From an uncultured Gemmatimonadaceae bacterium (GTDB lineage: Bacteria > Gemmatimonadota > Gemmatimonadetes > Gemmatimonadales > GWC2-71-9), in NCBI GenBank assembly GCA_964647615.1, contig CAZYIV010000007.1:1950-65949 (forward strand): DNA of 64,000 nucleotides. Reading direction: 5' to 3'. Under the pieces are notes generated by a model. That model did not search any database. It saw nothing but the letters and a program-made list of their open reading frames with translations, and had not been told where the DNA came from. The translations under genes were made by a program, and so were the position numbers. Positions within the stretch are counted from its first letter, which is position 1. Each line of letters starts with the position of its first letter. Below, piece after piece: positions 1-64,000 of this stretch.

Positions 1-240
1 AGCCGACGGCCCCCACCGGGCCAGCTGCCGCAGCCGTGCCCCGGCCCCGCGCCGGATGGCGAGCTCCAGGTCCGCGGCCTCGGGCCGCGCCTCGGCGGTG
101 GCATAGCCCAGCCGCGAGAGTTCGCGGGCGAGGTGCTGCAGGTCGCCGCAGCGGAGCAGGGTGGCGCGGCCCGGCGGGTCGAGCAGGTGGGTGGAGAGGC
201 CGGCGGCCCGCACCACGAGGGCATCGAGCGCGGTGCTCAT
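1..240 (-). CDS. V/A-type ATP synthase subunit C (d-like), N-terminal fragment running off the window
   Basis: Minus-strand frame is open from ATG 240..238 (MSTALDALVVRAAGLSTHLLDPPGRATLL...) to the window edge. The ATG overlaps the TGA of the subunit-E gene (ATGA). The call rests on position in the G-I-K-E-C order known from the Thermus A/V-ATPase operon, not on motifs. Confidence 0.45.
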   Translation of the reverse strand, partial: MSTALDALVVRAAGLSTHLLDPPGRATLLRCGDLQHLARELSRLGYATAEARPEAADLELAIRRGAGARLRQLARWGPSA

Positions 241-812
241 GCCCCGGGCTCCAGCGCGGCCAGGATCCGCATCCGCGCCTCGGACTCACGGGTCCGCAGC
301 AGCCCCGCCAGCGACGCATCCACTTCCAGCCGGGCGTCGGTGGTGCGCAGCAGTGCGCCCCCGCAGACCGCCGGGTCGGGGCGCAGGGCACCGTTCAGGC
401 GGGACCCCAGGCTGGCCGAGAGCGCCGCGACGAGTTCCGGGGTGACGCGGACCTCGACCGGCACGGTGCCCGCGTAGCCGAGGGCCTGCAGCACCAGCCC
501 GCCAATCCGGGCCGGGGAGGGAGGCTCCGCGGCGAGGCGCTCGCGGACCCGGTCGAGCACCCGGGCGAGCAGGGCCTCGCGGGCGAGGAGGACCGCCCGT
601 TCGGCCTCGCGCGCGGCGCCGGCGATTTCCCCGCCGAAGGCGCGCTCGAGGTGGTCCCGTTCCCGGGCGAGCGCCTCGGCCCGGCGGCGCGCCACCCGCT
701 CCTCTGCTCCGGCGAGCAGGCGCTCCGCCTCGGCCCGGGCGGTGGCGCCCTCGGCGGCGATCCGCTCGCTGGTCTCGCGTTCCAGCGCGGCCAGCAGGTC
801 GTCGAGCGCCAT
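237..812 (-). CDS. V/A-type ATP synthase subunit E (peripheral stalk)
   Basis: 191 aa with an Ala/Glu/Arg-rich coiled-coil N-half (MALDDLLAALERETSERIAAEGATARAEAERLL...) and a globular C-half, as in subunit E. It lies between the proteolipid gene and the C-like gene. Confidence 0.7.
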   Translation of the reverse strand: MALDDLLAALERETSERIAAEGATARAEAERLLAGAEERVARRRAEALARERDHLERAFGGEIAGAAREAERAVLLAREALLARVLDRVRERLAAEPPSPARIGGLVLQALGYAGTVPVEVRVTPELVAALSASLGSRLNGALRPDPAVCGGALLRTTDARLEVDASLAGLLRTRESEARMRILAALEPGA

Positions 813-818
813 GGCGAC

Positions 819-1037
819 TCAGGCGCCGCCGCGCAGCATGATCAGCACCGCCACCACGAAGCCCAGCACGACCATCGTCTCCGGAATGGCCACCATGATG
901 ATCACCGTGGTGGTCAGCTCCGGCTTCTCCGCCAGGGTGGCGGCGCCGGCCGGCCCGATCCGGGACTGGGCCCACGCCGTGGCAAGCGCGGGAAGTCCGA
1001 CGGCGATGGCGGCGGCGAGCGGGATCCAGAACGACAT
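819..1037 (-). CDS. V/A-type ATP synthase proteolipid subunit K (c)
   Basis: 72-aa two-helix hairpin, MSFWIPLAAAIAVGLPALATAWAQSRIGPAGAATLAEKPELTTTVIIMVAIPETMVVLGFVVAVLIML, with a carboxylate (PE) in helix 2. AAAGGAG lies 6 nt upstream of ATG 1037. The Arg/Pro-rich 5' extension in the ORF track (to 1142) is rejected. Confidence 0.8.
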   Translation of the reverse strand: MSFWIPLAAAIAVGLPALATAWAQSRIGPAGAATLAEKPELTTTVIIMVAIPETMVVLGFVVAVLIMLRGGA

Positions 1038-1050
1038 GCGGGGCTCCTTT

Positions 1051-2931
1051 CTAGGCGGCCCGGGAGCGGGGCGGCGTCCAGTGACTGAACGGGCGGTAGG
1101 CGACGCCGCCCGGGCTGTAGAAATTCCCGAAGAACTCGACATAGTGGAGCCGCAGCGCGTGCACGGTGGGGCTCAGGATGCCGAGCGCGAAGTTCACCAG
1201 GTGGAACAGGAGCGCGAACAGCACGCCGACCAGCGCGCTGCCGAAGGCGCCGGCCATCTGGTTGGCGACGACGGCGAGCATCACGCTCGCGGTGCCCAGT
1301 GCCATGATGCGGGAGTAGGAGAGGACCCGGCCCAGGGTGGAGAGGAACTCCACCGGCGCCACGATGCCCTCGACCACCACCAGGAGGGGGAAGGCCACCA
1401 GGATGGCGATGGTGGCCGGCGTGAGCAGCGCGTGCGGCACCACCTCCACGCTGGCGAGCAGTGCCACGATGACCAGCACCAGCATCAGCGCCGCGAGCCC
1501 GCGCCCGATGGCGGTGCGGCGGTGGGAGTGGAACGCGGTGACCGCGCCGATCACCAGCCCCAGCAGCATGTGCACCGCGCCCAGCGAGACGGCGAGGATC
1601 AGGAACGGCACCACCGCTTCCTCGCGGTCGAACCAGAGCGGGTGGAGCCCGAACCAGCGCCGCCCCAGGTCGCCGAAGAACTCGCCGAACACGACGCCGA
1701 AGATGGCGGTGAACGCGGCGCAGGCGAGCAGGATCTCCGCCAGCGACCGCTGCCACCCCTCCTCCCGGTGCCGGCGGCGCAGCAGGAAGCCGATGACGAA
1801 CAGCACCGCGCCGTAGCCCAGGTCGCCGAGGATCAGGCCGAAGAACATCGGGAAGAACACCGCCACGAACGGCGTCGGATCAATGCTCCCGTAGCGGGGC
1901 AGGGGCAGCAGGCTCACCAGCAGCTCGAAGGGCCGGAACAGCCGCGGATTGCGCAGCACCACCGGTGCCTCCTCCGCGATCCAGTGGTCGTGCCCCACCA
2001 CCTCCACCACCACTTCCGGGCCGAACTCCGCCCCCAGGGACGCGACCAGCCTCGGCTGGCCGCTGGCCGGCAGCCAGCCCTCCAGCACGAACGCCCGGGC
2101 CGTGACCCGGCTCAGGTCGCGGGCCTGCAGCTGCGCGACGGCGTCGCGGCAGAGCCGAAGCCCGGCCCGGAGCCGGGGCTCGGTGGCGCGGCGCACATCG
2201 GCCTGCTCGCGGCGGGCGCGGGTCAGCTCCGCCGGGAGCTGCCGGGCCCGCTCCTGCATCGCGGGCATGGCCTCCGCCAGGGTGCGGCCGGCGATGCCGG
2301 CCGGCAGCGCCACCTCGCTCACCCGCCCGGCGGAGAGCAGCTGTTCCACCCGCTCCGCGGCATGCTCCGGCACCAGGATGATCAGCGCCGTCTCGTCGGC
2401 GGGGAGCGGATGGCTGCGCAGCTCGAAGGCGGGGCCGAGCAGCGCGGTCAGCTCCTCCCGCAGCCGGGCGATGCTGTCCTGCTGCCCGGCCCGCACCACC
2501 ACGTGGTAGGCGCGCCCGCTGGCGAAGCGGGGCTGGGCGCGGAGCAGCGGCTCGAAGGCGCGGAACACCGCCTCATAGCGGGAGAGCAGCGCCTGTTCCT
2601 CCTCGAGGCCCTGGATCCGGCTGGTCAGCCGTTCCGCCTCCCGCCGGGTGCGGCGGCAGAGCCGGGCCACCCGGGGCAGCGGTTCGGGGGCGGGCGCGTA
2701 GCCCCCCTCGTCCCCACCCAGCAGGCGGAGGGCGGTGACACCGTCCTCGATGGCCCGCGTGAGGTAGCGGAGCCGGCGGTCCTCGGCGACGGAGCGGATG
2801 GGGGTGTCGAGCAGCGGCGCGTGGGCCGGCGGCGCGAGGTGGACCAGGCCGAGGTCCTGCAGCCGGTCGAGCACCGGTTCGAGTTGCAGCCGGGGTCCGA
2901 GGATCCGCACCCGCGCCATGGCCAGGATCAT
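1051..2931 (-). CDS. V/A-type ATP synthase subunit I (a)
   Basis: 626 aa with a soluble N-half (..MARVRILGPRLQLEPVLDRLQDLGLVHL) and a multi-helix hydrophobic C-half. The C-half ends in HALRLHYVEFFGNFY, which is probably the conserved Arg helix. The ATG overlaps the stop of the upstream small gene (ATGA at 2928..2931). Confidence 0.85.
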   Translation of the reverse strand: MILAMARVRILGPRLQLEPVLDRLQDLGLVHLAPPAHAPLLDTPIRSVAEDRRLRYLTRAIEDGVTALRLLGGDEGGYAPAPEPLPRVARLCRRTRREAERLTSRIQGLEEEQALLSRYEAVFRAFEPLLRAQPRFASGRAYHVVVRAGQQDSIARLREELTALLGPAFELRSHPLPADETALIILVPEHAAERVEQLLSAGRVSEVALPAGIAGRTLAEAMPAMQERARQLPAELTRARREQADVRRATEPRLRAGLRLCRDAVAQLQARDLSRVTARAFVLEGWLPASGQPRLVASLGAEFGPEVVVEVVGHDHWIAEEAPVVLRNPRLFRPFELLVSLLPLPRYGSIDPTPFVAVFFPMFFGLILGDLGYGAVLFVIGFLLRRRHREEGWQRSLAEILLACAAFTAIFGVVFGEFFGDLGRRWFGLHPLWFDREEAVVPFLILAVSLGAVHMLLGLVIGAVTAFHSHRRTAIGRGLAALMLVLVIVALLASVEVVPHALLTPATIAILVAFPLLVVVEGIVAPVEFLSTLGRVLSYSRIMALGTASVMLAVVANQMAGAFGSALVGVLFALLFHLVNFALGILSPTVHALRLHYVEFFGNFYSPGGVAYRPFSHWTPPRSRAA

Positions 2932-3299
2932 GGGGTCGATCCGGCATCCGGGGTGGCGAGCCAGCGCAGCACCACCCCGGCGAGGCGTTCGGTGGTGGCG
3001 GCATCCACCTCCGCGTAGCGTGCCCGGCGCCGCTCCGCGGCGGCCTCCAGTGCGGTGATGCGGGCGTGGGTCGTCGCCGCGAGCTCCTGGCGCATGGCCT
3101 CGGTCGCCACCCGGAGCTCCGTCTCCAGTCCGGACTCGAGTGCCGCCGCGCGCTCCCGGGCGGAGGCGATTTCGGCGGCGTGGTCGCGCCGGGCGGCGTC
3201 GAGCCGGACCCCGAGCTGGTGTTCCAGGGCAATCAGGCGGGCAAGGTCATCCTCGGCCCCGGGTGGGGCCGTGAGGCTGGTGCGGCGGGTGTGTGCCAT
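2928..3299 (-). CDS. small coiled-coil protein, probably V/A-ATPase peripheral-stalk subunit G-like
   Basis: 123 aa, Ala/Glu/Arg-rich and predicted helical. It is the first gene directly upstream of subunit I, as atpG is in the Thermus atpGILECFABD operon. No diagnostic motif was seen. Confidence 0.45.
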   Translation of the reverse strand: MAHTRRTSLTAPPGAEDDLARLIALEHQLGVRLDAARRDHAAEIASARERAAALESGLETELRVATEAMRQELAATTHARITALEAAAERRRARYAEVDAATTERLAGVVLRWLATPDAGSTP

Positions 3300-3540
3300 G
3301 GCCCCTTCCGCGTCCAGGGACCGGTCTGGGTCGGGCCTGCCCGGACGGACAGGCGCCCGAGGCCATGGTGAACATCGCGGGGGGAGGGGGAAGTGGTCGT
3401 GAACCCCGGTATAAGGATGACTTCAAAGGGGTTAGAGGCGGGTGGGGGTGTGGCAGAGGGGCCACTCTGGCGTGGGGGGGCCGGGATCGGTACACTCCAC
3501 CGCCGGCCCGAGCCGGCCGCCCCTCCCCCAGCCCAGCGCC

Positions 3541-5088
3541 ATGATCCGTTTCAACCACATCACGGGCAGCCTCGCCGGGACCTCCACGGAACTGGACAAG
3601 CGCAGCATCCGCATCGGCACCAGCGGAGACTGCGACCTCCGGTATTCCCTAGACAAGGACCCGGAGGTGGGGCGATACCATGCCGCGGTGGTGCGGAAGG
3701 AGAGCGCCTATCACCTGCTCGACCTGGGGCAGGCGGGGGGCGTGTGGGTGAACGGGGAGCGGATCCAGAGCCAGCCGCTCAAGAGCGGCGACCGGATCCG
3801 GTTCGGGGCGGAGGGGGGCCCCGAATGCGAGGTGGCGGTGGTCTTCGACCCCAACTACGACGCGGCCAAGGACGCGGCGCAGATGGTCGAGACCTTCAAG
3901 GAAAAGACCCGCGAAACCTCGGCGCTCCGCATCGTGGCGGCGGCGGCGGAGCGGGTGGCGGAGGAGCGGGCCCGGGCGGGCGGCACCAAGTCCCGGCGCA
4001 CCATGGAGGTGATGGCCGCCACCATCCACGAGGTCGGCGACCTCATGCGGACCCAGACCCGGCGCCGCTGGGTCAAGATCGTGGGCGCGGTGACGGCGGT
4101 GTCGCTGCTGGTGGTGTCCATCCTCTCGTTCGTGCTGTACCGCAAGCAGCAGCAGATCAACCAGCTGCTGGACCAGAAGGCGCGCTACGACACCGAGCTC
4201 CGGAACATCCAGGACCGGATGGCGGTGGAGCGCGACTCGACCAAGCTGAGCCAGCTGGAGCGGGAGTTCCAGATCACCCAGGCCAACGCCGTGCAGGCCC
4301 TGGCGGAGCTGGCGACGAAGGACCGGGCCAAGGCGGAAGAGGCCGCCGAGAGCGGTGATGAGCTGGACCGCGAGATCCGCGAGGTCCTGCGGCAGTTCGA
4401 TGCGACGTCCTACGCCGTGCCGCCCATCTTCAAGGAGCGGGTGGCCTACCATATCCAGCAGCTGCAGAAGGCCGGACCCACGGCCCGCCTCATCTACCGG
4501 CGCAAGGTGAAGTACTGGCCCCAGATCACCCAGGAGTTCAAGGCGCTGGAGCTCCCCGACGCCATGGCCTACGTGGCCTGGACCGAGTCGCAGTTCGACC
4601 CGCTGGCCAAGAGCAGTGCGGGTGCCCGGGGGATGTGGCAGATGACCCGGACCACGGCCCAGTCCATGGGCCTCCGGGTGGACGGGGCGGTGGACGAGCG
4701 CACCGACGTCAGCAAGCAGACCCGCGCCGCCGCCAAGTACCTCGCCGGGCTGCTGGCGGAGTTCGGCGAGGACGCCTTCATGCTGGCCATGGCCAGCTAC
4801 AACAAGGGCGAGAACGGGGTGCGGCGGGTGCTGCGGAAGGTGGCCCAGACCCCGGGGGGCTTCAAGAAGGCGAAACGCGACTTCTGGCACCTCTACCGGC
4901 TCAAGCTGCTCCCGGAGGAGACCCGGGAGTACGTCCCCAAGATCATCGCCGCGGCCATCGTGTGCACCCATCCGGAGAAGTACGGGCTGGTGAAGCCGGA
5001 CAGCACCGCCGACTCGGGGGCGGCGGTGGCCGCCGCCCCGCCCCCCGGGGCCAAGCCCCCCGCCGCCCCCCCCGCCCGCGCCCGCTGA
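3541..5088 (+). CDS. FHA domain / TM / coiled-coil / SLT-type lytic transglycosylase fusion protein
   Basis: Start chosen at MIRFNHITGSLAGTSTELDKRSIRIGTSGDCDL (FHA-like, ...GGVWVNGERIQSQPLKSGDRIRFG). A TM helix (WVKIVGAVTAVSLLVVSILSFVLY) is followed by coiled coil. The C-terminal SLT motif reads AYVAWTESQFDPLAKSSAGARGMWQM...SYNKGENGV. The upstream in-frame extension from 3442 was judged non-coding. Confidence 0.8.
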   Translation: MIRFNHITGSLAGTSTELDKRSIRIGTSGDCDLRYSLDKDPEVGRYHAAVVRKESAYHLLDLGQAGGVWVNGERIQSQPLKSGDRIRFGAEGGPECEVAVVFDPNYDAAKDAAQMVETFKEKTRETSALRIVAAAAERVAEERARAGGTKSRRTMEVMAATIHEVGDLMRTQTRRRWVKIVGAVTAVSLLVVSILSFVLYRKQQQINQLLDQKARYDTELRNIQDRMAVERDSTKLSQLEREFQITQANAVQALAELATKDRAKAEEAAESGDELDREIREVLRQFDATSYAVPPIFKERVAYHIQQLQKAGPTARLIYRRKVKYWPQITQEFKALELPDAMAYVAWTESQFDPLAKSSAGARGMWQMTRTTAQSMGLRVDGAVDERTDVSKQTRAAAKYLAGLLAEFGEDAFMLAMASYNKGENGVRRVLRKVAQTPGGFKKAKRDFWHLYRLKLLPEETREYVPKIIAAAIVCTHPEKYGLVKPDSTADSGAAVAAAPPPGAKPPAAPPARAR

Positions 5089-5285
5089 CCCCCCCCCTCC
5101 ACGGGGGGAGGTCCCGGGATGACAACCGGATGACAGCATTGTCATGCGGCCGTGTGAGTCTGGTCACTTCCGTCCAGTTTTCAGCCGTTTAGCATTGGGG
5201 CACTTCACGCGGCCACCCTTACCGCGTGTGGCGGGGGCCGGCGCCGGCTGGCGCGGCACCCCTCGACCCCAGTGGGAGGTACCCG

Positions 5286-6194
5286 ATGCGTCGTACTCTC
5301 TGGCTTGTGCCGCTGGTGCTGGCGATGGCCTGCAACCAGCACAAGGAAGAGTTGAGCAAGGCGCTCGCCGATGCGCAGGCGCTCGCGGCGGAGAAGGACA
5401 GCCTGATCACCGAGGTGCTGGAGACCTCGAAGTTCGTGAACGGCGTCAACGAGGAGCTGGCCAAGGCGCGGACCGCGCTGGTCACCAGCGCCACCAACTC
5501 CGATGCCGGCACCCCGGCCGAGCGGGATCGCGCGGCCCGGGCCGCGGCGCTGGAGCGGGTGCAGGCCCTGGTGTCGCGGCTCAACGAGACCGAGCAGCGC
5601 CTGGAGCAGAGCACCCAGCGGGCCCGGTCCCTGGCCGGCCGCAACACCGGGCTGCTGCGCCAGATCGAGGAGTACAAGGCGAGCGTCGACAGCCTGCAGG
5701 CGACCGCCCTCCGCACCGAGACCGAGCTGCGCGGCGTGATCGACTCGCAGTCGGTGCAGATCGCCGGCCTGACCTCGGAGCTCGACACCACCCGCGCGGC
5801 CAATGCGCAGCTGAGCACCGACAAGATGGCGCTGCAGGACACGGTCACCAACCTGACCACCTACAAGAACACGGTGTACTACATCGCGGGCACCGAGGAA
5901 GAGCTGCTGCAGAAGGGCGTGGTCGTGAAGGAGGGGAAGAAGTTCCTCTTCTTCGGCGGCAAGCACCTGAGCCCGGCCCGCAGCCTCGATCCGTCGCAGT
6001 TCACCGCGATGAACAAGGTGAGTGACACCGACATCGTGCTCCCGGCCGGCGAGTACAAGGTCATCTCCCGGCAGGACCTGGCCTTCGCCGATTCCGGCTC
6101 GGTCAAGGACGGCAAGGTCAGCGGCGAGCTCCGGATCAGCCAGCCCGAGCAGTTCTGGGCCGGGTCGAAGTACCTGATCCTGGTGGAGAACTGA
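5286..6194 (+). CDS. secreted or lipoprotein-like coiled-coil protein, function unknown
   Basis: GGGAGG lies 6 nt upstream of ATG 5286. The signal peptide MRRTLWLVPLVLAMAC has a lipobox-like Cys. A long coiled-coil region is followed by a globular C-terminus. Confidence 0.6.
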   Translation: MRRTLWLVPLVLAMACNQHKEELSKALADAQALAAEKDSLITEVLETSKFVNGVNEELAKARTALVTSATNSDAGTPAERDRAARAAALERVQALVSRLNETEQRLEQSTQRARSLAGRNTGLLRQIEEYKASVDSLQATALRTETELRGVIDSQSVQIAGLTSELDTTRAANAQLSTDKMALQDTVTNLTTYKNTVYYIAGTEEELLQKGVVVKEGKKFLFFGGKHLSPARSLDPSQFTAMNKVSDTDIVLPAGEYKVISRQDLAFADSGSVKDGKVSGELRISQPEQFWAGSKYLILVEN

Positions 6195-6229
6195 CCGCCG
6201 CAACCTTTTGACCCGATCAGGCGTCATAG

Positions 6230-6266
6230 CCCCCCGGAGAGACCCTCCGGGGGGCGTTGCGTTTCC
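6230..6266 (+). terminator. rho-independent terminator after the lipoprotein-like gene
   Basis: Perfect 10-bp stem CCCCCCGGAG (6230..6239) / CTCCGGGGGG (6245..6254) with a 5-nt loop, followed by CGTTGCGTTTCC. Confidence 0.6.
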
Positions 6267-6384
6267 AGCCAGGTGCTGGCCCCCCGCCGCGGTTGCCGTC
6301 CCGTGACCCGACCCGCAAGTTAGCCCCACCGCCCCGGCCCCCCGCCGGGCGGGGTCTGCCTGACATTCCCGCCCGGGAGAGCCG

Positions 6385-7746
6385 ATGTCGCTGCAGCGCA
6401 AGCGCGTCCTGATGGCCGCCGCCCTGCTCCTGGTGGGCGCGCCCACCACCTGGCTGCTGGCCCGCAACCCCGCCACCGCCGGGGCGGCGATCCTCGCGCC
6501 GGTGAAGCGCGGCGAGTTCGTGGTCACGGTGACCACGTCCGGGGAGCTCCGGGCCCTCAAGTTCGTCCAGATCACGGTCCCGCCCAACGTGCAGGAGGCC
6601 GAGATCTACCAGATGAAGATCGCCTCGCTGGTGCCCGAGGGGACGGTGGTGAAGGAAGGCGAGGTGGTGGCCGAGCTGGACCGGTCGACCCTCGCGCCGA
6701 AGATGGCCGAGGTGCAGCTCGCCCTGCAGAAGGCCCAGGCGGTGTACGAGCAGGCGATGCTCGACTCCACCCTCAATCTCTCCAAGGCCCGGGAGGACAT
6801 CCGGAGCATGGAGCTGGGGCTTGAGGAGAAGCGGCTGGCCAAGGAACAGGCGGCCTATGAGGCGCCCACGGTGCAGCGGCAGGCGGAGATCGACCTGGAG
6901 AAGGCGGAGCGGGCACTGGCCCAGGCCAAGCTGGACTACAAGACCAAGACCGACCAGGCGAAGGCCAAGATGAGCGAGGTCGGCGCCGACCTCGACCGGC
7001 AGAAGAACAAGCTGGGTGTCATCCAGCAGGTGATGCAGGGGTTCACGATCACCGCGCCCGCCCCGGGCATGGTGATCTACGTGAAGGAGTGGAACGGGCG
7101 GAAGCGGACGACCGGCTCGCAGGTGAACAGCTGGGACCCGGGCGTGGCCACCCTGCCGGACCTGACCCACATGGAGTCGGTCACCTACATCAACGAGATC
7201 GACGTCCGCAAGGTGACGGTGGGGCAGCCGGTGACGCTCACCCTCGACTCCGATCCGACCAAGCGGCTCAGCGGCAAGGTGACCGCCGTGGCCAACGTGG
7301 GGGAGCAGCGGCCCAACACCGACGCGAAGGTGTTCGAGGTGAAGGTGGACGTGACCCAGGTGGATACCACGCTCCGCCCGGGGATGACCACCGGCAACGT
7401 GATCGAGACCCTGCGGCTCCCCGACGCCCTGTTCATCCCGATCGAGGCGCTCAACTCCGCCGATGGCGTGCCCTTCGTCTACAAGGCGAACGGCAGCCGG
7501 GTGGTGCGGCAGGAGGTGGTGACCGGGGCGATGAGCGAGGACGAGGCGGTGATCACCGCCGGTCTCGACGCGGGCGACAAGGTGGTGCTCTCGCCGCCGC
7601 ACGACGGCGCCAGCCTGCCGCTGGTGCGGCTGCCCGGATCCACCGCCGGGATGCCCGCCGCCGGCGGCGACACCACGGAGAAGAGCCAGCCGTTCGTCCC
7701 GCCGGCCGACTCGGCCGCCGGCACCCGGCCCGCCCGGCGGAACTGA
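6385..7746 (+). CDS. efflux periplasmic adaptor (HlyD/MacA family)
   Basis: 453 aa with an N-terminal anchor (MSLQRKRVLMAAALLLVGAP), barrel-sandwich and coiled-coil hairpin regions (LALQKAQAVYEQA...LAQAKLDYKTK), and beta-barrel domains typical of MacA-type adaptors. Confidence 0.85.
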   Translation: MSLQRKRVLMAAALLLVGAPTTWLLARNPATAGAAILAPVKRGEFVVTVTTSGELRALKFVQITVPPNVQEAEIYQMKIASLVPEGTVVKEGEVVAELDRSTLAPKMAEVQLALQKAQAVYEQAMLDSTLNLSKAREDIRSMELGLEEKRLAKEQAAYEAPTVQRQAEIDLEKAERALAQAKLDYKTKTDQAKAKMSEVGADLDRQKNKLGVIQQVMQGFTITAPAPGMVIYVKEWNGRKRTTGSQVNSWDPGVATLPDLTHMESVTYINEIDVRKVTVGQPVTLTLDSDPTKRLSGKVTAVANVGEQRPNTDAKVFEVKVDVTQVDTTLRPGMTTGNVIETLRLPDALFIPIEALNSADGVPFVYKANGSRVVRQEVVTGAMSEDEAVITAGLDAGDKVVLSPPHDGASLPLVRLPGSTAGMPAAGGDTTEKSQPFVPPADSAAGTRPARRN

Positions 7747-7749
7747 GGC

Positions 7750-9144
7750 GTGGCCAGCCGCCTGGAGGAGCTGACCCGCGCGGGCCGCGACCTCGCCGCC
7801 CACGGAAGCTTCGGCCTGCGCACCGCGCTGGAGGCGGTGCGCCACAACCGGCTCCGCGCGGCGCTCACCTCGCTCGGGATCCTGTTCGGGGTGGCCTCGG
7901 TCATCGCCATGCTGGCGGTGGGGAAGGGCGCCGAGCAGGAGATCCTGGAGCAGATGCGGCTGCTCGGCTCCAACAACGTCATGATCACCCCGCTGGTGGA
8001 GCAGAAGGAGGGGGAGGCCAAGGACGAGACCACCAAGGAGGTCAAGAAGTTCTCCCCCGGGCTCACCTACACCGACGCCGAGGCCCTCCGGCGGATGATC
8101 CCCGCCGTCGAGGCCACCAGCGCCGAGATCGTCCTCAATACCTCCATCACCCGGGAAGGCCGGCGCCGGAGCGGCAAGGTCCTCGGGGTGGATACCACTT
8201 ATTTCCGGCTCACCAACCTGGAGCTGGGCCGGGGCCACTGGTTCAACGAGGAGCAGGTGGCTCACGGCCTGCCGGTCGCGATCATCGGCGAGGGCCTCCG
8301 GACCCGGTTCTTCACCACCGAGGATCCGATCGGCAAGCCGATCAAGGTGGGCAACAGCTGGCTCACGGTCGTCGGGGTGCTCGCCGACCGGCGCGTCACC
8401 TCGGAGACGGTCAGCCGCCTCGGCATCCGCGACGCCAACATGGACGTGTACGTCCCGGTGCATACCCTGCTCCTGCGCTACCGGAACCGCGCGCTCCTCA
8501 CGCAGCGCGACATCGAAGCCGCCGCCCGGCAGGGCACCTTCACGCCCACCGGCGAGGAGGAGAGCGAGGAGGTCCGGGCGGAGCGCACCAACCCCAACCA
8601 GCTGGACCGGATCATCGTGCGGGTGGCCCGCTCGGACCAGGTGAGCGGCGTGTCCGAGGTGGCGCAGCGGATGCTGGCGCGGCGGCACAACGGCGTGGTG
8701 GACTTCGAGGTGACGGTGCCGGAACTGCTGCTCAAGCAGGAGCAGCGCACCCGCGCGATCTTCAACATCGTGCTCGGCGCGATCGCGTCCATCTCGCTGG
8801 TGGTGGGCGGGATCGGGATCATGAACATCATGCTGGCGTCGGTGCTGGAGCGGATCCGGGAGATCGGCGTCCGCCGGGCGGTCGGTGCCACCGAGCGCGA
8901 GATCCTGTTCCAGTTCCTGATGGAGGCGGTCCTGATCAGCGTCACCGGCGGGGTGGCCGGGGTGCTGCTCGGCACGGGGCTCAGCGTCGGCATCGAGCGC
9001 GCGGCCGGGGTGCGGACCATCGTCTCCATGCTGTCCATCCTGGTGGCCTTCGGCGTGTCGTTCGCGGTGGGGTTGCTGTTCGGCATTGTCCCCGCGATGC
9101 GCGCCGCCCGCCAGGACCCGGTCACCTCCCTCCGGTACGAGTGA
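7750..9144 (+). CDS. MacB-type ABC transporter permease (MacB_PCD + FtsX domains), no ATPase domain
   Basis: GTG start 4 nt after the macA-like stop. The protein has an N-terminal TM, a large periplasmic domain, and a C-terminal FtsX 3-TM bundle (IFNIVLGAIASISLVVGGIGIMNIMLASVLERIREIGVRRAVGA). No Walker motifs are present. Confidence 0.85.
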   Translation: MASRLEELTRAGRDLAAHGSFGLRTALEAVRHNRLRAALTSLGILFGVASVIAMLAVGKGAEQEILEQMRLLGSNNVMITPLVEQKEGEAKDETTKEVKKFSPGLTYTDAEALRRMIPAVEATSAEIVLNTSITREGRRRSGKVLGVDTTYFRLTNLELGRGHWFNEEQVAHGLPVAIIGEGLRTRFFTTEDPIGKPIKVGNSWLTVVGVLADRRVTSETVSRLGIRDANMDVYVPVHTLLLRYRNRALLTQRDIEAAARQGTFTPTGEEESEEVRAERTNPNQLDRIIVRVARSDQVSGVSEVAQRMLARRHNGVVDFEVTVPELLLKQEQRTRAIFNIVLGAIASISLVVGGIGIMNIMLASVLERIREIGVRRAVGATEREILFQFLMEAVLISVTGGVAGVLLGTGLSVGIERAAGVRTIVSMLSILVAFGVSFAVGLLFGIVPAMRAARQDPVTSLRYE

Positions 9145-9149
9145 GCCCC

Positions 9150-10610
9150 ATGCCCCGGAATTTCCTCACCGCCCTGGGCGTGCTGTGCGCCCTGCTCGGG
9201 GCCCGGCCGGCGCCCGTCGCGGCCCAGGCGCCGCTGACCCTGCAGGACGTGGTGGACCGGGCCCTGTCCAGGAGCCGGCTGGTGGAGGCGGCCCGGGCCA
9301 CGCGGGATGCCGCGCGCTACCGCGACCGCGCCTTCTACTCCGGTCAGCTGCCCCGGCTCTCGCTCGGCGGGCGGGTGCCGACCTACAATCGCTCGATCAT
9401 CTCGGTCATCCAGCCGGACGGCAGCACCAGCTTCCGGCCCCAGGACCAGGTGACCACCGACCTCAGCGCCACGCTGTCCCAGACGGTGCCGCTCACCGGG
9501 GCCGACGTGTTCGTGTCCTCCGCGCTCTCCCGGCTCTCGGTGACGGGCCAGAATTCATTCCGCACCTGGTCCTCGACCCCGGTGACGGTCGGCATCCGGC
9601 AGCCGCTGTTCCAGCCCAACGCCGCGGGCTGGGACCGGCGGGAGGAGCCGTTCCGTGCCGAGCTGGCGGAGCGGCAGTACCGCGAGACCCGGGAGGACAT
9701 CGCGCTGGAGGCGGTGAGCCGGTTCTTCGACCTGTACGCCGCCGAGGTGGCGTTCCGGAACGCGGACGGCAACGCCGCGACCAACGACACCCTCTACACC
9801 CTCAACCAGGGCCGCTTCCAGGTCGGCAAGATCGGCGAGAACGACCTGCTGCAGAGCGAGCTGGCGCTGCTCCGTTCCCGTAATGCCCTCGACGGCGCGC
9901 GGCTCACCGCCGAGCGGGCCCGCGCCGCGCTCCGGCTGCTGCTCGACCTGCCCCCCGGCGAGCCGCTCGCGATTGACGCCAGCGCGGAGGTCCCGGACGT
10001 CACCCCCGACACCGCACTGGCGGTGCAGGAGGCGCTGCGCAACCGGGCCCTCGCCAGCGACGCCGACCTGCAGGCGGTGCAGGCGCGGCGCCGGGTGTCG
10101 GAGGCGCAGCTCAACAACGGGCTGGGCGCCACGGTCTCCGCCAGCTACGGCTTCAACGCCACCGGCGGCACCGCCCGCGACGCCTACCAGAACCTGCTCG
10201 AGGCGCGCCAGTTCACGGTGGCGGTGGACATCCCGCTGCTGCAGTGGGGGCTCCGGAAGGAGAGCGTGGCGGCGGCCCGGGCCGACCAGGAGCGGGTCCG
10301 GCAGGCGACGCGCCTCAGCCTGGACCAGCTGGCCCAGGATGCTCACTTCGCGGCGCTGGAGCTGGCGCAGGCCCGGAGCACGCTGACCCTCTCCGCCAAG
10401 GCGGACACCGTCGCCCAGCGGCGCTTCGAGGTGGCCTACAACCGCTACGTCATCGGCCGGATCGCGATCGACAACCTGTACATCGCCCAGAGCGAGAAGG
10501 ACGCGGCGCTGGGGCAGTACGTGCAGTCGCTGCGGGGCTTCTGGGCCGCCTACTACCGCCTGCGGCGGGTGACGCTCTTCGACTTCCAGACGGGGCAGCC
10601 GATCCGGTAA
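9150..10610 (+). CDS. TolC-family outer membrane efflux protein
   Basis: Signal peptide MPRNFLTALGVLCALLGARPAPVAAQA. The protein shows a duplicated helix/beta OEP-type architecture (LTLQDVVDRALSRSRLVEAARA...). The ORF-track frame from 7089 is only a 5' extension over the upstream genes. Confidence 0.85.
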   Translation: MPRNFLTALGVLCALLGARPAPVAAQAPLTLQDVVDRALSRSRLVEAARATRDAARYRDRAFYSGQLPRLSLGGRVPTYNRSIISVIQPDGSTSFRPQDQVTTDLSATLSQTVPLTGADVFVSSALSRLSVTGQNSFRTWSSTPVTVGIRQPLFQPNAAGWDRREEPFRAELAERQYRETREDIALEAVSRFFDLYAAEVAFRNADGNAATNDTLYTLNQGRFQVGKIGENDLLQSELALLRSRNALDGARLTAERARAALRLLLDLPPGEPLAIDASAEVPDVTPDTALAVQEALRNRALASDADLQAVQARRRVSEAQLNNGLGATVSASYGFNATGGTARDAYQNLLEARQFTVAVDIPLLQWGLRKESVAAARADQERVRQATRLSLDQLAQDAHFAALELAQARSTLTLSAKADTVAQRRFEVAYNRYVIGRIAIDNLYIAQSEKDAALGQYVQSLRGFWAAYYRLRRVTLFDFQTGQPIR

Positions 10611-10646
10611 CGGGCTGGCCGCGATCATTGACGGGCCTCCTCGGGA

Positions 10647-12281
10647 ATGAATATTGAGGGGATGCCCACCGCACCGCGGACGGAGGCGGGTCTGACCGTC
10701 CAGGTGATCGGTCCTCCCGGCTCCGATCCCGCCGCCGGGGACGCTCCCCGCGCCACGCCACCGGTCAGCACCGCGCTGCCTCCGGACCTGCTCGACGAGG
10801 TCCGGGGGCGGGTGCGGTTGCTCGCCCTGGTGCTCTGCATCGCCTTCGCCTTCGATCCCCTGGTTCTCGGCATCCGCTGGCTGCTCCCGATGCTCACCGG
10901 GGCGGCGCTGGATGCCGACTTCGGGGTGGACCTCCCCTACGCGCTCTGCTCCGGAGTGGTGGCGCTGGCATCGCTGTGGCTGTGGCGCTTCGCGGGAAAC
11001 CGCGAGCGGTCGGCCACCCGGCTGCTCAACATCGGGCTGGCCTACGAGGTGCTCGTCTGCCTCGTGATCAGCGCCACCGACGTGGTCCCCTACTACCGGA
11101 GCACCGGGCTCGTGCCCAGCATGACCTGGGTGCCCGCGGTCGTGATCTTCTTCCCGCTGGTCCTCCCGGGGCCCCCGCGCCGCATGCTGCTGGCGGCCAT
11201 CCTCTCCGCGGCCACCGGCCCGCTCACCCTCGTGTTCCTCGACGTCAGCGGCCGGATCACCGTGGACCCGGGCGCCTATTTCCGCTGGACGGTGCACGGC
11301 CTCTTCGCGGTGCTGATCTCCTACGCGGGCGCGCGGGTGGTGTACGGCCTCGGCCGGGAGGTCGCCCGCGCCCGCGAACTGGGCAGCTACCACCTGGGCG
11401 AGATGCTCGGCCGGGGCGGGATGGGTGAGGTCTACCGCGCCACCCACCGCATGCTGGCGCGGCCCGCGGCCATCAAGCTCATCCGCCCCGAGATGATCGG
11501 CGGCGGGGATGCCGAGGCGGCGCGGATCGCGATCCGGCGCTTCCGCCGCGAGGCGGAGGCGGCGGCGTCGCTGCGCTCGCCCCACACGGTGGAGCTGTAC
11601 GACTTCGGGGTCACCGCGGAGGGGACGTTCTACTTCGTGATGGAACTGCTGGAGGGGCTGGACCTCGAGACCCTGGTGCGGCGCGAGGGGCCGCTCCCCG
11701 CGCCGCGGGTGGTGCACGTCCTGCGACAGGTGTGCGCCTCGCTGGCGGAGGCCCATGCCCGGAGCCTGGTGCACCGGGACATCAAGCCGGCCAACATTCA
11801 CATCGGCCGGCTGGGGCTGCAGCACGACTTCGTGAAGGTGCTGGACTTCGGGCTGGTGAAGTCCTCCGCGCCGGACGAGGCCGGCCAGTCCCACGCCACC
11901 GGCGCGGGGATGGCCGCGGGAACGCCGGGCTACATGGCCCCCGAGGTCGCGCTGGGCGAGGCGGTGGATGGTCGCGCGGATCTCTACGCGCTGGGCTGCG
12001 TGGGCTACTTCCTCCTCACCGGCCGCCTGGTATTCGAGGGGGGCAACGGGCTCCAGATGGTGGCCCGCCACGTGCGCGACCAGCCGGTCCCGCCCTCGCA
12101 GCGCACCGAACTCCCGGTGCCGGCGGACCTCGAGGCGCTGCTGCTCGGCTGCCTGGCCAAGGAGCCGGCGGGGCGGCCCCAATCCGCGCTGGTGCTGGGG
12201 CGGCAGCTGGCCGAGCTGGCGGTCGAGCCGTGGACCGAGGCGGAGGCCGCCGGCTGGTGGCAGGCCCACCACCCCGCATGA
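10647..12281 (+). CDS. Ser/Thr protein kinase with multi-TM N-terminal domain (kinase at the C-terminus)
   Basis: Hanks motifs GRGGMGEVYRA, AIK, HRDIKPANI, DFG and GYMAPE lie in the C-terminal half. There are about 5-6 hydrophobic helices in residues ~60-240. ATG 10662 is an alternative start. Confidence 0.85.
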   Translation: MNIEGMPTAPRTEAGLTVQVIGPPGSDPAAGDAPRATPPVSTALPPDLLDEVRGRVRLLALVLCIAFAFDPLVLGIRWLLPMLTGAALDADFGVDLPYALCSGVVALASLWLWRFAGNRERSATRLLNIGLAYEVLVCLVISATDVVPYYRSTGLVPSMTWVPAVVIFFPLVLPGPPRRMLLAAILSAATGPLTLVFLDVSGRITVDPGAYFRWTVHGLFAVLISYAGARVVYGLGREVARARELGSYHLGEMLGRGGMGEVYRATHRMLARPAAIKLIRPEMIGGGDAEAARIAIRRFRREAEAAASLRSPHTVELYDFGVTAEGTFYFVMELLEGLDLETLVRREGPLPAPRVVHVLRQVCASLAEAHARSLVHRDIKPANIHIGRLGLQHDFVKVLDFGLVKSSAPDEAGQSHATGAGMAAGTPGYMAPEVALGEAVDGRADLYALGCVGYFLLTGRLVFEGGNGLQMVARHVRDQPVPPSQRTELPVPADLEALLLGCLAKEPAGRPQSALVLGRQLAELAVEPWTEAEAAGWWQAHHPA

Positions 12282-13690
12282 CTGCTTCCGCCGACGGGGC
12301 CCGCCCGCTCGACCGCCTGCTCGGACTGGTGACGGTGGTGCATCCGGGTGAGGGGCCCACCGCGCTGCTGCTGGCGGCCAATGTCTTCCTGCTGCTCACG
12401 GCGTACTACGTCATCAAGCCGGCGCGCGAGGCGCTGATCCTCGCCGCGGACGGGGCGGAGGTGAAATCCTACGCCGCTGCTGGCCAGGCGGTGCTGCTGC
12501 TGGTGCTGGTGCCCCTCTATGGCGCGCTGGCGGACCGGCTGCCGAGACGGCGGCTGCTCAACGCAGTGACCGCGTTCTTCGTGGCGTGCCTGCTCGGCTT
12601 TGCGCTGCTGGCCCGGGCGGGTGTGCCGGTCGGGGTGCCCTTCTTCCTCTGGGTGGGGATCTTCAACCTGATGGTCGTGGCCCAGTTCTGGGCCTTCGCC
12701 AACGACCTCTACACCCGGGACCAGGGCGAGCGGCTGTTCCCGGTGGTCGCCTTCGGCGCCTCGGTGGGCGCGGTGGCGGGGAGCGCGGTGGCCGGCGGGC
12801 TGATTCCGCTGGTGGGTGTGCCGGCGCTGTTGCCGGTCGCCGCGGTCCTGCTCGCGGCGGCGACGATGCTCGGCAATGTCGCCGACGCACGCGAGCGCGC
12901 CCGCTGCGAAGCCGGGCTGCCCCCGGCGCTCACCACCGCGGAGATCCCCGCGGCCACCGGCGAGTACCTGGTGCAGGAGACGGCCGCCGACTCGGAGGAC
13001 CGTGTGACGGTCTCGCTGCCCGGCACGCCTGGGCGCCGGGGGACCTTCCGCCTGGTCTTCGGCAACCGGTACCTGCTGGGGATCGCGCTGCTGCTGCTGA
13101 TGGTCAACTGGGTCAACACCACCGGCGAGTACCTGCTGGGCCGCACCGTGGCGCAGGCCGCGGAACAGGCGATCGCCGCCGGCACCGCGGGCGGCCTCAG
13201 CGCGGGCGAGTACATCGGGGCATTCTACTCCCGGTTCTTCCTGGGGGTGAACGTCCTGGGCCTGCTGCTGCAGTTCTTCGTGGTGGCGCGGCTGATCCGC
13301 TGGGTGGGCGTGCGCTGGGCAGTGCTCGCGTTGCCGCTCCTGGCGCTGGCGGGCTACATCTGCCTGGTGTTCGTGCCCGCGCTGGCGGTGATCCGCTGGG
13401 TGAAGACGGCGGAGAACGCCACCGACTACTCCCTGCAGAACACGGTGCGCAACGTGCTCTTCCTGCCCACGACGCGGGACCAGAAATACAAGGCGAAGCA
13501 GGTCATTGACGGCTTCTTCGTGCGGGCCGGCGACGTGCTCTCCGCCGCCTCGATCTACGTGGGCACCACCTGGCTGGCCTTCGGCACCACCGCCTTCGCG
13601 GCACTCAACCTGGCGCTGGGCGTGGTGTGGCTGGCGCTGGCCGCGGCGACGGGGCGGGGCTACGCACGGCTCGCCGGGAGGCTGGCATGA
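12278..13690 (+). CDS. TLC/AAA-family (ATP:ADP translocase-like) nucleotide-transporter homologue
   Basis: The ATG overlaps the kinase stop (ATGA). 470 aa, about 12 TM. It carries the family hallmark FWAFANDLYTRDQGERLFPVVAFGASVGAV and an N-terminal LLLTAYYVIKPAREAL helix. Confidence 0.75.
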   Translation: MTASADGARPLDRLLGLVTVVHPGEGPTALLLAANVFLLLTAYYVIKPAREALILAADGAEVKSYAAAGQAVLLLVLVPLYGALADRLPRRRLLNAVTAFFVACLLGFALLARAGVPVGVPFFLWVGIFNLMVVAQFWAFANDLYTRDQGERLFPVVAFGASVGAVAGSAVAGGLIPLVGVPALLPVAAVLLAAATMLGNVADARERARCEAGLPPALTTAEIPAATGEYLVQETAADSEDRVTVSLPGTPGRRGTFRLVFGNRYLLGIALLLLMVNWVNTTGEYLLGRTVAQAAEQAIAAGTAGGLSAGEYIGAFYSRFFLGVNVLGLLLQFFVVARLIRWVGVRWAVLALPLLALAGYICLVFVPALAVIRWVKTAENATDYSLQNTVRNVLFLPTTRDQKYKAKQVIDGFFVRAGDVLSAASIYVGTTWLAFGTTAFAALNLALGVVWLALAAATGRGYARLAGRLA

Positions 13691-16212
13691 GCGCACGAGC
13701 GGCGCTGGCCGTGCTCCTCCTCATCAGCACCGGGGCGGCGGGACAGGTGGCGCGGATCTCCCCGGCGCCCGCGCCGGGCACCACCTCGGTGATCGCCCCG
13801 ATCGGCGAGCGCTATGCCGGCGGCTGGCTGCGCCGCTTCCTGCTCGGCAGCAACTACCGGGAGCTCTGGTCCGCCCCCGTCACGATTCCGGTGCTCGACC
13901 TCGAAGGCTGGCATGGCGGGCTCACGCCGGTCTCCCGCGGTGGCGGGCAGCAGACGACCAGCCTGCGGCTGCACGCCGCCGACGGCACCGATCACTACTT
14001 CCGGTCCATCGACAAGGACCCGACACCCAATCTCCCGCCCGAGCTGGTAGGGACCGTCGCCGCCGGCATCGTCCAGGACCAGATCAGCAGCGCCCTGCCC
14101 ACGGCCCCGCTGGTGGTGGCCCCGCTGCTCGAGGCGGCCGGCGTGCTGCATGGGACGCCCGAACTCTACATCCTGCCGGATGACGAACGGCTGGGGGAGT
14201 TCCGCCCCGCACTGGCCGGGCTCATCGGCATGCTGGAGCCGCGGATTGGACCGGGGTGGGGCGGCGCGACGGAGGTGATCTCCGGCGACGAACTGTTCGA
14301 GCGGGTGGCGCGGAGCCCCGACGACCGGGTGGACGTGCCCGCGCTCCTCACGGCCCGGCTGGTGGACATGCTGGTGGGCGACTGGGACCGCCATCGGGAC
14401 CAGTGGTCGTGGGCGAGGTTCGGCGATGCAGTGCCGCGGCGCTGGGTGCCGGTGCCGCGGGACCGCGACTTTGCCATGGTGAGCTACGACGGCCTTCTGC
14501 TTGCTGCCGCGCGGATGAGCCTGCCGCAGTTGATCGCCTTCAAGCCGACCTACCCGGACATCCTGGGCCTCACCTGGAACGGCCGGGAACTGGACCGCTA
14601 CTTCCTGCTGGAGCTGGCGCCCGCCGCCTGGGATTCGATCGCCGCCGCGGTGCAGGGCGCGGTCACCGACCGCGTGATCGCCGGCGCCGTCGAGCGGCTG
14701 CCGCCGGAGCACCGCGCGCTCATCGGGGACCGGCTCGAGGTCACGCTGCGCCAGCGCCGCGATGGCCTCCCGGCTGTCGCGCGGCGATTCCACCGCATGC
14801 TCGCGGAGCAGGTGGACCTCTTTGCGACCGACGCCTCCGAGGTGGCTGAGGTGACCTCGGCCGGGGACCACGCGGCCCGGGTGCGGCTCGGGCGCCCGGG
14901 CGAGGCGCCCTACTTCGACCAGGTGTTCGACCGCCGGGACACGCGGGAACTGCGCCTGTTCCTTCGCGGGGGCGACGACACCGCCCGGGTGGAGGGTCAC
15001 CGGCCGGACGGCATCCGGGTACGGGTGATCGGCGGTGATGGGGCCGACGTGGTGGAGGCCGCCCCGGGCGGCGCCCGCGCCTACGACACCGATCCGGGGA
15101 CGGTGGTCAGCGCGGGGGTGCACCTCGACCGGCGGCGGTACACGCCGCCACCCAAGCGCATCCCGACCGAGATTCCGCCGCGGGACTGGGGGCACCGGTG
15201 GCAGTCGGGGGGCCTGGTCAGCGGCGGGCCGGATATCGGCGTGCTGCTGGGTGTCAGCCGGACCTACACGGCGTACCGCTTCCGCACCCTCCCGTTCGCG
15301 AGCCGGCACCGGTTCCGCGCCGGCGTCGCCACCGGGCCGTGGACGTATCGGGCCGACTACAAGGGTGAGTTCCGCCCCGAGAACTCGCGCAGCCTCGCGG
15401 TGCTGCGCCTGCGCGCCTCGGGCATCGACGTCCTGCGGTTCCACGGCCTCGGCAACGAGACCTCGATCACCGATTCGCGGACCTTCTATCGCGTCACCCA
15501 GCAGCAGTATGGGGTCGAGCTGTCGCTGGTGGAGCCGCTGGGCCGGCACGGCGAGTTCTCGATCGGCCCGCGCGGGCGATATGTGTCCACCGACGACCGG
15601 CCCGGGCGCTTCCTCGCCACGCTCAACGCCTATGGCGCCGATGGTTTCGGGGAGGTGGGCGCGCACGGGACCCTGACGCTCGACTCGCGCCCCGCGCCGA
15701 ACGCCGCCACCACGGGGATCCGGCTCACGGCCGGCGGGTCGGTGTATCCCGCGTGGTGGGATGTGACGGAGGCCTATGGCGAGCTGCATGGCGAGGCCGC
15801 CACGGTGCTCAACCTCCCCGCGCCGCTCGACCCCTCGCTCCGGGTACGCGTGGGCGGCCAGCGGATCTGGGGCAAGTACCCGTACTTTGATGCCGCCTTC
15901 ATCGGCGGGGCCGGCACGGTGCGGCTGGGACGGGAGAACCGCTTCGCCGGCGACGCCAGCGCCTGGCTCAACAGCGAGCTGCGGCTGGCGCTGGGCCGCC
16001 TCTTCCTTGGCGCGCCATCGGACTTCGGCGTCCTCGGCCTGGGAGACGTCGGCCGGGTGTTCCTCGCAGGCGAGCACTCGGATGTGTGGCACGGCGCGGC
16101 GGGTGGCGGGGTCTGGGTCTCGATCCTCGACCGCGCCAACAGCATGAGCCTGGTCGTGGCGCGGGGCGAGGAACGCACCGCGTTCTACTTCCAGGCCGGC
16201 TTCGGCTTCTGA
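13687..16212 (+). CDS. exported 841-aa protein: unknown N-terminal domain (GDWDRHRDQW motif) plus C-terminal beta-barrel
   Basis: The ATG overlaps the upstream stop (ATGA). Signal peptide MSARAALAVLLLISTGAAGQ. The C-terminal ~350 aa have alternating-hydrophobic strands and end in ...AFYFQAGFGF (terminal aromatic), typical of OM barrels. Confidence 0.65.
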   Translation: MSARAALAVLLLISTGAAGQVARISPAPAPGTTSVIAPIGERYAGGWLRRFLLGSNYRELWSAPVTIPVLDLEGWHGGLTPVSRGGGQQTTSLRLHAADGTDHYFRSIDKDPTPNLPPELVGTVAAGIVQDQISSALPTAPLVVAPLLEAAGVLHGTPELYILPDDERLGEFRPALAGLIGMLEPRIGPGWGGATEVISGDELFERVARSPDDRVDVPALLTARLVDMLVGDWDRHRDQWSWARFGDAVPRRWVPVPRDRDFAMVSYDGLLLAAARMSLPQLIAFKPTYPDILGLTWNGRELDRYFLLELAPAAWDSIAAAVQGAVTDRVIAGAVERLPPEHRALIGDRLEVTLRQRRDGLPAVARRFHRMLAEQVDLFATDASEVAEVTSAGDHAARVRLGRPGEAPYFDQVFDRRDTRELRLFLRGGDDTARVEGHRPDGIRVRVIGGDGADVVEAAPGGARAYDTDPGTVVSAGVHLDRRRYTPPPKRIPTEIPPRDWGHRWQSGGLVSGGPDIGVLLGVSRTYTAYRFRTLPFASRHRFRAGVATGPWTYRADYKGEFRPENSRSLAVLRLRASGIDVLRFHGLGNETSITDSRTFYRVTQQQYGVELSLVEPLGRHGEFSIGPRGRYVSTDDRPGRFLATLNAYGADGFGEVGAHGTLTLDSRPAPNAATTGIRLTAGGSVYPAWWDVTEAYGELHGEAATVLNLPAPLDPSLRVRVGGQRIWGKYPYFDAAFIGGAGTVRLGRENRFAGDASAWLNSELRLALGRLFLGAPSDFGVLGLGDVGRVFLAGEHSDVWHGAAGGGVWVSILDRANSMSLVVARGEERTAFYFQAGFGF

Positions 16213-16274
16213 GCCGGGCGCAACCGGCGGACCGCCGCGCGACGGCGCTCGCGGCGCTGACCGGCGCGCTGCTG

Positions 16275-18362
16275 GTGGCCTTCCAGCTCGCCGGGAAGGC
16301 GACCCGCGAGGCCCTCTTCCTCTCCGCGTTTCCGATCACCGACCTGCCACGGATGGTCGTCGGCGCCGCGGTCGTCTCGGCGGCGGTCACCCTGCTGCTT
16401 GCCCGCGCCATGGGGCGGCATGGCCCCGGGCCGCTGATTCCCGCGCTCGCGGGGGTGAGCGGCCTGGGCCTCCTGCTCGAGTGGGGGCTGTCCCGGGCGG
16501 CACCGGCGGCAGCCGCAATCCTCTACTACCTGCACTTCAGCGCCCTCGGGGCGGTGCTCATCTCCGGGCTGTGGACCCTGGTCACCGAACGGTTCGACCC
16601 CCGCGAGGCGCGTCGTCGGCTCGGACCGATCATGGCGGGCGCCTCAGCGGGGGGCCTCGTCGGCGGCGCCGCGGCCGCCCCCCTCGGTGCGTGGCTGCCT
16701 GTCTCGGGCCTGTTGCCGCTGCTGGCGTTGCTGCACCTCGCGGCAGCGCCGCTGCTGCTCCAGTTGGGCGCCGGGCCGCCGGTCCCGTCGCCTTCAGGGG
16801 CAGGCGCCGAACCGGGGCCGCTGGCGACCCTCGGCGGATCGTCGTACCTGCGGCGGCTCGCGGCGCTCGCCGCGCTGGCGGCCCTCGCGGAGGGGCTCCT
16901 CGACTGGGTCTTCAAGGCGCGGGCGGTCGACGCCATCGGGGACGGTACCGCGCTGCTCCGCTTCTTCTCCCTGTTCTACACCGCCACGGCACTGGTCGGG
17001 ATCCTGGTGCAGGGCGGTGTACTGCGCGGCCTCATCGCCCGGCTGGGGCCGGGCCTCGCGGCCGCGGCCCAGCCGCTGGGCGTGCTGCTCGGTTCGATCG
17101 CCGGTCTGCTGCTGCCCGGACTGTGGCCGGTGACCCTGGCGCGTGGCGGGGAGATCGTGCTCCGCACCTCGTTGTTCCGCGGCGCTGGTGAACTCCTCTT
17201 CTCCCCGGTGGCACCGCGCGCCAAGCACGCCACCAAGCTGCTCGTGGATGTCGGTGCCGCGCGCCTGGGCGACGTTGTTGGCGGGCTGCTGCTCCAGATG
17301 ATGCTTGTCGTCGGTGTCGCCCGGGTACCGGGGCGAATGCTGCTGCCGACGGCCGCGGCCGCTACGATCGCGATCCTGGTCGCGTTGCGCCTCCGCCGTG
17401 ACTACCCCGCGGCGCTCGCGGCGGGCCTCGCCGCTCGCGCGGAAGGTGGCAGGGAGCCGATGGAGAGTCGGTCGCTGGCCATGCTGGAGACGGTGGGAGG
17501 CTACGAGTTGCCCTCCCGTGCCACGCGAACCGGGGCACCGGACCCCGCGCCGTCGGAGCCGGTGGAAGAGCCGTCCGGCCCGGCCTGGGAGAGCCGGGAT
17601 GCCGGGCGGATCCGCGCCGCGCTCGAGGGCATCGTGCTCGGTCGGGGCGAGGTGGACCCCGTGGTGGCGCTGGTCGGGTGGGACGAGGTGGCCCCGGCGG
17701 CGATGGCCGCGCTCGCTCGGGTCTCCGTGCGGGAGGCGGGCCGGCTCGCGGCACGGATGCTCGATCCGGCAGAACACTTCGCCATCCGGCGGCGGCTGGT
17801 GCGGGTCTTGGCCGAGGCCCGGTCCCCCGAGGTGCCCGGGGCGCTGCTGCGGGGGCTGGACGATGCCCGGTTCGAGGTGCGCTACCTGGCAGCGCGGGCG
17901 CTGCACCGTCAGGTCGCGCTGGGGGCGCCGCCTCCGCCGCGAGAGCGTGTGCTCGCCGTCGTGGCGCGCGAAGTGGCCGTGGGCCGGCCGCTGTGGGAGG
18001 GCCGGCAGCTGCTGGACGAGGCCGAAGACCTGGCCTCGCCGATGGCGATGGGGGTGCTGCGAGCCCGGGCCGACCGCAGCCTGGAGCACGTCTTCACCCT
18101 CCTGGCGCTGGTACTGCCCCGGGGGCCGGTGCGCCTCGCCTGCCACGCACTGCACACCACCGACGCCCAGCTCAGGGGCACGGCGCTCGAGTATCTCGAA
18201 AACGTGCTGCCGCCCGAGATACGCGACGGCCTCTGGCCCTTCCTGGAACCGGAGACCGCGCCGCGTCGCGAGTCCGGGCGGGCGGAGGAGGTGCTGGACC
18301 GGCTGCTGCGATCGCAGGAGTCCATCGCGCGGGCCCTGGAGGCCCGCGCGCAGAAGCCGTAG
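16275..18362 (+). CDS. diverged TLC/MFS-like membrane domain fused to C-terminal HEAT repeats (start uncertain)
   Basis: The membrane half is paralogous to 12278..13690 (ALLVAFQLAGKATREALFLSAF; LWTLVTERFDPREARRRLGPIMAGASAGG). The C-terminal half has HEAT-like repeats (RRRLVRVLAEARSPEVPGALLRGLDDARFEVRYLAARAL). GTG 16275 is the first canonical start after the upstream stop. Homology suggests an earlier start (CTG 16209 or GTG 16086). Confidence 0.6.
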   Translation: MAFQLAGKATREALFLSAFPITDLPRMVVGAAVVSAAVTLLLARAMGRHGPGPLIPALAGVSGLGLLLEWGLSRAAPAAAAILYYLHFSALGAVLISGLWTLVTERFDPREARRRLGPIMAGASAGGLVGGAAAAPLGAWLPVSGLLPLLALLHLAAAPLLLQLGAGPPVPSPSGAGAEPGPLATLGGSSYLRRLAALAALAALAEGLLDWVFKARAVDAIGDGTALLRFFSLFYTATALVGILVQGGVLRGLIARLGPGLAAAAQPLGVLLGSIAGLLLPGLWPVTLARGGEIVLRTSLFRGAGELLFSPVAPRAKHATKLLVDVGAARLGDVVGGLLLQMMLVVGVARVPGRMLLPTAAAATIAILVALRLRRDYPAALAAGLAARAEGGREPMESRSLAMLETVGGYELPSRATRTGAPDPAPSEPVEEPSGPAWESRDAGRIRAALEGIVLGRGEVDPVVALVGWDEVAPAAMAALARVSVREAGRLAARMLDPAEHFAIRRRLVRVLAEARSPEVPGALLRGLDDARFEVRYLAARALHRQVALGAPPPPRERVLAVVAREVAVGRPLWEGRQLLDEAEDLASPMAMGVLRARADRSLEHVFTLLALVLPRGPVRLACHALHTTDAQLRGTALEYLENVLPPEIRDGLWPFLEPETAPRRESGRAEEVLDRLLRSQESIARALEARAQKP

Positions 18363-18368
18363 GCGGGC

Positions 18369-20267
18369 CTACCGGCTCGTATCGGGCTCCGCCAGGAAGA
18401 ACTGCAGCCCGCCCCCGGCATCGCCGGTGAGCAGGTCCAGCCGTCCGGTGCCGCGCAGGTCGGCGAACAGCGGCGTGGAGTAGGGCGGGAGAGCGAGGGC
18501 GAGGGTGGTATCGCGCTCGAAGCGCGGCGCCTGCCGCGTGCCGGTGTTGCGGAAGATGACGGGTGCGCCGCGCTCCGTCCCGACGATCAGGCTCAGCCGG
18601 CCATCCCCGAACAGGTCGGCGAACCGCGGGGCGACCCGGCGGCCGAGCCGCTCGCCGAGCAGATCGTCGGTCACGAGCGTGAAGCGGGGCTGGCCCGGCG
18701 TGCCGTCATTGCGGAAGAAGAGGATCCGCCCGGACGACTCGCCGACGAAGAGGTCCAGGTCGCCGTCGGCGTCGATGTCGGCCAGCGTCGGCACCGCGTT
18801 GCTGCCGTGGGGCAGGCTCACGAACGCCGAGTCCACCAGCGTGAACCTGGGCGGCCCATTCCCCCCCTCGTTGTGGTACCAGGCCAGCGGTGCATGGAAC
18901 TGCCCCAGCACCAGGTCGGGCCGGCCATCGCCGTCGAGGTCCCCGAGCGCGGGGGCGTAGTGGAAGGCCGGCGCCACCGGCAGCCGGTCCCGGAGCTGGA
19001 ACGCCGGCGCGGTGGCGCTGCCGGTGTTCTCGAACCAGTAGAGGCCGCCGGTGCGGAAGTTGTCGGGCTCGATCTTGGTGCCGACCAGCAGGTCCAGGTC
19101 GCCGTCGCCATCGAGGTCGGCCAGCGCCGGCACGCTCTCGCTCCCCAGGTCCACGCCGTCGAGCAGGCGGCGGGTGCGCAGCGACCACTCGGCGGGCCCG
19201 GTCTGGTCCAGCAGGAAGAGGTTGTCCTGGCTGGTGAGCACCGGATTGAACGCGCCCCCCAGCACGCCCACCACGAGGTCCAGATGGGTGGAGTCGCGCG
19301 GATGCCCGAAGGCGGGGGCGTTGTAGCCGCTGGTCTCCAGCGGGGCGTTCTGGGGGAAGGGGATGCGCTCGCCGTGGAAGTTCATCCGGCTGCAGCTGCC
19401 GACGTTGCGGAGCCACAGCAGCCCCGGCTCGAAGAAGTCGCCCCAGAGGATGTCGTAGTCACCGTCGCCGTCGAGGTCGGCCACGGCCAGGGTGTTGGCG
19501 CCGTGCAGGCTGGCGCGCTGCCCGATGATCTGGATGTCCTCGAACCGGTCGGTCACCAGGCGGAAGCGCGGCGCGCGGGTGGAGTCGAAGCCTGCCAGCT
19601 CGTAGCGCGCCATGGTGCCGTCCACCCGGCCGAGCATCATGTCCATCCGGCCATTGCAGTCGATGTCGGCGAACTGGGCGATGTTCTGTCGGTCGGCGTA
19701 GATCGGCGTACCATCCACCGCGCGCACGGTGTCGGCCAGCACCTCGAACCGGGGCGCGCCCGGCCGCCCGGCGTTGTGGAAATAGCGGATGTAGCTGTAC
19801 TTCGACTCGGCGAGCAGGTCGGGGAGCCCGTCCCCGTCCACGTCCGCGAAGCGGAACCACTCCCCGATGTCGAGCCCCTCGTAGCGGTCGGTGCGCCAGG
19901 TCCAGGCCAGGCTGTCGCCGCGGCCCGCAGGCGAGTAGCGCTGCAGCTCCCCGGTGTACTCCTGCACGAACAGATCCGGCCGCCCGGTGCCCTCGATGTC
20001 CACCAGCTGGGGCCGGGGATGGTCGAAGCCGCCGAGAAAGGCCAGCGCGTAGGCGCGGCCGGTGGTGTTGCGGACGGGGAAGGGGGAGATGCTGCGGACA
20101 TAGCGCGCCGCCCCCGCGGCGGACGCAGGGGCGGCGGTGGCGGGGGCCGGCGCGGGGGTGCCGCGGGGCCCCGCCGCGGGCGGCGTGGCGCAGCCGCCCG
20201 GGAGGAGCGAGGCGAGCAGGACCAGCGGAGCGGCGAGCCGTCGCGGGGACCAGCTCGCCCGGGTCAC
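18369..20267 (-). CDS. FG-GAP/VCBS-repeat (CRTAC1/ASPIC-like) lipoprotein
   Basis: GTG start overlaps the upstream stop (GTGA). Signal peptide with Cys: MTRASWSPRRLAAPLVLLASLLPGGC. Repeated D.DGDG..DL and FxNxG motifs (DVDGDGLPDL, DLDGDGDYDIL, DLDGDGDLDLLVG, DIDADGDLDLFVG). Confidence 0.75.
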   Translation of the reverse strand: MTRASWSPRRLAAPLVLLASLLPGGCATPPAAGPRGTPAPAPATAAPASAAGAARYVRSISPFPVRNTTGRAYALAFLGGFDHPRPQLVDIEGTGRPDLFVQEYTGELQRYSPAGRGDSLAWTWRTDRYEGLDIGEWFRFADVDGDGLPDLLAESKYSYIRYFHNAGRPGAPRFEVLADTVRAVDGTPIYADRQNIAQFADIDCNGRMDMMLGRVDGTMARYELAGFDSTRAPRFRLVTDRFEDIQIIGQRASLHGANTLAVADLDGDGDYDILWGDFFEPGLLWLRNVGSCSRMNFHGERIPFPQNAPLETSGYNAPAFGHPRDSTHLDLVVGVLGGAFNPVLTSQDNLFLLDQTGPAEWSLRTRRLLDGVDLGSESVPALADLDGDGDLDLLVGTKIEPDNFRTGGLYWFENTGSATAPAFQLRDRLPVAPAFHYAPALGDLDGDGRPDLVLGQFHAPLAWYHNEGGNGPPRFTLVDSAFVSLPHGSNAVPTLADIDADGDLDLFVGESSGRILFFRNDGTPGQPRFTLVTDDLLGERLGRRVAPRFADLFGDGRLSLIVGTERGAPVIFRNTGTRQAPRFERDTTLALALPPYSTPLFADLRGTGRLDLLTGDAGGGLQFFLAEPDTSR

Positions 20268-21334
20268 GGCGCGGCGGCTCCCATGCCCGCTCCGTCCGGC
20301 GCGGTCTCCATGGTGCGGAGCACCTGGTAGCCCTTCGTGGAGACGGACACGACGTATCCCGGACGGTCGGTCACGCCATGGGCCATGCCCACGCCGCCCA
20401 TGTCCATCGTCTGGCCGCTGTTGTGGGCGCTGACGAAGGCACGCCCATTCGGGGTGAAGGCCAGCCCATGGGGCTGGGCGAAGCCCTCCCCGGTGATGGT
20501 GTGGGTGACCTGCCAGCTGCGGGCATCCACCACCGACACGTCGTTGGAGCGCTGGTTGGGGACCCAGATCTCCTTGCCATCCGGGCTGTAGGCCGGGTGC
20601 CAGGGCCAGTCACCCACCTTCGCCACCTTGTCGAGCGCCGGATGGCCCGGGTCCTTGAGGCTCAGGGCGAGGATCTCGCCGGTGAGCTGCGCGGTCGCGG
20701 CCAGGGTCTTGCCGTCGGGCGAGAGCGCGAACTGCACGATCACCCGGTTGGCCTCGCCCGGGATGTCCACCACGTCCACCTGGTCCTTCGCGACGTCATA
20801 GACGGCGACCTGGTTGGTGCCGAGGCTGCCGATGTAGACGTGCTTGCCGTCGCGGCCCACGGCGATGGCGTGGGGCCGCGGGATCAGGACTTCCACTTCC
20901 TCGATGGACATGTCGGCGGTCTTGATCACCCCGATGCGCGAGGGTGCCCGCACCGCCGACATGGTGTGGGTGACGTACAGGTGCTGGCCGGTGCGGTCGA
21001 GCGCCAGCAGCCCGGGGATTTCCATCGTGGCCCGGCCGACGACGTGGTTGGCCCGGTCCAGCTTGAGCACCACGTTGTCCCCGATGAGCGAGACGTACCA
21101 GAACCGGCCGTCGGGCGCCACGGCGATGTGGTGCGGCTTGGCGTGATCCGAGAAGCCCATCGCCTGCAGGTCCACGGTGGCCACCACGCTGTCCGCGGTG
21201 GCATCCACGACGGTGATCTTCGCCGCCGCCTGGTTGGCGATGTACACCAGTGGGGGGAGCCCCCCGGCCGGCGGCCGGGGGGCCGCGGCGCCGCCGAGCA
21301 GCGCCGCGGAGGTGAGGAGCAGGGTTCCGATCAT
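20264..21334 (-). CDS. YVTN-type beta-propeller repeat protein (secreted)
   Basis: Start at MIGTLLLTSAALLGGAAAP (ATGA overlap with the upstream gene). Repeated PHxIAVxPDGxxxYV units (KPHHIAVAPDGRFWYVS, PHAIAVGRDGKHVYIG, PHGLAFTPNGRAFVS). Confidence 0.75.
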   Translation of the reverse strand: MIGTLLLTSAALLGGAAAPRPPAGGLPPLVYIANQAAAKITVVDATADSVVATVDLQAMGFSDHAKPHHIAVAPDGRFWYVSLIGDNVVLKLDRANHVVGRATMEIPGLLALDRTGQHLYVTHTMSAVRAPSRIGVIKTADMSIEEVEVLIPRPHAIAVGRDGKHVYIGSLGTNQVAVYDVAKDQVDVVDIPGEANRVIVQFALSPDGKTLAATAQLTGEILALSLKDPGHPALDKVAKVGDWPWHPAYSPDGKEIWVPNQRSNDVSVVDARSWQVTHTITGEGFAQPHGLAFTPNGRAFVSAHNSGQTMDMGGVGMAHGVTDRPGYVVSVSTKGYQVLRTMETAPDGAGMGAAAP

Positions 21335-23718
21335 GGCACCACCCCGACCGGGCGGGCCCGCAGCAGGAAGAGGCCTTCCTTCATGCTGGTCACGGCCACC
21401 ACACCACTCGGGAAGAAGGGATAGTTGCCCCACGAGCCGCCGAACTGCGCCTCGTCCGGGCCCACGGGGACGGTGTCGAAGAAGCCCGCCGCCTTGGGGT
21501 GCAGCCGGTCGGTGATGTCGAGCACCCGGAGCCCGCTCAGGTAGTTCGACTCGTACACCCGGTCGCCGACCACGAAGAGGTTGTGGTCGATCGCCTTGTT
21601 GGGCGAGATGTACTCCCCGGCCAGGACCGGGTTCTCCAGGTCGCTCACGTCCCAGATCAGGGTCCGGGTGCCGTCCACGAGGCCCTGGATCTCGTCCAGC
21701 TCGTCATCGGCGTAGACGTAGTGCTGGTCCTCGGTGAGCCAGCCCTGGTGGGAGTAGCCCACGTTGGGGTAGCTCTGGTGGGAGAGCGCCTTCGGGTGGC
21801 TCTTGTCGGTCACGTCGGCGATGCCGATCGCGGTCTCCGAGAAGTTGATGCAGATCTCGCGGCCGCGGTACCGGGCGTCCGGCCCGTGGTAGTTCACGCA
21901 CTGGGCGTCGTGGGTGTAGCCGGTGCCGGAGCGGCCGGTGGTGCTGTCGGCGAAGCAGCCCGCGAAGGTCGGCTGCAGCGGGTTGCGGATGTCCACCATG
22001 TGGAGCGCGCCGCCGCACATCTCGCCGCCGGCCGAGGCGCCCACCAGGAAGGCGTAACCGGACGCGGTGTCCACCACGACGTTGTGCACGCTGTGCACGT
22101 TGCTGTAGTGGGCGTCCTCGGTGAAGGTGGCCGGCACCTTCGCCGGGTTGCGCAGCCGGTTCAGGTCGAAGACCTGCATCCCGTGCTCGCGCGCCCCGTC
22201 GGCCACGATGAAGGCGTAGTGCTTGTAGGTCTTGATGTCACGCCAGACGCTGGTCTGGGCGGTCTTGGTCTTGGGCAGGTCGCCGACGAAGATCGGGTGC
22301 ATCGGGTCGGTGATGTCCACGAACGAGGTGCCGTCCAGCCGGCCCACCAGCGCGTACTCCCGGCCGGTCTGCGGGTCCTTGTAGCCCCAGATGTCGTTCA
22401 CCTCGACCCCGCGCTTGCCGCCGATGTCCTTGACCGGCACGAAGGCCATCAGGTCCACCTGGGAGCAGTCGAAGATCGAGACCTTGCCGCCGGTGCACTC
22501 GCGCTTGGCGCCGGTCAGCGCCGGCAGCGTGGCCACCTCGCCCTCGAGCAGGCCGCCCGAGCGCCAGCCCGCGGGGCCGCGGTTGAAGAGCGCCACCGCG
22601 CCCTCCTGGAAGTCCTTCCCCGGCACGCCCACCGCACCCTGCGCACCCACGGCGAGGATCGAGAAGCCGGCGAGGGTCTGCGGCTGGTCCTCGATCCCGG
22701 GGATCGCCAGCTTGCTCGCGCCGGTCCAGCCGTCCGTGTCGCGGCTGAAGCGGTACACCACGCCCTTGAACTGCGACGCGCCCGGCGCGCCGACCCAGAG
22801 CTCATCACCCACCGAGGCCAGCCCCACGCCGAACAGCGTCCGCGGGGTGGCATCGAAGGGCAGCAGGTGCGTGCCCTGCGACCACTTCCCGTCGCTGTCG
22901 CGGGTATAGAGGAAGACGGCGCCGGTGCCACGGTCGTAGCCCGGCGAGCCGACCCACAGCGAATCCCCGTGCGGCACCAGCGACACCCCGAAGCCGGCGC
23001 GGGCGGTGTTGACCGTGCCCGGGGTGATGCGGGCGTCCTTGCTCCAGCTGCCGTCGCTGCCGCGGCTGTACACGTACACCGCGCCGCTCGCGGAATCGGC
23101 CCGGCCGCCGCCGAGCGACGAGGCGCCGACATACAGCCGGCCGCCGTCGAGCGCGACGGAGTTGCCGTACCAGTCCTTGGTCTCGCTGTCGCTCGGGGTG
23201 AGCGTGGTCTCCATGGTCCACTGGCCGCCCGAGCGGCGGTAGACGTAGACCGAGCCGCCCGCATGGGCGCTGCTCACCACCGCCACGTCACCCGCCACCG
23301 CCACCTTGCGGCCGAAGCGGTCGTTCGGCTCGGCGTCGTCGGGACGGCTGATCGTGCCCGCGGCCTTCCAGGCGCCGGCCCGGTCGCGGCCGAAGACGTA
23401 CACCATGCCCCGGCTGGAATCCGCCGCCACGGTGCTGATCAGGGCGGTGGACCCGTCGAGCGCGATCGCCCGGCCGAAGCCATCCCCGTTGGTCGCGCCG
23501 TCGGCGTTCAGCTTGGCCGCCTGCTTCCACGCCCCCCGCGCGTCGGCGCGGTAGACGTACACGATGCCGGGCGCGTACTGGTTGTCCGGCTGGCCGATCA
23601 GCAGATCGGTCCGGCTGGATGCCATCGCGGCACCGTAGTTGACGTTCTGGGCCGCGAGGGGCGCGACGAGGGCCGCGGCACCCAGGACGGCGAGGGACAG
23701 TGAGAGACACTTGCGCAT
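21331..23718 (-). CDS. secreted FG-GAP-like repeat protein with C-terminal LVIVD / choice-of-anchor-B-like propeller
   Basis: Start at MRKCLSLSLAVLGAAALVAPLAAQ. The N-half has repeated G.VYVY/F..... W motifs. The C-half (ECTGGKVSIFDCSQVDLMAFVP...NDIWGYKDPQTGREYALVG...TSFVDITDP...) resembles choice-of-anchor-B / LVIVD repeat proteins. Confidence 0.7.
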   Translation of the reverse strand: MRKCLSLSLAVLGAAALVAPLAAQNVNYGAAMASSRTDLLIGQPDNQYAPGIVYVYRADARGAWKQAAKLNADGATNGDGFGRAIALDGSTALISTVAADSSRGMVYVFGRDRAGAWKAAGTISRPDDAEPNDRFGRKVAVAGDVAVVSSAHAGGSVYVYRRSGGQWTMETTLTPSDSETKDWYGNSVALDGGRLYVGASSLGGGRADSASGAVYVYSRGSDGSWSKDARITPGTVNTARAGFGVSLVPHGDSLWVGSPGYDRGTGAVFLYTRDSDGKWSQGTHLLPFDATPRTLFGVGLASVGDELWVGAPGASQFKGVVYRFSRDTDGWTGASKLAIPGIEDQPQTLAGFSILAVGAQGAVGVPGKDFQEGAVALFNRGPAGWRSGGLLEGEVATLPALTGAKRECTGGKVSIFDCSQVDLMAFVPVKDIGGKRGVEVNDIWGYKDPQTGREYALVGRLDGTSFVDITDPMHPIFVGDLPKTKTAQTSVWRDIKTYKHYAFIVADGAREHGMQVFDLNRLRNPAKVPATFTEDAHYSNVHSVHNVVVDTASGYAFLVGASAGGEMCGGALHMVDIRNPLQPTFAGCFADSTTGRSGTGYTHDAQCVNYHGPDARYRGREICINFSETAIGIADVTDKSHPKALSHQSYPNVGYSHQGWLTEDQHYVYADDELDEIQGLVDGTRTLIWDVSDLENPVLAGEYISPNKAIDHNLFVVGDRVYESNYLSGLRVLDITDRLHPKAAGFFDTVPVGPDEAQFGGSWGNYPFFPSGVVAVTSMKEGLFLLRARPVGVVP

Positions 23719-23940
23719 GAAGTGGGTCTCCGAAGGACTCGGCCTGAGGGAAGGGGTGAGGGATCGGCTCAGCGGTCGCCGAAATGGAGCATCGGTCGGC
23801 GGGAATGCAAGGTCCCCGGCGTACCGCCCGGGGCCGGCTACAACACGATGGAAGCGCACCAAGTGTTTCAGCCCGGGCGCAACGTCCCGCAACGTGACGT
23901 CGGGATCCCGGCCGCGCCAGCCCCGGGACCGTGGCGGGGG

Positions 23941-23969
23941 TTGACAAATCCCGGGCTCTGTTGAAATAT
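23941..23969 (+). promoter_or_regulatory. candidate sigma70-type promoter of blaI-blaR1
   Basis: Perfect TTGACA (23941..23946), a 17-bp spacer, then AAATAT (23964..23969). It sits about 55 nt upstream of the blaI ATG and overlaps the palindromic operator. Confidence 0.4.
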
Positions 23970-23991
23970 CAGCACTGCTGATTTCTCAGCA
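23968..23991. promoter_or_regulatory. overlapping palindromes, candidate BlaI operator 1
   Basis: ATCAGCA-C-TGCTGAT (23968..23982) overlaps TGCTGA-TTTC-TCAGCA (23976..23991). The second has the same half-sites and N4 spacing as the palindrome at 26539..26554. Confidence 0.55.
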
Positions 23992-24022
23992 CCTCGCTCC
24001 GGCGGGGGACCCGAACCGGGGG

Positions 24023-24427
24023 ATGTCCGCTGCCATGCCCAAGCGCCCTGTCACCGAGGACCTGAGCCGCCGCGAGCGGCAGGTGATGGAAATCCTGCAC
24101 CGCCGCGGGGAGTCCACCGTGAGCGAGATCCTCGAGGCCCTGCCCGATCCACCGACCTACTCGGCCGTGCGGTCGGTACTCCGGATCCTGGCGGAGAAGC
24201 ACCTGGCGGCCTACCGGGAAGACGGGCCCCGCTATGTGTACTTCCCTGCGCGACCCACCGACCAGGCCCGGGATGACGCCCTCGCCCACGTGGTTCGCAC
24301 CTATTTCGCCGGGTCGGCCGAGCAGGCCGTCACCGCCCTGCTGCGCCTCAGCGATGCCGAGGTCAGCGATCCCGAGATTGCCCGCCTGCGCGAGAAGATC
24401 CGTCGCGCCCGGGTGGACGGAAAGTAG
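24023..24427 (+). CDS. blaI: BlaI/MecI/CopY-family transcriptional repressor
   Basis: 134 aa with an N-terminal winged helix (LSRRERQVMEILHRRGESTVSEILEAL...YSAVRSVLRILAEKHL) and a C-terminal dimerisation helix. It lies immediately upstream of an M56 peptidase gene. Confidence 0.9.
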   Translation: MSAAMPKRPVTEDLSRRERQVMEILHRRGESTVSEILEALPDPPTYSAVRSVLRILAEKHLAAYREDGPRYVYFPARPTDQARDDALAHVVRTYFAGSAEQAVTALLRLSDAEVSDPEIARLREKIRRARVDGK

Positions 24428-24433
24428 GCCCCG

Positions 24434-26479
24434 ATGATGAGCCTTCCCCTCGAGGTCGCCGGGACCGCGATGATCCAGGCCGCCGGCCCCCTGCTGATCC
24501 TGCTGCTCAAGATGACGCTGGTGCTGCTCGCCGGCCTGGCGCTCTCGGCCACGCTGCGCCGCGCCTCCGCCGGCTCCCGCCACCTGGTGTGGCTGGCGGT
24601 GCTCGCCGGCCTGGCGGCGCTGCCGCCGCTCGCGGCCTGGGCGCCGCTGCCCCTCCCTATCCTGCCCGCGGAGGCCGCGGCCCCCGAAGGTGCGGTCTCC
24701 ACGGATGGCGGCGGGGCGGTGCTCACGGTCGGGTCCGGCACGGTCACCGCCGCGCCGACACCCGCGTCTGTCCCGGCGCCGGCGCCCACGCTCCCGAGTC
24801 TGGGCACGGTGCTGCTCTGGCTGTGGGCTGCGGGCGCGGCGCTGCTCCTGCTGCGCCTGGCACACGGCGCGTGGGCGGTGCGGCGCATCGTCCGGCAGGC
24901 GCGGCCGCTCGAGGCCCCGGGATGGCAGGGGCCGCTGTACGAGATCGCCGACCGGATGGGCCTGGAGTCGGCGCCGCGGCTGCTGCAGAGCGACCAGGTG
25001 AGCATGCCCTTCGCCGCGGGGCTGTTCGCCCCGGCGATCGTGCTGCCGGCCGAAAGCGAATCGTGGAGCGCCGAGCGGCGCTCGGCGGTGCTCATCCACG
25101 AGCTGGGACATGTGCGCCGGCGCGACCTGCTGGGGCACACCCTGAGCCGGGTGGTGTGCGCGGTGTACTGGTTCCACCCGCTGGTGTGGACCGCCGCCCG
25201 TCAGCTGCGCGCGGAGAGCGAGCGGGCCTGTGACGACCTGGCACTGGACTACGGCGCCCGGCCGAGCGACTACGCCGAGCACCTGCTGGACATCGTGACC
25301 GCGGTGCGGGACCACCGCACCCCGGCGGTGGCGCTGGCGATGGCGCACCGGCGCGAATTCGAGGGCCGGATGCTGGCCATCCTCAACCCGGAGCTGGAGC
25401 GGCGGGGGCCGAGCCGGTTTGCGTCGCTCTCCCTCGCGGGGTCGGTGGCGGGAATCGCGCTGCTGGTGAGCGCGGCCGCACCGGTGGCCCGGCCGGGCAC
25501 CGTCGCAGGCGAGCCGCTGGTGCTGCAGGCTCCTGCGACGCCGCAGTCGCCGGTGGCCGGCGACACGGCCGCACCCGGTCCCCGGCCGCTGCCCCAGGCG
25601 GATCCGCGGCCTCACCCCGATCCGCGGCCCCAGCCATCCCCGAGCCCGGCACCGGCGGTGGGCGGCACCCGGACCGAGACGGCCATCAACACCCGGACCG
25701 AGACTGCCACGCGCACCTCGCAGGCGGAGGCGACGATCGACCGGATGGCCGGCGATGGCCCCGACGACGAGCGGGCCGCGGTATTGGCGAAGACCCTGCG
25801 GGATGATTCCAGCGCGGAAGTGCGCCGGGTCGCCGCGTGGGGGCTGCAGCGCTACGCCCGGCTCGACGTGGCGCGCACCGCGCTGCTGGCGGCGCTGGCG
25901 AAGGACAGCAACGAGGAGGTGCGGGAGATGGCCGCCTGGGCCCTGGCGAGTGCCGGGCTTCGCTCCGGCGTCGGGGCGGCGCTGGTCCAGGCGCTCAAGG
26001 CAGAGAAGAGCGCCTCGGTGCGTGCCACCGCGGCCTGGGCGGCGGGGACGCTGGGCGACCCGGACGCGGTCCCCGCGCTGGTGCCGCTGCTCTCCGCGGC
26101 CGAGGCCGAGGTGCGGGAGCTGGCGGCCTGGGGCATCGGCAATTGCCGTCCCAGGAGCGCCCCCCCGGAACTCCTGCGGGCCCTCACCGACCAGAGCGCT
26201 TCGGTTCGCGAGGCGGCGGCGTGGGCGGTCTACACCATGAGGGATGAAACGGCCGCGCCGGCGCTGGAGCGCGCCTTCCGTGCCGAGACCGACGCCGACG
26301 TGCGCGCGGGCCAGCTGCGGGCACTCGGTTCGCTCGGTGATGCGGCGCTGCCGGTGCTGCAGCAGCTGGTGACCTCACCCGATTCCACGGTGCGGGCCAT
26401 GGCCGTCACGGGGCTCGCGGGTGGAAGCATCGGCGGTCCCTGGCCGTGGCCCATGCCGCGCCCGCGCCCGTTCCCCTGA
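24434..26479 (+). CDS. BlaR1-type M56 peptidase signal transducer with C-terminal HEAT-repeat domain
   Basis: N-terminal TM helices and the zinc motif VLIHELGHVRRRD. A further TM (LSLAGSVAGIALLVSAAAP) is followed by a Pro-rich linker and HEAT/PBS-lyase-like repeats (EVRRVAAWGLQ, EVREMAAWALAS, SVRATAAWAAGTLGD, EVRELAAWGIG, SVREAAAWAV). No penicillin-binding sensor domain is present. Confidence 0.85.
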   Translation: MMSLPLEVAGTAMIQAAGPLLILLLKMTLVLLAGLALSATLRRASAGSRHLVWLAVLAGLAALPPLAAWAPLPLPILPAEAAAPEGAVSTDGGGAVLTVGSGTVTAAPTPASVPAPAPTLPSLGTVLLWLWAAGAALLLLRLAHGAWAVRRIVRQARPLEAPGWQGPLYEIADRMGLESAPRLLQSDQVSMPFAAGLFAPAIVLPAESESWSAERRSAVLIHELGHVRRRDLLGHTLSRVVCAVYWFHPLVWTAARQLRAESERACDDLALDYGARPSDYAEHLLDIVTAVRDHRTPAVALAMAHRREFEGRMLAILNPELERRGPSRFASLSLAGSVAGIALLVSAAAPVARPGTVAGEPLVLQAPATPQSPVAGDTAAPGPRPLPQADPRPHPDPRPQPSPSPAPAVGGTRTETAINTRTETATRTSQAEATIDRMAGDGPDDERAAVLAKTLRDDSSAEVRRVAAWGLQRYARLDVARTALLAALAKDSNEEVREMAAWALASAGLRSGVGAALVQALKAEKSASVRATAAWAAGTLGDPDAVPALVPLLSAAEAEVRELAAWGIGNCRPRSAPPELLRALTDQSASVREAAAWAVYTMRDETAAPALERAFRAETDADVRAGQLRALGSLGDAALPVLQQLVTSPDSTVRAMAVTGLAGGSIGGPWPWPMPRPRPFP

Positions 26480-26486
26480 TCCTGCG

Positions 26487-26530
26487 CCCCGCAGGGTGGC
26501 CCGCGGGCCGCCCTGCGGGGTGTGCGTTTG
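26487..26530 (+). terminator. rho-independent terminator after blaR1-like gene
   Basis: Perfect 10-bp stem CCCCGCAGGG (26487..26496) / CCCTGCGGGG (26511..26520), followed by TGTGCGTTTG. Confidence 0.6.
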
Positions 26531-26538
26531 TCCTTGAG

Positions 26539-26554
26539 TGCTGAAATTTCAGCA
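26539..26554. promoter_or_regulatory. perfect 16-bp palindrome, candidate BlaI operator 2
   Basis: TGCTGA-AATT-TCAGCA ends 5 nt upstream of ATG 26560. It has the same half-sites and spacing as 23976..23991. Confidence 0.55.
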
Positions 26555-26559
26555 GAACG

Positions 26560-27921
26560 ATGACCCCTCGACTGGAGTACACGATGCTCAGACCCACCGG
26601 AGTCGGACTGGCCCTGCTCGCCATCGCCACGCCGCACGGGCTGTGGCCGGCGCCCGCGCCCGCGGGCCCGGGCGTGCGTGACCTGCTCACCGCCGCGCAT
26701 GGCGCGCCCGCCGTGCTCTGCGCCCTGGCCGCCCGTGCGGTGGACAATGGCGGCTGGGGCGGCTGGAACGACGCCCCCGATACCCCGCTCCCGCGCGACC
26801 TGCGCTGGGACCGCGCCAGTGCGTTGCGGGGAGACCTCCCTGCCGCCGACGTGCGGCTGCTGCTCGAAAATCTCGAGTCGCCGGATCCGTGTGTACAGGA
26901 ACTCGCGGTGCGGCTGGTGGCACGGGAGGACCGGGAAGAGGTGACCGGCGCGCTGAACCAGCGGCTCGGCTCGGCCGACTCCGCGCTCCGGAGCCTCGCG
27001 GCGTTCGGGCTCGGCCTCGGCGGGGAGAGGCGTGGAGCGGACGGGCTGCTCCGGGTCACCCGGGACGCGGCGGCCGGGGTGCGGGCGAATGCGTTCTGGG
27101 CGCTGGGGCGGATCGATGACGGGCGGGCGGTACGCCCGGCGATGGGCGCCCTCGGGGACCGCGTGCCCATGGTGCGGGAGGCCGCCGCGATGGCGCTTGG
27201 CCGGCTCGACTCCACCACCGCGTCGACGGCGCTGGTCAAGGTGCTGCGCGACGATGCCGTCGCCTCGGTGCGGCGCACCGCGGCGTGGGCGCTGGGCCAG
27301 CTGGAGGCACGCGAGGCCGCGACTGCGCTGGGCACCGCGCTCCGGGGCGACAAGGATTCCGGTGTACGGGAGATGTGCGCCTGGGCGCTGGGCAACATGG
27401 ACCGGGTGGACGGGACCGCGGCGCTGATCGCGGCGGCCGGCGGGGATGACGACGACAAGGTGCGGGAGACCGCGACCTGGGCGCTGGGGCAGCACGAGGA
27501 CCCGGCCTCGGCGGAGGTGCTCGGGCGGCTGGTCGCCAAGGACCGGAATCCACGCGTCCGCGCGACGGCGGCGTGGGCCCTGGGTGAACTCGAGGTGCGG
27601 CCCGCGCCGGCCGGCCTGGTGAGCGCGCTCGGCGATACCGAAACCGACGTGCGGCTCAAGGCGTCGTGGGCCTTGTCCGAGATCGAGGATGCGGCGGCGA
27701 TGCCGGCGTTGCGCCGGGCGCTGGACAAGGAAACCGACGGCCAGGTCCGGCGCGCGCTGATCCGGGCACTGATCCACTCCGGGGCGCGGACCGAGGACCT
27801 GACGGGGCTGTTGCAGTCCTCCGACCCGCAGGTCCGCGAGGCGGCGATCCGCGGGCTCGCGGGGCGGCGGGGCCCCGACCCCTGGCCGATGCCGCAGCCC
27901 CGTCCCCGGCCAATGCCATGA
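26560..27921 (+). CDS. HEAT-repeat protein (probably exported), paralogous to the BlaR1 C-terminal domain
   Basis: 453 aa. Hydrophobic N-terminus (MLRPTGVGLALLAIATP from ATG 26584 is an alternative start). About 9 repeats of the ..VR..AAWALG.. type. The C-terminal tail GPDPWPMPQPRPRPMP resembles the BlaR1-like tail GGPWPWPMPRPRPFP. Confidence 0.75.
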   Translation: MTPRLEYTMLRPTGVGLALLAIATPHGLWPAPAPAGPGVRDLLTAAHGAPAVLCALAARAVDNGGWGGWNDAPDTPLPRDLRWDRASALRGDLPAADVRLLLENLESPDPCVQELAVRLVAREDREEVTGALNQRLGSADSALRSLAAFGLGLGGERRGADGLLRVTRDAAAGVRANAFWALGRIDDGRAVRPAMGALGDRVPMVREAAAMALGRLDSTTASTALVKVLRDDAVASVRRTAAWALGQLEAREAATALGTALRGDKDSGVREMCAWALGNMDRVDGTAALIAAAGGDDDDKVRETATWALGQHEDPASAEVLGRLVAKDRNPRVRATAAWALGELEVRPAPAGLVSALGDTETDVRLKASWALSEIEDAAAMPALRRALDKETDGQVRRALIRALIHSGARTEDLTGLLQSSDPQVREAAIRGLAGRRGPDPWPMPQPRPRPMP

Positions 27922-27988
27922 CCGGGCAACGCAACCCTGTGGCCGTTCGCGCTGTCCAACTCGCTACCCCGACCCTGGACGAACGCCC

Positions 27989-30556
27989 GTGGTGACCCTG
28001 CTCGGACTCCTGTTCGTGGTACAGGCGGAAGCGATGGCCCCGGTCCGGCCGCATCCGGCCGGCCCGGGGGGCGCGGTGCCCGCGCCCACGCCGACCACCG
28101 CCTATGCGGTCCGGACCGCCCGGCCCCCGGTGCTCGACGGCCGGGAGGACGACCCGATCTGGCGCGAAGCGCCGGTGATTGACCAGTTCCTGCAGGCGCG
28201 GCCCGCCGAGGGGGCGCCGGCCCGGTTCCGCACGGAGGCGCGGATCTCGTACGACCCGCACAACCTCTACGTCTTCGTGCGGATGTTCGATCCGCATCCG
28301 GACAGCCTGATCAGCCTGCTCTCGCGGCGGGACGACCAGACGGCGTCCGATCATGTCACCCTGCTGATCGATTCGTATCACGATCGCCGCACCGGCTACG
28401 AGTTCTCGGTGAACCCGGCGGGCGTGAAGTCGGACTACGCGATCTTCAATGATGGCAACGAGGATGTCGCGTGGGACGCGATCTGGGATGTCGCCACCCG
28501 GGTGGACTCGACGGGCTGGACGGCGGAGTACAGGATCCCGCTCTCCCAGCTGCGGTACTCGACCCATGGCGACGGCACCTTCGGCATCCTGATCTGGCGC
28601 GTCATCGAACGCTACACCGAGACGGTGACCTGGCCGCTGTTCCGGCCCTCCGCCAGCGGCTTCACGTCGCAGTTCGGGGAGCTGCGCGGGCTGACGGGGC
28701 TGGGGAGCCCGGGGCACGCCGAACTCACGCCGTACTTCGTCACCAAGAATGAGGAGATCCCGGGCAGCGCGTCGCACGCGCGGGACCAGACGCTGACGGT
28801 GGGCGGCGACCTCAAGTACCGCTTCGGCTCCAATCTGCTGGTCAACGCGACGGTGAACCCCGATTTCGGCCAGGTGGAGGCCGATCCGTCGGAGCTCAAC
28901 CTGAGCGCGTTCGAGACCTTCTTCCAGGAACGGCGGCCGTTCTTCGTGGAAGGGAAGGGGCTGTTCACCTTCCCGGTCAACTGCGTGGTGGTGGTGGACT
29001 GCAACACCGGCGAGGGGCTGTTCTATTCCCGCCGGATCGGGCGGGCGCCCCAGCTCGCGGGGGTCAACGGCAACGCCGCCTCGCCCACCTCGACCCGGAT
29101 CCTCGGCGCGGCGAAGGTCACCGCCCGTACGCCCGGGGGTTTCTCGCTCGGCGTGCTCGACGCCGTGACCGACCATGTGGACGGCCCCGGCCGGGCCACC
29201 CTGGAGCCGACCACCAATTACGCGGTGGTCCGGGGCAACCAGGACTATCACGGGGGGCAGGGGAGCGTCGGCTTCATGCTGACCGGGGTGAACCGGTCGC
29301 TCGACCGGAGCAGCGAGCCGTACCTGCACCGCAACGCCTACGCGGCCGGCTTCGACGTGCGGCACCGGTTCGCGGGGCGGTTCGAGGCCTCCGGATCGGC
29401 CGACGTGAGCCGGGTGAGCGGCAGCCGGGAGGCCATCGCCGCGACCCAGCGCAATCCGGTGCACCTGTACCAGCGCCCCGACGGACCGCTCACCTTCGAT
29501 TCCACCCGCACCTCGCTCAGCGGCACCAACATGGAGGTGCGCTTCGCCAAGGTGGGCGGACGGCGGCTGCTGTTCGAGACCGCCTACCAGCGGCGCACGG
29601 CGGGCTTCGAGTTGAACGACCTGGGCTTCCTGCGCCAGGCCGACCAGCAGGCGTGGACCTCATGGGCCAACCTGGCCTGGCGGACGCCGAACCGGGTGTT
29701 CCAGATGTTCCGCTGGAACTTCAACAACTGGGAGTACTGGACCTCATCCGGGCTCCCGACCGAGCGGGCCTTCAACACCAACATCCACACCCAGCTGACG
29801 AACAACTGGTGGTTCCACCTGGGCGGCACCCTGGGGCAGCTGGGGGCAACCTACTGCGATCGCTGCGCCCGGGGCGGGCCCGCGGTGCGGCAGGATGCCT
29901 ACCTCTCGCCGTGGGGCGGGATCGAGGGCGACAGCCGCAAGTCCATCATTCCGTACTTCTGGGTGAACGGCTTCACCGGGGATGGCGGCCGCTCCAGCTC
30001 GATCAGCTTCCAGCCGGAGGTCGAGTTCAAGGTGGCGAGCCGGTTCAACACCACCCTCGGGGTGAACTGGCGCCGCAACCGGGATGACACGCAGTACTTC
30101 GGGACGTTTGCCGATTCGGCGGGGGCGGATCACTACACCTTCGCCCACCTGGAACAGAAGACCCTGAGCCTCACCTGGCGGCTGGCGTACACCTTCACGC
30201 CGAACGCCTCGCTGCAGGTCTACGCCTCTCCGTTCATCACCAAGGGCACCTACAGCCGGGTGCGGGAACTGGACCAGCCACGGGCGGCGAACTACGACCA
30301 GCGGTTCCAGCCCTACGCCGATCCGGCGGTGGCGGCCAACCCCGGCGGCTTCAACTTCCAGCAGTTCCGCTCCAACATGGTGTTCCGCTGGGAGTACCGG
30401 CCGGGCTCGACGTTGTTCCTGGTGTGGAGCCAGGGCCGGGAGGATTTCACCAGCCGCGAAGGCCGGGATGGCTTCCGCGACAACCTGGGCAACCTGTTCG
30501 ACCAGCACGCGAACAACACCTTCCTGGTGAAGCTGTCGTACTGGTTCGCGCGGTAG
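27989..30556 (+). CDS. CBM9-like / DUF5916-family protein (putative outer-membrane barrel)
   Basis: GTG start. N-terminal region PPVLDGREDDPIWREAPVIDQFLQARPAEGAPARFRTEARISYDPHNLYVFVRMFD...DYAIFNDGNEDVAWDAIWDVATRVDSTGWTAEYRIPLSQLRY matches the carbohydrate-binding-family-9 pattern. The long beta-rich C-terminus ends in ...FLVKLSYWFAR. Confidence 0.7.
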   Translation: MVTLLGLLFVVQAEAMAPVRPHPAGPGGAVPAPTPTTAYAVRTARPPVLDGREDDPIWREAPVIDQFLQARPAEGAPARFRTEARISYDPHNLYVFVRMFDPHPDSLISLLSRRDDQTASDHVTLLIDSYHDRRTGYEFSVNPAGVKSDYAIFNDGNEDVAWDAIWDVATRVDSTGWTAEYRIPLSQLRYSTHGDGTFGILIWRVIERYTETVTWPLFRPSASGFTSQFGELRGLTGLGSPGHAELTPYFVTKNEEIPGSASHARDQTLTVGGDLKYRFGSNLLVNATVNPDFGQVEADPSELNLSAFETFFQERRPFFVEGKGLFTFPVNCVVVVDCNTGEGLFYSRRIGRAPQLAGVNGNAASPTSTRILGAAKVTARTPGGFSLGVLDAVTDHVDGPGRATLEPTTNYAVVRGNQDYHGGQGSVGFMLTGVNRSLDRSSEPYLHRNAYAAGFDVRHRFAGRFEASGSADVSRVSGSREAIAATQRNPVHLYQRPDGPLTFDSTRTSLSGTNMEVRFAKVGGRRLLFETAYQRRTAGFELNDLGFLRQADQQAWTSWANLAWRTPNRVFQMFRWNFNNWEYWTSSGLPTERAFNTNIHTQLTNNWWFHLGGTLGQLGATYCDRCARGGPAVRQDAYLSPWGGIEGDSRKSIIPYFWVNGFTGDGGRSSSISFQPEVEFKVASRFNTTLGVNWRRNRDDTQYFGTFADSAGADHYTFAHLEQKTLSLTWRLAYTFTPNASLQVYASPFITKGTYSRVRELDQPRAANYDQRFQPYADPAVAANPGGFNFQQFRSNMVFRWEYRPGSTLFLVWSQGREDFTSREGRDGFRDNLGNLFDQHANNTFLVKLSYWFAR

Positions 30557-30571
30557 GAGGCGGCGCCCGGC

Positions 30572-31285
30572 TCATCCCTCCATGAGACGGTAGCCCACGC
30601 CCGGTTCGGTGCGCAGCAGCGCCGGCCGGGCGGCGTCGTCTTCGAGCTTCTGCCGCAGCTGGTTGACGTAGACCCGCAGGTAGTGGTTCTGGTCCTGGGC
30701 ACCGGGGCCCCAGACCTCGCGCAGCAGCTGCCGGTGGGTGAGGACCCGCCCGGCGTGGCGCACCAGCACTGCCAGCAGGCGGTACTCGGTGGGCGTGAGC
30801 CGGACGGGCCCGCCGTGCCGGGTCACCTCCCGCCGCCCCAGGTCCACGCGCACGCCATGGGCCTCGAACACGGACCCGTCCGGCGTGCCGGCCCGGGCGG
30901 CGCCGTGCCGCAGCGCCACCCGGATCCGGGCCAGGAGCTCGCCGATGCCGAAGGGCTTGGTGAGGTAATCATCAGCGCCGGCGTCGAGGGCGTCCACCTT
31001 GTCCTGCTCCTGGCCCCGCGCCGAGAGCACGATGATCGGCACGGCGCTCCACTCCCGGATGCGGCGGGTGACCTCCAGGCCGTCGCCGTCGGGGAGGCCC
31101 AGGTCGAGCAGCACGACGTCCGGCTTTCGTCCGGCCGCCTGGGCCAGGCCCTCCCGCGCGGTCGCGGCCTCCACCAGGGTGACCGGCTCGGTGGCGAGGG
31201 CGGAGCGCAGGAATCGCCGCATCGGGCCCTCGTCCTCGATGAGAAGGACGGTGACCGGCGGCGCGCCTTCCTCGGCGAGGATCAC
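30572..31285 (-). CDS. kdpE: KdpE response regulator (OmpR family)
   Basis: GTG start overlaps the kdpD stop (GTGA). Receiver motifs VLLIEDE and DVVLLDLGLPDGDG. Winged-helix LTPTEYRLLAVLVRHAGRVLTHRQLLREVWG...LRVYVNQLRQKLE. Confidence 0.9.
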   Translation of the reverse strand: MILAEEGAPPVTVLLIEDEGPMRRFLRSALATEPVTLVEAATAREGLAQAAGRKPDVVLLDLGLPDGDGLEVTRRIREWSAVPIIVLSARGQEQDKVDALDAGADDYLTKPFGIGELLARIRVALRHGAARAGTPDGSVFEAHGVRVDLGRREVTRHGGPVRLTPTEYRLLAVLVRHAGRVLTHRQLLREVWGPGAQDQNHYLRVYVNQLRQKLEDDAARPALLRTEPGVGYRLMEG

Positions 31286-33984
31286 GCGGGCTCCGGCGGG
31301 GCGGGGACGAGTTCCGGCTCCTCGGGGACGACGGGCGGCGTCCCGACGAGCGGAATCGCCAGGTGAAACGCGGCTCCGCCGCCCGGCCGGGCCTCGGCCC
31401 ATACGCGTCCCCCGTGCGCCGTCACGATCCCTCGGGCGATGGTGAGCCCGAGGCCGGCGCCGGGGGCCGTCGCGCCGGCGCGCTCGAACTTCTCGAAGAT
31501 CCTCGCCTCCGTCCCGCTCGGCAGGCCGGGCCCGCGGTCCGCGACCGTCACGATGACGCGGCCCGGCTCATCCCGCGCGCTGACCTCGACCGGGGTCCCA
31601 GGCGGCGTGTGCTTGCCGGCGTTCTCCAGCAGGTTCACCAGGGCCTGCTCCAGCAGCACCTCGTCCACGGGGACCAGCGGCAGGTCCGGGGGCAGCGTGA
31701 CGCTGACGGGATGCCCCTCCAGGGCGGCGCCGGTCCGGTGCAGCGCCACCCCCACCAGGTCTGCGACGACATGCCAGTCCCGCTTCACCGTGAGGTCCCC
31801 GGATTCGAGTCGCACCATCTCCAGCAGGTTCGCGACCAGCTGGTGCATCCGATGGGACTCCTCCAGGACGGTGCCGGCGAGATCGCGCCGGAGGGGCGCG
31901 GGCTTCTCCGGTTCGGACAGGAGGGCGCTCGCGGCGCCCTCGATGACCCCGAGCGGCGTGCGGAGGTCGTGCGAGAGGGAGGACAGCAGCGCGGTGCGGA
32001 GGTGCTCGGCCTCGGCGAGGAGGTGCACCCGCCGGGCCTCATCCGCGATGTCGGTGCGCTCCAGCGCCACCGCGGCCTGGCCGATCATCGCCTCCAGCAG
32101 GTGGCGCTGGTCGGGGTCACCGAAGCGGTCGGCCGGCTCGGGGCGGATACCTACCACGCCGAGCCGCAGGCCCGGGGTGGCGAGGGGCACATAGAGGTAC
32201 TCCGCCGCGGGAAGCGTCTGGGTACCGCGGCCCGCCGGCTGCGCCTGCTCGAAGGCCCACTGGGCGACGGCGCGCTCCTTGGCCAGTTCGCCCCGGGGGG
32301 TCTCGGGCAGGCGTGCCATCAGCTCCAGGATGCCGCCCTCCCCGGGGAGGTACAGCGTGACGGCGCTGCCGAACAGGTCGTGCAGGTGGCGCAGCAGCAC
32401 CCGGGCGAGGCCCGCCCGCTGGCGGGCGGCGGCGAGGTCCCGGCTCAGGGCATACAGCGTCGCCGTGGTCCGTTCGCGAAGCCGGGCGGCCTCGGCCTGG
32501 CGCCGCACTCGTCCGGTCAGGTCGCCCATCACGAGCGCCACGACGAGCATCACCAGGAAGGTCAGGCCGAAACGCGCGTCCGAGACCGCGAGGGTGCCGA
32601 ACGGCGGCACGAACAGCACATCGAACAACAGGATCGCCAGGGTGGAGGCGACGGCGCTGGGCCCGCGGGAGCGGCGCGAGGCGACCAGGACCACGCCCAG
32701 CAGGTAGACCATCGCCACGTCCACCGCCGTCATGATGCTTCGGAGCGGCAGCAGCGCCAGCGTGATGCCGACGGGCACGAGCGCCGCGAGGGCGTAATCC
32801 CGCGGCGCGGCGCGGAGGCGGACCGACGGCAATCCCGGGGCCGGGCCCGGCTCGCGGGGGGCCGAGACCACGTGCACGTCGAGGCCGGCCCGCCCGATCA
32901 GCCACTGGGCCGGCGATCGCCGTCGCCACCAGCCGCGCCGTGGTCCGGGGGCCCCGACGACCAGGCGGGTGACGTTATGGGCCCGGGCGTATGCCAGGAT
33001 CTCCTCGCCGGGATGCTCCCCGGTGAGCCGCACCGACTGCCCGCCCAGTTGCTCGGCCAGCGTCAGGGCCCGCAGCACCGCGGCGCGGCGCTCCTCCCGT
33101 GGTACGAGGCCCGGTTGCTCAACGTGGAGCGCGGCGAAGGGGGCCCCCAGCCGGTCCGCGATGCGCCAGCCCGCGCGGACCAGGCGCGCGGGATCGGAGC
33201 CGTCCCCGAGGCAGACGAGCACCCGCTCCCCCGCGGCCCAGGTGCCCTGGATGCCCCGTTCCACCATGTAGCCGCGCATCTGCGCGTCCACCCGCTCGGC
33301 GGTGCGGCGCAGCGCGAGTTCCCGCAGCGCGATCAGGTTGCCGCGGCGGAAGAAGCCTTCGAGGGCCCGTTCCGCCTGGGCCGGGAGGTAGACCTTGCCC
33401 TCGCGCAGCCGCTGCAGCAGCACGTCGGCGGAGACATCCACCAGCTCGATCTCATCGGCGCCCTCGAGCACCGCGTCGGGCACCGTCTCCCGCACCCGGA
33501 CGCCGGTGATCTGCGCCACGACGTCGTTGAGGCTCTCGAGGTGCTGGACGTTGACCGTGGTGTAGACGTCAATCCCCGCCGCGCGCAGCTCGGCGACATC
33601 CTGCCACCGCTTCTCGTGCCGACAGCCGGGGGCGTTGGTGTGGGCGAGCTCGTCCACGAGGAGGAGGGCCGGGCGGCGGGCGAGGGCGGCATCGAGGTCG
33701 AACTCCTCGAGTCCGGTCCCACGGTACTCGAGGTGATGGCGCGGGAGCACTTCCAGGCCGGTGAGCAGGCTGGCGGTCTCACCGCGGCCGTGCGTCTCCA
33801 CCACGCCGACGACCACATCCAGGCCCTGGTCCTGGGCGGCCCGGCCGGCCTGCAGCATGGCGTAGGTCTTCCCGACGCCGGGCGTGGCGCCGAAGAAGAC
33901 CTTCAACCGTCCGCGGGTGAGGCGGACTTCCTCGGCCTGGACCAGGCGGAGGAGGAGGTCGGGGTCGGGGCGGGGCTCGTTCAC
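31282..33984 (-). CDS. kdpD: KdpD sensor histidine kinase
   Basis: GTG start. N-terminal KdpD domain with GATPGVGKTYAML, a USP-like region, 4 TM, the H-box LSSLSHDLRTPL and an HATPase C-terminus (NLLENAGKH...DRGPGLP...GAGLGLTI). Confidence 0.9.
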   Translation of the reverse strand: MNEPRPDPDLLLRLVQAEEVRLTRGRLKVFFGATPGVGKTYAMLQAGRAAQDQGLDVVVGVVETHGRGETASLLTGLEVLPRHHLEYRGTGLEEFDLDAALARRPALLLVDELAHTNAPGCRHEKRWQDVAELRAAGIDVYTTVNVQHLESLNDVVAQITGVRVRETVPDAVLEGADEIELVDVSADVLLQRLREGKVYLPAQAERALEGFFRRGNLIALRELALRRTAERVDAQMRGYMVERGIQGTWAAGERVLVCLGDGSDPARLVRAGWRIADRLGAPFAALHVEQPGLVPREERRAAVLRALTLAEQLGGQSVRLTGEHPGEEILAYARAHNVTRLVVGAPGPRRGWWRRRSPAQWLIGRAGLDVHVVSAPREPGPAPGLPSVRLRAAPRDYALAALVPVGITLALLPLRSIMTAVDVAMVYLLGVVLVASRRSRGPSAVASTLAILLFDVLFVPPFGTLAVSDARFGLTFLVMLVVALVMGDLTGRVRRQAEAARLRERTTATLYALSRDLAAARQRAGLARVLLRHLHDLFGSAVTLYLPGEGGILELMARLPETPRGELAKERAVAQWAFEQAQPAGRGTQTLPAAEYLYVPLATPGLRLGVVGIRPEPADRFGDPDQRHLLEAMIGQAAVALERTDIADEARRVHLLAEAEHLRTALLSSLSHDLRTPLGVIEGAASALLSEPEKPAPLRRDLAGTVLEESHRMHQLVANLLEMVRLESGDLTVKRDWHVVADLVGVALHRTGAALEGHPVSVTLPPDLPLVPVDEVLLEQALVNLLENAGKHTPPGTPVEVSARDEPGRVIVTVADRGPGLPSGTEARIFEKFERAGATAPGAGLGLTIARGIVTAHGGRVWAEARPGGGAAFHLAIPLVGTPPVVPEEPELVPAPPEPA

Positions 33985-34050
33985 GGGTGCGGGCGTCCGG
34001 CGGTGGGGAGCCGGATCCTGCGGGGAAGGTAACGCGGTGGGGCCGGCAAC

Positions 34051-34626
34051 CTAGGGGCGGCCCGGCGCGAGGCTGTCGAGCGCCAGGTTGAGCTGCAGGA
34101 CGTTGACCCGGGGCTCTCCCAGCAGGCCGAACTGCGGCGCCTCGATGCGCCGGATCACCAGGCCCTGAACCGATGCGGGCGACAGCCCGCGGGCCCGGGC
34201 CACACGCGGCACCTGCGCCAGCGCCGCCGCCGGCGAGAGGTCAGGGTCGAGGCCCGAGGCGCTCGCGGTGACGAGGTCCGCGGGGACCCGGCCCCGGACC
34301 ACGCCCTCCCGCTCCACCGCCGAGTCCACCGTCAGGCCGACCAGGCTGTCAAGCCGCCGGCTGGTGGGGCCGAGGTTGCGGCCGCCGGAGGCGGTGCCAT
34401 CGTACCCGCCCGCGGAGGGGCGGCCGTGGAACCACTGGTCCCCCGACCATGCCTGGCCGATCAATCGGCTCCCGACCACCGCGCCATCGCGGCGCAGCAA
34501 CGAACCCGTGGCCTGGGCCGGGAACAGCAGCCGGGCCAGCCCGGTGACGATGGCCGGGTAGCCCAGGCCGGTGAGGAGCATGAGGAGCAGGGTGAGGGCG
34601 AGGGCAGGCCGGAGCTGTCGCAGCAT
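34051..34626 (-). CDS. kdpC: K+-transporting ATPase subunit C
   Basis: 191 aa. MLRQLRPALALTLLLMLLTGLGYPAIVTGLARLLFPAQATGSL...SGLDPDLSPAAA is typical of KdpC. It lies directly downstream of kdpB. Confidence 0.9.
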   Translation of the reverse strand: MLRQLRPALALTLLLMLLTGLGYPAIVTGLARLLFPAQATGSLLRRDGAVVGSRLIGQAWSGDQWFHGRPSAGGYDGTASGGRNLGPTSRRLDSLVGLTVDSAVEREGVVRGRVPADLVTASASGLDPDLSPAAALAQVPRVARARGLSPASVQGLVIRRIEAPQFGLLGEPRVNVLQLNLALDSLAPGRP

Positions 34627-34627
34627 G

Positions 34628-36697
34628 TCAGGCGAGTCCGAGGGCGGTGACGAGGAGGTCGATCAGCTTGATCCCGGCGAAGGGGACCACCAGCCCGCCC
34701 AGCCCATAGACCAGCAGGTTGCGGCGGAGCGTGGCGGCCGCGGGCGCGGGGCGATACGCCACGCCCCGGAGCGCCAGCGGGATCAGCGCCACGATCACCA
34801 GGGCGTTGAAGATGACGCTGCTCAGGATGGCCGAATCCGGGCTCGCCAGCCGCATCACGTTGAGCGCGGCGAGGGCGGGGTAGGTGCCGAGGAAGATCGC
34901 CGGGATGATGGCGAAGTACTTGGCGACGTCGTTGGCCACGGAGAAGGTGGTGAGCGCGCCGCGGGTCATGAGCAGCTGCTTCCCGATCTCCACCACCTCG
35001 ATCAGCTTGGTCGGGTTGCTGTCGAGGTCCACCATGTTCCCCGCTTCGCGGGCGGCCTGGGTGCCGGTGTTCATCGCCACGCCGACATCGGCCTGGGCGA
35101 GCGCGGGCGCGTCGTTGGTGCCGTCCCCGGTCATCGCCACCAGGCGGCCCCCGGCCTGCTCCTTCCGGATGAGCGCGAGCTTCTGCTCCGGCGTCGCCTC
35201 GGCGAGGTAGTCGTCCACTCCGGCCTCGGCGGCGATGGCGGCCGCGGTGAGGGGGTTGTCGCCGGTGATCATGATGGTGCGGATGCCCATGGCGCGGAGC
35301 CGGCCGAAGCGTTCCTTGATCCCGCCCTTCACCACGTCCTTCAGGTGCACCACGCCCAGCACCCGGGCCGCCCCGACGGACCGCTCGGCCACGACCAGCG
35401 GGGTCCCGCCACCGCGGGCGACGGTCGCCACCATCTCGCGTACCGCGGCGGGGACGTCCGTGCCGCACGCCTCCATCCAGCGGGCGATGGCATCGGCCGC
35501 GCCCTTCCGGATCTCGAGTCCTACACGGTCCACGCCGCTCATGCGGGTGGCCGCGGTGAAGGGGACGAAGTGCAGCGCCGGGGCAGTGTCGGTTCCCTGG
35601 GCGGTGCGGGCGCGCAGGCCGTACCGGGTCTTGGCCAGCACCACGATGCTCCGGCCCTCGGGGGTCTCGTCCGGCAGCGAGGCGAGTTGGGCCCGGTCGG
35701 CAAGCTCCTCGGCGCCGACGCCCGGGGCGGGCAGGAACTCGGCCGCCTGGCGGTTGCCGAGGGTGATGGTACCTGTCTTGTCGAGCAGCAGCGTGTTGAC
35801 GTCCCCCGCCGCCTCTACCGCCCGACCGCTGGTGGCGATGACGTTGTGCTGCAGCAGCCGGTCCATCCCGGCGATGCCGATGGCGGAGAGCAGCCCGCCG
35901 ATGGTCGTGGGGATCAGGCAGACCAGCAGCGCGACCAGCACCGGCAGGGAGACGTCGCCGCCGCTGTAGCGGGCCAGGGGCAGGAGGGTGCCGACGGCCA
36001 GGAGGAAGACCAGCGTGAGGCCGGCGAGCAGGATGGTGAGGGCGACCTCGTTGGGGGTCTTCTGCCGGCTGGCGCCCTCGACCAGCGCGATCATCCGGTC
36101 GATGAACGTCTCGCCGGGGTTGGCGGTGACACGGATGACCAGCCAGTCGGAGAGCACCAGCGTGCCTCCCGTGACAGCCGAGCGGTCGCCACCCGCCTCC
36201 CGGATCACCGGCGCCGATTCGCCGGTGATGGCGGCCTCGTTCACCGAGGCGACGCCCTCCACCACCTCGCCGTCGGCGGGGATGAGGTCTCCGGCCTTCA
36301 CGATCAGGTGGTCGCCGCGGCGCAGCGTGCTGGCGAAGACTTCCTCGAAGTCGAGCCTGTCGCCCGGCCGCGCCAGCCGCTTGGCTCGCATCGCCTCCCG
36401 GGTGCCCCGGAGGGCGTCGGCCTGGGCCTTGCCCCGGCCCTCCGCCATGGCCTCCGCGAAGTTGGCAAAGAGCACCGTGAACCAGAGCCACAGGGACAAC
36501 TGCAGCTCGAATCGGACGGCACCGCCGGTGACGAGGCTGCGGAGCAGCGCCAGCGTCGTCAGCGCGCTGCCCACGAGTACCACGAACATCACCGGATTGC
36601 GGGCCTGGAGGCGGGGGTCGAGCTTGCGCACCGACTCCCGGAGCGCCCGGCGGACGATGGCCGGGTCGAGGAGCGGCCGGGCGGCGCCGGGGGCCAT
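34628..36697 (-). CDS. kdpB: K+-transporting P-type ATPase subunit B
   Basis: Start at [29 protein letters not shown]-type motifs DKTGTIT, MITGDN and [10 protein letters not shown] are present. The 1225-aa ORF in the track is an out-of-frame 5' extension over kdpA. Confidence 0.95.
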
Positions 36698-38412
36698 CAG
36701 AACAGCCCTCCGGTGCGCAGGACCAGGTGTTCCACGATCGGTCCGAGGGCCAGCGCCGGGAACCAGGTCAGGGCACCCACGATCACGATGACCCCCACCA
36801 GCAGGGTCCCGAAGAGCGGCCCGCTCACCGGAAAGCTGCCGGCATCCTCCGCCACCGGGGTCTGCTCGCCGAGGAAGCCGGCGAGGGCCAGCACAGGCAT
36901 CATGAGTGCGAATCGCCCGACCAGCATCGTGAGCCCGAGCAGGGTGTTGTACCAGGTCGAGGCGCCGTTGAGCCCGGCGAATGCGCTGCCGTTGTTGGCG
37001 CCCGCGGAGGTGAAGGCGTAGAGCACCTCGCTCAGGCCGTGCGGGCCGGCATTGCCCAGGCCGGCGAGGCCGGGGCCGGTGGCGAGGGAGAGCGCGGTGA
37101 GCGGCAGCACGATCGCGGGATAGGCCAGGAGGTAGAGCATCACCACCTGCACCTCCCGACGCCGGATCCGCTTGCCGAGGTACGTGGGCGTGCGCCCCAC
37201 CATCAGGCCCGCCAGGAAGACCGTCAGCACCACCATCACGACCAGGCCATACAGGCCGGCGCCGACCCCGCCGAAGATCACCTCGCCCAGGTGCATGTTG
37301 ACGAGGAGGACCAGCCCGCCCAGCGGGGTGAAGCTGTCGTGCATCGCGTTCACCGCGCCGCACGAGGCGGCGGTGGTGAGCGTGGCGTAGAGCGCCGAGT
37401 TCACCACCCCGAAGCGTACTTCCTTGCCTTCCATGTTGCCCCCGGGGGCTAGCGCCGAGGACGCGATCTCCATCCCGTGCGCCGCGTGCACCGGGTTGCC
37501 GGCGGCCTCCGCCGCCCAGGCCACCAGGACGCCCGTCGCGAGCAGCGCGGCCATGGCCCCCCAGAGGGTCCAGCCGTGCCGCCGCTGGCCGACCTGGTCT
37601 CCGAGGACCCAGAGGAGGCCCGCGGGGATCAGCATGATGGAGAGCATCGAGAGCAGGTTGCTGAGTGGCGTCGGGTTCTCGAACGGGTGGGCGGCGTTGG
37701 CGTTGAAGAAGCCGCCGCCGTTGGTGCCCAGCTGCTTGATCGCTTCCTGGCTCGCGACCGGCCCCATCGGCAGGACCTGTGTCATGCCCGAGGGTGTCGT
37801 GAGGTGCAGGTTGGGGGCGAAGTTCTGGATCACGCCCTGCTGCACCAGCACCAGGGCCAGCACGAGCGAGAGCGGCAGGAGGATGTAGAGGATGACGCGC
37901 ACCAGGTCGGCCCAGACATTGCCCACCCGGCCCCCGGTGTGCCCCGCGAGGCCGCGAATCAGCGCCATCGCCACGCCGATCCCCACGGCCGCAGAGGCGA
38001 AGTTCTGGAACGCCAGCAGCGCCATCTGCGAGAAGTACGACATCGTCGTCTCGCCGGCGTAGGACTGCCAGTTGGTGTTGCTCGTGAAGCTGGCGGCGGT
38101 CTCGAAGGCCTGGCGCGGCGCGAGGGCTGGCAGGTGCTGCGGGTTCCAGGGCAGCAGCGGCTGCAACCGGAGCCCGGCATACACGACGAGCATCGAGACC
38201 AGGCTGAACGCCAGGAGCCCCGCCGCATACCGGGTCCACGGCTGGTCCTCGGCGGGGTCCACTCCCGCGAGCCGGTACAACCAGCGCTCCGGCCAGGCGA
38301 GCCATTGTTGCCGGCCCGCCAGGACCGACTGGAGGTAGCGCCCGGTCGGCCCGGTGAGGAGCGCGAGGATCCCGAAGTACAGGGCGACCTGTGCCCAGCC
38401 GCGCGCGGTCAT
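36697..38412 (-). CDS. kdpA: K+-transporting ATPase subunit A
   Basis: Start at [27 protein letters not shown]. 571 aa, polytopic, with KdpA-like selectivity-filter regions ([15 protein letters not shown]). Its stop shares one nt with the kdpB ATG. Confidence 0.95.
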
Positions 38413-38413
38413 G

Positions 38414-38503
38414 TCAGTAGCGCTCCGGACACAGCAGCGCGTGCACCAGGTACCCCGCGAGCACCAGTGCGACCACCAGGGCAACGAACAGGTCAGCGCG
38501 CAT
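38414..38503 (-). CDS. kdpF: K+-transporting ATPase subunit F
   Basis: My own translation gives MRADLFVALVVALVLAGYLVHALLCPERY (29 aa, single TM, KdpF-like ..LL.PER[FY] end). The stop lies 1 nt before the kdpA ATG. This ORF is not in the supplied track. Confidence 0.7.
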   Translation of the reverse strand: MRADLFVALVVALVLAGYLVHALLCPERY

Positions 38504-38683
38504 GCCGCTCGTCCCGGCCCGCCGCGCCCAGCCTGGCGAGGGCCTGGCCGAAGGCGTCCATCAGGAGGAAGACCAGCGAGGTTCCAGCGACGAAGGCGGC
38601 ATCCGGCACGGCGACTCCACGGGGGGGACACCCGCCAAGGTAGGAGTCAGTGCCTCAGGGAGGTGTCCGGGCCAGTCTGCGCC

Positions 38684-38702
38684 GCATCAAGGAAGCATCA
38701 AG
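38684..38702 (-). promoter_or_regulatory. direct repeat CTTGATGC x2 (11-bp period), candidate KdpE (OmpR-type) binding site
   Basis: The plus strand reads GCATCAAG at 38684..38691 and again at 38695..38702, about 180-200 nt upstream of the kdpF ATG. OmpR-family regulators bind direct repeats one helical turn apart. Confidence 0.35.
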
Positions 38703-38725
38703 ATCGGGAGACCGTCTCCACCGGC

Positions 38726-39592
38726 CTATCCGCGGCCGGCGGCGCCCGTTGGCGCGCCGGCATAGAAGTCCGCGCACTCGGACTCGCGTCCCCGCACCAC
38801 CCGCCGCCCCGCGAGCGGGCCGCTCCGGGCGGTGACGACTGTCGCCTGGTGTTCCTCGTGGTCGCCATCGGAGTAGATGACCACCCAGTCGCGGGTGCGG
38901 CCGAGCCGGTGGGCCTGCGCGGTGTTGGAGAAGAGCGCCGTGAAGTGCCGGGGGCCATGGGCCGTGTGCAGCACCGGCAGCCAGCTCCGATGCCCCGGGT
39001 TGAAGCGCCGGGGAGCGATGGTCGGCAGCCGGCCCGCGGCGGCGGCGTCGATGTATTCCCGGTCCACCTCGAGCAGTTCCCGCACCGTGGGCTCGGCGGG
39101 CGCCGCGGGCTCGGCACGGCGTGTCCGGCCGAGTCGCTGGGCCAGCGCCGCCTGGATGCCGGCGATGCGCCGGGGGCCGAAGCCGCGGAGGGCCGCCAGC
39201 CGCCCGTCGTGCGCCGCAGCCTCGAGGTCCTCGAGGGTATGCAGGCCGAGCTCGTCGTGCAGGCGCTGGGCGAATCCCGGCCCGATGCCGGGAATGCTGG
39301 CGAGCAGGCGCACCGGATCGGCTTCGCCCCGCAACCGCTCCAGCATCGGGAGCCGGCCGGTCGTGACGAGGTCGCGGATGGCCCGGCCGATCGCCGGACC
39401 GATGCCGGGGAGCGCCTCGAGCGCCTCGAGGCCGCCCGCCTGGTACCGGGTGGCGACCGGTTCGGGGAGGCGCCGCAGGACCTCCGCCGCATGGCGATAG
39501 GCGCGGACCCGGAAGGGCGAGGCCTGCTGGTCCGTCAGCAGGCCCGCGACCTCATCCAGGCGCGCCGCGATCACGGCGTTCGGCGGGTTCAT
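38726..39592 (-). CDS. helix-hairpin-helix (Pol X N-terminal-like) DNA-binding protein with unknown C-terminal domain
   Basis: Start at MNPPNAVIAARLDEVAGLLTDQQASPFRVRAYRHAAEVL. Two HhH GIG motifs (LPGIGPAIGRAI, IPGIGPGFAQRL). No polymerase palm motifs were seen in the ~110-aa C-terminal part. Confidence 0.6.
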   Translation of the reverse strand: MNPPNAVIAARLDEVAGLLTDQQASPFRVRAYRHAAEVLRRLPEPVATRYQAGGLEALEALPGIGPAIGRAIRDLVTTGRLPMLERLRGEADPVRLLASIPGIGPGFAQRLHDELGLHTLEDLEAAAHDGRLAALRGFGPRRIAGIQAALAQRLGRTRRAEPAAPAEPTVRELLEVDREYIDAAAAGRLPTIAPRRFNPGHRSWLPVLHTAHGPRHFTALFSNTAQAHRLGRTRDWVVIYSDGDHEEHQATVVTARSGPLAGRRVVRGRESECADFYAGAPTGAAGRG

Positions 39593-39609
39593 CGCGTCCG
39601 ACCTTTCCG

Positions 39610-40953
39610 CTACAGCGCCGTGGGGAAGGTCTCCGGCAGCTCGGCCTCGCCCCGCTCCCACGCCGGTGTGCGCTCCAGCGGCTCGACGGCCCGGGTGTGG
39701 TCGTAGTGGAGCACGGCGTCGAACTGCTCGGGCAGGCGCGCGTGGAAGTAGTGACTCAGGCGTTCCGTCTCCGGCCGGTAGATCACCCCGATCGCGCGTT
39801 CCAGGTGCGGGTGGCGCAGCGCCCTGGCGGCCACACTCCCCGGCTGCAGGTCGAGGTAGAAGTTGCCCACGCCCGTCCCGTGGAAGAGGGCCTCGACGCT
39901 GCCGGCCAGGGCCGGCCGCACGGTCTTGCGCTCGGCCGGGTGGCCCCAGTCCGACGCCGCAGTGACGGTGCCGGCGTAGGTCGTGAAGCCCACGAGGAGC
40001 GCTTCCGGACCCCAGCGGTCGCGGGCGAGCTGCCCCAGCGTGAGCTGTCCCTGCTCACCCATCTCGGTGGCGCGCGCATCGCCCTGGTGCGAGTTGTGGG
40101 CCCACACCACCACGCGGTGCGTCCGTCCCAGCCGGGCGAGGAAGGCGGTCAGCGCCTCGAGCGTTTCCGCCATGTGGCGGTCCCGCAGGTTCCAGGACCC
40201 GGTCTGGCTGCGGAACATCTCCCGGTAGTACCGCTCCGCCGTCGCCACGACGCTGGCGTTGCGTTCCGCGAAGAACAGGTCGTCGGGCTCGACCCGGCCA
40301 TCCCGCCGGGCATAGTCCGAGGCGGCCCGGCGCAGCTCGACCAGCTGGGTGAGCACCTCGCGCTCGCAGGACGGGGTGAGGCCCAGCGTCGTGGCGTAGC
40401 CGTACTCCTGCGGGTCCGGGCCGAAGTGATCGAAACAGGCATAGCGCCGGGCCGCGCGCTCGGCGGCCTCCGGATCCACGATGCGGAGGTATGCAATCAC
40501 CGCCGCCATCGAGCTGTGCAGGCTGTACAGATCGAGCCCGTAGAAGCCGACCCGGGCCGCCGGATTGGGCCGGGTGTCGTTCCAGGCCCGCAGCCAGCCG
40601 ACGAAGTCGAGCACATCGGCGTTGCGCCACATCCACTGGGGGAACCGCTGGAATCCGCGGAGAGCCTCCTCCGCGTCGTCGTCGCCCGGACGCCCCCGGA
40701 CGAACTGGTTCACCCGCCAGGCATCGGGCCAGTCGGCCTCCACCGCGACCGCGCGAAAGCCGTGGTCGCGAATCAGGTGCTTGGTGATCTCGGCCCGGAT
40801 CCGGTAGAACTCGTGGGTTCCGTGGGAGGCCTCCCCCAGCAGCACCACCCGGGCCCCCGCGGCGCGGCCCAGGAGCGGGACGAAGTCGCGGGGCGCCCCC
40901 TCGAGCCGCCACGCGGCACTGGCGAGCGCGTGCATCTCCGCCGTGTCAGGCAT
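39610..40953 (-). CDS. erythromycin-esterase-family protein
   Basis: GGAGG lies 7 nt upstream of ATG 40953. VVLLGEASHGTHEFYRIRAEITKHLI...FRAVAVEADWPDA is typical of the Ere/ChaN-like family. Confidence 0.8.
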   Translation of the reverse strand: MPDTAEMHALASAAWRLEGAPRDFVPLLGRAAGARVVLLGEASHGTHEFYRIRAEITKHLIRDHGFRAVAVEADWPDAWRVNQFVRGRPGDDDAEEALRGFQRFPQWMWRNADVLDFVGWLRAWNDTRPNPAARVGFYGLDLYSLHSSMAAVIAYLRIVDPEAAERAARRYACFDHFGPDPQEYGYATTLGLTPSCEREVLTQLVELRRAASDYARRDGRVEPDDLFFAERNASVVATAERYYREMFRSQTGSWNLRDRHMAETLEALTAFLARLGRTHRVVVWAHNSHQGDARATEMGEQGQLTLGQLARDRWGPEALLVGFTTYAGTVTAASDWGHPAERKTVRPALAGSVEALFHGTGVGNFYLDLQPGSVAARALRHPHLERAIGVIYRPETERLSHYFHARLPEQFDAVLHYDHTRAVEPLERTPAWERGEAELPETFPTAL

Positions 40954-41617
40954 GGTGCACCTCCGATGCGCCGGCGGCCGCGGTGGCCTCGAGCAGCGGG
41001 AGCACGTCGGCATCGGTGAGCTGCCGGAAGTCGCGATACCACGCGCCGACCCCGTAGAACGGCTCGGGAATGGCGACGGCGATGCAGAGATCTGCCTCGC
41101 GGGCGAGCAGGTCGCGCGCCTGCTGGGACATCACGGGGGCGGCGACCACGAGGCTGGCGGGGTGCTGCTGCCGGACGGCGCGCAGCGCCGCCAGCATGGT
41201 GGAGCCGGTGGCGACGCCATCATCCACCAGCACCACCGTGGCGCCCGCGAGCGGCGGCCGGGGACGGTGGCCTCGGTAGGCATGCTCGCGGCGCACCAGT
41301 TCCACCTGCTCCCGCCGGGTCACCTCTTCCAGCGTCCCGGGTGGAAGCGCAATCAGGTCCAGGACCTCCGGGTTGAGCACCCGGACCCCGCCACTGGCCA
41401 CGGCCCCCATGGCGAGCTCGGGTTGGAACGGGATGCCGAGCTTGCGCACGAGGAAAATGTCGAGCCGGCCGTGCAGGGCACGGGCAACTTCCGCGGCGAC
41501 CGGAACTCCACCGCGTGGCAGGCCGAGGATCACCAGATTCGGAAGACCGGCGAGGTGCCGGAGCGGCGACGCGAGCTGCCGCCCGGCATCGGCACGATCA
41601 AGGAAAAGCGCTGCCAT
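40946..41617 (-). CDS. phosphoribosyltransferase-family protein
   Basis: A GGAGG RBS precedes the start. Start at MAALFLDRADAGRQLASPL. PRPP-binding loop VVLVDDGVATGSTM. The gene overlaps the downstream gene by 8 nt. Confidence 0.8.
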   Translation of the reverse strand: MAALFLDRADAGRQLASPLRHLAGLPNLVILGLPRGGVPVAAEVARALHGRLDIFLVRKLGIPFQPELAMGAVASGGVRVLNPEVLDLIALPPGTLEEVTRREQVELVRREHAYRGHRPRPPLAGATVVLVDDGVATGSTMLAALRAVRQQHPASLVVAAPVMSQQARDLLAREADLCIAVAIPEPFYGVGAWYRDFRQLTDADVLPLLEATAAAGASEVHHA

Positions 41618-41705
41618 GGGACCTCCTCTGCACCACACTTCGAAGCATCACCCGACCGGGCCGCAAGCCATCACGGTCACGGCACCGGAACAGCGGCGGG
41701 GCGCG

Positions 41706-42380
41706 TCATGGGGCGCCCGCATGTGCCGCGTCCTGCGCCGGCAGGTAGCGCGCGAACCAGTCACGAGCGAGCCCGCTCACCTGGTCCAGGGTGCCGGGCT
41801 CCTCGAAGAGGTGCGTGGCCCCGGGGATGACGGCCAGCTGCCGGGTGCACTGCAGCTGACCGAGGGCGTCCCGGTTGAGGTCAAGCACCATCGGATCATC
41901 GCCCCCGACGATCAGGAGCGTGGGGGCCCGAACCCGGGCGAGCCACTCGTGGGCCAGGTCGGGCCGGCCCCCGCGCGAGACCACGGCGTGCACCCGGTCG
42001 GCGGCGTGGGCCGCGGCGATGAGCGCGGCGCCGGCGCCGGTGCTGGCCCCGAAGTAGCCGATGGGCAGGCGGCCCTCGGGTCGGTCCAGCAGCCAGTCGG
42101 TCGCGGCCAGCAGCCGGGTCGCGAGCAGGGGGATATCGAAGACGTAGCGACGGTCCCGGCTCTCGGTCTCGGTCAGCAGGTCAAAGAGCAGGGTCGCGAT
42201 CCCGCCATGCTGCAGGGTCCGGGCAACTGTCCGGTTGCGAGGACTCAGGCGGCTGCTGCCGCTCCCGTGCGCGAACAGCACCAAGCCCACCGGGTGTTCC
42301 GGCAGGCCGATTTCACCCGGGAGGACGAGGTGCCCGGCGGGGATCCGCACCGGGCGTTCGAGGATCTGAAGGGTGGTCAT
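41706..42380 (-). CDS. dienelactone-hydrolase-like alpha/beta hydrolase
   Basis: MTTLQILERPVRIPAG...GLVLFAHGSGSSRLSPRN, with nucleophile elbow FGASTGAG. A GTG two codons upstream (42386) is an alternative start. Confidence 0.75.
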   Translation of the reverse strand: MTTLQILERPVRIPAGHLVLPGEIGLPEHPVGLVLFAHGSGSSRLSPRNRTVARTLQHGGIATLLFDLLTETESRDRRYVFDIPLLATRLLAATDWLLDRPEGRLPIGYFGASTGAGAALIAAAHAADRVHAVVSRGGRPDLAHEWLARVRAPTLLIVGGDDPMVLDLNRDALGQLQCTRQLAVIPGATHLFEEPGTLDQVSGLARDWFARYLPAQDAAHAGAP

Positions 42381-42576
42381 ACGCACGGCTCCGGTCCGGT
42401 CGGCCCGGCGGAGCCATGGTCCTGCAGCAACCGCGGAGGAGCAGGGCTCCGCGACGTACAGCGTCTAGCTACAATATTGAATGGGTCGTACTTAAGCGCC
42501 GATGGGAGCCGGGTGACAGTTCGCTCACGATCCTCGCGGCACCGGGCGGGCCACGGGATTGCGACCGGGGCAGACT

Positions 42577-42650
42577 GAATGAGAAACGCCCCTCTGGCGT
42601 GGGCCGAAGGGGCGTATGGGAGTACCCACCGGGCTCGACACTGATCCTGA
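42577..42650 (-). repeat. terminator-like hairpin plus possible degenerate tRNA 3' fragment (left copy of a direct repeat)
   Basis: Stem ACGCCCCT (42586..42593) / AGGGGCGT (42608..42615), with a U-rich tail only in minus-strand orientation (TTCTCATTC). This ~45 nt resembles 45049..45090 (GAAAC-N-CCCCTCTGGC...GGCC..GGGG.GT). The next 35 nt share TGGG and GGGCTCGA with the tRNA-Val 3' end at nearly the same offset. Confidence 0.4.
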
Positions 42651-42798
42651 TGCGAGTCGTGTGTCATGCGGCGCCAGCGGCCGCGTCTCCGGAGCAGATT
42701 GTCGCCCACGCGAGGATTCTGTGTTGCACCATCCACTCCAGCTTGTGCAGGCTCGACGCACCGCCGAGGGCATCCCCGGGCCGCTGCATCCCGGTGGA

Positions 42799-45048
42799 GT
42801 GAGGTGGGTCACCTTGGTCGTCCTGTCCGCGGCGGGAATCGCCCCGCTGCATGGGCAGTCCGGTGGAGTGGCTGACCGAGACACTGTCCTGGTGTGGCAT
42901 CAAATCTCGAGCTGGCAGGCTCGTGGGATTCTTGCTTCCCTCGCCCTCGTCGCAGAAATGACGCTGGTCCTTCGCCGCACCCCAGGTGCGGGCAGTGATT
43001 CTGCCTACCTCGCCACCCTGGGCGGGGATGGAGCCACCGTCCCGGTTTCCGTGACGATGGACCGTGCCGGGGCGGTGCGCACCTTTCAGCTGGCGGGTAG
43101 CCCGGATTTCGACTGGGAGCTGGAGGGTGGTTTGCTGGTCCACGAGGCGATGGCGCACGCGGGGGGTGGCCACCGATGGCCCGCCAGCCGGCGCACGCGG
43201 AGGGTGGTGGCCAATGCGGTGCCGGAACATGTCGGCAGCCTGTTCGGCCAGCTGCTCGGGGGACACCGTACCGAGATCGTGCGGATTCGCGACGAGGATG
43301 TGATCGGCCATGTGAGGTCCGGAGGGCGCGAGTGGCTCCGTATCAGGTCCCGCGGTCTCGACTCGATCGTCGCCATCCGATTCCTCGACCCCGAATTTCA
43401 GCGAACCAGGGTGGAGTTCCGGATGGCCGGTCCCGTCGAGGAGACGCTGCTTTTCGATCCGGCTACGGGAGAGCTTGACAGCCTCCACGCGACAGCCGCC
43501 TACCGGGCCCGCGTTACCTATTTCAATCTGGATGGTCGCGCGACGACCGTGGACGCAAGATGGGACGTCAGGAGGACGGCGATACGGGCGCCGGACCCCG
43601 GGGGGGCGGCGCGGGACGCCGAGGACTACTTCGTGGTGCACGGCCGGAATCCGCCGGAGCGCGAGGCAGCGAGCCTCGGCGACCTCGCCCGCCTTGCGGC
43701 TGATGCAGTTTCAGGGCGCGCCGAGGGCCTGGACAGCTTGCTGTCACGCCGGACCGGCGCAGTCGGGACTGCCGAGCGGGTCGAGGTGGAGACGAATCTT
43801 CGAGCCGCGGTGTCCCGAATGGAAAGTGACCCTTCAGTCGTCGACCGCCTGATCCGGTGGTATCGGCCGGGGGACACATTCCTGGCGGCGGTGCTGCTCG
43901 AGCGGGCTGGATTTGGCACCGAAGTTCTGAGCCTCCCGCTTGCCGAGGTGCTGGTGCAGACCTTTGGCGACCTCGCCGAGCAGCGGCGTGAGGGACTCAA
44001 CCGGGAGTCGGCCTTTGAGCGGCTCTTCCAGCTCATCGGGAACGCGGGCCGGGTGGATTCGGCGGCTGCGGACCTGCTGGCCCGGGCCGCCATGCGCGTG
44101 GATGACCCGAACGCGCGGGATCTCTTCCTCCTGGCTGCCTACCGTGGCCAGCCGCGTCGCTACCTCCCGGTGATGCTTGCCCATGCCGACACGGTACGCG
44201 GTTTCGGGCCGCTGGTGCGTCGCTATGCCTCCGGTGACCCAAGCGCCCTCAGCGAGTCATGGGGGATCTCCCCTTGGATGGAGAACGAGCCTGGTCCCGG
44301 GCCACTTCCGTCGCTCGAAGCGCCGTGGCGGGCGCACCGTGACCATGCGCGCGCCGAGGGCGGCTACTGGGATTCACGCCGGTTCGTGGAGTGGCTGGCC
44401 GCACACGAACCGGACGGAGTGGCGCGACTCCTCGGGCGATTTGCGTCGGAGACCGAAGTGCCGGGGCGGCTGGTGTGGGCGGATTACCTCTTCCAGCTCG
44501 GCGACTTCTCGCCGGTGCCGTGGGTCCGCTCGCTCACCTCCGCACCGGACAGCGCCAGCCGGGAACAGGGGTACGACATGATGCTCGGTACGACCTGGGG
44601 ACACCTCTTCCAGGACACGCTGCCGGAAGGAGCTGAGCTGGCCGAACTGCAGAACCTGCTGCTGCGGTTCGCCGACGGAGAAGCCTCCTTCGTGAGCCTG
44701 GACGGGAGCCCGGTCGCCGGCATCCAGGTGCATGATGAGACCCCCGGAGAGCACCTGCTGATCGAGGACAACCTCTCCGCGTCCATCCGGCAGGCGGCGC
44801 ATTGGCGGGATCGGTTCGAGCTGATCAGTGAGGAACAGCTCCAACGCAGAGTGGACTCGACCGGATTGCGCATGGCAGTGCGTATCGGGCCGATCACCCG
44901 GGTAGGGGATCGGTACGAGGCGAGCGTGGCGCTGTTGCCCTATGCCCGGCGGGGGGAATTCTGCCTCTGCGGAGGCGGGGCGAGACTCGAATTCGTACGC
45001 CGGGGAGATGAATGGATGGTGCTGTCGTATTTCGGCTGGATCTCCTGA
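42799..45048 (+). CDS. orphan secreted protein, about 749 aa, function unknown (contains one HExxH)
   Basis: A continuous 810-codon frame starts at 42616. GTG 42799 gives a plausible signal peptide ([M]RWVTLVVLSAAGIAPLHGQS). Composition is protein-like (D/E/L/F/W/Y present), unlike the Arg/Pro/Gly-rich antisense ORFs. HEAMAH lies at 43141..43158. Confidence 0.55.
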   Translation: MRWVTLVVLSAAGIAPLHGQSGGVADRDTVLVWHQISSWQARGILASLALVAEMTLVLRRTPGAGSDSAYLATLGGDGATVPVSVTMDRAGAVRTFQLAGSPDFDWELEGGLLVHEAMAHAGGGHRWPASRRTRRVVANAVPEHVGSLFGQLLGGHRTEIVRIRDEDVIGHVRSGGREWLRIRSRGLDSIVAIRFLDPEFQRTRVEFRMAGPVEETLLFDPATGELDSLHATAAYRARVTYFNLDGRATTVDARWDVRRTAIRAPDPGGAARDAEDYFVVHGRNPPEREAASLGDLARLAADAVSGRAEGLDSLLSRRTGAVGTAERVEVETNLRAAVSRMESDPSVVDRLIRWYRPGDTFLAAVLLERAGFGTEVLSLPLAEVLVQTFGDLAEQRREGLNRESAFERLFQLIGNAGRVDSAAADLLARAAMRVDDPNARDLFLLAAYRGQPRRYLPVMLAHADTVRGFGPLVRRYASGDPSALSESWGISPWMENEPGPGPLPSLEAPWRAHRDHARAEGGYWDSRRFVEWLAAHEPDGVARLLGRFASETEVPGRLVWADYLFQLGDFSPVPWVRSLTSAPDSASREQGYDMMLGTTWGHLFQDTLPEGAELAELQNLLLRFADGEASFVSLDGSPVAGIQVHDETPGEHLLIEDNLSASIRQAAHWRDRFELISEEQLQRRVDSTGLRMAVRIGPITRVGDRYEASVALLPYARRGEFCLCGGGARLEFVRRGDEWMVLSYFGWIS

Positions 45049-45087
45049 AATACGAAACACCCCTCTGGCACGAGGGCCAGGGGGGTG
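45049..45087 (-). terminator. rho-independent terminator downstream of tRNA-Val (right copy of the repeat)
   Basis: The minus strand reads CACCCCCCTGGC-loop-GCCAGAGGGGTG followed by TTTCGTATTTC. It starts 3 nt after the tRNA 3' end. Confidence 0.55.
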
Positions 45088-45090
45088 CAG

Positions 45091-45164
45091 TGGGCGATGA
45101 GGGGCTCGAACCCCCGACCTCGCGCATGTGAGGCGCGCGCTCTAACCAGCTGAGCTAATCGCCC
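45091..45164 (-). tRNA. tRNA-Val (anticodon CAC)
   Basis: Minus strand: GGGCGAT TA GCTC AGCTGGTTA GAGC G CGCGC CTCACAT GCGCG AGGTC GGGGG TTCGAGC CCCTC ATCGCCC A. This folds by hand into a 74-nt cloverleaf with a 7-bp acceptor stem, GTTCGA T-loop and anticodon CAC. CCA is not encoded. Confidence 0.9.
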
Positions 45165-45248
45165 GGATCCTGCATCCCGGATTCCGGGGGCCGAAAACCT
45201 ACATCCGAGCCCGCCGCCGGGGCAAGCCCGGAATGGCGGAGCGGGGCG

Positions 45249-46244
45249 TCACCCACGGCTCCGGGCCGCCGCCAGGACCTCCTCCGGCGCCACCGTCGCC
45301 ACGCCCCGCTTCCCGACCTCCACCCCGGCCGCGATGTTGGCCAGCTCTGCCGCCTCGACCGGCGTTGCCCCGGCGGCCAGCGCCGCACCGGCCCAGGCGG
45401 TCACGGTGTCGCCGGCGCCGGAGACATCATAGACCTCGCGGGCCAGGCTCTCGACATGGTGCGGCACCCGTCCCGGGTCCTGCGGGATGAGCGCCATGCC
45501 GCCCGCACCCAGGGTGAGCAGGAGGTACTCCGTGCCGAGTCGCGCCGCCGCGCCCCGCAGCGCATCCACCGAGCCGAGATCCACCCCGGGGATGGCGGTC
45601 GACAGCTCCCGCCGGTTGGGCTTGAAGATGGTGGCGCCCCCGTACGCGAAGAACGACCGGAACTTCGGGTCCACGACCGTGGGAATGCCGCGGCGGGCCG
45701 CCGCCGCCATCACGCTCCCGATCAGTCGCGGGTGCAGCACGCCCTTGTCGTAGTCCTCGAGCAGCACCGCCTCCGCGCCCTCGACCGCCTGCTCCGCCAG
45801 CGCCACCAGCCGGTCCACCGACTCGGCGGGCAGCTCGCCCGCATCTTCCTCGTCGATCCGCACCACCTGCTGGCCCCGCGCCACCACCCGCGTCTTGGTG
45901 GTGGTGGGGCGGTCGGGCAGGGCCAGGAGGTGGCGATCGCCAATGTGCCGCCGCTCGAGCTCCTGCCGCAGTGCCACCCCGTCCTGGTCGCCGCCAATCA
46001 CCGCCACGAGTTCGGCCTGTGCCCCCAGCGCCGCGACGTTGGCGGCGACGTTTGCCGCGCCGCCCAGCGCCAGCCGGCGCTCGGTGACGTTCACCACCGG
46101 TACCGGCGCCTCGGGGCTGATCCGCTCGGTGTCGCCGAGCAGGTAGCGGTCCAGCATCGCGTCGCCCACGACCACGACGCGGCGGCCGCGCAGCTGCTCC
46201 AGCAGCGCGGTGAGCCGGGGCAGCGGCAGCGCGTCAGTCGCCAT
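45249..46244 (-). CDS. D-glycero-beta-D-manno-heptose-7-phosphate kinase (RfaE domain I / PfkB family)
   Basis: Start at MATDALPLPRLTALLEQLRGRRVVVVGDAMLDRYLLGDTERISPEAPVPVV, typical of HldE domain I / HldA. PfkB motif DVSGAGDT near the C-terminus. No adenylyltransferase domain. Confidence 0.8.
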   Translation of the reverse strand: MATDALPLPRLTALLEQLRGRRVVVVGDAMLDRYLLGDTERISPEAPVPVVNVTERRLALGGAANVAANVAALGAQAELVAVIGGDQDGVALRQELERRHIGDRHLLALPDRPTTTKTRVVARGQQVVRIDEEDAGELPAESVDRLVALAEQAVEGAEAVLLEDYDKGVLHPRLIGSVMAAAARRGIPTVVDPKFRSFFAYGGATIFKPNRRELSTAIPGVDLGSVDALRGAAARLGTEYLLLTLGAGGMALIPQDPGRVPHHVESLAREVYDVSGAGDTVTAWAGAALAAGATPVEAAELANIAAGVEVGKRGVATVAPEEVLAAARSRG

Positions 46245-47733
46245 GGCTGAAGTGTCCCCGCCAGTCGGTGCCGAGGGTGGCCTGCACCCGGCCCACGAAC
46301 CGGGTGCGGCTGCGGCCCTCGACGTGGCCGGCATTCTGGAGCCGGTGCACGCCGGCGTTGAGGTGCAGCGCGAACGGCCCCTCGTGGCCCGCCACCCCCA
46401 GGGCGGCGCGCCAGGTGCGGGTCACGGTGCCGATGAACAGCGTGGGGGTGTCGGCCAGCGCCTGCCCGGTGGGCCAGGCGCCATTGATGGTCCCCTCGCC
46501 CTGGCGGAGCAGGGTGAGTTCGGGGGTCAGCATCCAGCCGGCAGGTCCGGGGACACTCAGTTGCACGGTCATCTGGTCATTATCGGCAAAGTTGCGCCCC
46601 AGGCCGACCCCCTGGTCGGTGAATGACTCGAACTGCCGGCTGGTGCGGAACGCCAGGCTGCTGGCCTGGGTGTACCCGGCCCGCCAGGCCAGCCGGCGGC
46701 CCAGCGGCCCCTCCGCCTGCAGCGCGAAGGCGTAGCGGTTGGGTGCCGTCCCTGGATGGTACTGGAAGTCATCCAGCCCGAGCTGCGCCATCAAACGGGC
46801 GCGGCCGACGCGCCAGGTGGCATCGAGCCCGAGCAGGATGTTGCCGTTGTCGCCCAGGCCGTACTCGTTGGCCAGCAAGAGCAGCGTCACCGGGTTGCGG
46901 TAGCGCCCCCCGAAGCTGCGTCCCGGCCCCGCCAGGACGGTGGTTTCCCACAGCCCCAGTTCGAACCGGTGGGACAGCCGGGCGTGCAGCCTATGGAAGA
47001 AGAAGTAGCGGTTGATGGTGGTGCCACTGCTGTCGACCGCATCCTCCAGGGTGGCCGCCTGCGCGACCAGCCCCACGGCGCGGGTGCCGATCCGGAGCCC
47101 GAGATACGGCCGCGGGTAGCCGGCGTTGCTCACGCCAATCCCGGGGAAGAGTCCCGGCCCCCAGTTCTGCTCCATCTGGCCATACGACAGTTCCCCGTAC
47201 TTGAACTGCAGCGCGAGGTACGCTTCGGGGTGCCAGCCGGCGACCTTGATGTCCTTCCGGCCGGGCCAGTCCGGATCCTTGGGCAGCCGCGGCTCGACCG
47301 TGGGGCGCGTCACCAGCACCACGGGGCCGTACGCGGCCTCCACGGTGGCCTGCGCCAGCGGGCGCACGCCGCGGGGGCCGGCGGGGTGCAGCAGGTCGCG
47401 CCGGGCCTCGGTGTAGCCCTGCCCGCCGCCGGCGATGCCGAGGTGCCACCGCGCCTCCGCGGTATCCTCGGCCCAGGCGGCCCGGAGGCGGCCGGCCAGC
47501 GGCGCATCCGCGAGTGTGCCCCGCGCCACCGCGCTGTCCAGCGCAGCGAGCGCATCGTGGCGGCGGAAGGGGCGCTGCTGGGGGGTGGGGTCGTCCACCT
47601 CGCCCCGGGCCACCAGGTGCTCGAAGGCGGGGAGGAGCGGATCGTCGAGGGGGACGTAGGCGCTCGTCTGGGCGCCGAGCGGGGCAGCGAACAGCAGCAG
47701 GATGAGCGGCGCCAGCCGCGGTGGCGAGGGCAT
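46234..47733 (-). CDS. capsule-assembly Wzi-family-like outer membrane protein
   Basis: Start at MPSPPRLAPLILLLFAAPLGAQ (signal peptide). YVPLDDPLLPAFEHLVARGEV..QRPFRRHDALAAL resembles the Wzi N-terminal helical region. The rest is beta-rich. A longer start is excluded by the divergent asparaginase gene. Confidence 0.65.
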   Translation of the reverse strand: MPSPPRLAPLILLLFAAPLGAQTSAYVPLDDPLLPAFEHLVARGEVDDPTPQQRPFRRHDALAALDSAVARGTLADAPLAGRLRAAWAEDTAEARWHLGIAGGGQGYTEARRDLLHPAGPRGVRPLAQATVEAAYGPVVLVTRPTVEPRLPKDPDWPGRKDIKVAGWHPEAYLALQFKYGELSYGQMEQNWGPGLFPGIGVSNAGYPRPYLGLRIGTRAVGLVAQAATLEDAVDSSGTTINRYFFFHRLHARLSHRFELGLWETTVLAGPGRSFGGRYRNPVTLLLLANEYGLGDNGNILLGLDATWRVGRARLMAQLGLDDFQYHPGTAPNRYAFALQAEGPLGRRLAWRAGYTQASSLAFRTSRQFESFTDQGVGLGRNFADNDQMTVQLSVPGPAGWMLTPELTLLRQGEGTINGAWPTGQALADTPTLFIGTVTRTWRAALGVAGHEGPFALHLNAGVHRLQNAGHVEGRSRTRFVGRVQATLGTDWRGHFSHGD

Positions 47734-47763
47734 GGGCCAAAGATACGATTTCCGTGCGGCTCC

Positions 47764-47772
47764 GCTATTTTG
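47764..47772 (+). promoter_or_regulatory. GCTATTTTG motif (-10-like) 7 nt upstream of the asparaginase ATG
   Basis: One of three GCTAnnTTG occurrences found immediately upstream of start codons (see also 51685 and 59613). There is no room for a Shine-Dalgarno sequence. Confidence 0.3.
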
Positions 47773-47779
47773 CTCCCCC

Positions 47780-48787
47780 ATGTCCACCCCCTTCCGCCTC
47801 GAGGCCACGCGCGGCGGTATCGCGGAATCGGTGCACCGGGTCTCGGTGGCGGTGGTGGATGTGACCGGCCGGATGGTCGCCGCCGCGGGAGATCCGGCGC
47901 TGGTGGCCTTCTGGCGGTCCGCCGCCAAGCCGTTCCAGGCGATGCCGCTGGTCGCCGATGGCGCGGCAGACGCGGTGGGGTTCACCGCGGAGGAGCTGGC
48001 GCTGGCCTGTGCGTCGCATTCGAGCGAGCCGGCCCACCTGCAGGTGGTAGACGCCATGCTCGGTAAGGTGGGGCTCCCCGAGGCGGCGCTGGCGTGCGGA
48101 CCGCACACACCCCTTGGGCCGGCGGTGGCGGCCCGGGTGGCGCGGGAGGGCACCGCCCTCACCCCGCGATGGAGCAACTGCTCCGGCAAGCACACCGGCA
48201 TGCTGGCGGCCGCGCGGAATGCGGGCCTGGCCGCCGAGGGGTACGAGCGCGCCGGGCATCCGCTGCAGCAGCGGATCCTCGCCGAGGTGACCCGATGGAG
48301 CGGCGTACCCCGCGAGGGGATGACCCTCGGTGTGGATGGGTGCACCGTGGTCTCGTTCGGCTTGCCGATCCGGGCGATGGCGCTGGCCTACGCCCGGTTC
48401 GGGGTCTCGGAGGAGCCGGCCGCGGCCCGCCTGCGCGCGGCCATGCTGGCGCACCCCGTGATGGTGGCGGGGACCGACCGGTTGTGTACCGACCTCATGC
48501 AGGGCGCCGGCGGTCGGGTGCTGGGGAAGCTGGGGGCGGACGGGATCTATTGCGCCGCGCTGCCGGGAGCCGGCCTGGGGCTGGCGCTGAAGGTGGAAGA
48601 TGGCGACATGCCCAGCCTGGGCCCGGCGCTGCTGGGCATCCTGAACCGGCTGGCCGCGCGGGTGGAGCTCGGGGTGGACCCGTCGGCGCTGGGCCCCGCG
48701 GTCCGGCGGCACGCGGAACTGCCGATCCTCAACACCCGCGGGGTGCCGACCGGCAGCCTGCGGGCGGTGGGCGAGCTGCGGTTTTGA
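47780..48787 (+). CDS. asparaginase-family protein (Asparaginase_II type)
   Basis: Start at MSTPFRLEATRGGIAESVHRVSVAVVD. Carries the family motif WSNCSGKHTGMLAAA. Confidence 0.8.
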   Translation: MSTPFRLEATRGGIAESVHRVSVAVVDVTGRMVAAAGDPALVAFWRSAAKPFQAMPLVADGAADAVGFTAEELALACASHSSEPAHLQVVDAMLGKVGLPEAALACGPHTPLGPAVAARVAREGTALTPRWSNCSGKHTGMLAAARNAGLAAEGYERAGHPLQQRILAEVTRWSGVPREGMTLGVDGCTVVSFGLPIRAMALAYARFGVSEEPAAARLRAAMLAHPVMVAGTDRLCTDLMQGAGGRVLGKLGADGIYCAALPGAGLGLALKVEDGDMPSLGPALLGILNRLAARVELGVDPSALGPAVRRHAELPILNTRGVPTGSLRAVGELRF

Positions 48788-48838
48788 GGCTGGCGATGCG
48801 TCCGCGCGCCCCGCGCGGGCCCGAGAGAGGATGGTAGC

Positions 48839-49483
48839 GTGATGGCACGGCAGGACCAGCTCGATCCGCACACGCTGCAGCTGGTGCGCTTCGCGGCCGC
48901 GATCGCCCAGGGCTACGAGCCGGAGCTCCGGCAGGGCGCCACCGCCTGCAAGGCGGCCCAGGTGCCGGTGGCCTGGGTCGAGGAGATGCTGCTGCAGTCG
49001 CTGCTGATGGTGGGCTATCCGCGCACCCTCATCGCCTTCGCCATCTGGCGCAAGGTGAGCCGGGTGGCCGCGCCGGCGTCGGATCCGGATGCCGACTATC
49101 GCCAGGTGCCGCAATGGACGGCCCGGGGCGAGGAGACCTGCGGCGTGGTCTACGGCGCCAACTACAAGCGGCTGCGGGAGAACGTGAAGGACCTGCACCC
49201 CGCGCTGGACCAGTGGATGATCATCGAGGGCTACGGCCGCACCATGGGCCGGCCGGGGCTCGACCTGCTGCGCCGGGAGCTGTGCACCGTGGCGCAGACC
49301 GCGGTGATGGAGGCGCCCCGCCAGCTGCATTCGCACCTGCGCGGCTCGCTCCACGCCGGCGCCACCTTCGAGCAGGTGGAGGGGGTGCTGGGGGTGGTGA
49401 ACCCGCTGCTGTCGTATGACCAGTGGAAGAAGGTGAAGGAACTGTGGCAGACCGTGCGCGACGGCTGGGACCCGGAGGAGTGA
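48839..49483 (+). CDS. carboxymuconolactone-decarboxylase (AhpD-like) family protein
   Basis: 214 aa, all-helical, with a two-CMD-like-repeat architecture (LQLVRFAAAIAQG...; ELCTVAQTAVMEAPRQLHSHLRGSLHAGAT). Start is GTG 48839 or ATG 48842. Confidence 0.6.
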   Translation: MMARQDQLDPHTLQLVRFAAAIAQGYEPELRQGATACKAAQVPVAWVEEMLLQSLLMVGYPRTLIAFAIWRKVSRVAAPASDPDADYRQVPQWTARGEETCGVVYGANYKRLRENVKDLHPALDQWMIIEGYGRTMGRPGLDLLRRELCTVAQTAVMEAPRQLHSHLRGSLHAGATFEQVEGVLGVVNPLLSYDQWKKVKELWQTVRDGWDPEE

Positions 49484-51642
<2,159 letters not shown>

Positions 51643-51684
51643 GGTCGGGGCGGCGGGCCCCGGTTCCGGGTTGCGGCCGGAAGG

Positions 51685-51693
51685 GCTAAATTG
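51685..51693 (+). promoter_or_regulatory. GCTAAATTG motif (-10-like) upstream of the giant kinase gene
   Basis: The 9-mer is identical to the one upstream of hrcA. It lies 26 nt upstream of ATG 51720 in an otherwise GC-rich spacer. Confidence 0.3.
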
Positions 51694-51719
51694 ATCTCTC
51701 CACAACACTTCCCTCACGG

Positions 51720-54700
51720 ATGACCTCAACTACCGGCGCTACCTGCCCCCGTTGCGGCAAGCCGATCACGGCCGGCGCGCGCTTCTGCATGGAGTGCGGC
51801 CTGGACGTGTCCGGCGAGCAGGGCAGCGTGGCGACCGCCATGATGCCGGCGGCCGTCGAGGAGGACGCCAACGCGCAGATGCTCGAGGCGCTGCGCAAGG
51901 CGACCCTGGGGGAATACGAGGTCCTGCGCGAACTGGGGCGCGGTGGCATGGCCACCGTGTACCTCGCGCACGACATCGCGCTGGACCGCAAGGTCGCGAT
52001 CAAGGTCATGGCGCCCGCGCTGCTGCTCATGGGCGAGGGGATGACCGAGCGCTTCAAGCGCGAGGCCCGGACCGCGGCCAACCTGTCCCACCCCAGCATC
52101 ATCCCGATCTACACCGTCAAGAGCAGCGGCAAGTCGCTGTTCTTCGTGATGAAGTTCATCGCGGGCCGCTCGCTGGAGCAGATCATCCACGATACCGGCC
52201 CCATGCCGGTGGCGATGGTCCAGGGGATCCTGCAGCAGGTGACTGGCGCGCTGGGCTACGCCCACCGCCACGGCATCGTGCACCGGGACATCAAGCCCGC
52301 CAACATCATGATTGACGAGGAGGGGTGGTCGGTCGTCACCGACTTCGGCATCGCCAAGGTGGCGGAAAACCGCGGCCTGACAATGACCGGCATCGCGGTG
52401 GGGACGCCCTCGTACATGAGCCCCGAGCAGTGCGCCGCGAAGGACATTACCGGCAAGTCCGACCAGTACTCCCTCGGCGTGGTGGCCTACGAGATGCTCA
52501 CCGGGCGCCAGCCGTTCCAGGGCGACTCGGCGATGGCCATCATGTTCGCCCACTTCCACGAGGCGCCGCGGCCGCTGGCGGAGATCCGCCCCGAGATCCC
52601 GGCGAACCTCGGCGACGCGGTCATGCGCATGCTGGCCAAGTCGCCGGACGAGCGCTACGGCTCCATGGAGGAGGCGGCGCAGGCGCTGGGCGGGCTCACC
52701 CTGGCGCATGACGACCCGGCCCGGCTGCAGCTGGTGGCGCTGGCCCGGAAGGGCAGCAACCGGGAGATCCTGGAGCAGGTCCCGCCGCCGCCCACCAGCC
52801 CGGTGCCGCCCGCCAAGACCCGGCAGGTGGTGGACGCCGCCACCACCCCGATCCCGGCGCCGCGGGTGCTCTCGCTCTCGGTCACGCCGGGACGGAGCGA
52901 CCTGCACGTCGGCGATACCATGCAGCTGACGGCCAACCCGCGCACCACCGGTGGCACCGCCGCGGGCGTGCCGGTCACCTGGTCCACCTCCGACGCGGCG
53001 ATCGCCACCGTGACCAGCGGCGGGCTGGTCACCGCGCTGGCCGCCGGGACCGCCACCATCACCGCCACCACGGAGGGCGTGAGCGGCACCGCCCAGGTGG
53101 CGGTGACCCCGGTCCCGGTCGGCACGGTGCACATCGAGCCCGACGAGGGGCGGCTCGCGGTGGGCGAGTCGCTCACCATCAAGGCGGTGGTGAAGGACCA
53201 GCACGGCACGCTGCTCACCGACCGCGAGATCGAGTGGAGCATGAGCCCCCTCGGGGTGGTGACCCCCGGGGAGCGCGGCAAGCTCACCGCGGTGAAGGAA
53301 GGCGTGGTCGAGATCCTCGCCGAGGTCGAGGGCGTCCGCGGCAGCGCCCGGGTGTGGGTCACGCCGGCGCCGGTGGCCAAGGTGACGATCACGCCCGCCA
53401 GCCCCGCGCTTCGCGCCGGGGAGTCGCTGCCGCTCGCCGCCGCGACCCTGGATGCCAAGGGCGGGGCACTGGCCGATCGCAAGGTGGAGTGGCGCTCGTC
53501 GGACCCGAAGGTGGTGAATGTCTCCGCCGAGGGACTGCTGCTGGGCCTCGCGGAAGGCAGCGCCGAGGTCACCGGGACCAGCGAAGGCCGCTCGGCGAGC
53601 GTCAAGGTGAAGGTCACGCCGGCCGCGGTGGCGAGCGTGTCGGTCGCGACGCCCGAGCCGGTGCTGGCCGGCGAGAAGATCCGCCTGGTGGCGGAGGTCA
53701 AGGACGGGCGCGGGCAGGCGATCGCCGGCCGGCCCGTGAAGTGGAGTTCGTCCTCGCCCGCGGTGGCCACGGTCACCAAGGACGGCAGCGTCACCGGCAT
53801 CTCGCCCGGCATGGCGAAGGTGACGGTGGAGGTCGAGGGCCAGTCCGCGACCGTCACCGTGACCGTGCAGCCGGTCCCGGTCGCGAAGGTCACCCTCGAG
53901 GGGCAGGACGGGCCACTCGCCAGCGGTGCCACCCGCGCGCTGAAGGCGACCGCCCGCGACGCGAAGGGTGCGGTGCTCCCGGGGCGCGAGGTGACCTGGG
54001 CCAGCAGCGCGCCGGCGGTGGCCGCGGTCTCCCGCGAGGGCGCGGTCACGGCTCGCGGCGCGGGCGACGCGGTCATCCGCGCGACCATCGAGGGACAATC
54101 CGCCGAGTTCCGCATCACGGTCCCGGCGCCCCCGCCGGCCGTGGCCGAGGCACCCACCGCCGTCATCGAGAAGACGCCGGTGCCCGCGCCCGCGCCGGCG
54201 GCGAGCGCTCCGCCCGCGCCGGTCCCACCGGCGCCCGCTCCCGCTTCCGCTCCAGCGCCCGCCAAGGCTCCGGCCGCCGAGCCGGCGCGTCCGCGCGCCG
54301 CGCCGGCGGCGGCGCGGCCGGCGCCGTCCGGAGGCAAGGGCAAGCTCATCGGCGCGGTCGTGGGGCTTGCCGTGGTGGCGGCCATCGCCTTCGCGGTGCT
54401 GCGGCCCAAGGGCGGGGGCGAGGAGGTGCCGCCGGCGCCGCCTGGCATCCTGCCGACCGCGGATGCCGCGGTGGCGAAGGTCGCCGTGACCGGGCAGTCG
54501 GCTGAGGTCGCAGTGGGCCGGACCGCGCAGTTTGCCGCCGCGCTCACCGATGCCGACGGGCGTGAGATCCAGGGCCGCAAGGTCACCTGGAGCTCGAGTG
54601 ATCCGACGGTCGCCGAGGTCACCGAGCTGGGCGCCGTCACCGGCCGAAAGGCGGGCAGTGCCACCATCATCGCCAGCAGCGAGGGCAAGAGCGGCTCGAC

Positions 54701-56651
54701 CGCCGTGACCGTCGCCGAGCCGACCAGCGACCTCCCGGCACAGGTCGGGAGCGTGCTGCTGAGCGGGGCCGGCGGGGCGCTGGAGGTGGGCCAGACCGTG
54801 CAGCTGACGGCCACCGCCAAGGACACCCGCGGCTTCGTGCTGACCGATCGCACGGTGGTCTGGGGCACCCGGGACCCGCAGGTGGCGCTGGTCTCCTCGA
54901 CGGGGCTGGTGTCCGCGATGGGCGCCGGCACGGCGACCATCACCGCCAGCAGCGAGGGCAAGTCGGCCGAGACCCGGATCACGGTCAATGCGCCCAAGGT
55001 GGCGCCACCCAAGCCGGAGCCGGTCAAGCCCGAGCCGGTGAAGCCGGAGCCGCCGGCGCCGGTCGCCAGCGTTACGCTCTCGCCCACCACACTCTCGCTG
55101 GTGGCCGGGACCGACGCGCCGCTCGCCGCCAGCCTCACCGACGGCAAGGGCAACGCCCTGGACGGCCGGGAGGTCAGCTGGAGCTCGAGTGACGACAGGG
55201 TGGCGACGGTGCGCGCCGATGGCACCGTCACCGGCGTGGCCAAGGGCAAGGCCACCATCACCGCCACCGCCGAGGGGAAGAAGGCGACGGCCGCGATCAC
55301 GGTGGCGGACGCCATCGCGCCGGTGGCCGCCGTGACCCTCAGCGCCGGCACCCGGTCGCTCAAGGTGGGCGAGACCACGACCTGGACCGCCAGCATCCGC
55401 GACGCCCGCGGCCGCGCACTCACCGACCGGGCCATCACCTGGAGCTCGAGCACGCCCACCGTGGCGAGCGTGAGTGCCACCGGCGTGATCACGGCGCTCG
55501 CGGCCGGCAGCGCGGACATCTCGGCGGAGTCGGAGGGCAAGCGCGCCAGCGAGCGGATCAGCATCGCCGCGGCGCCGGTCGCCGTCACCCCGACGCCGAC
55601 CCCGGCGCCGGTCCCGCCGGCGGGCGCTGGCAACGCCAACCTGCCGCGGCGCGGGGTCGAGGCCGGCGTGGCGTTCTCCTGCGGGATCACCCAGGGCAGC
55701 GGCGCGGTCTGCTGGGGCGCCGGGCTCAACGGACTGGCCGCGGTCGGCGGCACCAGCGGCGCCTCGCAACTGGTGGTGGGGAAGGCCCACGCCTGCGTGC
55801 TCAGCGGCAGCCGGGTCCTCTGCTGGGGCGACAACAAGCAGAGCCAGCTGGGCGACGGCAGCAACAGCTCGAGCCCGGATGCGGCGGTGGAGGTGGCCGG
55901 CGGGCTGAGCTTCAGCCAGATCTCGGCGGGGAACAACCACACCTGCGGCATCGCCGGCGGCAAGGCCTATTGCTGGGGTCGCGGCCGCGAGGGCCAGCTG
56001 GGCGACGGCAGCACCAGCGAGCGCAAGAAGCCGGTGGCGGTGAAGGGCAGCAAGAACTTCGTGCAGATCGCCGCCGGCGGGAATCATACCTGCGCGGTCA
56101 CCGCCGACGGCCAGGGGTTCTGCTGGGGTGACGGCTTCTCCGGCCAGCTGGGCTTCGGCGGGCTGGAGCAGCAGAACGAGCCGATCGATGTCTCGGGCGG
56201 GCTCAAGTTCAGCCGCGTGGCGGCGGGCGGCAACCACAGCTGCGGCATCACTACCGCCGGCAAGGCCTACTGCTGGGGCTCCAACGAGAGCGGCCAGGTG
56301 GGCGACGGGTCCAAGAGCGACCGGCCGAGCCCCGTGGCGGTGAGCAGCAACCAGACCTTCACCCGGCTGGCGCTCGGCGGCAGCCACACCTGCGGCCTCA
56401 CCTCCGGCGGCGATGTCTTCTGCTGGGGCGAGAACAAGTACGGCCAGGTGGGCGACGGTTCCAAGAGCGACCGCAACAAGCCGGTGTCGGTGGCGGGCGG
56501 GCCCTTCGTCTCGATCTCGAGCAACGAGGGCACCAGCTGCGCCCTCACCCGGAACGGCGATGCCCTCTGCTGGGGCCGCAACGACAAGGGCCAGCTGGGC
56601 GATGGCGGGACCACCGCCCGCAACACCCCGGGGCCCGTGACCGGCTCCTGA
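51720..56651 (+). CDS. 1643-aa Ser/Thr kinase: zinc ribbon, kinase, 5 Ig-like (Big_2-type) repeats, TM, 4 Ig-like repeats, 7-bladed RCC1-like propeller
   Basis: Zinc ribbon CPRCGKPITAGARFCMECG. Hanks motifs GRGGMATVYLA, HRDIKPANI, DFG and SYMSPE. Nine ~83-aa repeats of the V.V.P......G.t.qL.A...D..G......V.W.SSdp.vA.V...G.VtA...G.AtItA...G pattern. One hydrophobic helix, LIGAVVGLAVVAAIAFAVL (54345..54401). Seven ..CWG.N..GQLGDG.. repeats at the C-terminus. Confidence 0.85.
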   Translation: MTSTTGATCPRCGKPITAGARFCMECGLDVSGEQGSVATAMMPAAVEEDANAQMLEALRKATLGEYEVLRELGRGGMATVYLAHDIALDRKVAIKVMAPALLLMGEGMTERFKREARTAANLSHPSIIPIYTVKSSGKSLFFVMKFIAGRSLEQIIHDTGPMPVAMVQGILQQVTGALGYAHRHGIVHRDIKPANIMIDEEGWSVVTDFGIAKVAENRGLTMTGIAVGTPSYMSPEQCAAKDITGKSDQYSLGVVAYEMLTGRQPFQGDSAMAIMFAHFHEAPRPLAEIRPEIPANLGDAVMRMLAKSPDERYGSMEEAAQALGGLTLAHDDPARLQLVALARKGSNREILEQVPPPPTSPVPPAKTRQVVDAATTPIPAPRVLSLSVTPGRSDLHVGDTMQLTANPRTTGGTAAGVPVTWSTSDAAIATVTSGGLVTALAAGTATITATTEGVSGTAQVAVTPVPVGTVHIEPDEGRLAVGESLTIKAVVKDQHGTLLTDREIEWSMSPLGVVTPGERGKLTAVKEGVVEILAEVEGVRGSARVWVTPAPVAKVTITPASPALRAGESLPLAAATLDAKGGALADRKVEWRSSDPKVVNVSAEGLLLGLAEGSAEVTGTSEGRSASVKVKVTPAAVASVSVATPEPVLAGEKIRLVAEVKDGRGQAIAGRPVKWSSSSPAVATVTKDGSVTGISPGMAKVTVEVEGQSATVTVTVQPVPVAKVTLEGQDGPLASGATRALKATARDAKGAVLPGREVTWASSAPAVAAVSREGAVTARGAGDAVIRATIEGQSAEFRITVPAPPPAVAEAPTAVIEKTPVPAPAPAASAPPAPVPPAPAPASAPAPAKAPAAEPARPRAAPAAARPAPSGGKGKLIGAVVGLAVVAAIAFAVLRPKGGGEEVPPAPPGILPTADAAVAKVAVTGQSAEVAVGRTAQFAAALTDADGREIQGRKVTWSSSDPTVAEVTELGAVTGRKAGSATIIASSEGKSGSTAVTVAEPTSDLPAQVGSVLLSGAGGALEVGQTVQLTATAKDTRGFVLTDRTVVWGTRDPQVALVSSTGLVSAMGAGTATITASSEGKSAETRITVNAPKVAPPKPEPVKPEPVKPEPPAPVASVTLSPTTLSLVAGTDAPLAASLTDGKGNALDGREVSWSSSDDRVATVRADGTVTGVAKGKATITATAEGKKATAAITVADAIAPVAAVTLSAGTRSLKVGETTTWTASIRDARGRALTDRAITWSSSTPTVASVSATGVITALAAGSADISAESEGKRASERISIAAAPVAVTPTPTPAPVPPAGAGNANLPRRGVEAGVAFSCGITQGSGAVCWGAGLNGLAAVGGTSGASQLVVGKAHACVLSGSRVLCWGDNKQSQLGDGSNSSSPDAAVEVAGGLSFSQISAGNNHTCGIAGGKAYCWGRGREGQLGDGSTSERKKPVAVKGSKNFVQIAAGGNHTCAVTADGQGFCWGDGFSGQLGFGGLEQQNEPIDVSGGLKFSRVAAGGNHSCGITTAGKAYCWGSNESGQVGDGSKSDRPSPVAVSSNQTFTRLALGGSHTCGLTSGGDVFCWGENKYGQVGDGSKSDRNKPVSVAGGPFVSISSNEGTSCALTRNGDALCWGRNDKGQLGDGGTTARNTPGPVTGS

Positions 56652-56676
56652 GCCGCAGCAATGGAAGGCAACGACG

Positions 56677-56709
56677 AAGGGGTGGGGCGCCGTGGCGCCC
56701 CACCCCTTT
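56677..56709. terminator. strong GC hairpin between convergent genes (bidirectional terminator)
   Basis: AAGGGGTGGGGCGCC (56677..56691) / GGCGCCCCACCCCTT (56694..56708), 15-bp perfect arms followed by TTTG on the plus strand. It sits between the kinase stop (56651) and the OM protein stop (56801). Confidence 0.7.
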
Positions 56710-56800
56710 GTCCTACCGCGACCGAGCGGCCTTCAGGAGCGGCCTCGCCGCGACTCGGCCGCGAGGGAGTCCTTCAGGGCCCTACCGCCTTACCGGCCGA

Positions 56801-57487
56801 CTACCGCCCGCCGATCGGCACGCCCACGCTGAAGACCAGGTCGGACTGCATCTTCCCGGGGTAGAAGCCCAGGGCGGCATTGTCGCCCTTGTCCGGGTTG
56901 AACTTGTAGAAGTTGCCCTCGGCCCGGATGTCGATCGGGAAGCGCGGGGTCACGTTGGCCCGGAGGCCGACGCCCACCACGCCACCGAAGTTGGTCAGCT
57001 TGCCGTCGAGCGCGGGGTCATCCCAGAACTTGCCGCCGTGCTTCACCACGATGCCGCCGAGGATGAGGCTCAGGTTGCTGCGGCGAGGCTTGATCACCGC
57101 CCGCAGGCTCCCGATGATCACGCTGCCCTTCTCGGTGGTGGCGGCGTCGAACCCGCCGTTCTGGTTCGGGTCCGCGATCACGAAGCGCACGTTGCTGCTG
57201 GAGTAGCCGAACGAGCCCTCGGCCGCGATCGTCGCGGTGACCGGCAGGGTCACGCGGGCGCCGAACATCACCGTGTTCTCCTGGGAGACCGTGATGTTGG
57301 TGGTGCCGGTGCCGCCGATGGTGGTCAGGTCGAAGTCGTCATTGTAGTAGTCGGCGACCGAGAAGAAGCTGCCGACCCATGGGGTGAACGCGAACTTGTT
57401 CTGGGCGGTGAGGACGGACGGGACGGTCGCGGCCAGCAGCAGGACCGCCGCCGCCAGGCGCTGGCGCACGGACGTCGAGCGAATCAC
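56801..57487 (-). CDS. small outer-membrane beta-barrel protein (OmpA-barrel / OMP_b-brl-like)
   Basis: GTG start with an AGGGGG RBS. Signal peptide [M]IRSTSVRQRLAAAVLLLAATVPSVLTAQ. The sequence has alternating-hydrophobic strands. Confidence 0.7.
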   Translation of the reverse strand: MIRSTSVRQRLAAAVLLLAATVPSVLTAQNKFAFTPWVGSFFSVADYYNDDFDLTTIGGTGTTNITVSQENTVMFGARVTLPVTATIAAEGSFGYSSSNVRFVIADPNQNGGFDAATTEKGSVIIGSLRAVIKPRRSNLSLILGGIVVKHGGKFWDDPALDGKLTNFGGVVGVGLRANVTPRFPIDIRAEGNFYKFNPDKGDNAALGFYPGKMQSDLVFSVGVPIGGR

Positions 57488-57635
57488 GGAACCCCCTAGG
57501 CGTGGGATGGTCGTGGGGGACGGCCCCCCCGGAAACCGCAGGTAGGATGCGCGTTGGGGGGAAGGCTGTCAACTTTCCCCATGCCCGGGCGGCACCGCCG
57601 TTACCGGAGCGCCCCCGTCACCCCCGAACCCCCGG

Positions 57636-58769
57636 ATGCACCTCTACCTCCACATCCCCTTCTGCGCCCGCCGCTGCAGCTACTGCGACTTCGCCATCGC
57701 GGTGCGGCGGGAGGTGCCGTCGGCCCGGTACGTGGACGGGGTGCTGCAGGAATGGACCCGGTGGCTCACGGCCGGGATTCCGCCCGCTGGGAGCCCGGTA
57801 GAGACGATCTACCTCGGGGGTGGCACCCCCTCCAGCCTGGCGCCGGACCAGCTGGCCCGAGTGCTCGAGCGGCTCAGGTCCGATCGTCCGCTGCGTGCCG
57901 GGGCGGAGGTGACGCTGGAGGCCAACCCGGAGGATGTCACCCCCGCGACGGCCACGGCGTGGGTCGCCGCGGGGGTCAACCGGGTCTCCCTTGGAGTCCA
58001 GTCCTTTGATCCCGCGGTGCTCACGTGGATGCACCGGACCCACACCGCGGAGCAGGTGCCCGTGGCGGTCGGGACGCTCCGTGACGCGGGGATCCGAAAC
58101 CTCACCCTCGACCTCATCTACGCCCTCCCGGAGGCCCTGGAGCGGGACTGGGCGGCCGACCTGGACCGCGCGCTGGCGCTGGAACCCGAACACCTCTCGC
58201 TGTACGGCCTGACGGTCGAGTCCGGCACGCCACTGGGGCGCTGGGTGGACCGGGGCACGGCGCGCACCGTACCGGAAGAGCGCTACGCCTCCGAGTTCCA
58301 CCAGGCACACCACCGGCTGACGGGGGCCGGATTCCGGCACTACGAAGTGTCAAACTACGCCCGCCCCGGCCGGCAGGCGGTCCACAACGCCGCCTACTGG
58401 CGCCGGGCGCCGTACCTCGGCCTCGGGCCTTCCGCCCACAGCGCCGTCGGGAGCCGCCGCTGGTGGAACCTGCGCGAATGGGCCGCGTGGGATGCCGCGG
58501 TCGCCGCCGGGGCCACCACGATCGCCGGCGAGGAGACGCTTGATCCCGGGGCGGTCCGCATCGAGGAGCTCTATCTCGGCCTGCGTACCGACGGCGGCGT
58601 GGCCGCACAACAACTCCCGGACTCTCTGGCCCGGACGTGGCGTGACGAAGGCTGGGCGGAGGCGCGGGGCGATCGGGTGCGGCTGACTGCCGAGGGCTGG
58701 TTGCGGCTCGACGCGCTCGTGGCGCAGGCGGCCGCGATTCCTCACTCCGGTGTCACCGATTTGTCATGA
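57636..58769 (+). CDS. hemW: radical SAM heme chaperone HemW (HemN-like)
   Basis: MHLYLHIPFCARRCSYCDF (CxxxCxxC) and GGGTPS. Its length of 377 aa is typical of HemW rather than the longer HemN. Confidence 0.85.
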   Translation: MHLYLHIPFCARRCSYCDFAIAVRREVPSARYVDGVLQEWTRWLTAGIPPAGSPVETIYLGGGTPSSLAPDQLARVLERLRSDRPLRAGAEVTLEANPEDVTPATATAWVAAGVNRVSLGVQSFDPAVLTWMHRTHTAEQVPVAVGTLRDAGIRNLTLDLIYALPEALERDWAADLDRALALEPEHLSLYGLTVESGTPLGRWVDRGTARTVPEERYASEFHQAHHRLTGAGFRHYEVSNYARPGRQAVHNAAYWRRAPYLGLGPSAHSAVGSRRWWNLREWAAWDAAVAAGATTIAGEETLDPGAVRIEELYLGLRTDGGVAAQQLPDSLARTWRDEGWAEARGDRVRLTAEGWLRLDALVAQAAAIPHSGVTDLS

Positions 58770-58835
58770 GGTCGGGCGGGCTACCGCAATCGTCGGCACC
58801 GATCATGGAAGCGACCCCTCTCGCGGAGCGCGACC

Positions 58836-59555
58836 ATGTTCACCACCCTGCTCGAATCCGGCCGTCGCCAGCGCGGCCCCGGCCGCCAGTCCTTCGTCTC
58901 CTTCGCGATCCACCTCGGCCTCGTGTTCGGGGCGATCGGCGCTACCCGCCACGTGGTGACGCCGGCCTCCGCACTGCCGCGGGTGACGCAGGTGGTCTTC
59001 GTGCCCCCGAGCCCCACGCCGGCAGCCGCCGCGCCCGCGAGCCAGGAGGAGGCGGGTCCGGTCATGCCGGCCCCGGAGGTGGCGCTGCCCACCATCACCC
59101 CGCCCGTGGTTGCGCCGCCGGAAATCCCGCCGGTGACCGCGGGCCCCCCGGTGGACCCGAAGCGGCTCGCCGCGATGGTTCGCGAACCGGGCCCGATCAC
59201 CACCGGGATCGGCGGTGGCGAACCGGTCCTCGGTGACGGTCAGGTGTTCCTCCAGGCCGAGGCCGATCGGATCCCGGAGGTAGCAGCCGGCGCCGAGTGT
59301 CTCGGGGCCTATCCGGCGGTGATGCGCTCGATGGGGGTGCCCGGCCGGGCCGTGCTGGAGTTCGTGGTGGAGGCCGACGGCCGCGTGGATCCGGGCACGG
59401 TCCGGGTGGTCAGCGCGACCGCCCCGGCCTTCGGCCAGGCGGCGGTGGAGGGGGTGACCGGAACCCGGTGCCGATACCGCCCGGGGGAGTATCGGGGCCA
59501 GCCGGTGCGGGTGCTGGTCCGGCAGGCCGCCGGGTTCCGGGTGGCCGGGGCGTAA
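58836..59555 (+). CDS. TonB-family energy transducer
   Basis: N-terminal anchor (SFVSFAIHLGLVFGAIGA), a Pro-rich spacer (PPSPTPAAAAP...PPVVAPPEIPPVTAGPP), and a C-terminal TonB_C-like domain (YPAVMRSMGVPGRAVLEFVVEADGRVDPGTVRVV...). Confidence 0.7.
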   Translation: MFTTLLESGRRQRGPGRQSFVSFAIHLGLVFGAIGATRHVVTPASALPRVTQVVFVPPSPTPAAAAPASQEEAGPVMPAPEVALPTITPPVVAPPEIPPVTAGPPVDPKRLAAMVREPGPITTGIGGGEPVLGDGQVFLQAEADRIPEVAAGAECLGAYPAVMRSMGVPGRAVLEFVVEADGRVDPGTVRVVSATAPAFGQAAVEGVTGTRCRYRPGEYRGQPVRVLVRQAAGFRVAGA

Positions 59556-59612
59556 GTCCTTGGGGGGCCGGGCCGCCCGCCGGTCCGGCCCCGCCATTCA
59601 GGGCCGGGGACT

Positions 59613-59621
59613 GCTAAATTG
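59613..59621 (+). promoter_or_regulatory. GCTAAATTG motif (-10-like) 6 nt upstream of the hrcA ATG
   Basis: Same 9-mer as at 51685. Only TTCCCC separates it from ATG 59628, which implies a leaderless or near-leaderless transcript if it is a -10 element. Confidence 0.3.
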
Positions 59622-59627
59622 TTCCCC

Positions 59628-60662
59628 ATGGCCCCTGAAGCCCTGTCCGACCGGGAAGTCCGCGTGCTCGAGGCGGTCATCCAGGTCTACATCGAGACCG
59701 CGGAACCCGCGGGCAGCCAGACGGTTGCCCAGCGGTTCCCGCTCGGGGTCTCCTCCGCCACCATCCGCAACACGATGGGCGAGCTGGAGGAGAAGGGCTT
59801 CCTCTATCATCCGCACACCTCGGCCGGCCGCATTCCGACCGACCGGGCCTACCGCTGGTACGTCAACAACCTCACCCGGCTTCCCGCGCCCAGCACCGAG
59901 GACCAGGCGACGCTCAGCGCCGAGCTGGCGCCGTCGCGCAGCGCGCTGGAGGAGATCCTGCGCCGCGCGGCGCAGGTGCTCGGCGTGCTGACCAACGAGC
60001 TGGGCGTGGCGGTGGCGCCCGCCTTCGACCGGGTGGTGCTGGAGAAGCTGGACCTGGTGCAGGTCTCCTCGGAGCGGCTGCTGCTGGTGTTCCACCTCCG
60101 GAGCGGGGCGGTGCGCACCATCTTCGTGCAGGTGGCCGGTCAGCTGCCGCCGGACACGGTGGGCCGGGTGGCGCAGGTCCTCAACGACCGCCTGGCCGGT
60201 CTCAACCTGCAGGACATCCGCACCACCCTCGCCGACCGGCTGCGGGATGCGGAGCGCGACGCCGGCGACCGCGCGCTGCTCAACATCTTCATCGAGGAAG
60301 GCGAGGAGATCTTCGGGCTCTCGCCCGGGCCGGCGGAGGTGGTGCTGGGGAGCGCGCAGATGCTCGCCGGCCAGCCCGAGTTCAGCACCAGCGGCCGCAT
60401 CCGGGACCTGCTCGACCTGACCGAACAGCGCGACCTGCTGCAGCAGGCGCTCGCCGCCCGCCGGGCCAGCGGCCTCACGATCACGATCGGCGGCGAGAAT
60501 GCCGATACCCGGCTGAGCGGCTTCACCCTGGTCACCTCGAGCTACCGCTCGGGCGACCTCTCCGGCGTCATCGGCGTGCTTGGCCCGACCCGGATGCCCT
60601 ACGACAAGATCATCGGCCTCGTGGACCACACGAGCCGCCTGGTGGAAGGACTGATGGAGTGA
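59628..60662 (+). CDS. hrcA: heat-inducible transcription repressor HrcA
   Basis: [78 protein letters not shown] is a classic HrcA N-terminus. TTG 59619 is an alternative start. Confidence 0.9.
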
Positions 60663-61786
60663 GCGAGTACTACGAGATCCTCGGGGTGGCCCGCGATGCC
60701 TCCGACGCCGACATCAAGAAGGCGTACCGGCGGATGGCGATGGAGCTGCACCCGGACCGCAACAGCGCGCCGGATGCCGAGGAACGTTTCAAGGAAGTCA
60801 CCGAGGCGTACGAGGTCCTGAAGGACCCGGACAAGCGCGCCCGCTACGACCGCTACGGCAAGGCCGGGCTGGGCGGGGCGGGGGGCGGCCCGGGCTACGG
60901 CGGGTTCCACCACGTGGACCTCTCCGAGGCGCTCAACATCTTCATGCGCGACTTCGGCGGCTTCGAGGGACTCTTCGGCCAGGGCGCCCGCGCCGAGCCG
61001 CGGCGGGGCCAGGACATCCGCGTCAGCGTGAAGATCAACCTCACCGAGGTCGCGACCGGCGCGCGCCGCACCATCAAGCTCAAGACCCTCGACCACTGCA
61101 CCGCGTGCGAGGGCTCGGGGGCGGAGCGGGGCACCAAGCCGAGCCGCTGCGGCACCTGCGGCGGGAGCGGCGAGGTGCGGCGGGCGGCCCGGAGCATGTT
61201 CGGCCAGTTCGTCTCGGTGAGCCCCTGTCCCACCTGTGCCGGCGAGGGGACGGTCATCGCGTCGCCCTGTGCGGAGTGCCGGGGCGAGGGCCGGGTGCGC
61301 GCCGACAAGACGGTGCAGGTGGACATCCCCGCCGGGGTCTCGGAGAACAATTACCTGACGCTGCGCGGCCAGGGCGCGGCCGGCCCGCGCAACGCGCCGC
61401 CCGGCGACCTGCTGGTCATGATCGAGGTGAAGGACGACGAGCGCTTCGAGCGCGACGGCGACAACCTGGTCATGGACCTGCCGCTCTCGTTCTCCCAGGC
61501 GGCGCTGGGCGTCTCGGTCTCGGTCCCCACCCCCTACGGCGATGAGACCATCAACATCCCCGCCGGCACCCAGGGCGGCACCCTGCTCAAGCTGCGGGGG
61601 AAGGGGCTGCCACACCTCGGCCAGGGCGGCCGGGGCGACCTGCTGATCCGGGCCCACGTCTGGACCCCTGAAAACCTCAACGAAACCCAGAAACAGTTGC
61701 TCCGCGAGCTGGCCCGGCACGAGGGCGAGCCGCCCAAGCGCAGCGCCGGCTTCTGGTCGAAGCTGAAGGAGGCGCTCGGCGCATGA
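60659..61786 (+). CDS. dnaJ: molecular chaperone DnaJ
   Basis: GTG start overlapping the hrcA stop. J domain YYEILGV...HPDRN, a Gly-rich linker, and four CxxCxGxG motifs ([32 protein letters not shown]). Confidence 0.95.
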
Positions 61787-62616
61787 GCTGGTTCGCGATC
61801 GAAGTGACGGCGCCGAGTGCCGAGCGGGAACGCATCGCGGCATGGCTGGTGGAGCGGACGGGACAGGCGGTCGAGGAGCGGGCGGACGGGACGCTGGTCT
61901 CGTTCGCCCTCGATCTTCCGGGCGCGGTGGCGCTGGAGGAGGCGCTGAGCCGCACCATGGGCGAGACGGTGCAGGCCACCCACCAGGAGCTGGAGGAGGT
62001 CGACTGGACCACCGCCTGGCGGGCCGGCCTCGGGGCGCGGCGGGTGGGACGGTTCATCATCGTGCCCACCTGGATCGCCTACGAGCCCGCGCCGGGAGAG
62101 ATCCTGCTGCGGCTGGACCCGGAGATGGCCTTCGGCAGCGGCGAGCACGGCTCCACCCGGGCCGCGCTGGCCCTGCTCGAGCGTACGGTGCGCCCCGGCG
62201 ACCTGGTGCTCGACCTCGGCAGCGGCAGCGGGATCCTCTCCATCGCGGCGGTGCACCTCGGCGCCGTGCGCGCGGTGGGGATCGAGGTGGACGGCGACAC
62301 CCTCCCGATCGCCCAGGTCAACACCGAGCGGAACGGCGCCGCGGACCGGGTGACCTTCCTCGAAGGCGACGCGGCGCAGCTCGCGCCGCTGCTCCCCCGG
62401 GTGCAGGTGGTGGTCTCCAACATCCTGCGGCTGGTGAACGTGGCGGTCCTGCCCGAGGTACGGGACGCGCTGGTCCCCGGCGGCTCGGCGATCTTCTCCG
62501 GGATGGAGCTCAAGGAGGCGGACCTGTTCCGCCCGGCGCTCGACGAGCACGGGTTCGTGACAGTGGACGAGGTCGTGGACGACGGCTGGTGGGCGGTGCG
62601 GGCCACGCGGCCATGA
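61783..62616 (+). CDS. prmA: ribosomal protein L11 methyltransferase PrmA
   Basis: ATGA overlap with dnaJ. Motifs [14 protein letters not shown] and the SAM motif [15 protein letters not shown]. Confidence 0.9.
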
Positions 62617-63329
62617 TCACCCTGGTGGTGGCACCGGGACACCTCGCCGCCGGCGTGGAGGTCCCGGTCCCCGCGGAGGAGACGCACCACCTGCGGGTCC
62701 GCCGCGGCGCCGACACCGAACCGATCCGGCTGGTGGATGGGCAGGGCACCGTGGCGGACGCCACGCTCGCCTGGCGCGGACGGGAGGCCGTCGCCCGGGT
62801 GGCGGCGGTGCACCAGGTGCCGGCGCCCACCGCGCTGGTGCTCGCCGCCGGGGCGGGGGACAAGGACCGCTTCCTCGGCCTCATCGAGAAAGCCACCGAG
62901 CTGGGCGCCACGCTGGTGGTGCCGCTCGCCACCGCCCGGGCGGCCAGTGTCGCCACCGCGGTCCGCGGCAGCCACCTCCCCCGGCTCCGGCGCCGGGCGC
63001 TGGAGGCGCTCAAGCAGTGCGGTGCCGCGTGGGCACCGGAGGTGGCGCCGCCCGAGGATCTGGCGCACCTTCTGGCGCGCCCCCTCCCCGCGACCCGCTG
63101 GCTGGCCGATGCGGCCGGTGGCGTGCCCGGCCCCGTCCCCGCCGCCGGCGGGCTGGCCGTGGCGATCGGGCCCGAGGGAGGCTTCACCGAGGACGAACGG
63201 GACCAGCTGCTCCGCGCCGGCTTCCGGCCGGTACGGCTCGGTCCCCATGTGCTGCGGTTCGAGACCGCGGCCACCGCGGCGCTCGCCGCCGCCTGGTTCA
63301 CCCAGGAGCGAGAGGTCCATGGCAGCTGA
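62613..63329 (+). CDS. rsmE: 16S rRNA (uracil1498-N3)-methyltransferase RsmE
   Basis: ATGA overlap with prmA. 238 aa with HHLRVRR near the N-terminus and IGPEGGFTEDE...RLGPHVLRFETA at the C-terminus. Confidence 0.85.
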   Translation: MITLVVAPGHLAAGVEVPVPAEETHHLRVRRGADTEPIRLVDGQGTVADATLAWRGREAVARVAAVHQVPAPTALVLAAGAGDKDRFLGLIEKATELGATLVVPLATARAASVATAVRGSHLPRLRRRALEALKQCGAAWAPEVAPPEDLAHLLARPLPATRWLADAAGGVPGPVPAAGGLAVAIGPEGGFTEDERDQLLRAGFRPVRLGPHVLRFETAATAALAAAWFTQEREVHGS

Positions 63330-63669
63330 CTGCATCTTCTGCAAGATCGCCTCGGGCGAGATCCCGGCGCGGGTGGTGCGGCGCTCGCCGGAGGCGGTCG
63401 CGTTCCACGACCTGACCCCCCAGGCGCCGGTGCACGTGCTGGTGATCCCCACCCGGCATTTCGGCGCGGTGCGCGATGCGCAGGGCGCCGAGGGCGAGGC
63501 GGTGCTCGGCCGGCTGCTGGCCTTCGCCGCCGAGGTGGCCGCGGAGCTGGGGCTCGACGCCGGCGGCTACCGGCTGGTGACCAACACCGGTCCCGACGGC
63601 GGCCAGTCCGTCTTCCACCTGCATCTCCATCTCCTCGGCGGCCGCCGGTTCGGCTGGCCCCCGGGCTAG
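63319..63669 (+). CDS. HIT-family (histidine triad) protein
   Basis: MAADCIFCKIASGEIPARVV... and the triad HLHLHLLGG. Overlaps rsmE by 11 nt. Confidence 0.9.
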   Translation: MAADCIFCKIASGEIPARVVRRSPEAVAFHDLTPQAPVHVLVIPTRHFGAVRDAQGAEGEAVLGRLLAFAAEVAAELGLDAGGYRLVTNTGPDGGQSVFHLHLHLLGGRRFGWPPG

Positions 63670-63685
63670 CCTCGCGCCCGGGCCG

Positions 63686-64000
63686 ATGCGCCGCTCCTTC
63701 TTCCGCTACGTCGCGGCCGCCTTCAATGCGCGGCCCTTCGGCATGTTCGTCGCGCCCAACTGGATCGGGCTCGCCGCCGTGGGCCTGCTCGGCCTGGCGG
63801 TGAATCCCGGCTTCTGGCTCATCGGCGGCGCCGCCGAGCTGGCCTACCTCCTTGGCCTGGCCAGCAACAGCCGGTTCCAGGCGGCGATCGACCGCCGCGC
63901 CACCGACGGCACGGAGGCGGACTGGAAGGGCCGGATGGAGCAGATGGTGCGCCGCCTGAGCGACACCGACCAGGCGCGCTACGTCGCCTTCGTGCAGCGC
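63686..64000 (+). CDS. membrane protein of unknown function (5' fragment, continues past the window)
   Basis: My own translation from ATG 63686 gives MRRSFFRYVAAAFNARPFGMFVAPNWIGLAAVGLLGLAVNPGFWLIGGAAELAYLLGLASNSRF... The frame is open to the window end, GC3-rich, with two hydrophobic helices. It is not in the ORF track because no stop is reached. Confidence 0.45.
   Translation, partial: MRRSFFRYVAAAFNARPFGMFVAPNWIGLAAVGLLGLAVNPGFWLIGGAAELAYLLGLASNSRFQAAIDRRATDGTEADWKGRMEQMVRRLSDTDQARYVAFVQR

Follow-up and report, generated by a model that had tools for sequence, protein, structure and literature searches.

A conserved gene cluster linking an exported kinase-like barrel protein to divergent ATP:ADP translocase homologues in Gemmatimonadota and two other phyla

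The periplasm is a compartment normally regarded as ATP-free. In the window, the 64,000-nucleotide stretch of DNA analysed here, the gene of an exported kinase-like protein lies between those of two nucleotide transporter homologues, raising the question of whether these products work together and in which direction a nucleotide would pass between them.

Gene layout and the membrane Ser/Thr kinase

From the open reading frame list of the window, four closely packed genes (G1 to G4) were identified, all on the + strand.

10647-12281, + strand: G1, 544 aa
12278-13690, + strand: G2, 470 aa
13676-13681, + strand: Shine-Dalgarno-like GGGAGG, read from the sequence within the end of G2, 5 nt upstream of the G3 ATG
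13687-16212, + strand: G3, 841 aa
16086-18362, + strand: G4 open frame

The sequence-only reading had described four consecutive + strand genes as tightly coupled, with the frame of the fourth opening inside the third. Both points were borne out by direct reading, as ATGA overlaps join G1 to G2 (12278-12281) and G2 to G3 (13687-13690), and the frame of G4 is already open at 16086, ahead of the G3 stop at 16210-16212. Separate promoters or terminators would speak against such coupling, and a scan of the G1-G4 intergenic junctions, which is weak evidence in this phylum, found none that was convincing. The true start of G4 is uncertain. Candidates are a non-canonical CTG at 16209 (a cTGA overlap with the G3 stop) and a GTG at 16086, the sole canonical start upstream of TM1; in relatives a GTG is found 4 to 6 nt past the G3 stop, and CTG 16209 occupies the same place in the window.

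G1 had been taken for a Hanks kinase with a multi-TM N-terminus and a C-terminal catalytic domain, and the same architecture was recovered here. Residues 248 to 514 (11388-12188) match Pkinase (PF00069) in Pfam at E 5e-41, following approximately six TM helices predicted by hydropathy at residues ~56 to 234 (10812-11348). The motifs of a Hanks-type Ser/Thr kinase are all visible in the translation: the Gly-rich loop GRGGMG (GxGxxG), AAIK at the VAIK Lys, HRDIKPAN (HRD), DFG, and MAPE (APE). Hydropathy and positive-inside reasoning place the catalytic domain probably on the cytoplasmic side.

An exported kinase-like domain on an Omp85 barrel

G3 is a Sec-exported protein in which a HipA/CtkA-type kinase-like fold precedes a POTRA-less Omp85 outer-membrane barrel.

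13687-13743, + strand: signal peptide (residues 1-19)
13783-14811, + strand: HipA/CtkA-like kinase domain (residues ~33-375)
13933-13956, + strand: P-loop-like S83-R-G-G-G-Q-Q-T90, by direct comparison with E. coli HipA S150-V-A-G-A-Q-E-K-T
14014-14016, + strand: Lys110 (FRSIDKDP), candidate ATP-phosphate-binding Lys, compare HipA K181 (HIIKLP)
14377-14406, + strand: catalytic loop G231-D-W-D234-R-H236-R-D-Q239-W, compare HipA G-A-T-D309-G-H311-A-K-N314
14461-14469, + strand: D259-R-D261, candidate metal-binding Asp, compare DFG or HipA D332
14812-15129, + strand: all-beta linker with GGxGxD-like motifs (residues 376-481)
15193-16209, + strand: 16-strand Omp85 barrel (residues 503-841)

The signal peptide and C-terminal barrel had already been recognized, and the "kinase-like motif" noted alongside them turned out to belong to a complete HipA/CtkA-like kinase fold. 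Using Foldseek, the full-length AF2 model (pLDDT 83, pTM 0.80) was matched to the barrels of Sam50, BamA, and TamA (E 4e-9). NCBIfam Omp85_fam was found on G3 at E 1e-9, below its cut-off, and PF01103 is precomputed on many G3 homologues. Together with the 16 strands, an L6-type motif, VR(L/G)G...NR.AGD, and a strand motif, G.xDxGxV, place the C-terminal domain in the Omp85 superfamily. As in type Vd PlpD, the barrel is preceded by a soluble N-terminal domain, but in G3 this domain has a kinase fold in place of POTRA repeats or a patatin lipase. Some databases name G3 relatives "BamA/TamA family outer membrane protein." Assignment to the BamA/TamA subfamily was considered and rejected, as no Pfam POTRA match was found in G3 and residues 375 to 481 of the model contain only beta strands, with no beta-alpha-alpha-beta-beta unit; a database label is no proof of orthology.

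The model of the N-terminal domain (pLDDT 82) is closest to CtkA (E 1.6e-6), with HipA (E 3e-5), PI3K, PI4KIIa, Fam20C, and CotH also matched. Kinases accounted for all 50 of the top 50 Foldseek matches listed, at modest TM-scores of 0.42 to 0.53. HipA and CtkA belong to the PI3/4-kinase-like branch of the protein-kinase-like superfamily, and they share with G3 the succession of a GxQ(E/Q)(K/T) P-loop, a Lys, a DxHxx(N/Q) loop, and a downstream Asp. G3 has the full set of four HipA-type catalytic motifs, in matching order and spacing; D259 and D261 sit 25 to 27 residues past the catalytic Asp, compared with 23 in HipA. From this order and spacing, Lys110 is the candidate ATP-phosphate-binding Lys. 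In an alignment of 75 relatives, with identity down to 37%, D232, D234, R235, H236, Q239, D259, and D261 are invariant (75/75), K110 occurs in 74 of the 75 (the remaining row is a gap), and G86, G87, Q89, and T90 are kept in 70 to 71 (about 93 to 95%). This pattern points to an active site under selection.

No Pfam or NCBIfam match to the N-terminal domain was found, even at E 1, and HipA_C is among the families so missed. Although hhalign set the G3 loop onto the HipA catalytic loop, the match (E 0.58) is not significant alone, and sequence-only searches against the PDB and E. coli HipA gave no significant similarity (E 0.58 to 2.2). Given these results, the modelled domain belongs to a family separate from HipA that is alike in catalytic motifs and fold. 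It differs from HipA and CtkA in the replacement of the catalytic-loop Asn by Gln (Q239), in its Sec export and fusion to an outer-membrane barrel, and in having no HipB-like antitoxin partner.

Transporter homologues and conservation of the cluster

The proposal that G2 and G4 are TLC-family proteins was confirmed: both are inner-membrane proteins that belong, as divergent members, to the NTT family (TLC, ATP:ADP translocase).

12686-12775, + strand: G2 hallmark helix FWAFANDLYTRDQGERLF...
12932-12967, + strand: G2 Thr-rich central loop TTAEIPAATGEY, invariant
16569-16655, + strand: helix LWTLVTERFDPREARRRLGPIMAGASAGG of the G4 NTT-like domain (~12 TM)
17532-18359, + strand: G4 cytoplasmic HEAT-repeat domain

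G2 has approximately 12 TM helices and a significant family-model match over this core. Pfam TLC (PF03219) was matched at 39.6 bits (GA cut-off 21) in the N-terminal part only, a TIGR00769 match covers the C-terminal part, and the G2 profile (A4) identified NTT1, ADP,ATP carrier protein 1 (PDB 9j3n), at E 4e-6 over four collinear stretches. Homologues of G2 are labelled "AAA family ATP:ADP antiporter" or "Npt1/Npt2" in the sources. G4 alone scored 20.9 bits against Pfam TLC (cut-off 21). Its profile (A5) matched NTT1 (9j3j) at E 1.7e-10 over profile positions 154 to 396 and HEAT-type alphaRep proteins at E 7e-21 over positions 483 to 583, and hhalign aligned G4 with G2 at a probability of 98.5% (E 3e-15). 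The isolated C-terminal domain scored 27.3 bits against HEAT_2 (GA 27.7). By domain architecture, an NTT domain followed by C-terminal HEAT repeats, G4 is an NTT-HEAT protein; such fusions have been catalogued but are uncharacterised, and the published NTT-HEAT clade is monophyletic (Major et al. 2017, PMC5381601).

While Pfam and profiles against solved NTT1 structures relate both proteins to known NTTs, G2 and G4 are very divergent (profile-only E values of 1e-6 to 1e-10) and come from free-living soil or sediment phyla. They are also genetically tied to an exported kinase. Characterised NTTs import ATP (PMC1951785).

The neighbourhood was checked for conservation and was found to be kept, with shuffled gene order, across Gemmatimonadota, Krumholzibacteriota (loci L001/L006 and L045), and Latescibacterota (Latescibacteria locus L076). 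The four families are co-located in at least five arrangements:

KIN-G2-G3-G4
KIN-G2-MPE-G3-G4
G4<KIN<|G3>PAP2>G2<
G2-G3-KIN-G4
G4-G3-KIN-G2

G2 and/or G4 lie within a few kilobases of G3 in 27 of 80 GTDB species loci, and all four families are present in 19 of the 80; adjacency of a TLC gene is expected by chance in ~1 to 2% per locus. Near some relatives of G3 no transporter gene lies within 10 kb, and the G3 barrel family is much larger than its TLC-linked subset. Other G3 paralogues adjoin either a DUF4956 gene with that of a CYTH-PPK1 polyphosphate kinase directly after it, or the gene of an MscS-type efflux channel. DUF4956 (23 loci) and CYTH-PPK1 (9 to 10 loci) recur beside G3, and neither DUF4956 nor PPK1 is found near the cluster in the window or at any type-A locus. 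The commonest neighbour, adjacent in 39 of 77 distinct loci, is a purple-acid-phosphatase-like lipoprotein, a lipobox metallophosphoesterase whose best match is to purple acid phosphatase/TRAP (E 1e-8); its gene is absent from the window and from the lineage to which the window belongs. A phytase-like/SdiA-regulated beta-propeller with a signal peptide or lipobox is a further neighbour, and HtrA protease and PAP2 are accessory genes. Against the PADLOC anti-phage defence models, G2, G3, and G4 had no match and G1 had generic Ser/Thr kinase-domain matches only, and no description of the G3 family or of the cluster was found in the literature.

Direction of nucleotide movement and competing explanations

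Tentatively, at rather less than an even chance, G1 to G4 are best read as a conserved envelope phosphotransfer module, in which an extracytoplasmic kinase would have its phosphoryl donor supplied across the inner membrane. The G3 kinase domain would be suspended from the barrel on the periplasmic side. G2 and G4 would swap cytoplasmic ATP for periplasmic ADP (possibly also Pi), and the ATP would serve G3 as phosphoryl donor for modifying an envelope substrate. A protein is the favoured substrate because of the HipA/CtkA similarity, the HtrA gene, and the purple-acid-phosphatase-like lipoprotein, by which the phosphorylation would be reversed in most relatives. From the cytoplasmic side, G1 may regulate the transporters, with either the Thr-rich G2 loop or the G4 HEAT domain as candidate target. 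The cluster suggests, without proving it, that these bacteria supply their periplasm with ATP for phosphorylation there.

We infer the outward direction through G2 and G4, and it is strengthened by the G3 paralogues that adjoin other cytoplasm-to-periplasm devices (DUF4956 with polyphosphate kinase, or MscS). Leakage of periplasmic ATP through porins could count against it, and it is weakened by the kinetic bias towards ATP import of PamNTT1, the one reconstituted bacterial ATP/ADP NTT, which works in a single orientation (PMC1951785). Import, or phosphorus scavenging, is accordingly the main rival; we regard it as unlikely, yet as a serious contender. At the outer membrane, G3 would then bind or process nucleotides or organophosphates from outside, and G2 and G4 would import nucleotides, like the NTTs of intracellular bacteria, with periplasmic phosphatases (the purple-acid-phosphatase-like lipoprotein, the phytase-like propeller, PAP2) freeing Pi or nucleosides and PPK1 storing phosphate as polyphosphate in paralogous clusters. 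Gemmatimonas aurantiaca, the type species, was isolated as an organism that accumulates polyphosphate, which favours scavenging, and the commonest G3-family neighbours are indeed purple-acid-phosphatase-related phosphoesterases, the propeller, and PPK1. Nucleotide import is also what characterised NTTs perform (PMC1951785; PMC5381601). However, strict conservation of a kinase catalytic loop, an Mg site, and a Lys is not required for binding or hydrolysis, and no Pho-box or PstS-type gene was found in the clusters examined. We know of no Omp85 barrel that imports small solutes; MscS partners let solutes outward, and DUF4956 with a polyphosphate-making enzyme resembles an outward-threading VTC logic.

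That last pairing parallels a set of CotH, VTC-like polyphosphate polymerase, and DUF4956 genes near Gram-positive pel operons (Whitfield et al., 10.1101/768473; 10.1101/2024.04.20.589940). In both, a secreted atypical kinase is linked to DUF4956 and a polyphosphate-making enzyme (in type-B G3 clusters, CYTH-PPK1), but the kinase of the Gram-positive set has a CotH fold, and the set includes neither a barrel nor an NTT; the window cluster carries NTT homologues in place of the polyphosphate module. This published, unexplained link (10.1101/768473) and the recurrence of DUF4956 and CYTH-PPK1 beside G3 lend some credit to the improbable reading that polyphosphate, and not ATP, is what the kinase-like domain uses or handles (by polyphosphate-dependent phosphorylation, or polyphosphate attachment or export through the barrel), with the NTT homologues moving Pi, PPi, or ADP. 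Against it stand the lack of both genes in the window and at type-A loci and a P-loop, Lys, and catalytic-loop set typical of nucleotide-dependent HipA-type kinases. The kinase domain of G3 could also be surface-exposed instead of periplasmic, because its layout is that of type Vd proteins. PlpD-type proteins consist of an N-terminal passenger, a linker, and a C-terminal 16-strand Omp85 barrel, the same order as in G3; CtkA is a secreted kinase (compare coat-bound CotH), and the GGxGxD-like linker motifs resemble extracellular Ca-binding repeats. Even so, an autotransporter that displays or releases its kinase domain at the surface, beside merely regulatory or loosely related neighbours, is still more doubtful, since extracellular ATP supply is even harder to explain, the model has an all-beta linker and no POTRA, and the tight, rearrangement-resistant linkage to two inner-membrane transporters demands a reason. 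Chance neighbours around a G3 that is no more than a BamA/TamA-type assembly factor bearing a degenerate pseudokinase domain would fit the database name and the N-terminal domain's want of a Pfam family. This explanation is disfavoured and very improbable indeed in view of four families found together in three phyla and several gene orders, invariant catalytic residues, the missing POTRA, and the ATGA overlaps.

For the phosphotransfer module, an analogy can be drawn with eukaryotes, where Fam20C operates with SLC35B1/AXER in the secretory pathway and an ATP/ADP carrier serves the thylakoid. There too, a kinase in a compartment without ATP synthesis is fed by an ATP/ADP antiporter, and Fam20C is among the structural matches of the G3 N-terminal domain. 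The likeness is one of analogy only, as the eukaryotic exchangers belong to unrelated transporter families (SLC35 and mitochondrial-carrier type), whereas G2 and G4 are NTT homologues.

Organization of the cluster and its flanks

The four genes lie on the plus strand, downstream of three further plus-strand genes, in a window with a G+C content of ~72%.

Genes of the cluster and those preceding it
6385-7746, +, HlyD-family adaptor, upstream of G1
7750-9144, +, MacB/FtsX-type permease, upstream of G1
ends at 10610, +, TolC-like outer-membrane factor, 36 nt before G1
10647-12281, +, ORF of G1, membrane Hanks kinase
12278-13690, +, ORF of G2, NTT/TLC transporter homologue
13687-16212, +, ORF of G3, kinase-barrel protein
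16086 to 18362, +, open frame of G4, NTT-HEAT fusion; its start is the sole uncertain boundary of the cluster

Direct reading of the sequence confirmed the ATGA start/stop overlaps between G1 and G2 and between G2 and G3 that a sequence-only reading had described, as well as its statement that the G4 frame is open ahead of the end of G3 (from 16086, with G3 ending at 16212). A GGGAGG site lies ahead of the G3 ATG. In relatives, a GTG lies 4 to 6 nt past the G3 stop and precedes a conserved xADRRA peptide; this peptide is also encoded in the window, but a CTG (16209) occupies the position of the relatives' GTG, overlapping the G3 stop as cTGA, and the only canonical upstream start for G4 is GTG 16086. 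G4 may use a non-canonical start, may overlap G3 by 127 nt from GTG 16086, or may have a truncated TM1 (window 16086-16280). The closest relative, locus L013, likewise has no nearby canonical G4 start.

A scan for promoters and terminators found none that was convincing between the genes; three weak terminator-like sites, all within coding sequence, were detected, close to the shuffle expectation of 1.6, and the single promoter-like site overlaps the G1 start codon, which makes the scan of little informative value. An Rfam search of window positions 5000-19500 returned no element at an E value of ≤0.1. As the gap between the TolC-like gene and G1 is only 36 nt, the transcript may extend further upstream in the window's lineage. 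The HlyD, MacB-type permease, and TolC genes were rejected as members of the module, as their synteny is present in L013 only and absent at other loci. No ABC ATPase gene was identified adjoining them. Downstream, convergent minus-strand genes (18369-21433) encode a 632-aa FG-GAP repeat protein and a 389-aa seven-bladed beta-propeller/lactonase-like protein, whose adjacency to the cluster is not conserved at other loci.

Identities of the four products

No Pfam domain was found in G3, and searches of Pfam and NCBIfam with the N-domain alone gave no match even at an E value of 1. An AlphaFold2 model (60 homologues as input; pLDDT 83, pTM 0.80) comprises a signal peptide, an alpha/beta plus helical domain (residues ~33 to 375), an all-beta linker (376 to 481), and a 16-strand barrel (503 to 841). 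The C-terminal barrel and the kinase-like motif proposed from the sequence were both borne out by fold searches: the full model matches the barrels of Sam50, BamA, and TamA (E value of 4e-9), while the N-domain model alone (pLDDT 82) matches only kinases among the 50 top hits listed, including Helicobacter pylori CtkA (E value of 1.6e-6), HipA, PI3K-gamma, PI4KII-alpha, Fam20C, and CotH. Because the predicted linker is devoid of POTRA-like elements, the "BamA/TamA family" label in databases reflects resemblance at the level of the barrel only.

The motifs of Escherichia coli HipA recur in G3 in unchanged order: S83-RGGGQQT in G3 corresponds to S150-VAGAQEKT in HipA, K110 in SIDKDP to K181 in HIIKLP, GDWD234-R-H236-RD-Q239 to GATD309-G-H311-AK-N314, and D259/D261 to D332. 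Alignment of the N-domain with HipA using hhalign superposed the catalytic loops and was not significant (E value of 0.58), and sequence and profile searches of the PDB gave only an insignificant CtkA match at the catalytic loop (E values of 1.6 to 2.2); the assignment as a kinase is accordingly based on fold matching plus motif conservation. Across 75 family members with identities as low as 37%, residues D232, D234, R235, H236, Q239, D259, and D261 are invariant, and K110 is present in all 74 alignment rows having a residue at that column, a pattern that would be expected of an active enzyme.

G1 was confirmed as a Hanks kinase (Pkinase E value of 5e-41, every catalytic motif present) whose catalytic domain is C-terminal to a hydrophobic N-terminal region, as judged by hydropathy. 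This region is read as six TM helices, which by positive-inside reasoning would place the kinase domain in the cytoplasm. A relationship between the N-terminal TM domain and DUF4956 was rejected (hhalign E value of 0.69).

The assignment of G2 and, in diverged form, G4 to the TLC family was upheld. G2 scored 39.6 bits against the Pfam TLC cutoff of 21, and its family profile is collinear with the solved NTT1 structures (ADP,ATP carrier protein 1; 9j3j/9j3n; E value of 4e-6). Homologues of G2 are named "AAA family ATP:ADP antiporter" or "Npt1/Npt2" in public sources, and the protein contains an invariant loop, TTAEIPAATGEY. G4 alone scored 20.9 bits, at the cutoff; a profile of 18 orthologues matched NTT1 (E value of 1.7e-10) and HEAT-type alphaRep proteins (E value of 7e-21) and aligned with the G2 family at a probability of 98.5%. 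G4 is therefore an NTT-HEAT fusion, an architecture catalogued as widespread and uncharacterized (Major et al. 2017, PMC5381601).

Distribution and genomic neighbors of the G3 family

The G3 family is large, with more than 1747 matches at 90% clustering and, for the kinase domain alone, 3172 representatives at 50% clustering; its catalytic half lacks any Pfam domain, and nearly all full-length members have ~850 aa. When one genome per GTDB species was scanned, 80 loci were recovered; matching stretches in GTDB number at least 548. G3 had a G2 and/or G4 orthologue beside it at 27 of the 80 loci, many of the others ending at contig ends, and all four families were present at 19 of those 27. The carriers include Gemmatimonadales, Krumholzibacteriota (L001/L006 and L045), Latescibacteria (L076), and unclassified MAGs. 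The order in the window, KIN-G2-G3-G4 (KIN, Hanks kinase gene), is replaced in other lineages by KIN-G2-MPE-G3-G4 (MPE, metallophosphoesterase gene), G2-G3-KIN-G4, or G4-G3-KIN-G2, and in a further arrangement G4 and KIN are divergent from G3-PAP2, with G2 convergent. Conserved co-occurrence of a TLC-like gene with the barrel protein, a check proposed from the sequence, was thus found across phyla; retention of gene content through such rearrangement is strong comparative evidence that the four genes are functionally coupled.

To count neighbors across the wider family, all ORFs of 77 distinct loci were clustered, and antisense-shadow clusters were left out.

Neighbors of G3 homologues at 77 loci
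Metallophosphoesterase, 39/77, usually immediately upstream of G3
Hanks kinases, 34/77
G2, 23/77
DUF4956 membrane proteins, 23/77
G4, 21/77
Phytase-like/SdiA-regulated beta-propeller, 19/77
CYTH-PPK1 polyphosphate kinase (1063 aa), 9 to 10 of 77, directly 3' of a DUF4956 gene
MscS-type channels, 6/77
HtrA, 6/77

The metallophosphoesterase has a lipoprotein signal, its nearest solved structures being purple acid phosphatases/TRAP (E value of 1e-8), and the beta-propeller carries an export signal. The inner-membrane partner of the family takes one of three forms: NTT homologues (type A, as in the window), DUF4956 with polyphosphate kinase (type B), and MscS (type C). In a rough neighbor-joining tree, which has no support values and is indicative only, type A is spread over at least three clades, with types B and C interspersed among them. 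The metallophosphoesterase, DUF4956, PPK1, MscS, and HtrA genes of relatives are absent from the entire window.

The type B operon at L068:7021-19283 encodes DUF4956, a phytase-like propeller, a PAP-like lipoprotein phosphoesterase, a G3 paralogue, a second DUF4956, a CYTH-PPK1 fusion, and a TPR-containing Hanks kinase; others are at L062, L064, L067, L079, L034, L036, and L044. At type C loci (L030, L031, L038 [5793-10767], L047, L052, and L063), the MscS-family channel gene is followed by the lipoprotein phosphoesterase and then the G3 paralogue.

The commonest accessory gene of type A loci encodes a 380-aa metallophosphoesterase; the others are extra copies of the TM kinase, an HtrA-type protease, and a PAP2 phosphatase. 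The six-TM kinase, single in the window, occurs as two or three tandem copies at L013:5237-8517, L004, L039, and L085:218-5177. In one subclade, an HtrA/DegP-type protease (Trypsin_2 plus PDZ) lies between the kinase and G2 (L069:7159-8574, L020, L021, L032, L048, L085:5174-6601, and L086:3635-6598); in L086, kinase and HtrA were called as one 987-aa product, either a genuine fusion or the result of a frameshift. In the Krumholzibacteriota locus L001, a PAP2-family phosphatase directly after G3 (L001:10589-11443) replaces the metallophosphoesterase of other loci. A close relative on a 1-Mb contig (L005:12501-12878; 63% G3 identity) retains only the first ~128 detectable G4 residues and has no G2, owing either to decay of the cluster or to a frameshift in the assembly. 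L077:8357-15677 carries two G3 paralogues <5 kb apart, each with DUF4956 or propeller neighbors; the family can be multicopy in one genome (also L011/L016 and L080/L082). PADLOC gave no defense-system match except generic kinase ones.

A possible route for periplasmic phosphorylation

As the periplasm is the default side for the N terminus of an Omp85 barrel, the G3 kinase domain would be located there and would depend on the cytoplasm for its phosphoryl donor. In the window-type cluster, G2 and G4 would supply ATP in exchange for ADP, a job done in sister clusters by polyphosphate or a channel; the lipoprotein phosphatase, where its gene is present, would undo the modification, and G1 may regulate the transporters from the cytoplasmic side, the invariant G2 loop being an obvious candidate target. 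Beside the demonstrated component identities, active-site conservation, export signals, and genetic linkage, this functional model as a whole is a hypothesis held tentatively, at somewhat below an even chance. The broader proposal, that members of Gemmatimonadota, Krumholzibacteriota, and Latescibacterota carry out ATP-dependent periplasmic phosphorylation, with ATP exported by divergent NTT homologues and used by an outer-membrane-anchored HipA-like kinase, the mark being reversed by a lipoprotein phosphatase where its gene occurs, and polyphosphate serving in sister systems, is possible but rather more doubtful.

A protein is favored as the G3 substrate because of the affinity to HipA/CtkA and the HtrA accessory gene; in view of the PAP2 gene and the PI4K-like fold, it may instead be a lipid or glycan. 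The main counterevidence to the export model is that chlamydial NTT1, when reconstituted, is geared to ATP import (PMC1951785). The model's main rival, phosphorus or nucleotide scavenging running inwards, explains the phosphatases and PPK1 well but accounts for neither the invariant kinase active site nor the MscS partners.

All parts of the module come from known superfamilies (NTT/TLC, Hanks kinases, Omp85, and the PKL fold). Literature searches found no description of a kinase-Omp85 fusion, no role assigned to the NTT homologues of free-living bacteria, nothing relevant on Gemmatimonadota ATP:ADP antiporters, and, in agreement with the sequence-only reading, no account of the four-gene module, which is rated as a system of no known kind. 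The nearest analogies are eukaryotic lumenal kinases that ATP/ADP exchangers supply and a published, unexplained Gram-positive gene set of secreted CotH kinase, VTC-like polyphosphate polymerase, and DUF4956 (10.1101/768473; 10.1101/2024.04.20.589940). Type B clusters mirror this set and look like its diderm counterpart. Why secreted atypical kinases such as CotH associate with polyphosphate genes and DUF4956 thereby becomes a testable question; the paralogous G3 clusters follow the same logic in diderms and point to donor export as a possible common explanation.

The role of NTT/TLC transporters in free-living bacteria was raised as an explicit question by Major et al. (2017), and their fixed, interpretable partner here makes it testable; the export model, if true, would provide their first function. 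Whether kinase chemistry occurs in the Gram-negative periplasm, and what its energy source is, can likewise be tested. In the textbook view, which the model would overturn, the periplasm is without ATP-driven chemistry. To our knowledge, G3 is the clearest candidate for such kinase chemistry, given its kinase fold, invariant catalytic residues, outer-membrane barrel, and linkage to candidate donor-supplying inner-membrane proteins.

Elsewhere in the window, an ORF near the kinase cluster (3442-5088) joins an FHA domain to an SLT (soluble lytic transglycosylase) domain, an uncommon combination in which a cell-wall enzyme is linked to a phosphothreonine reader, and a second Hanks-kinase domain (51885-52655) is 37% identical to the G1 catalytic domain.
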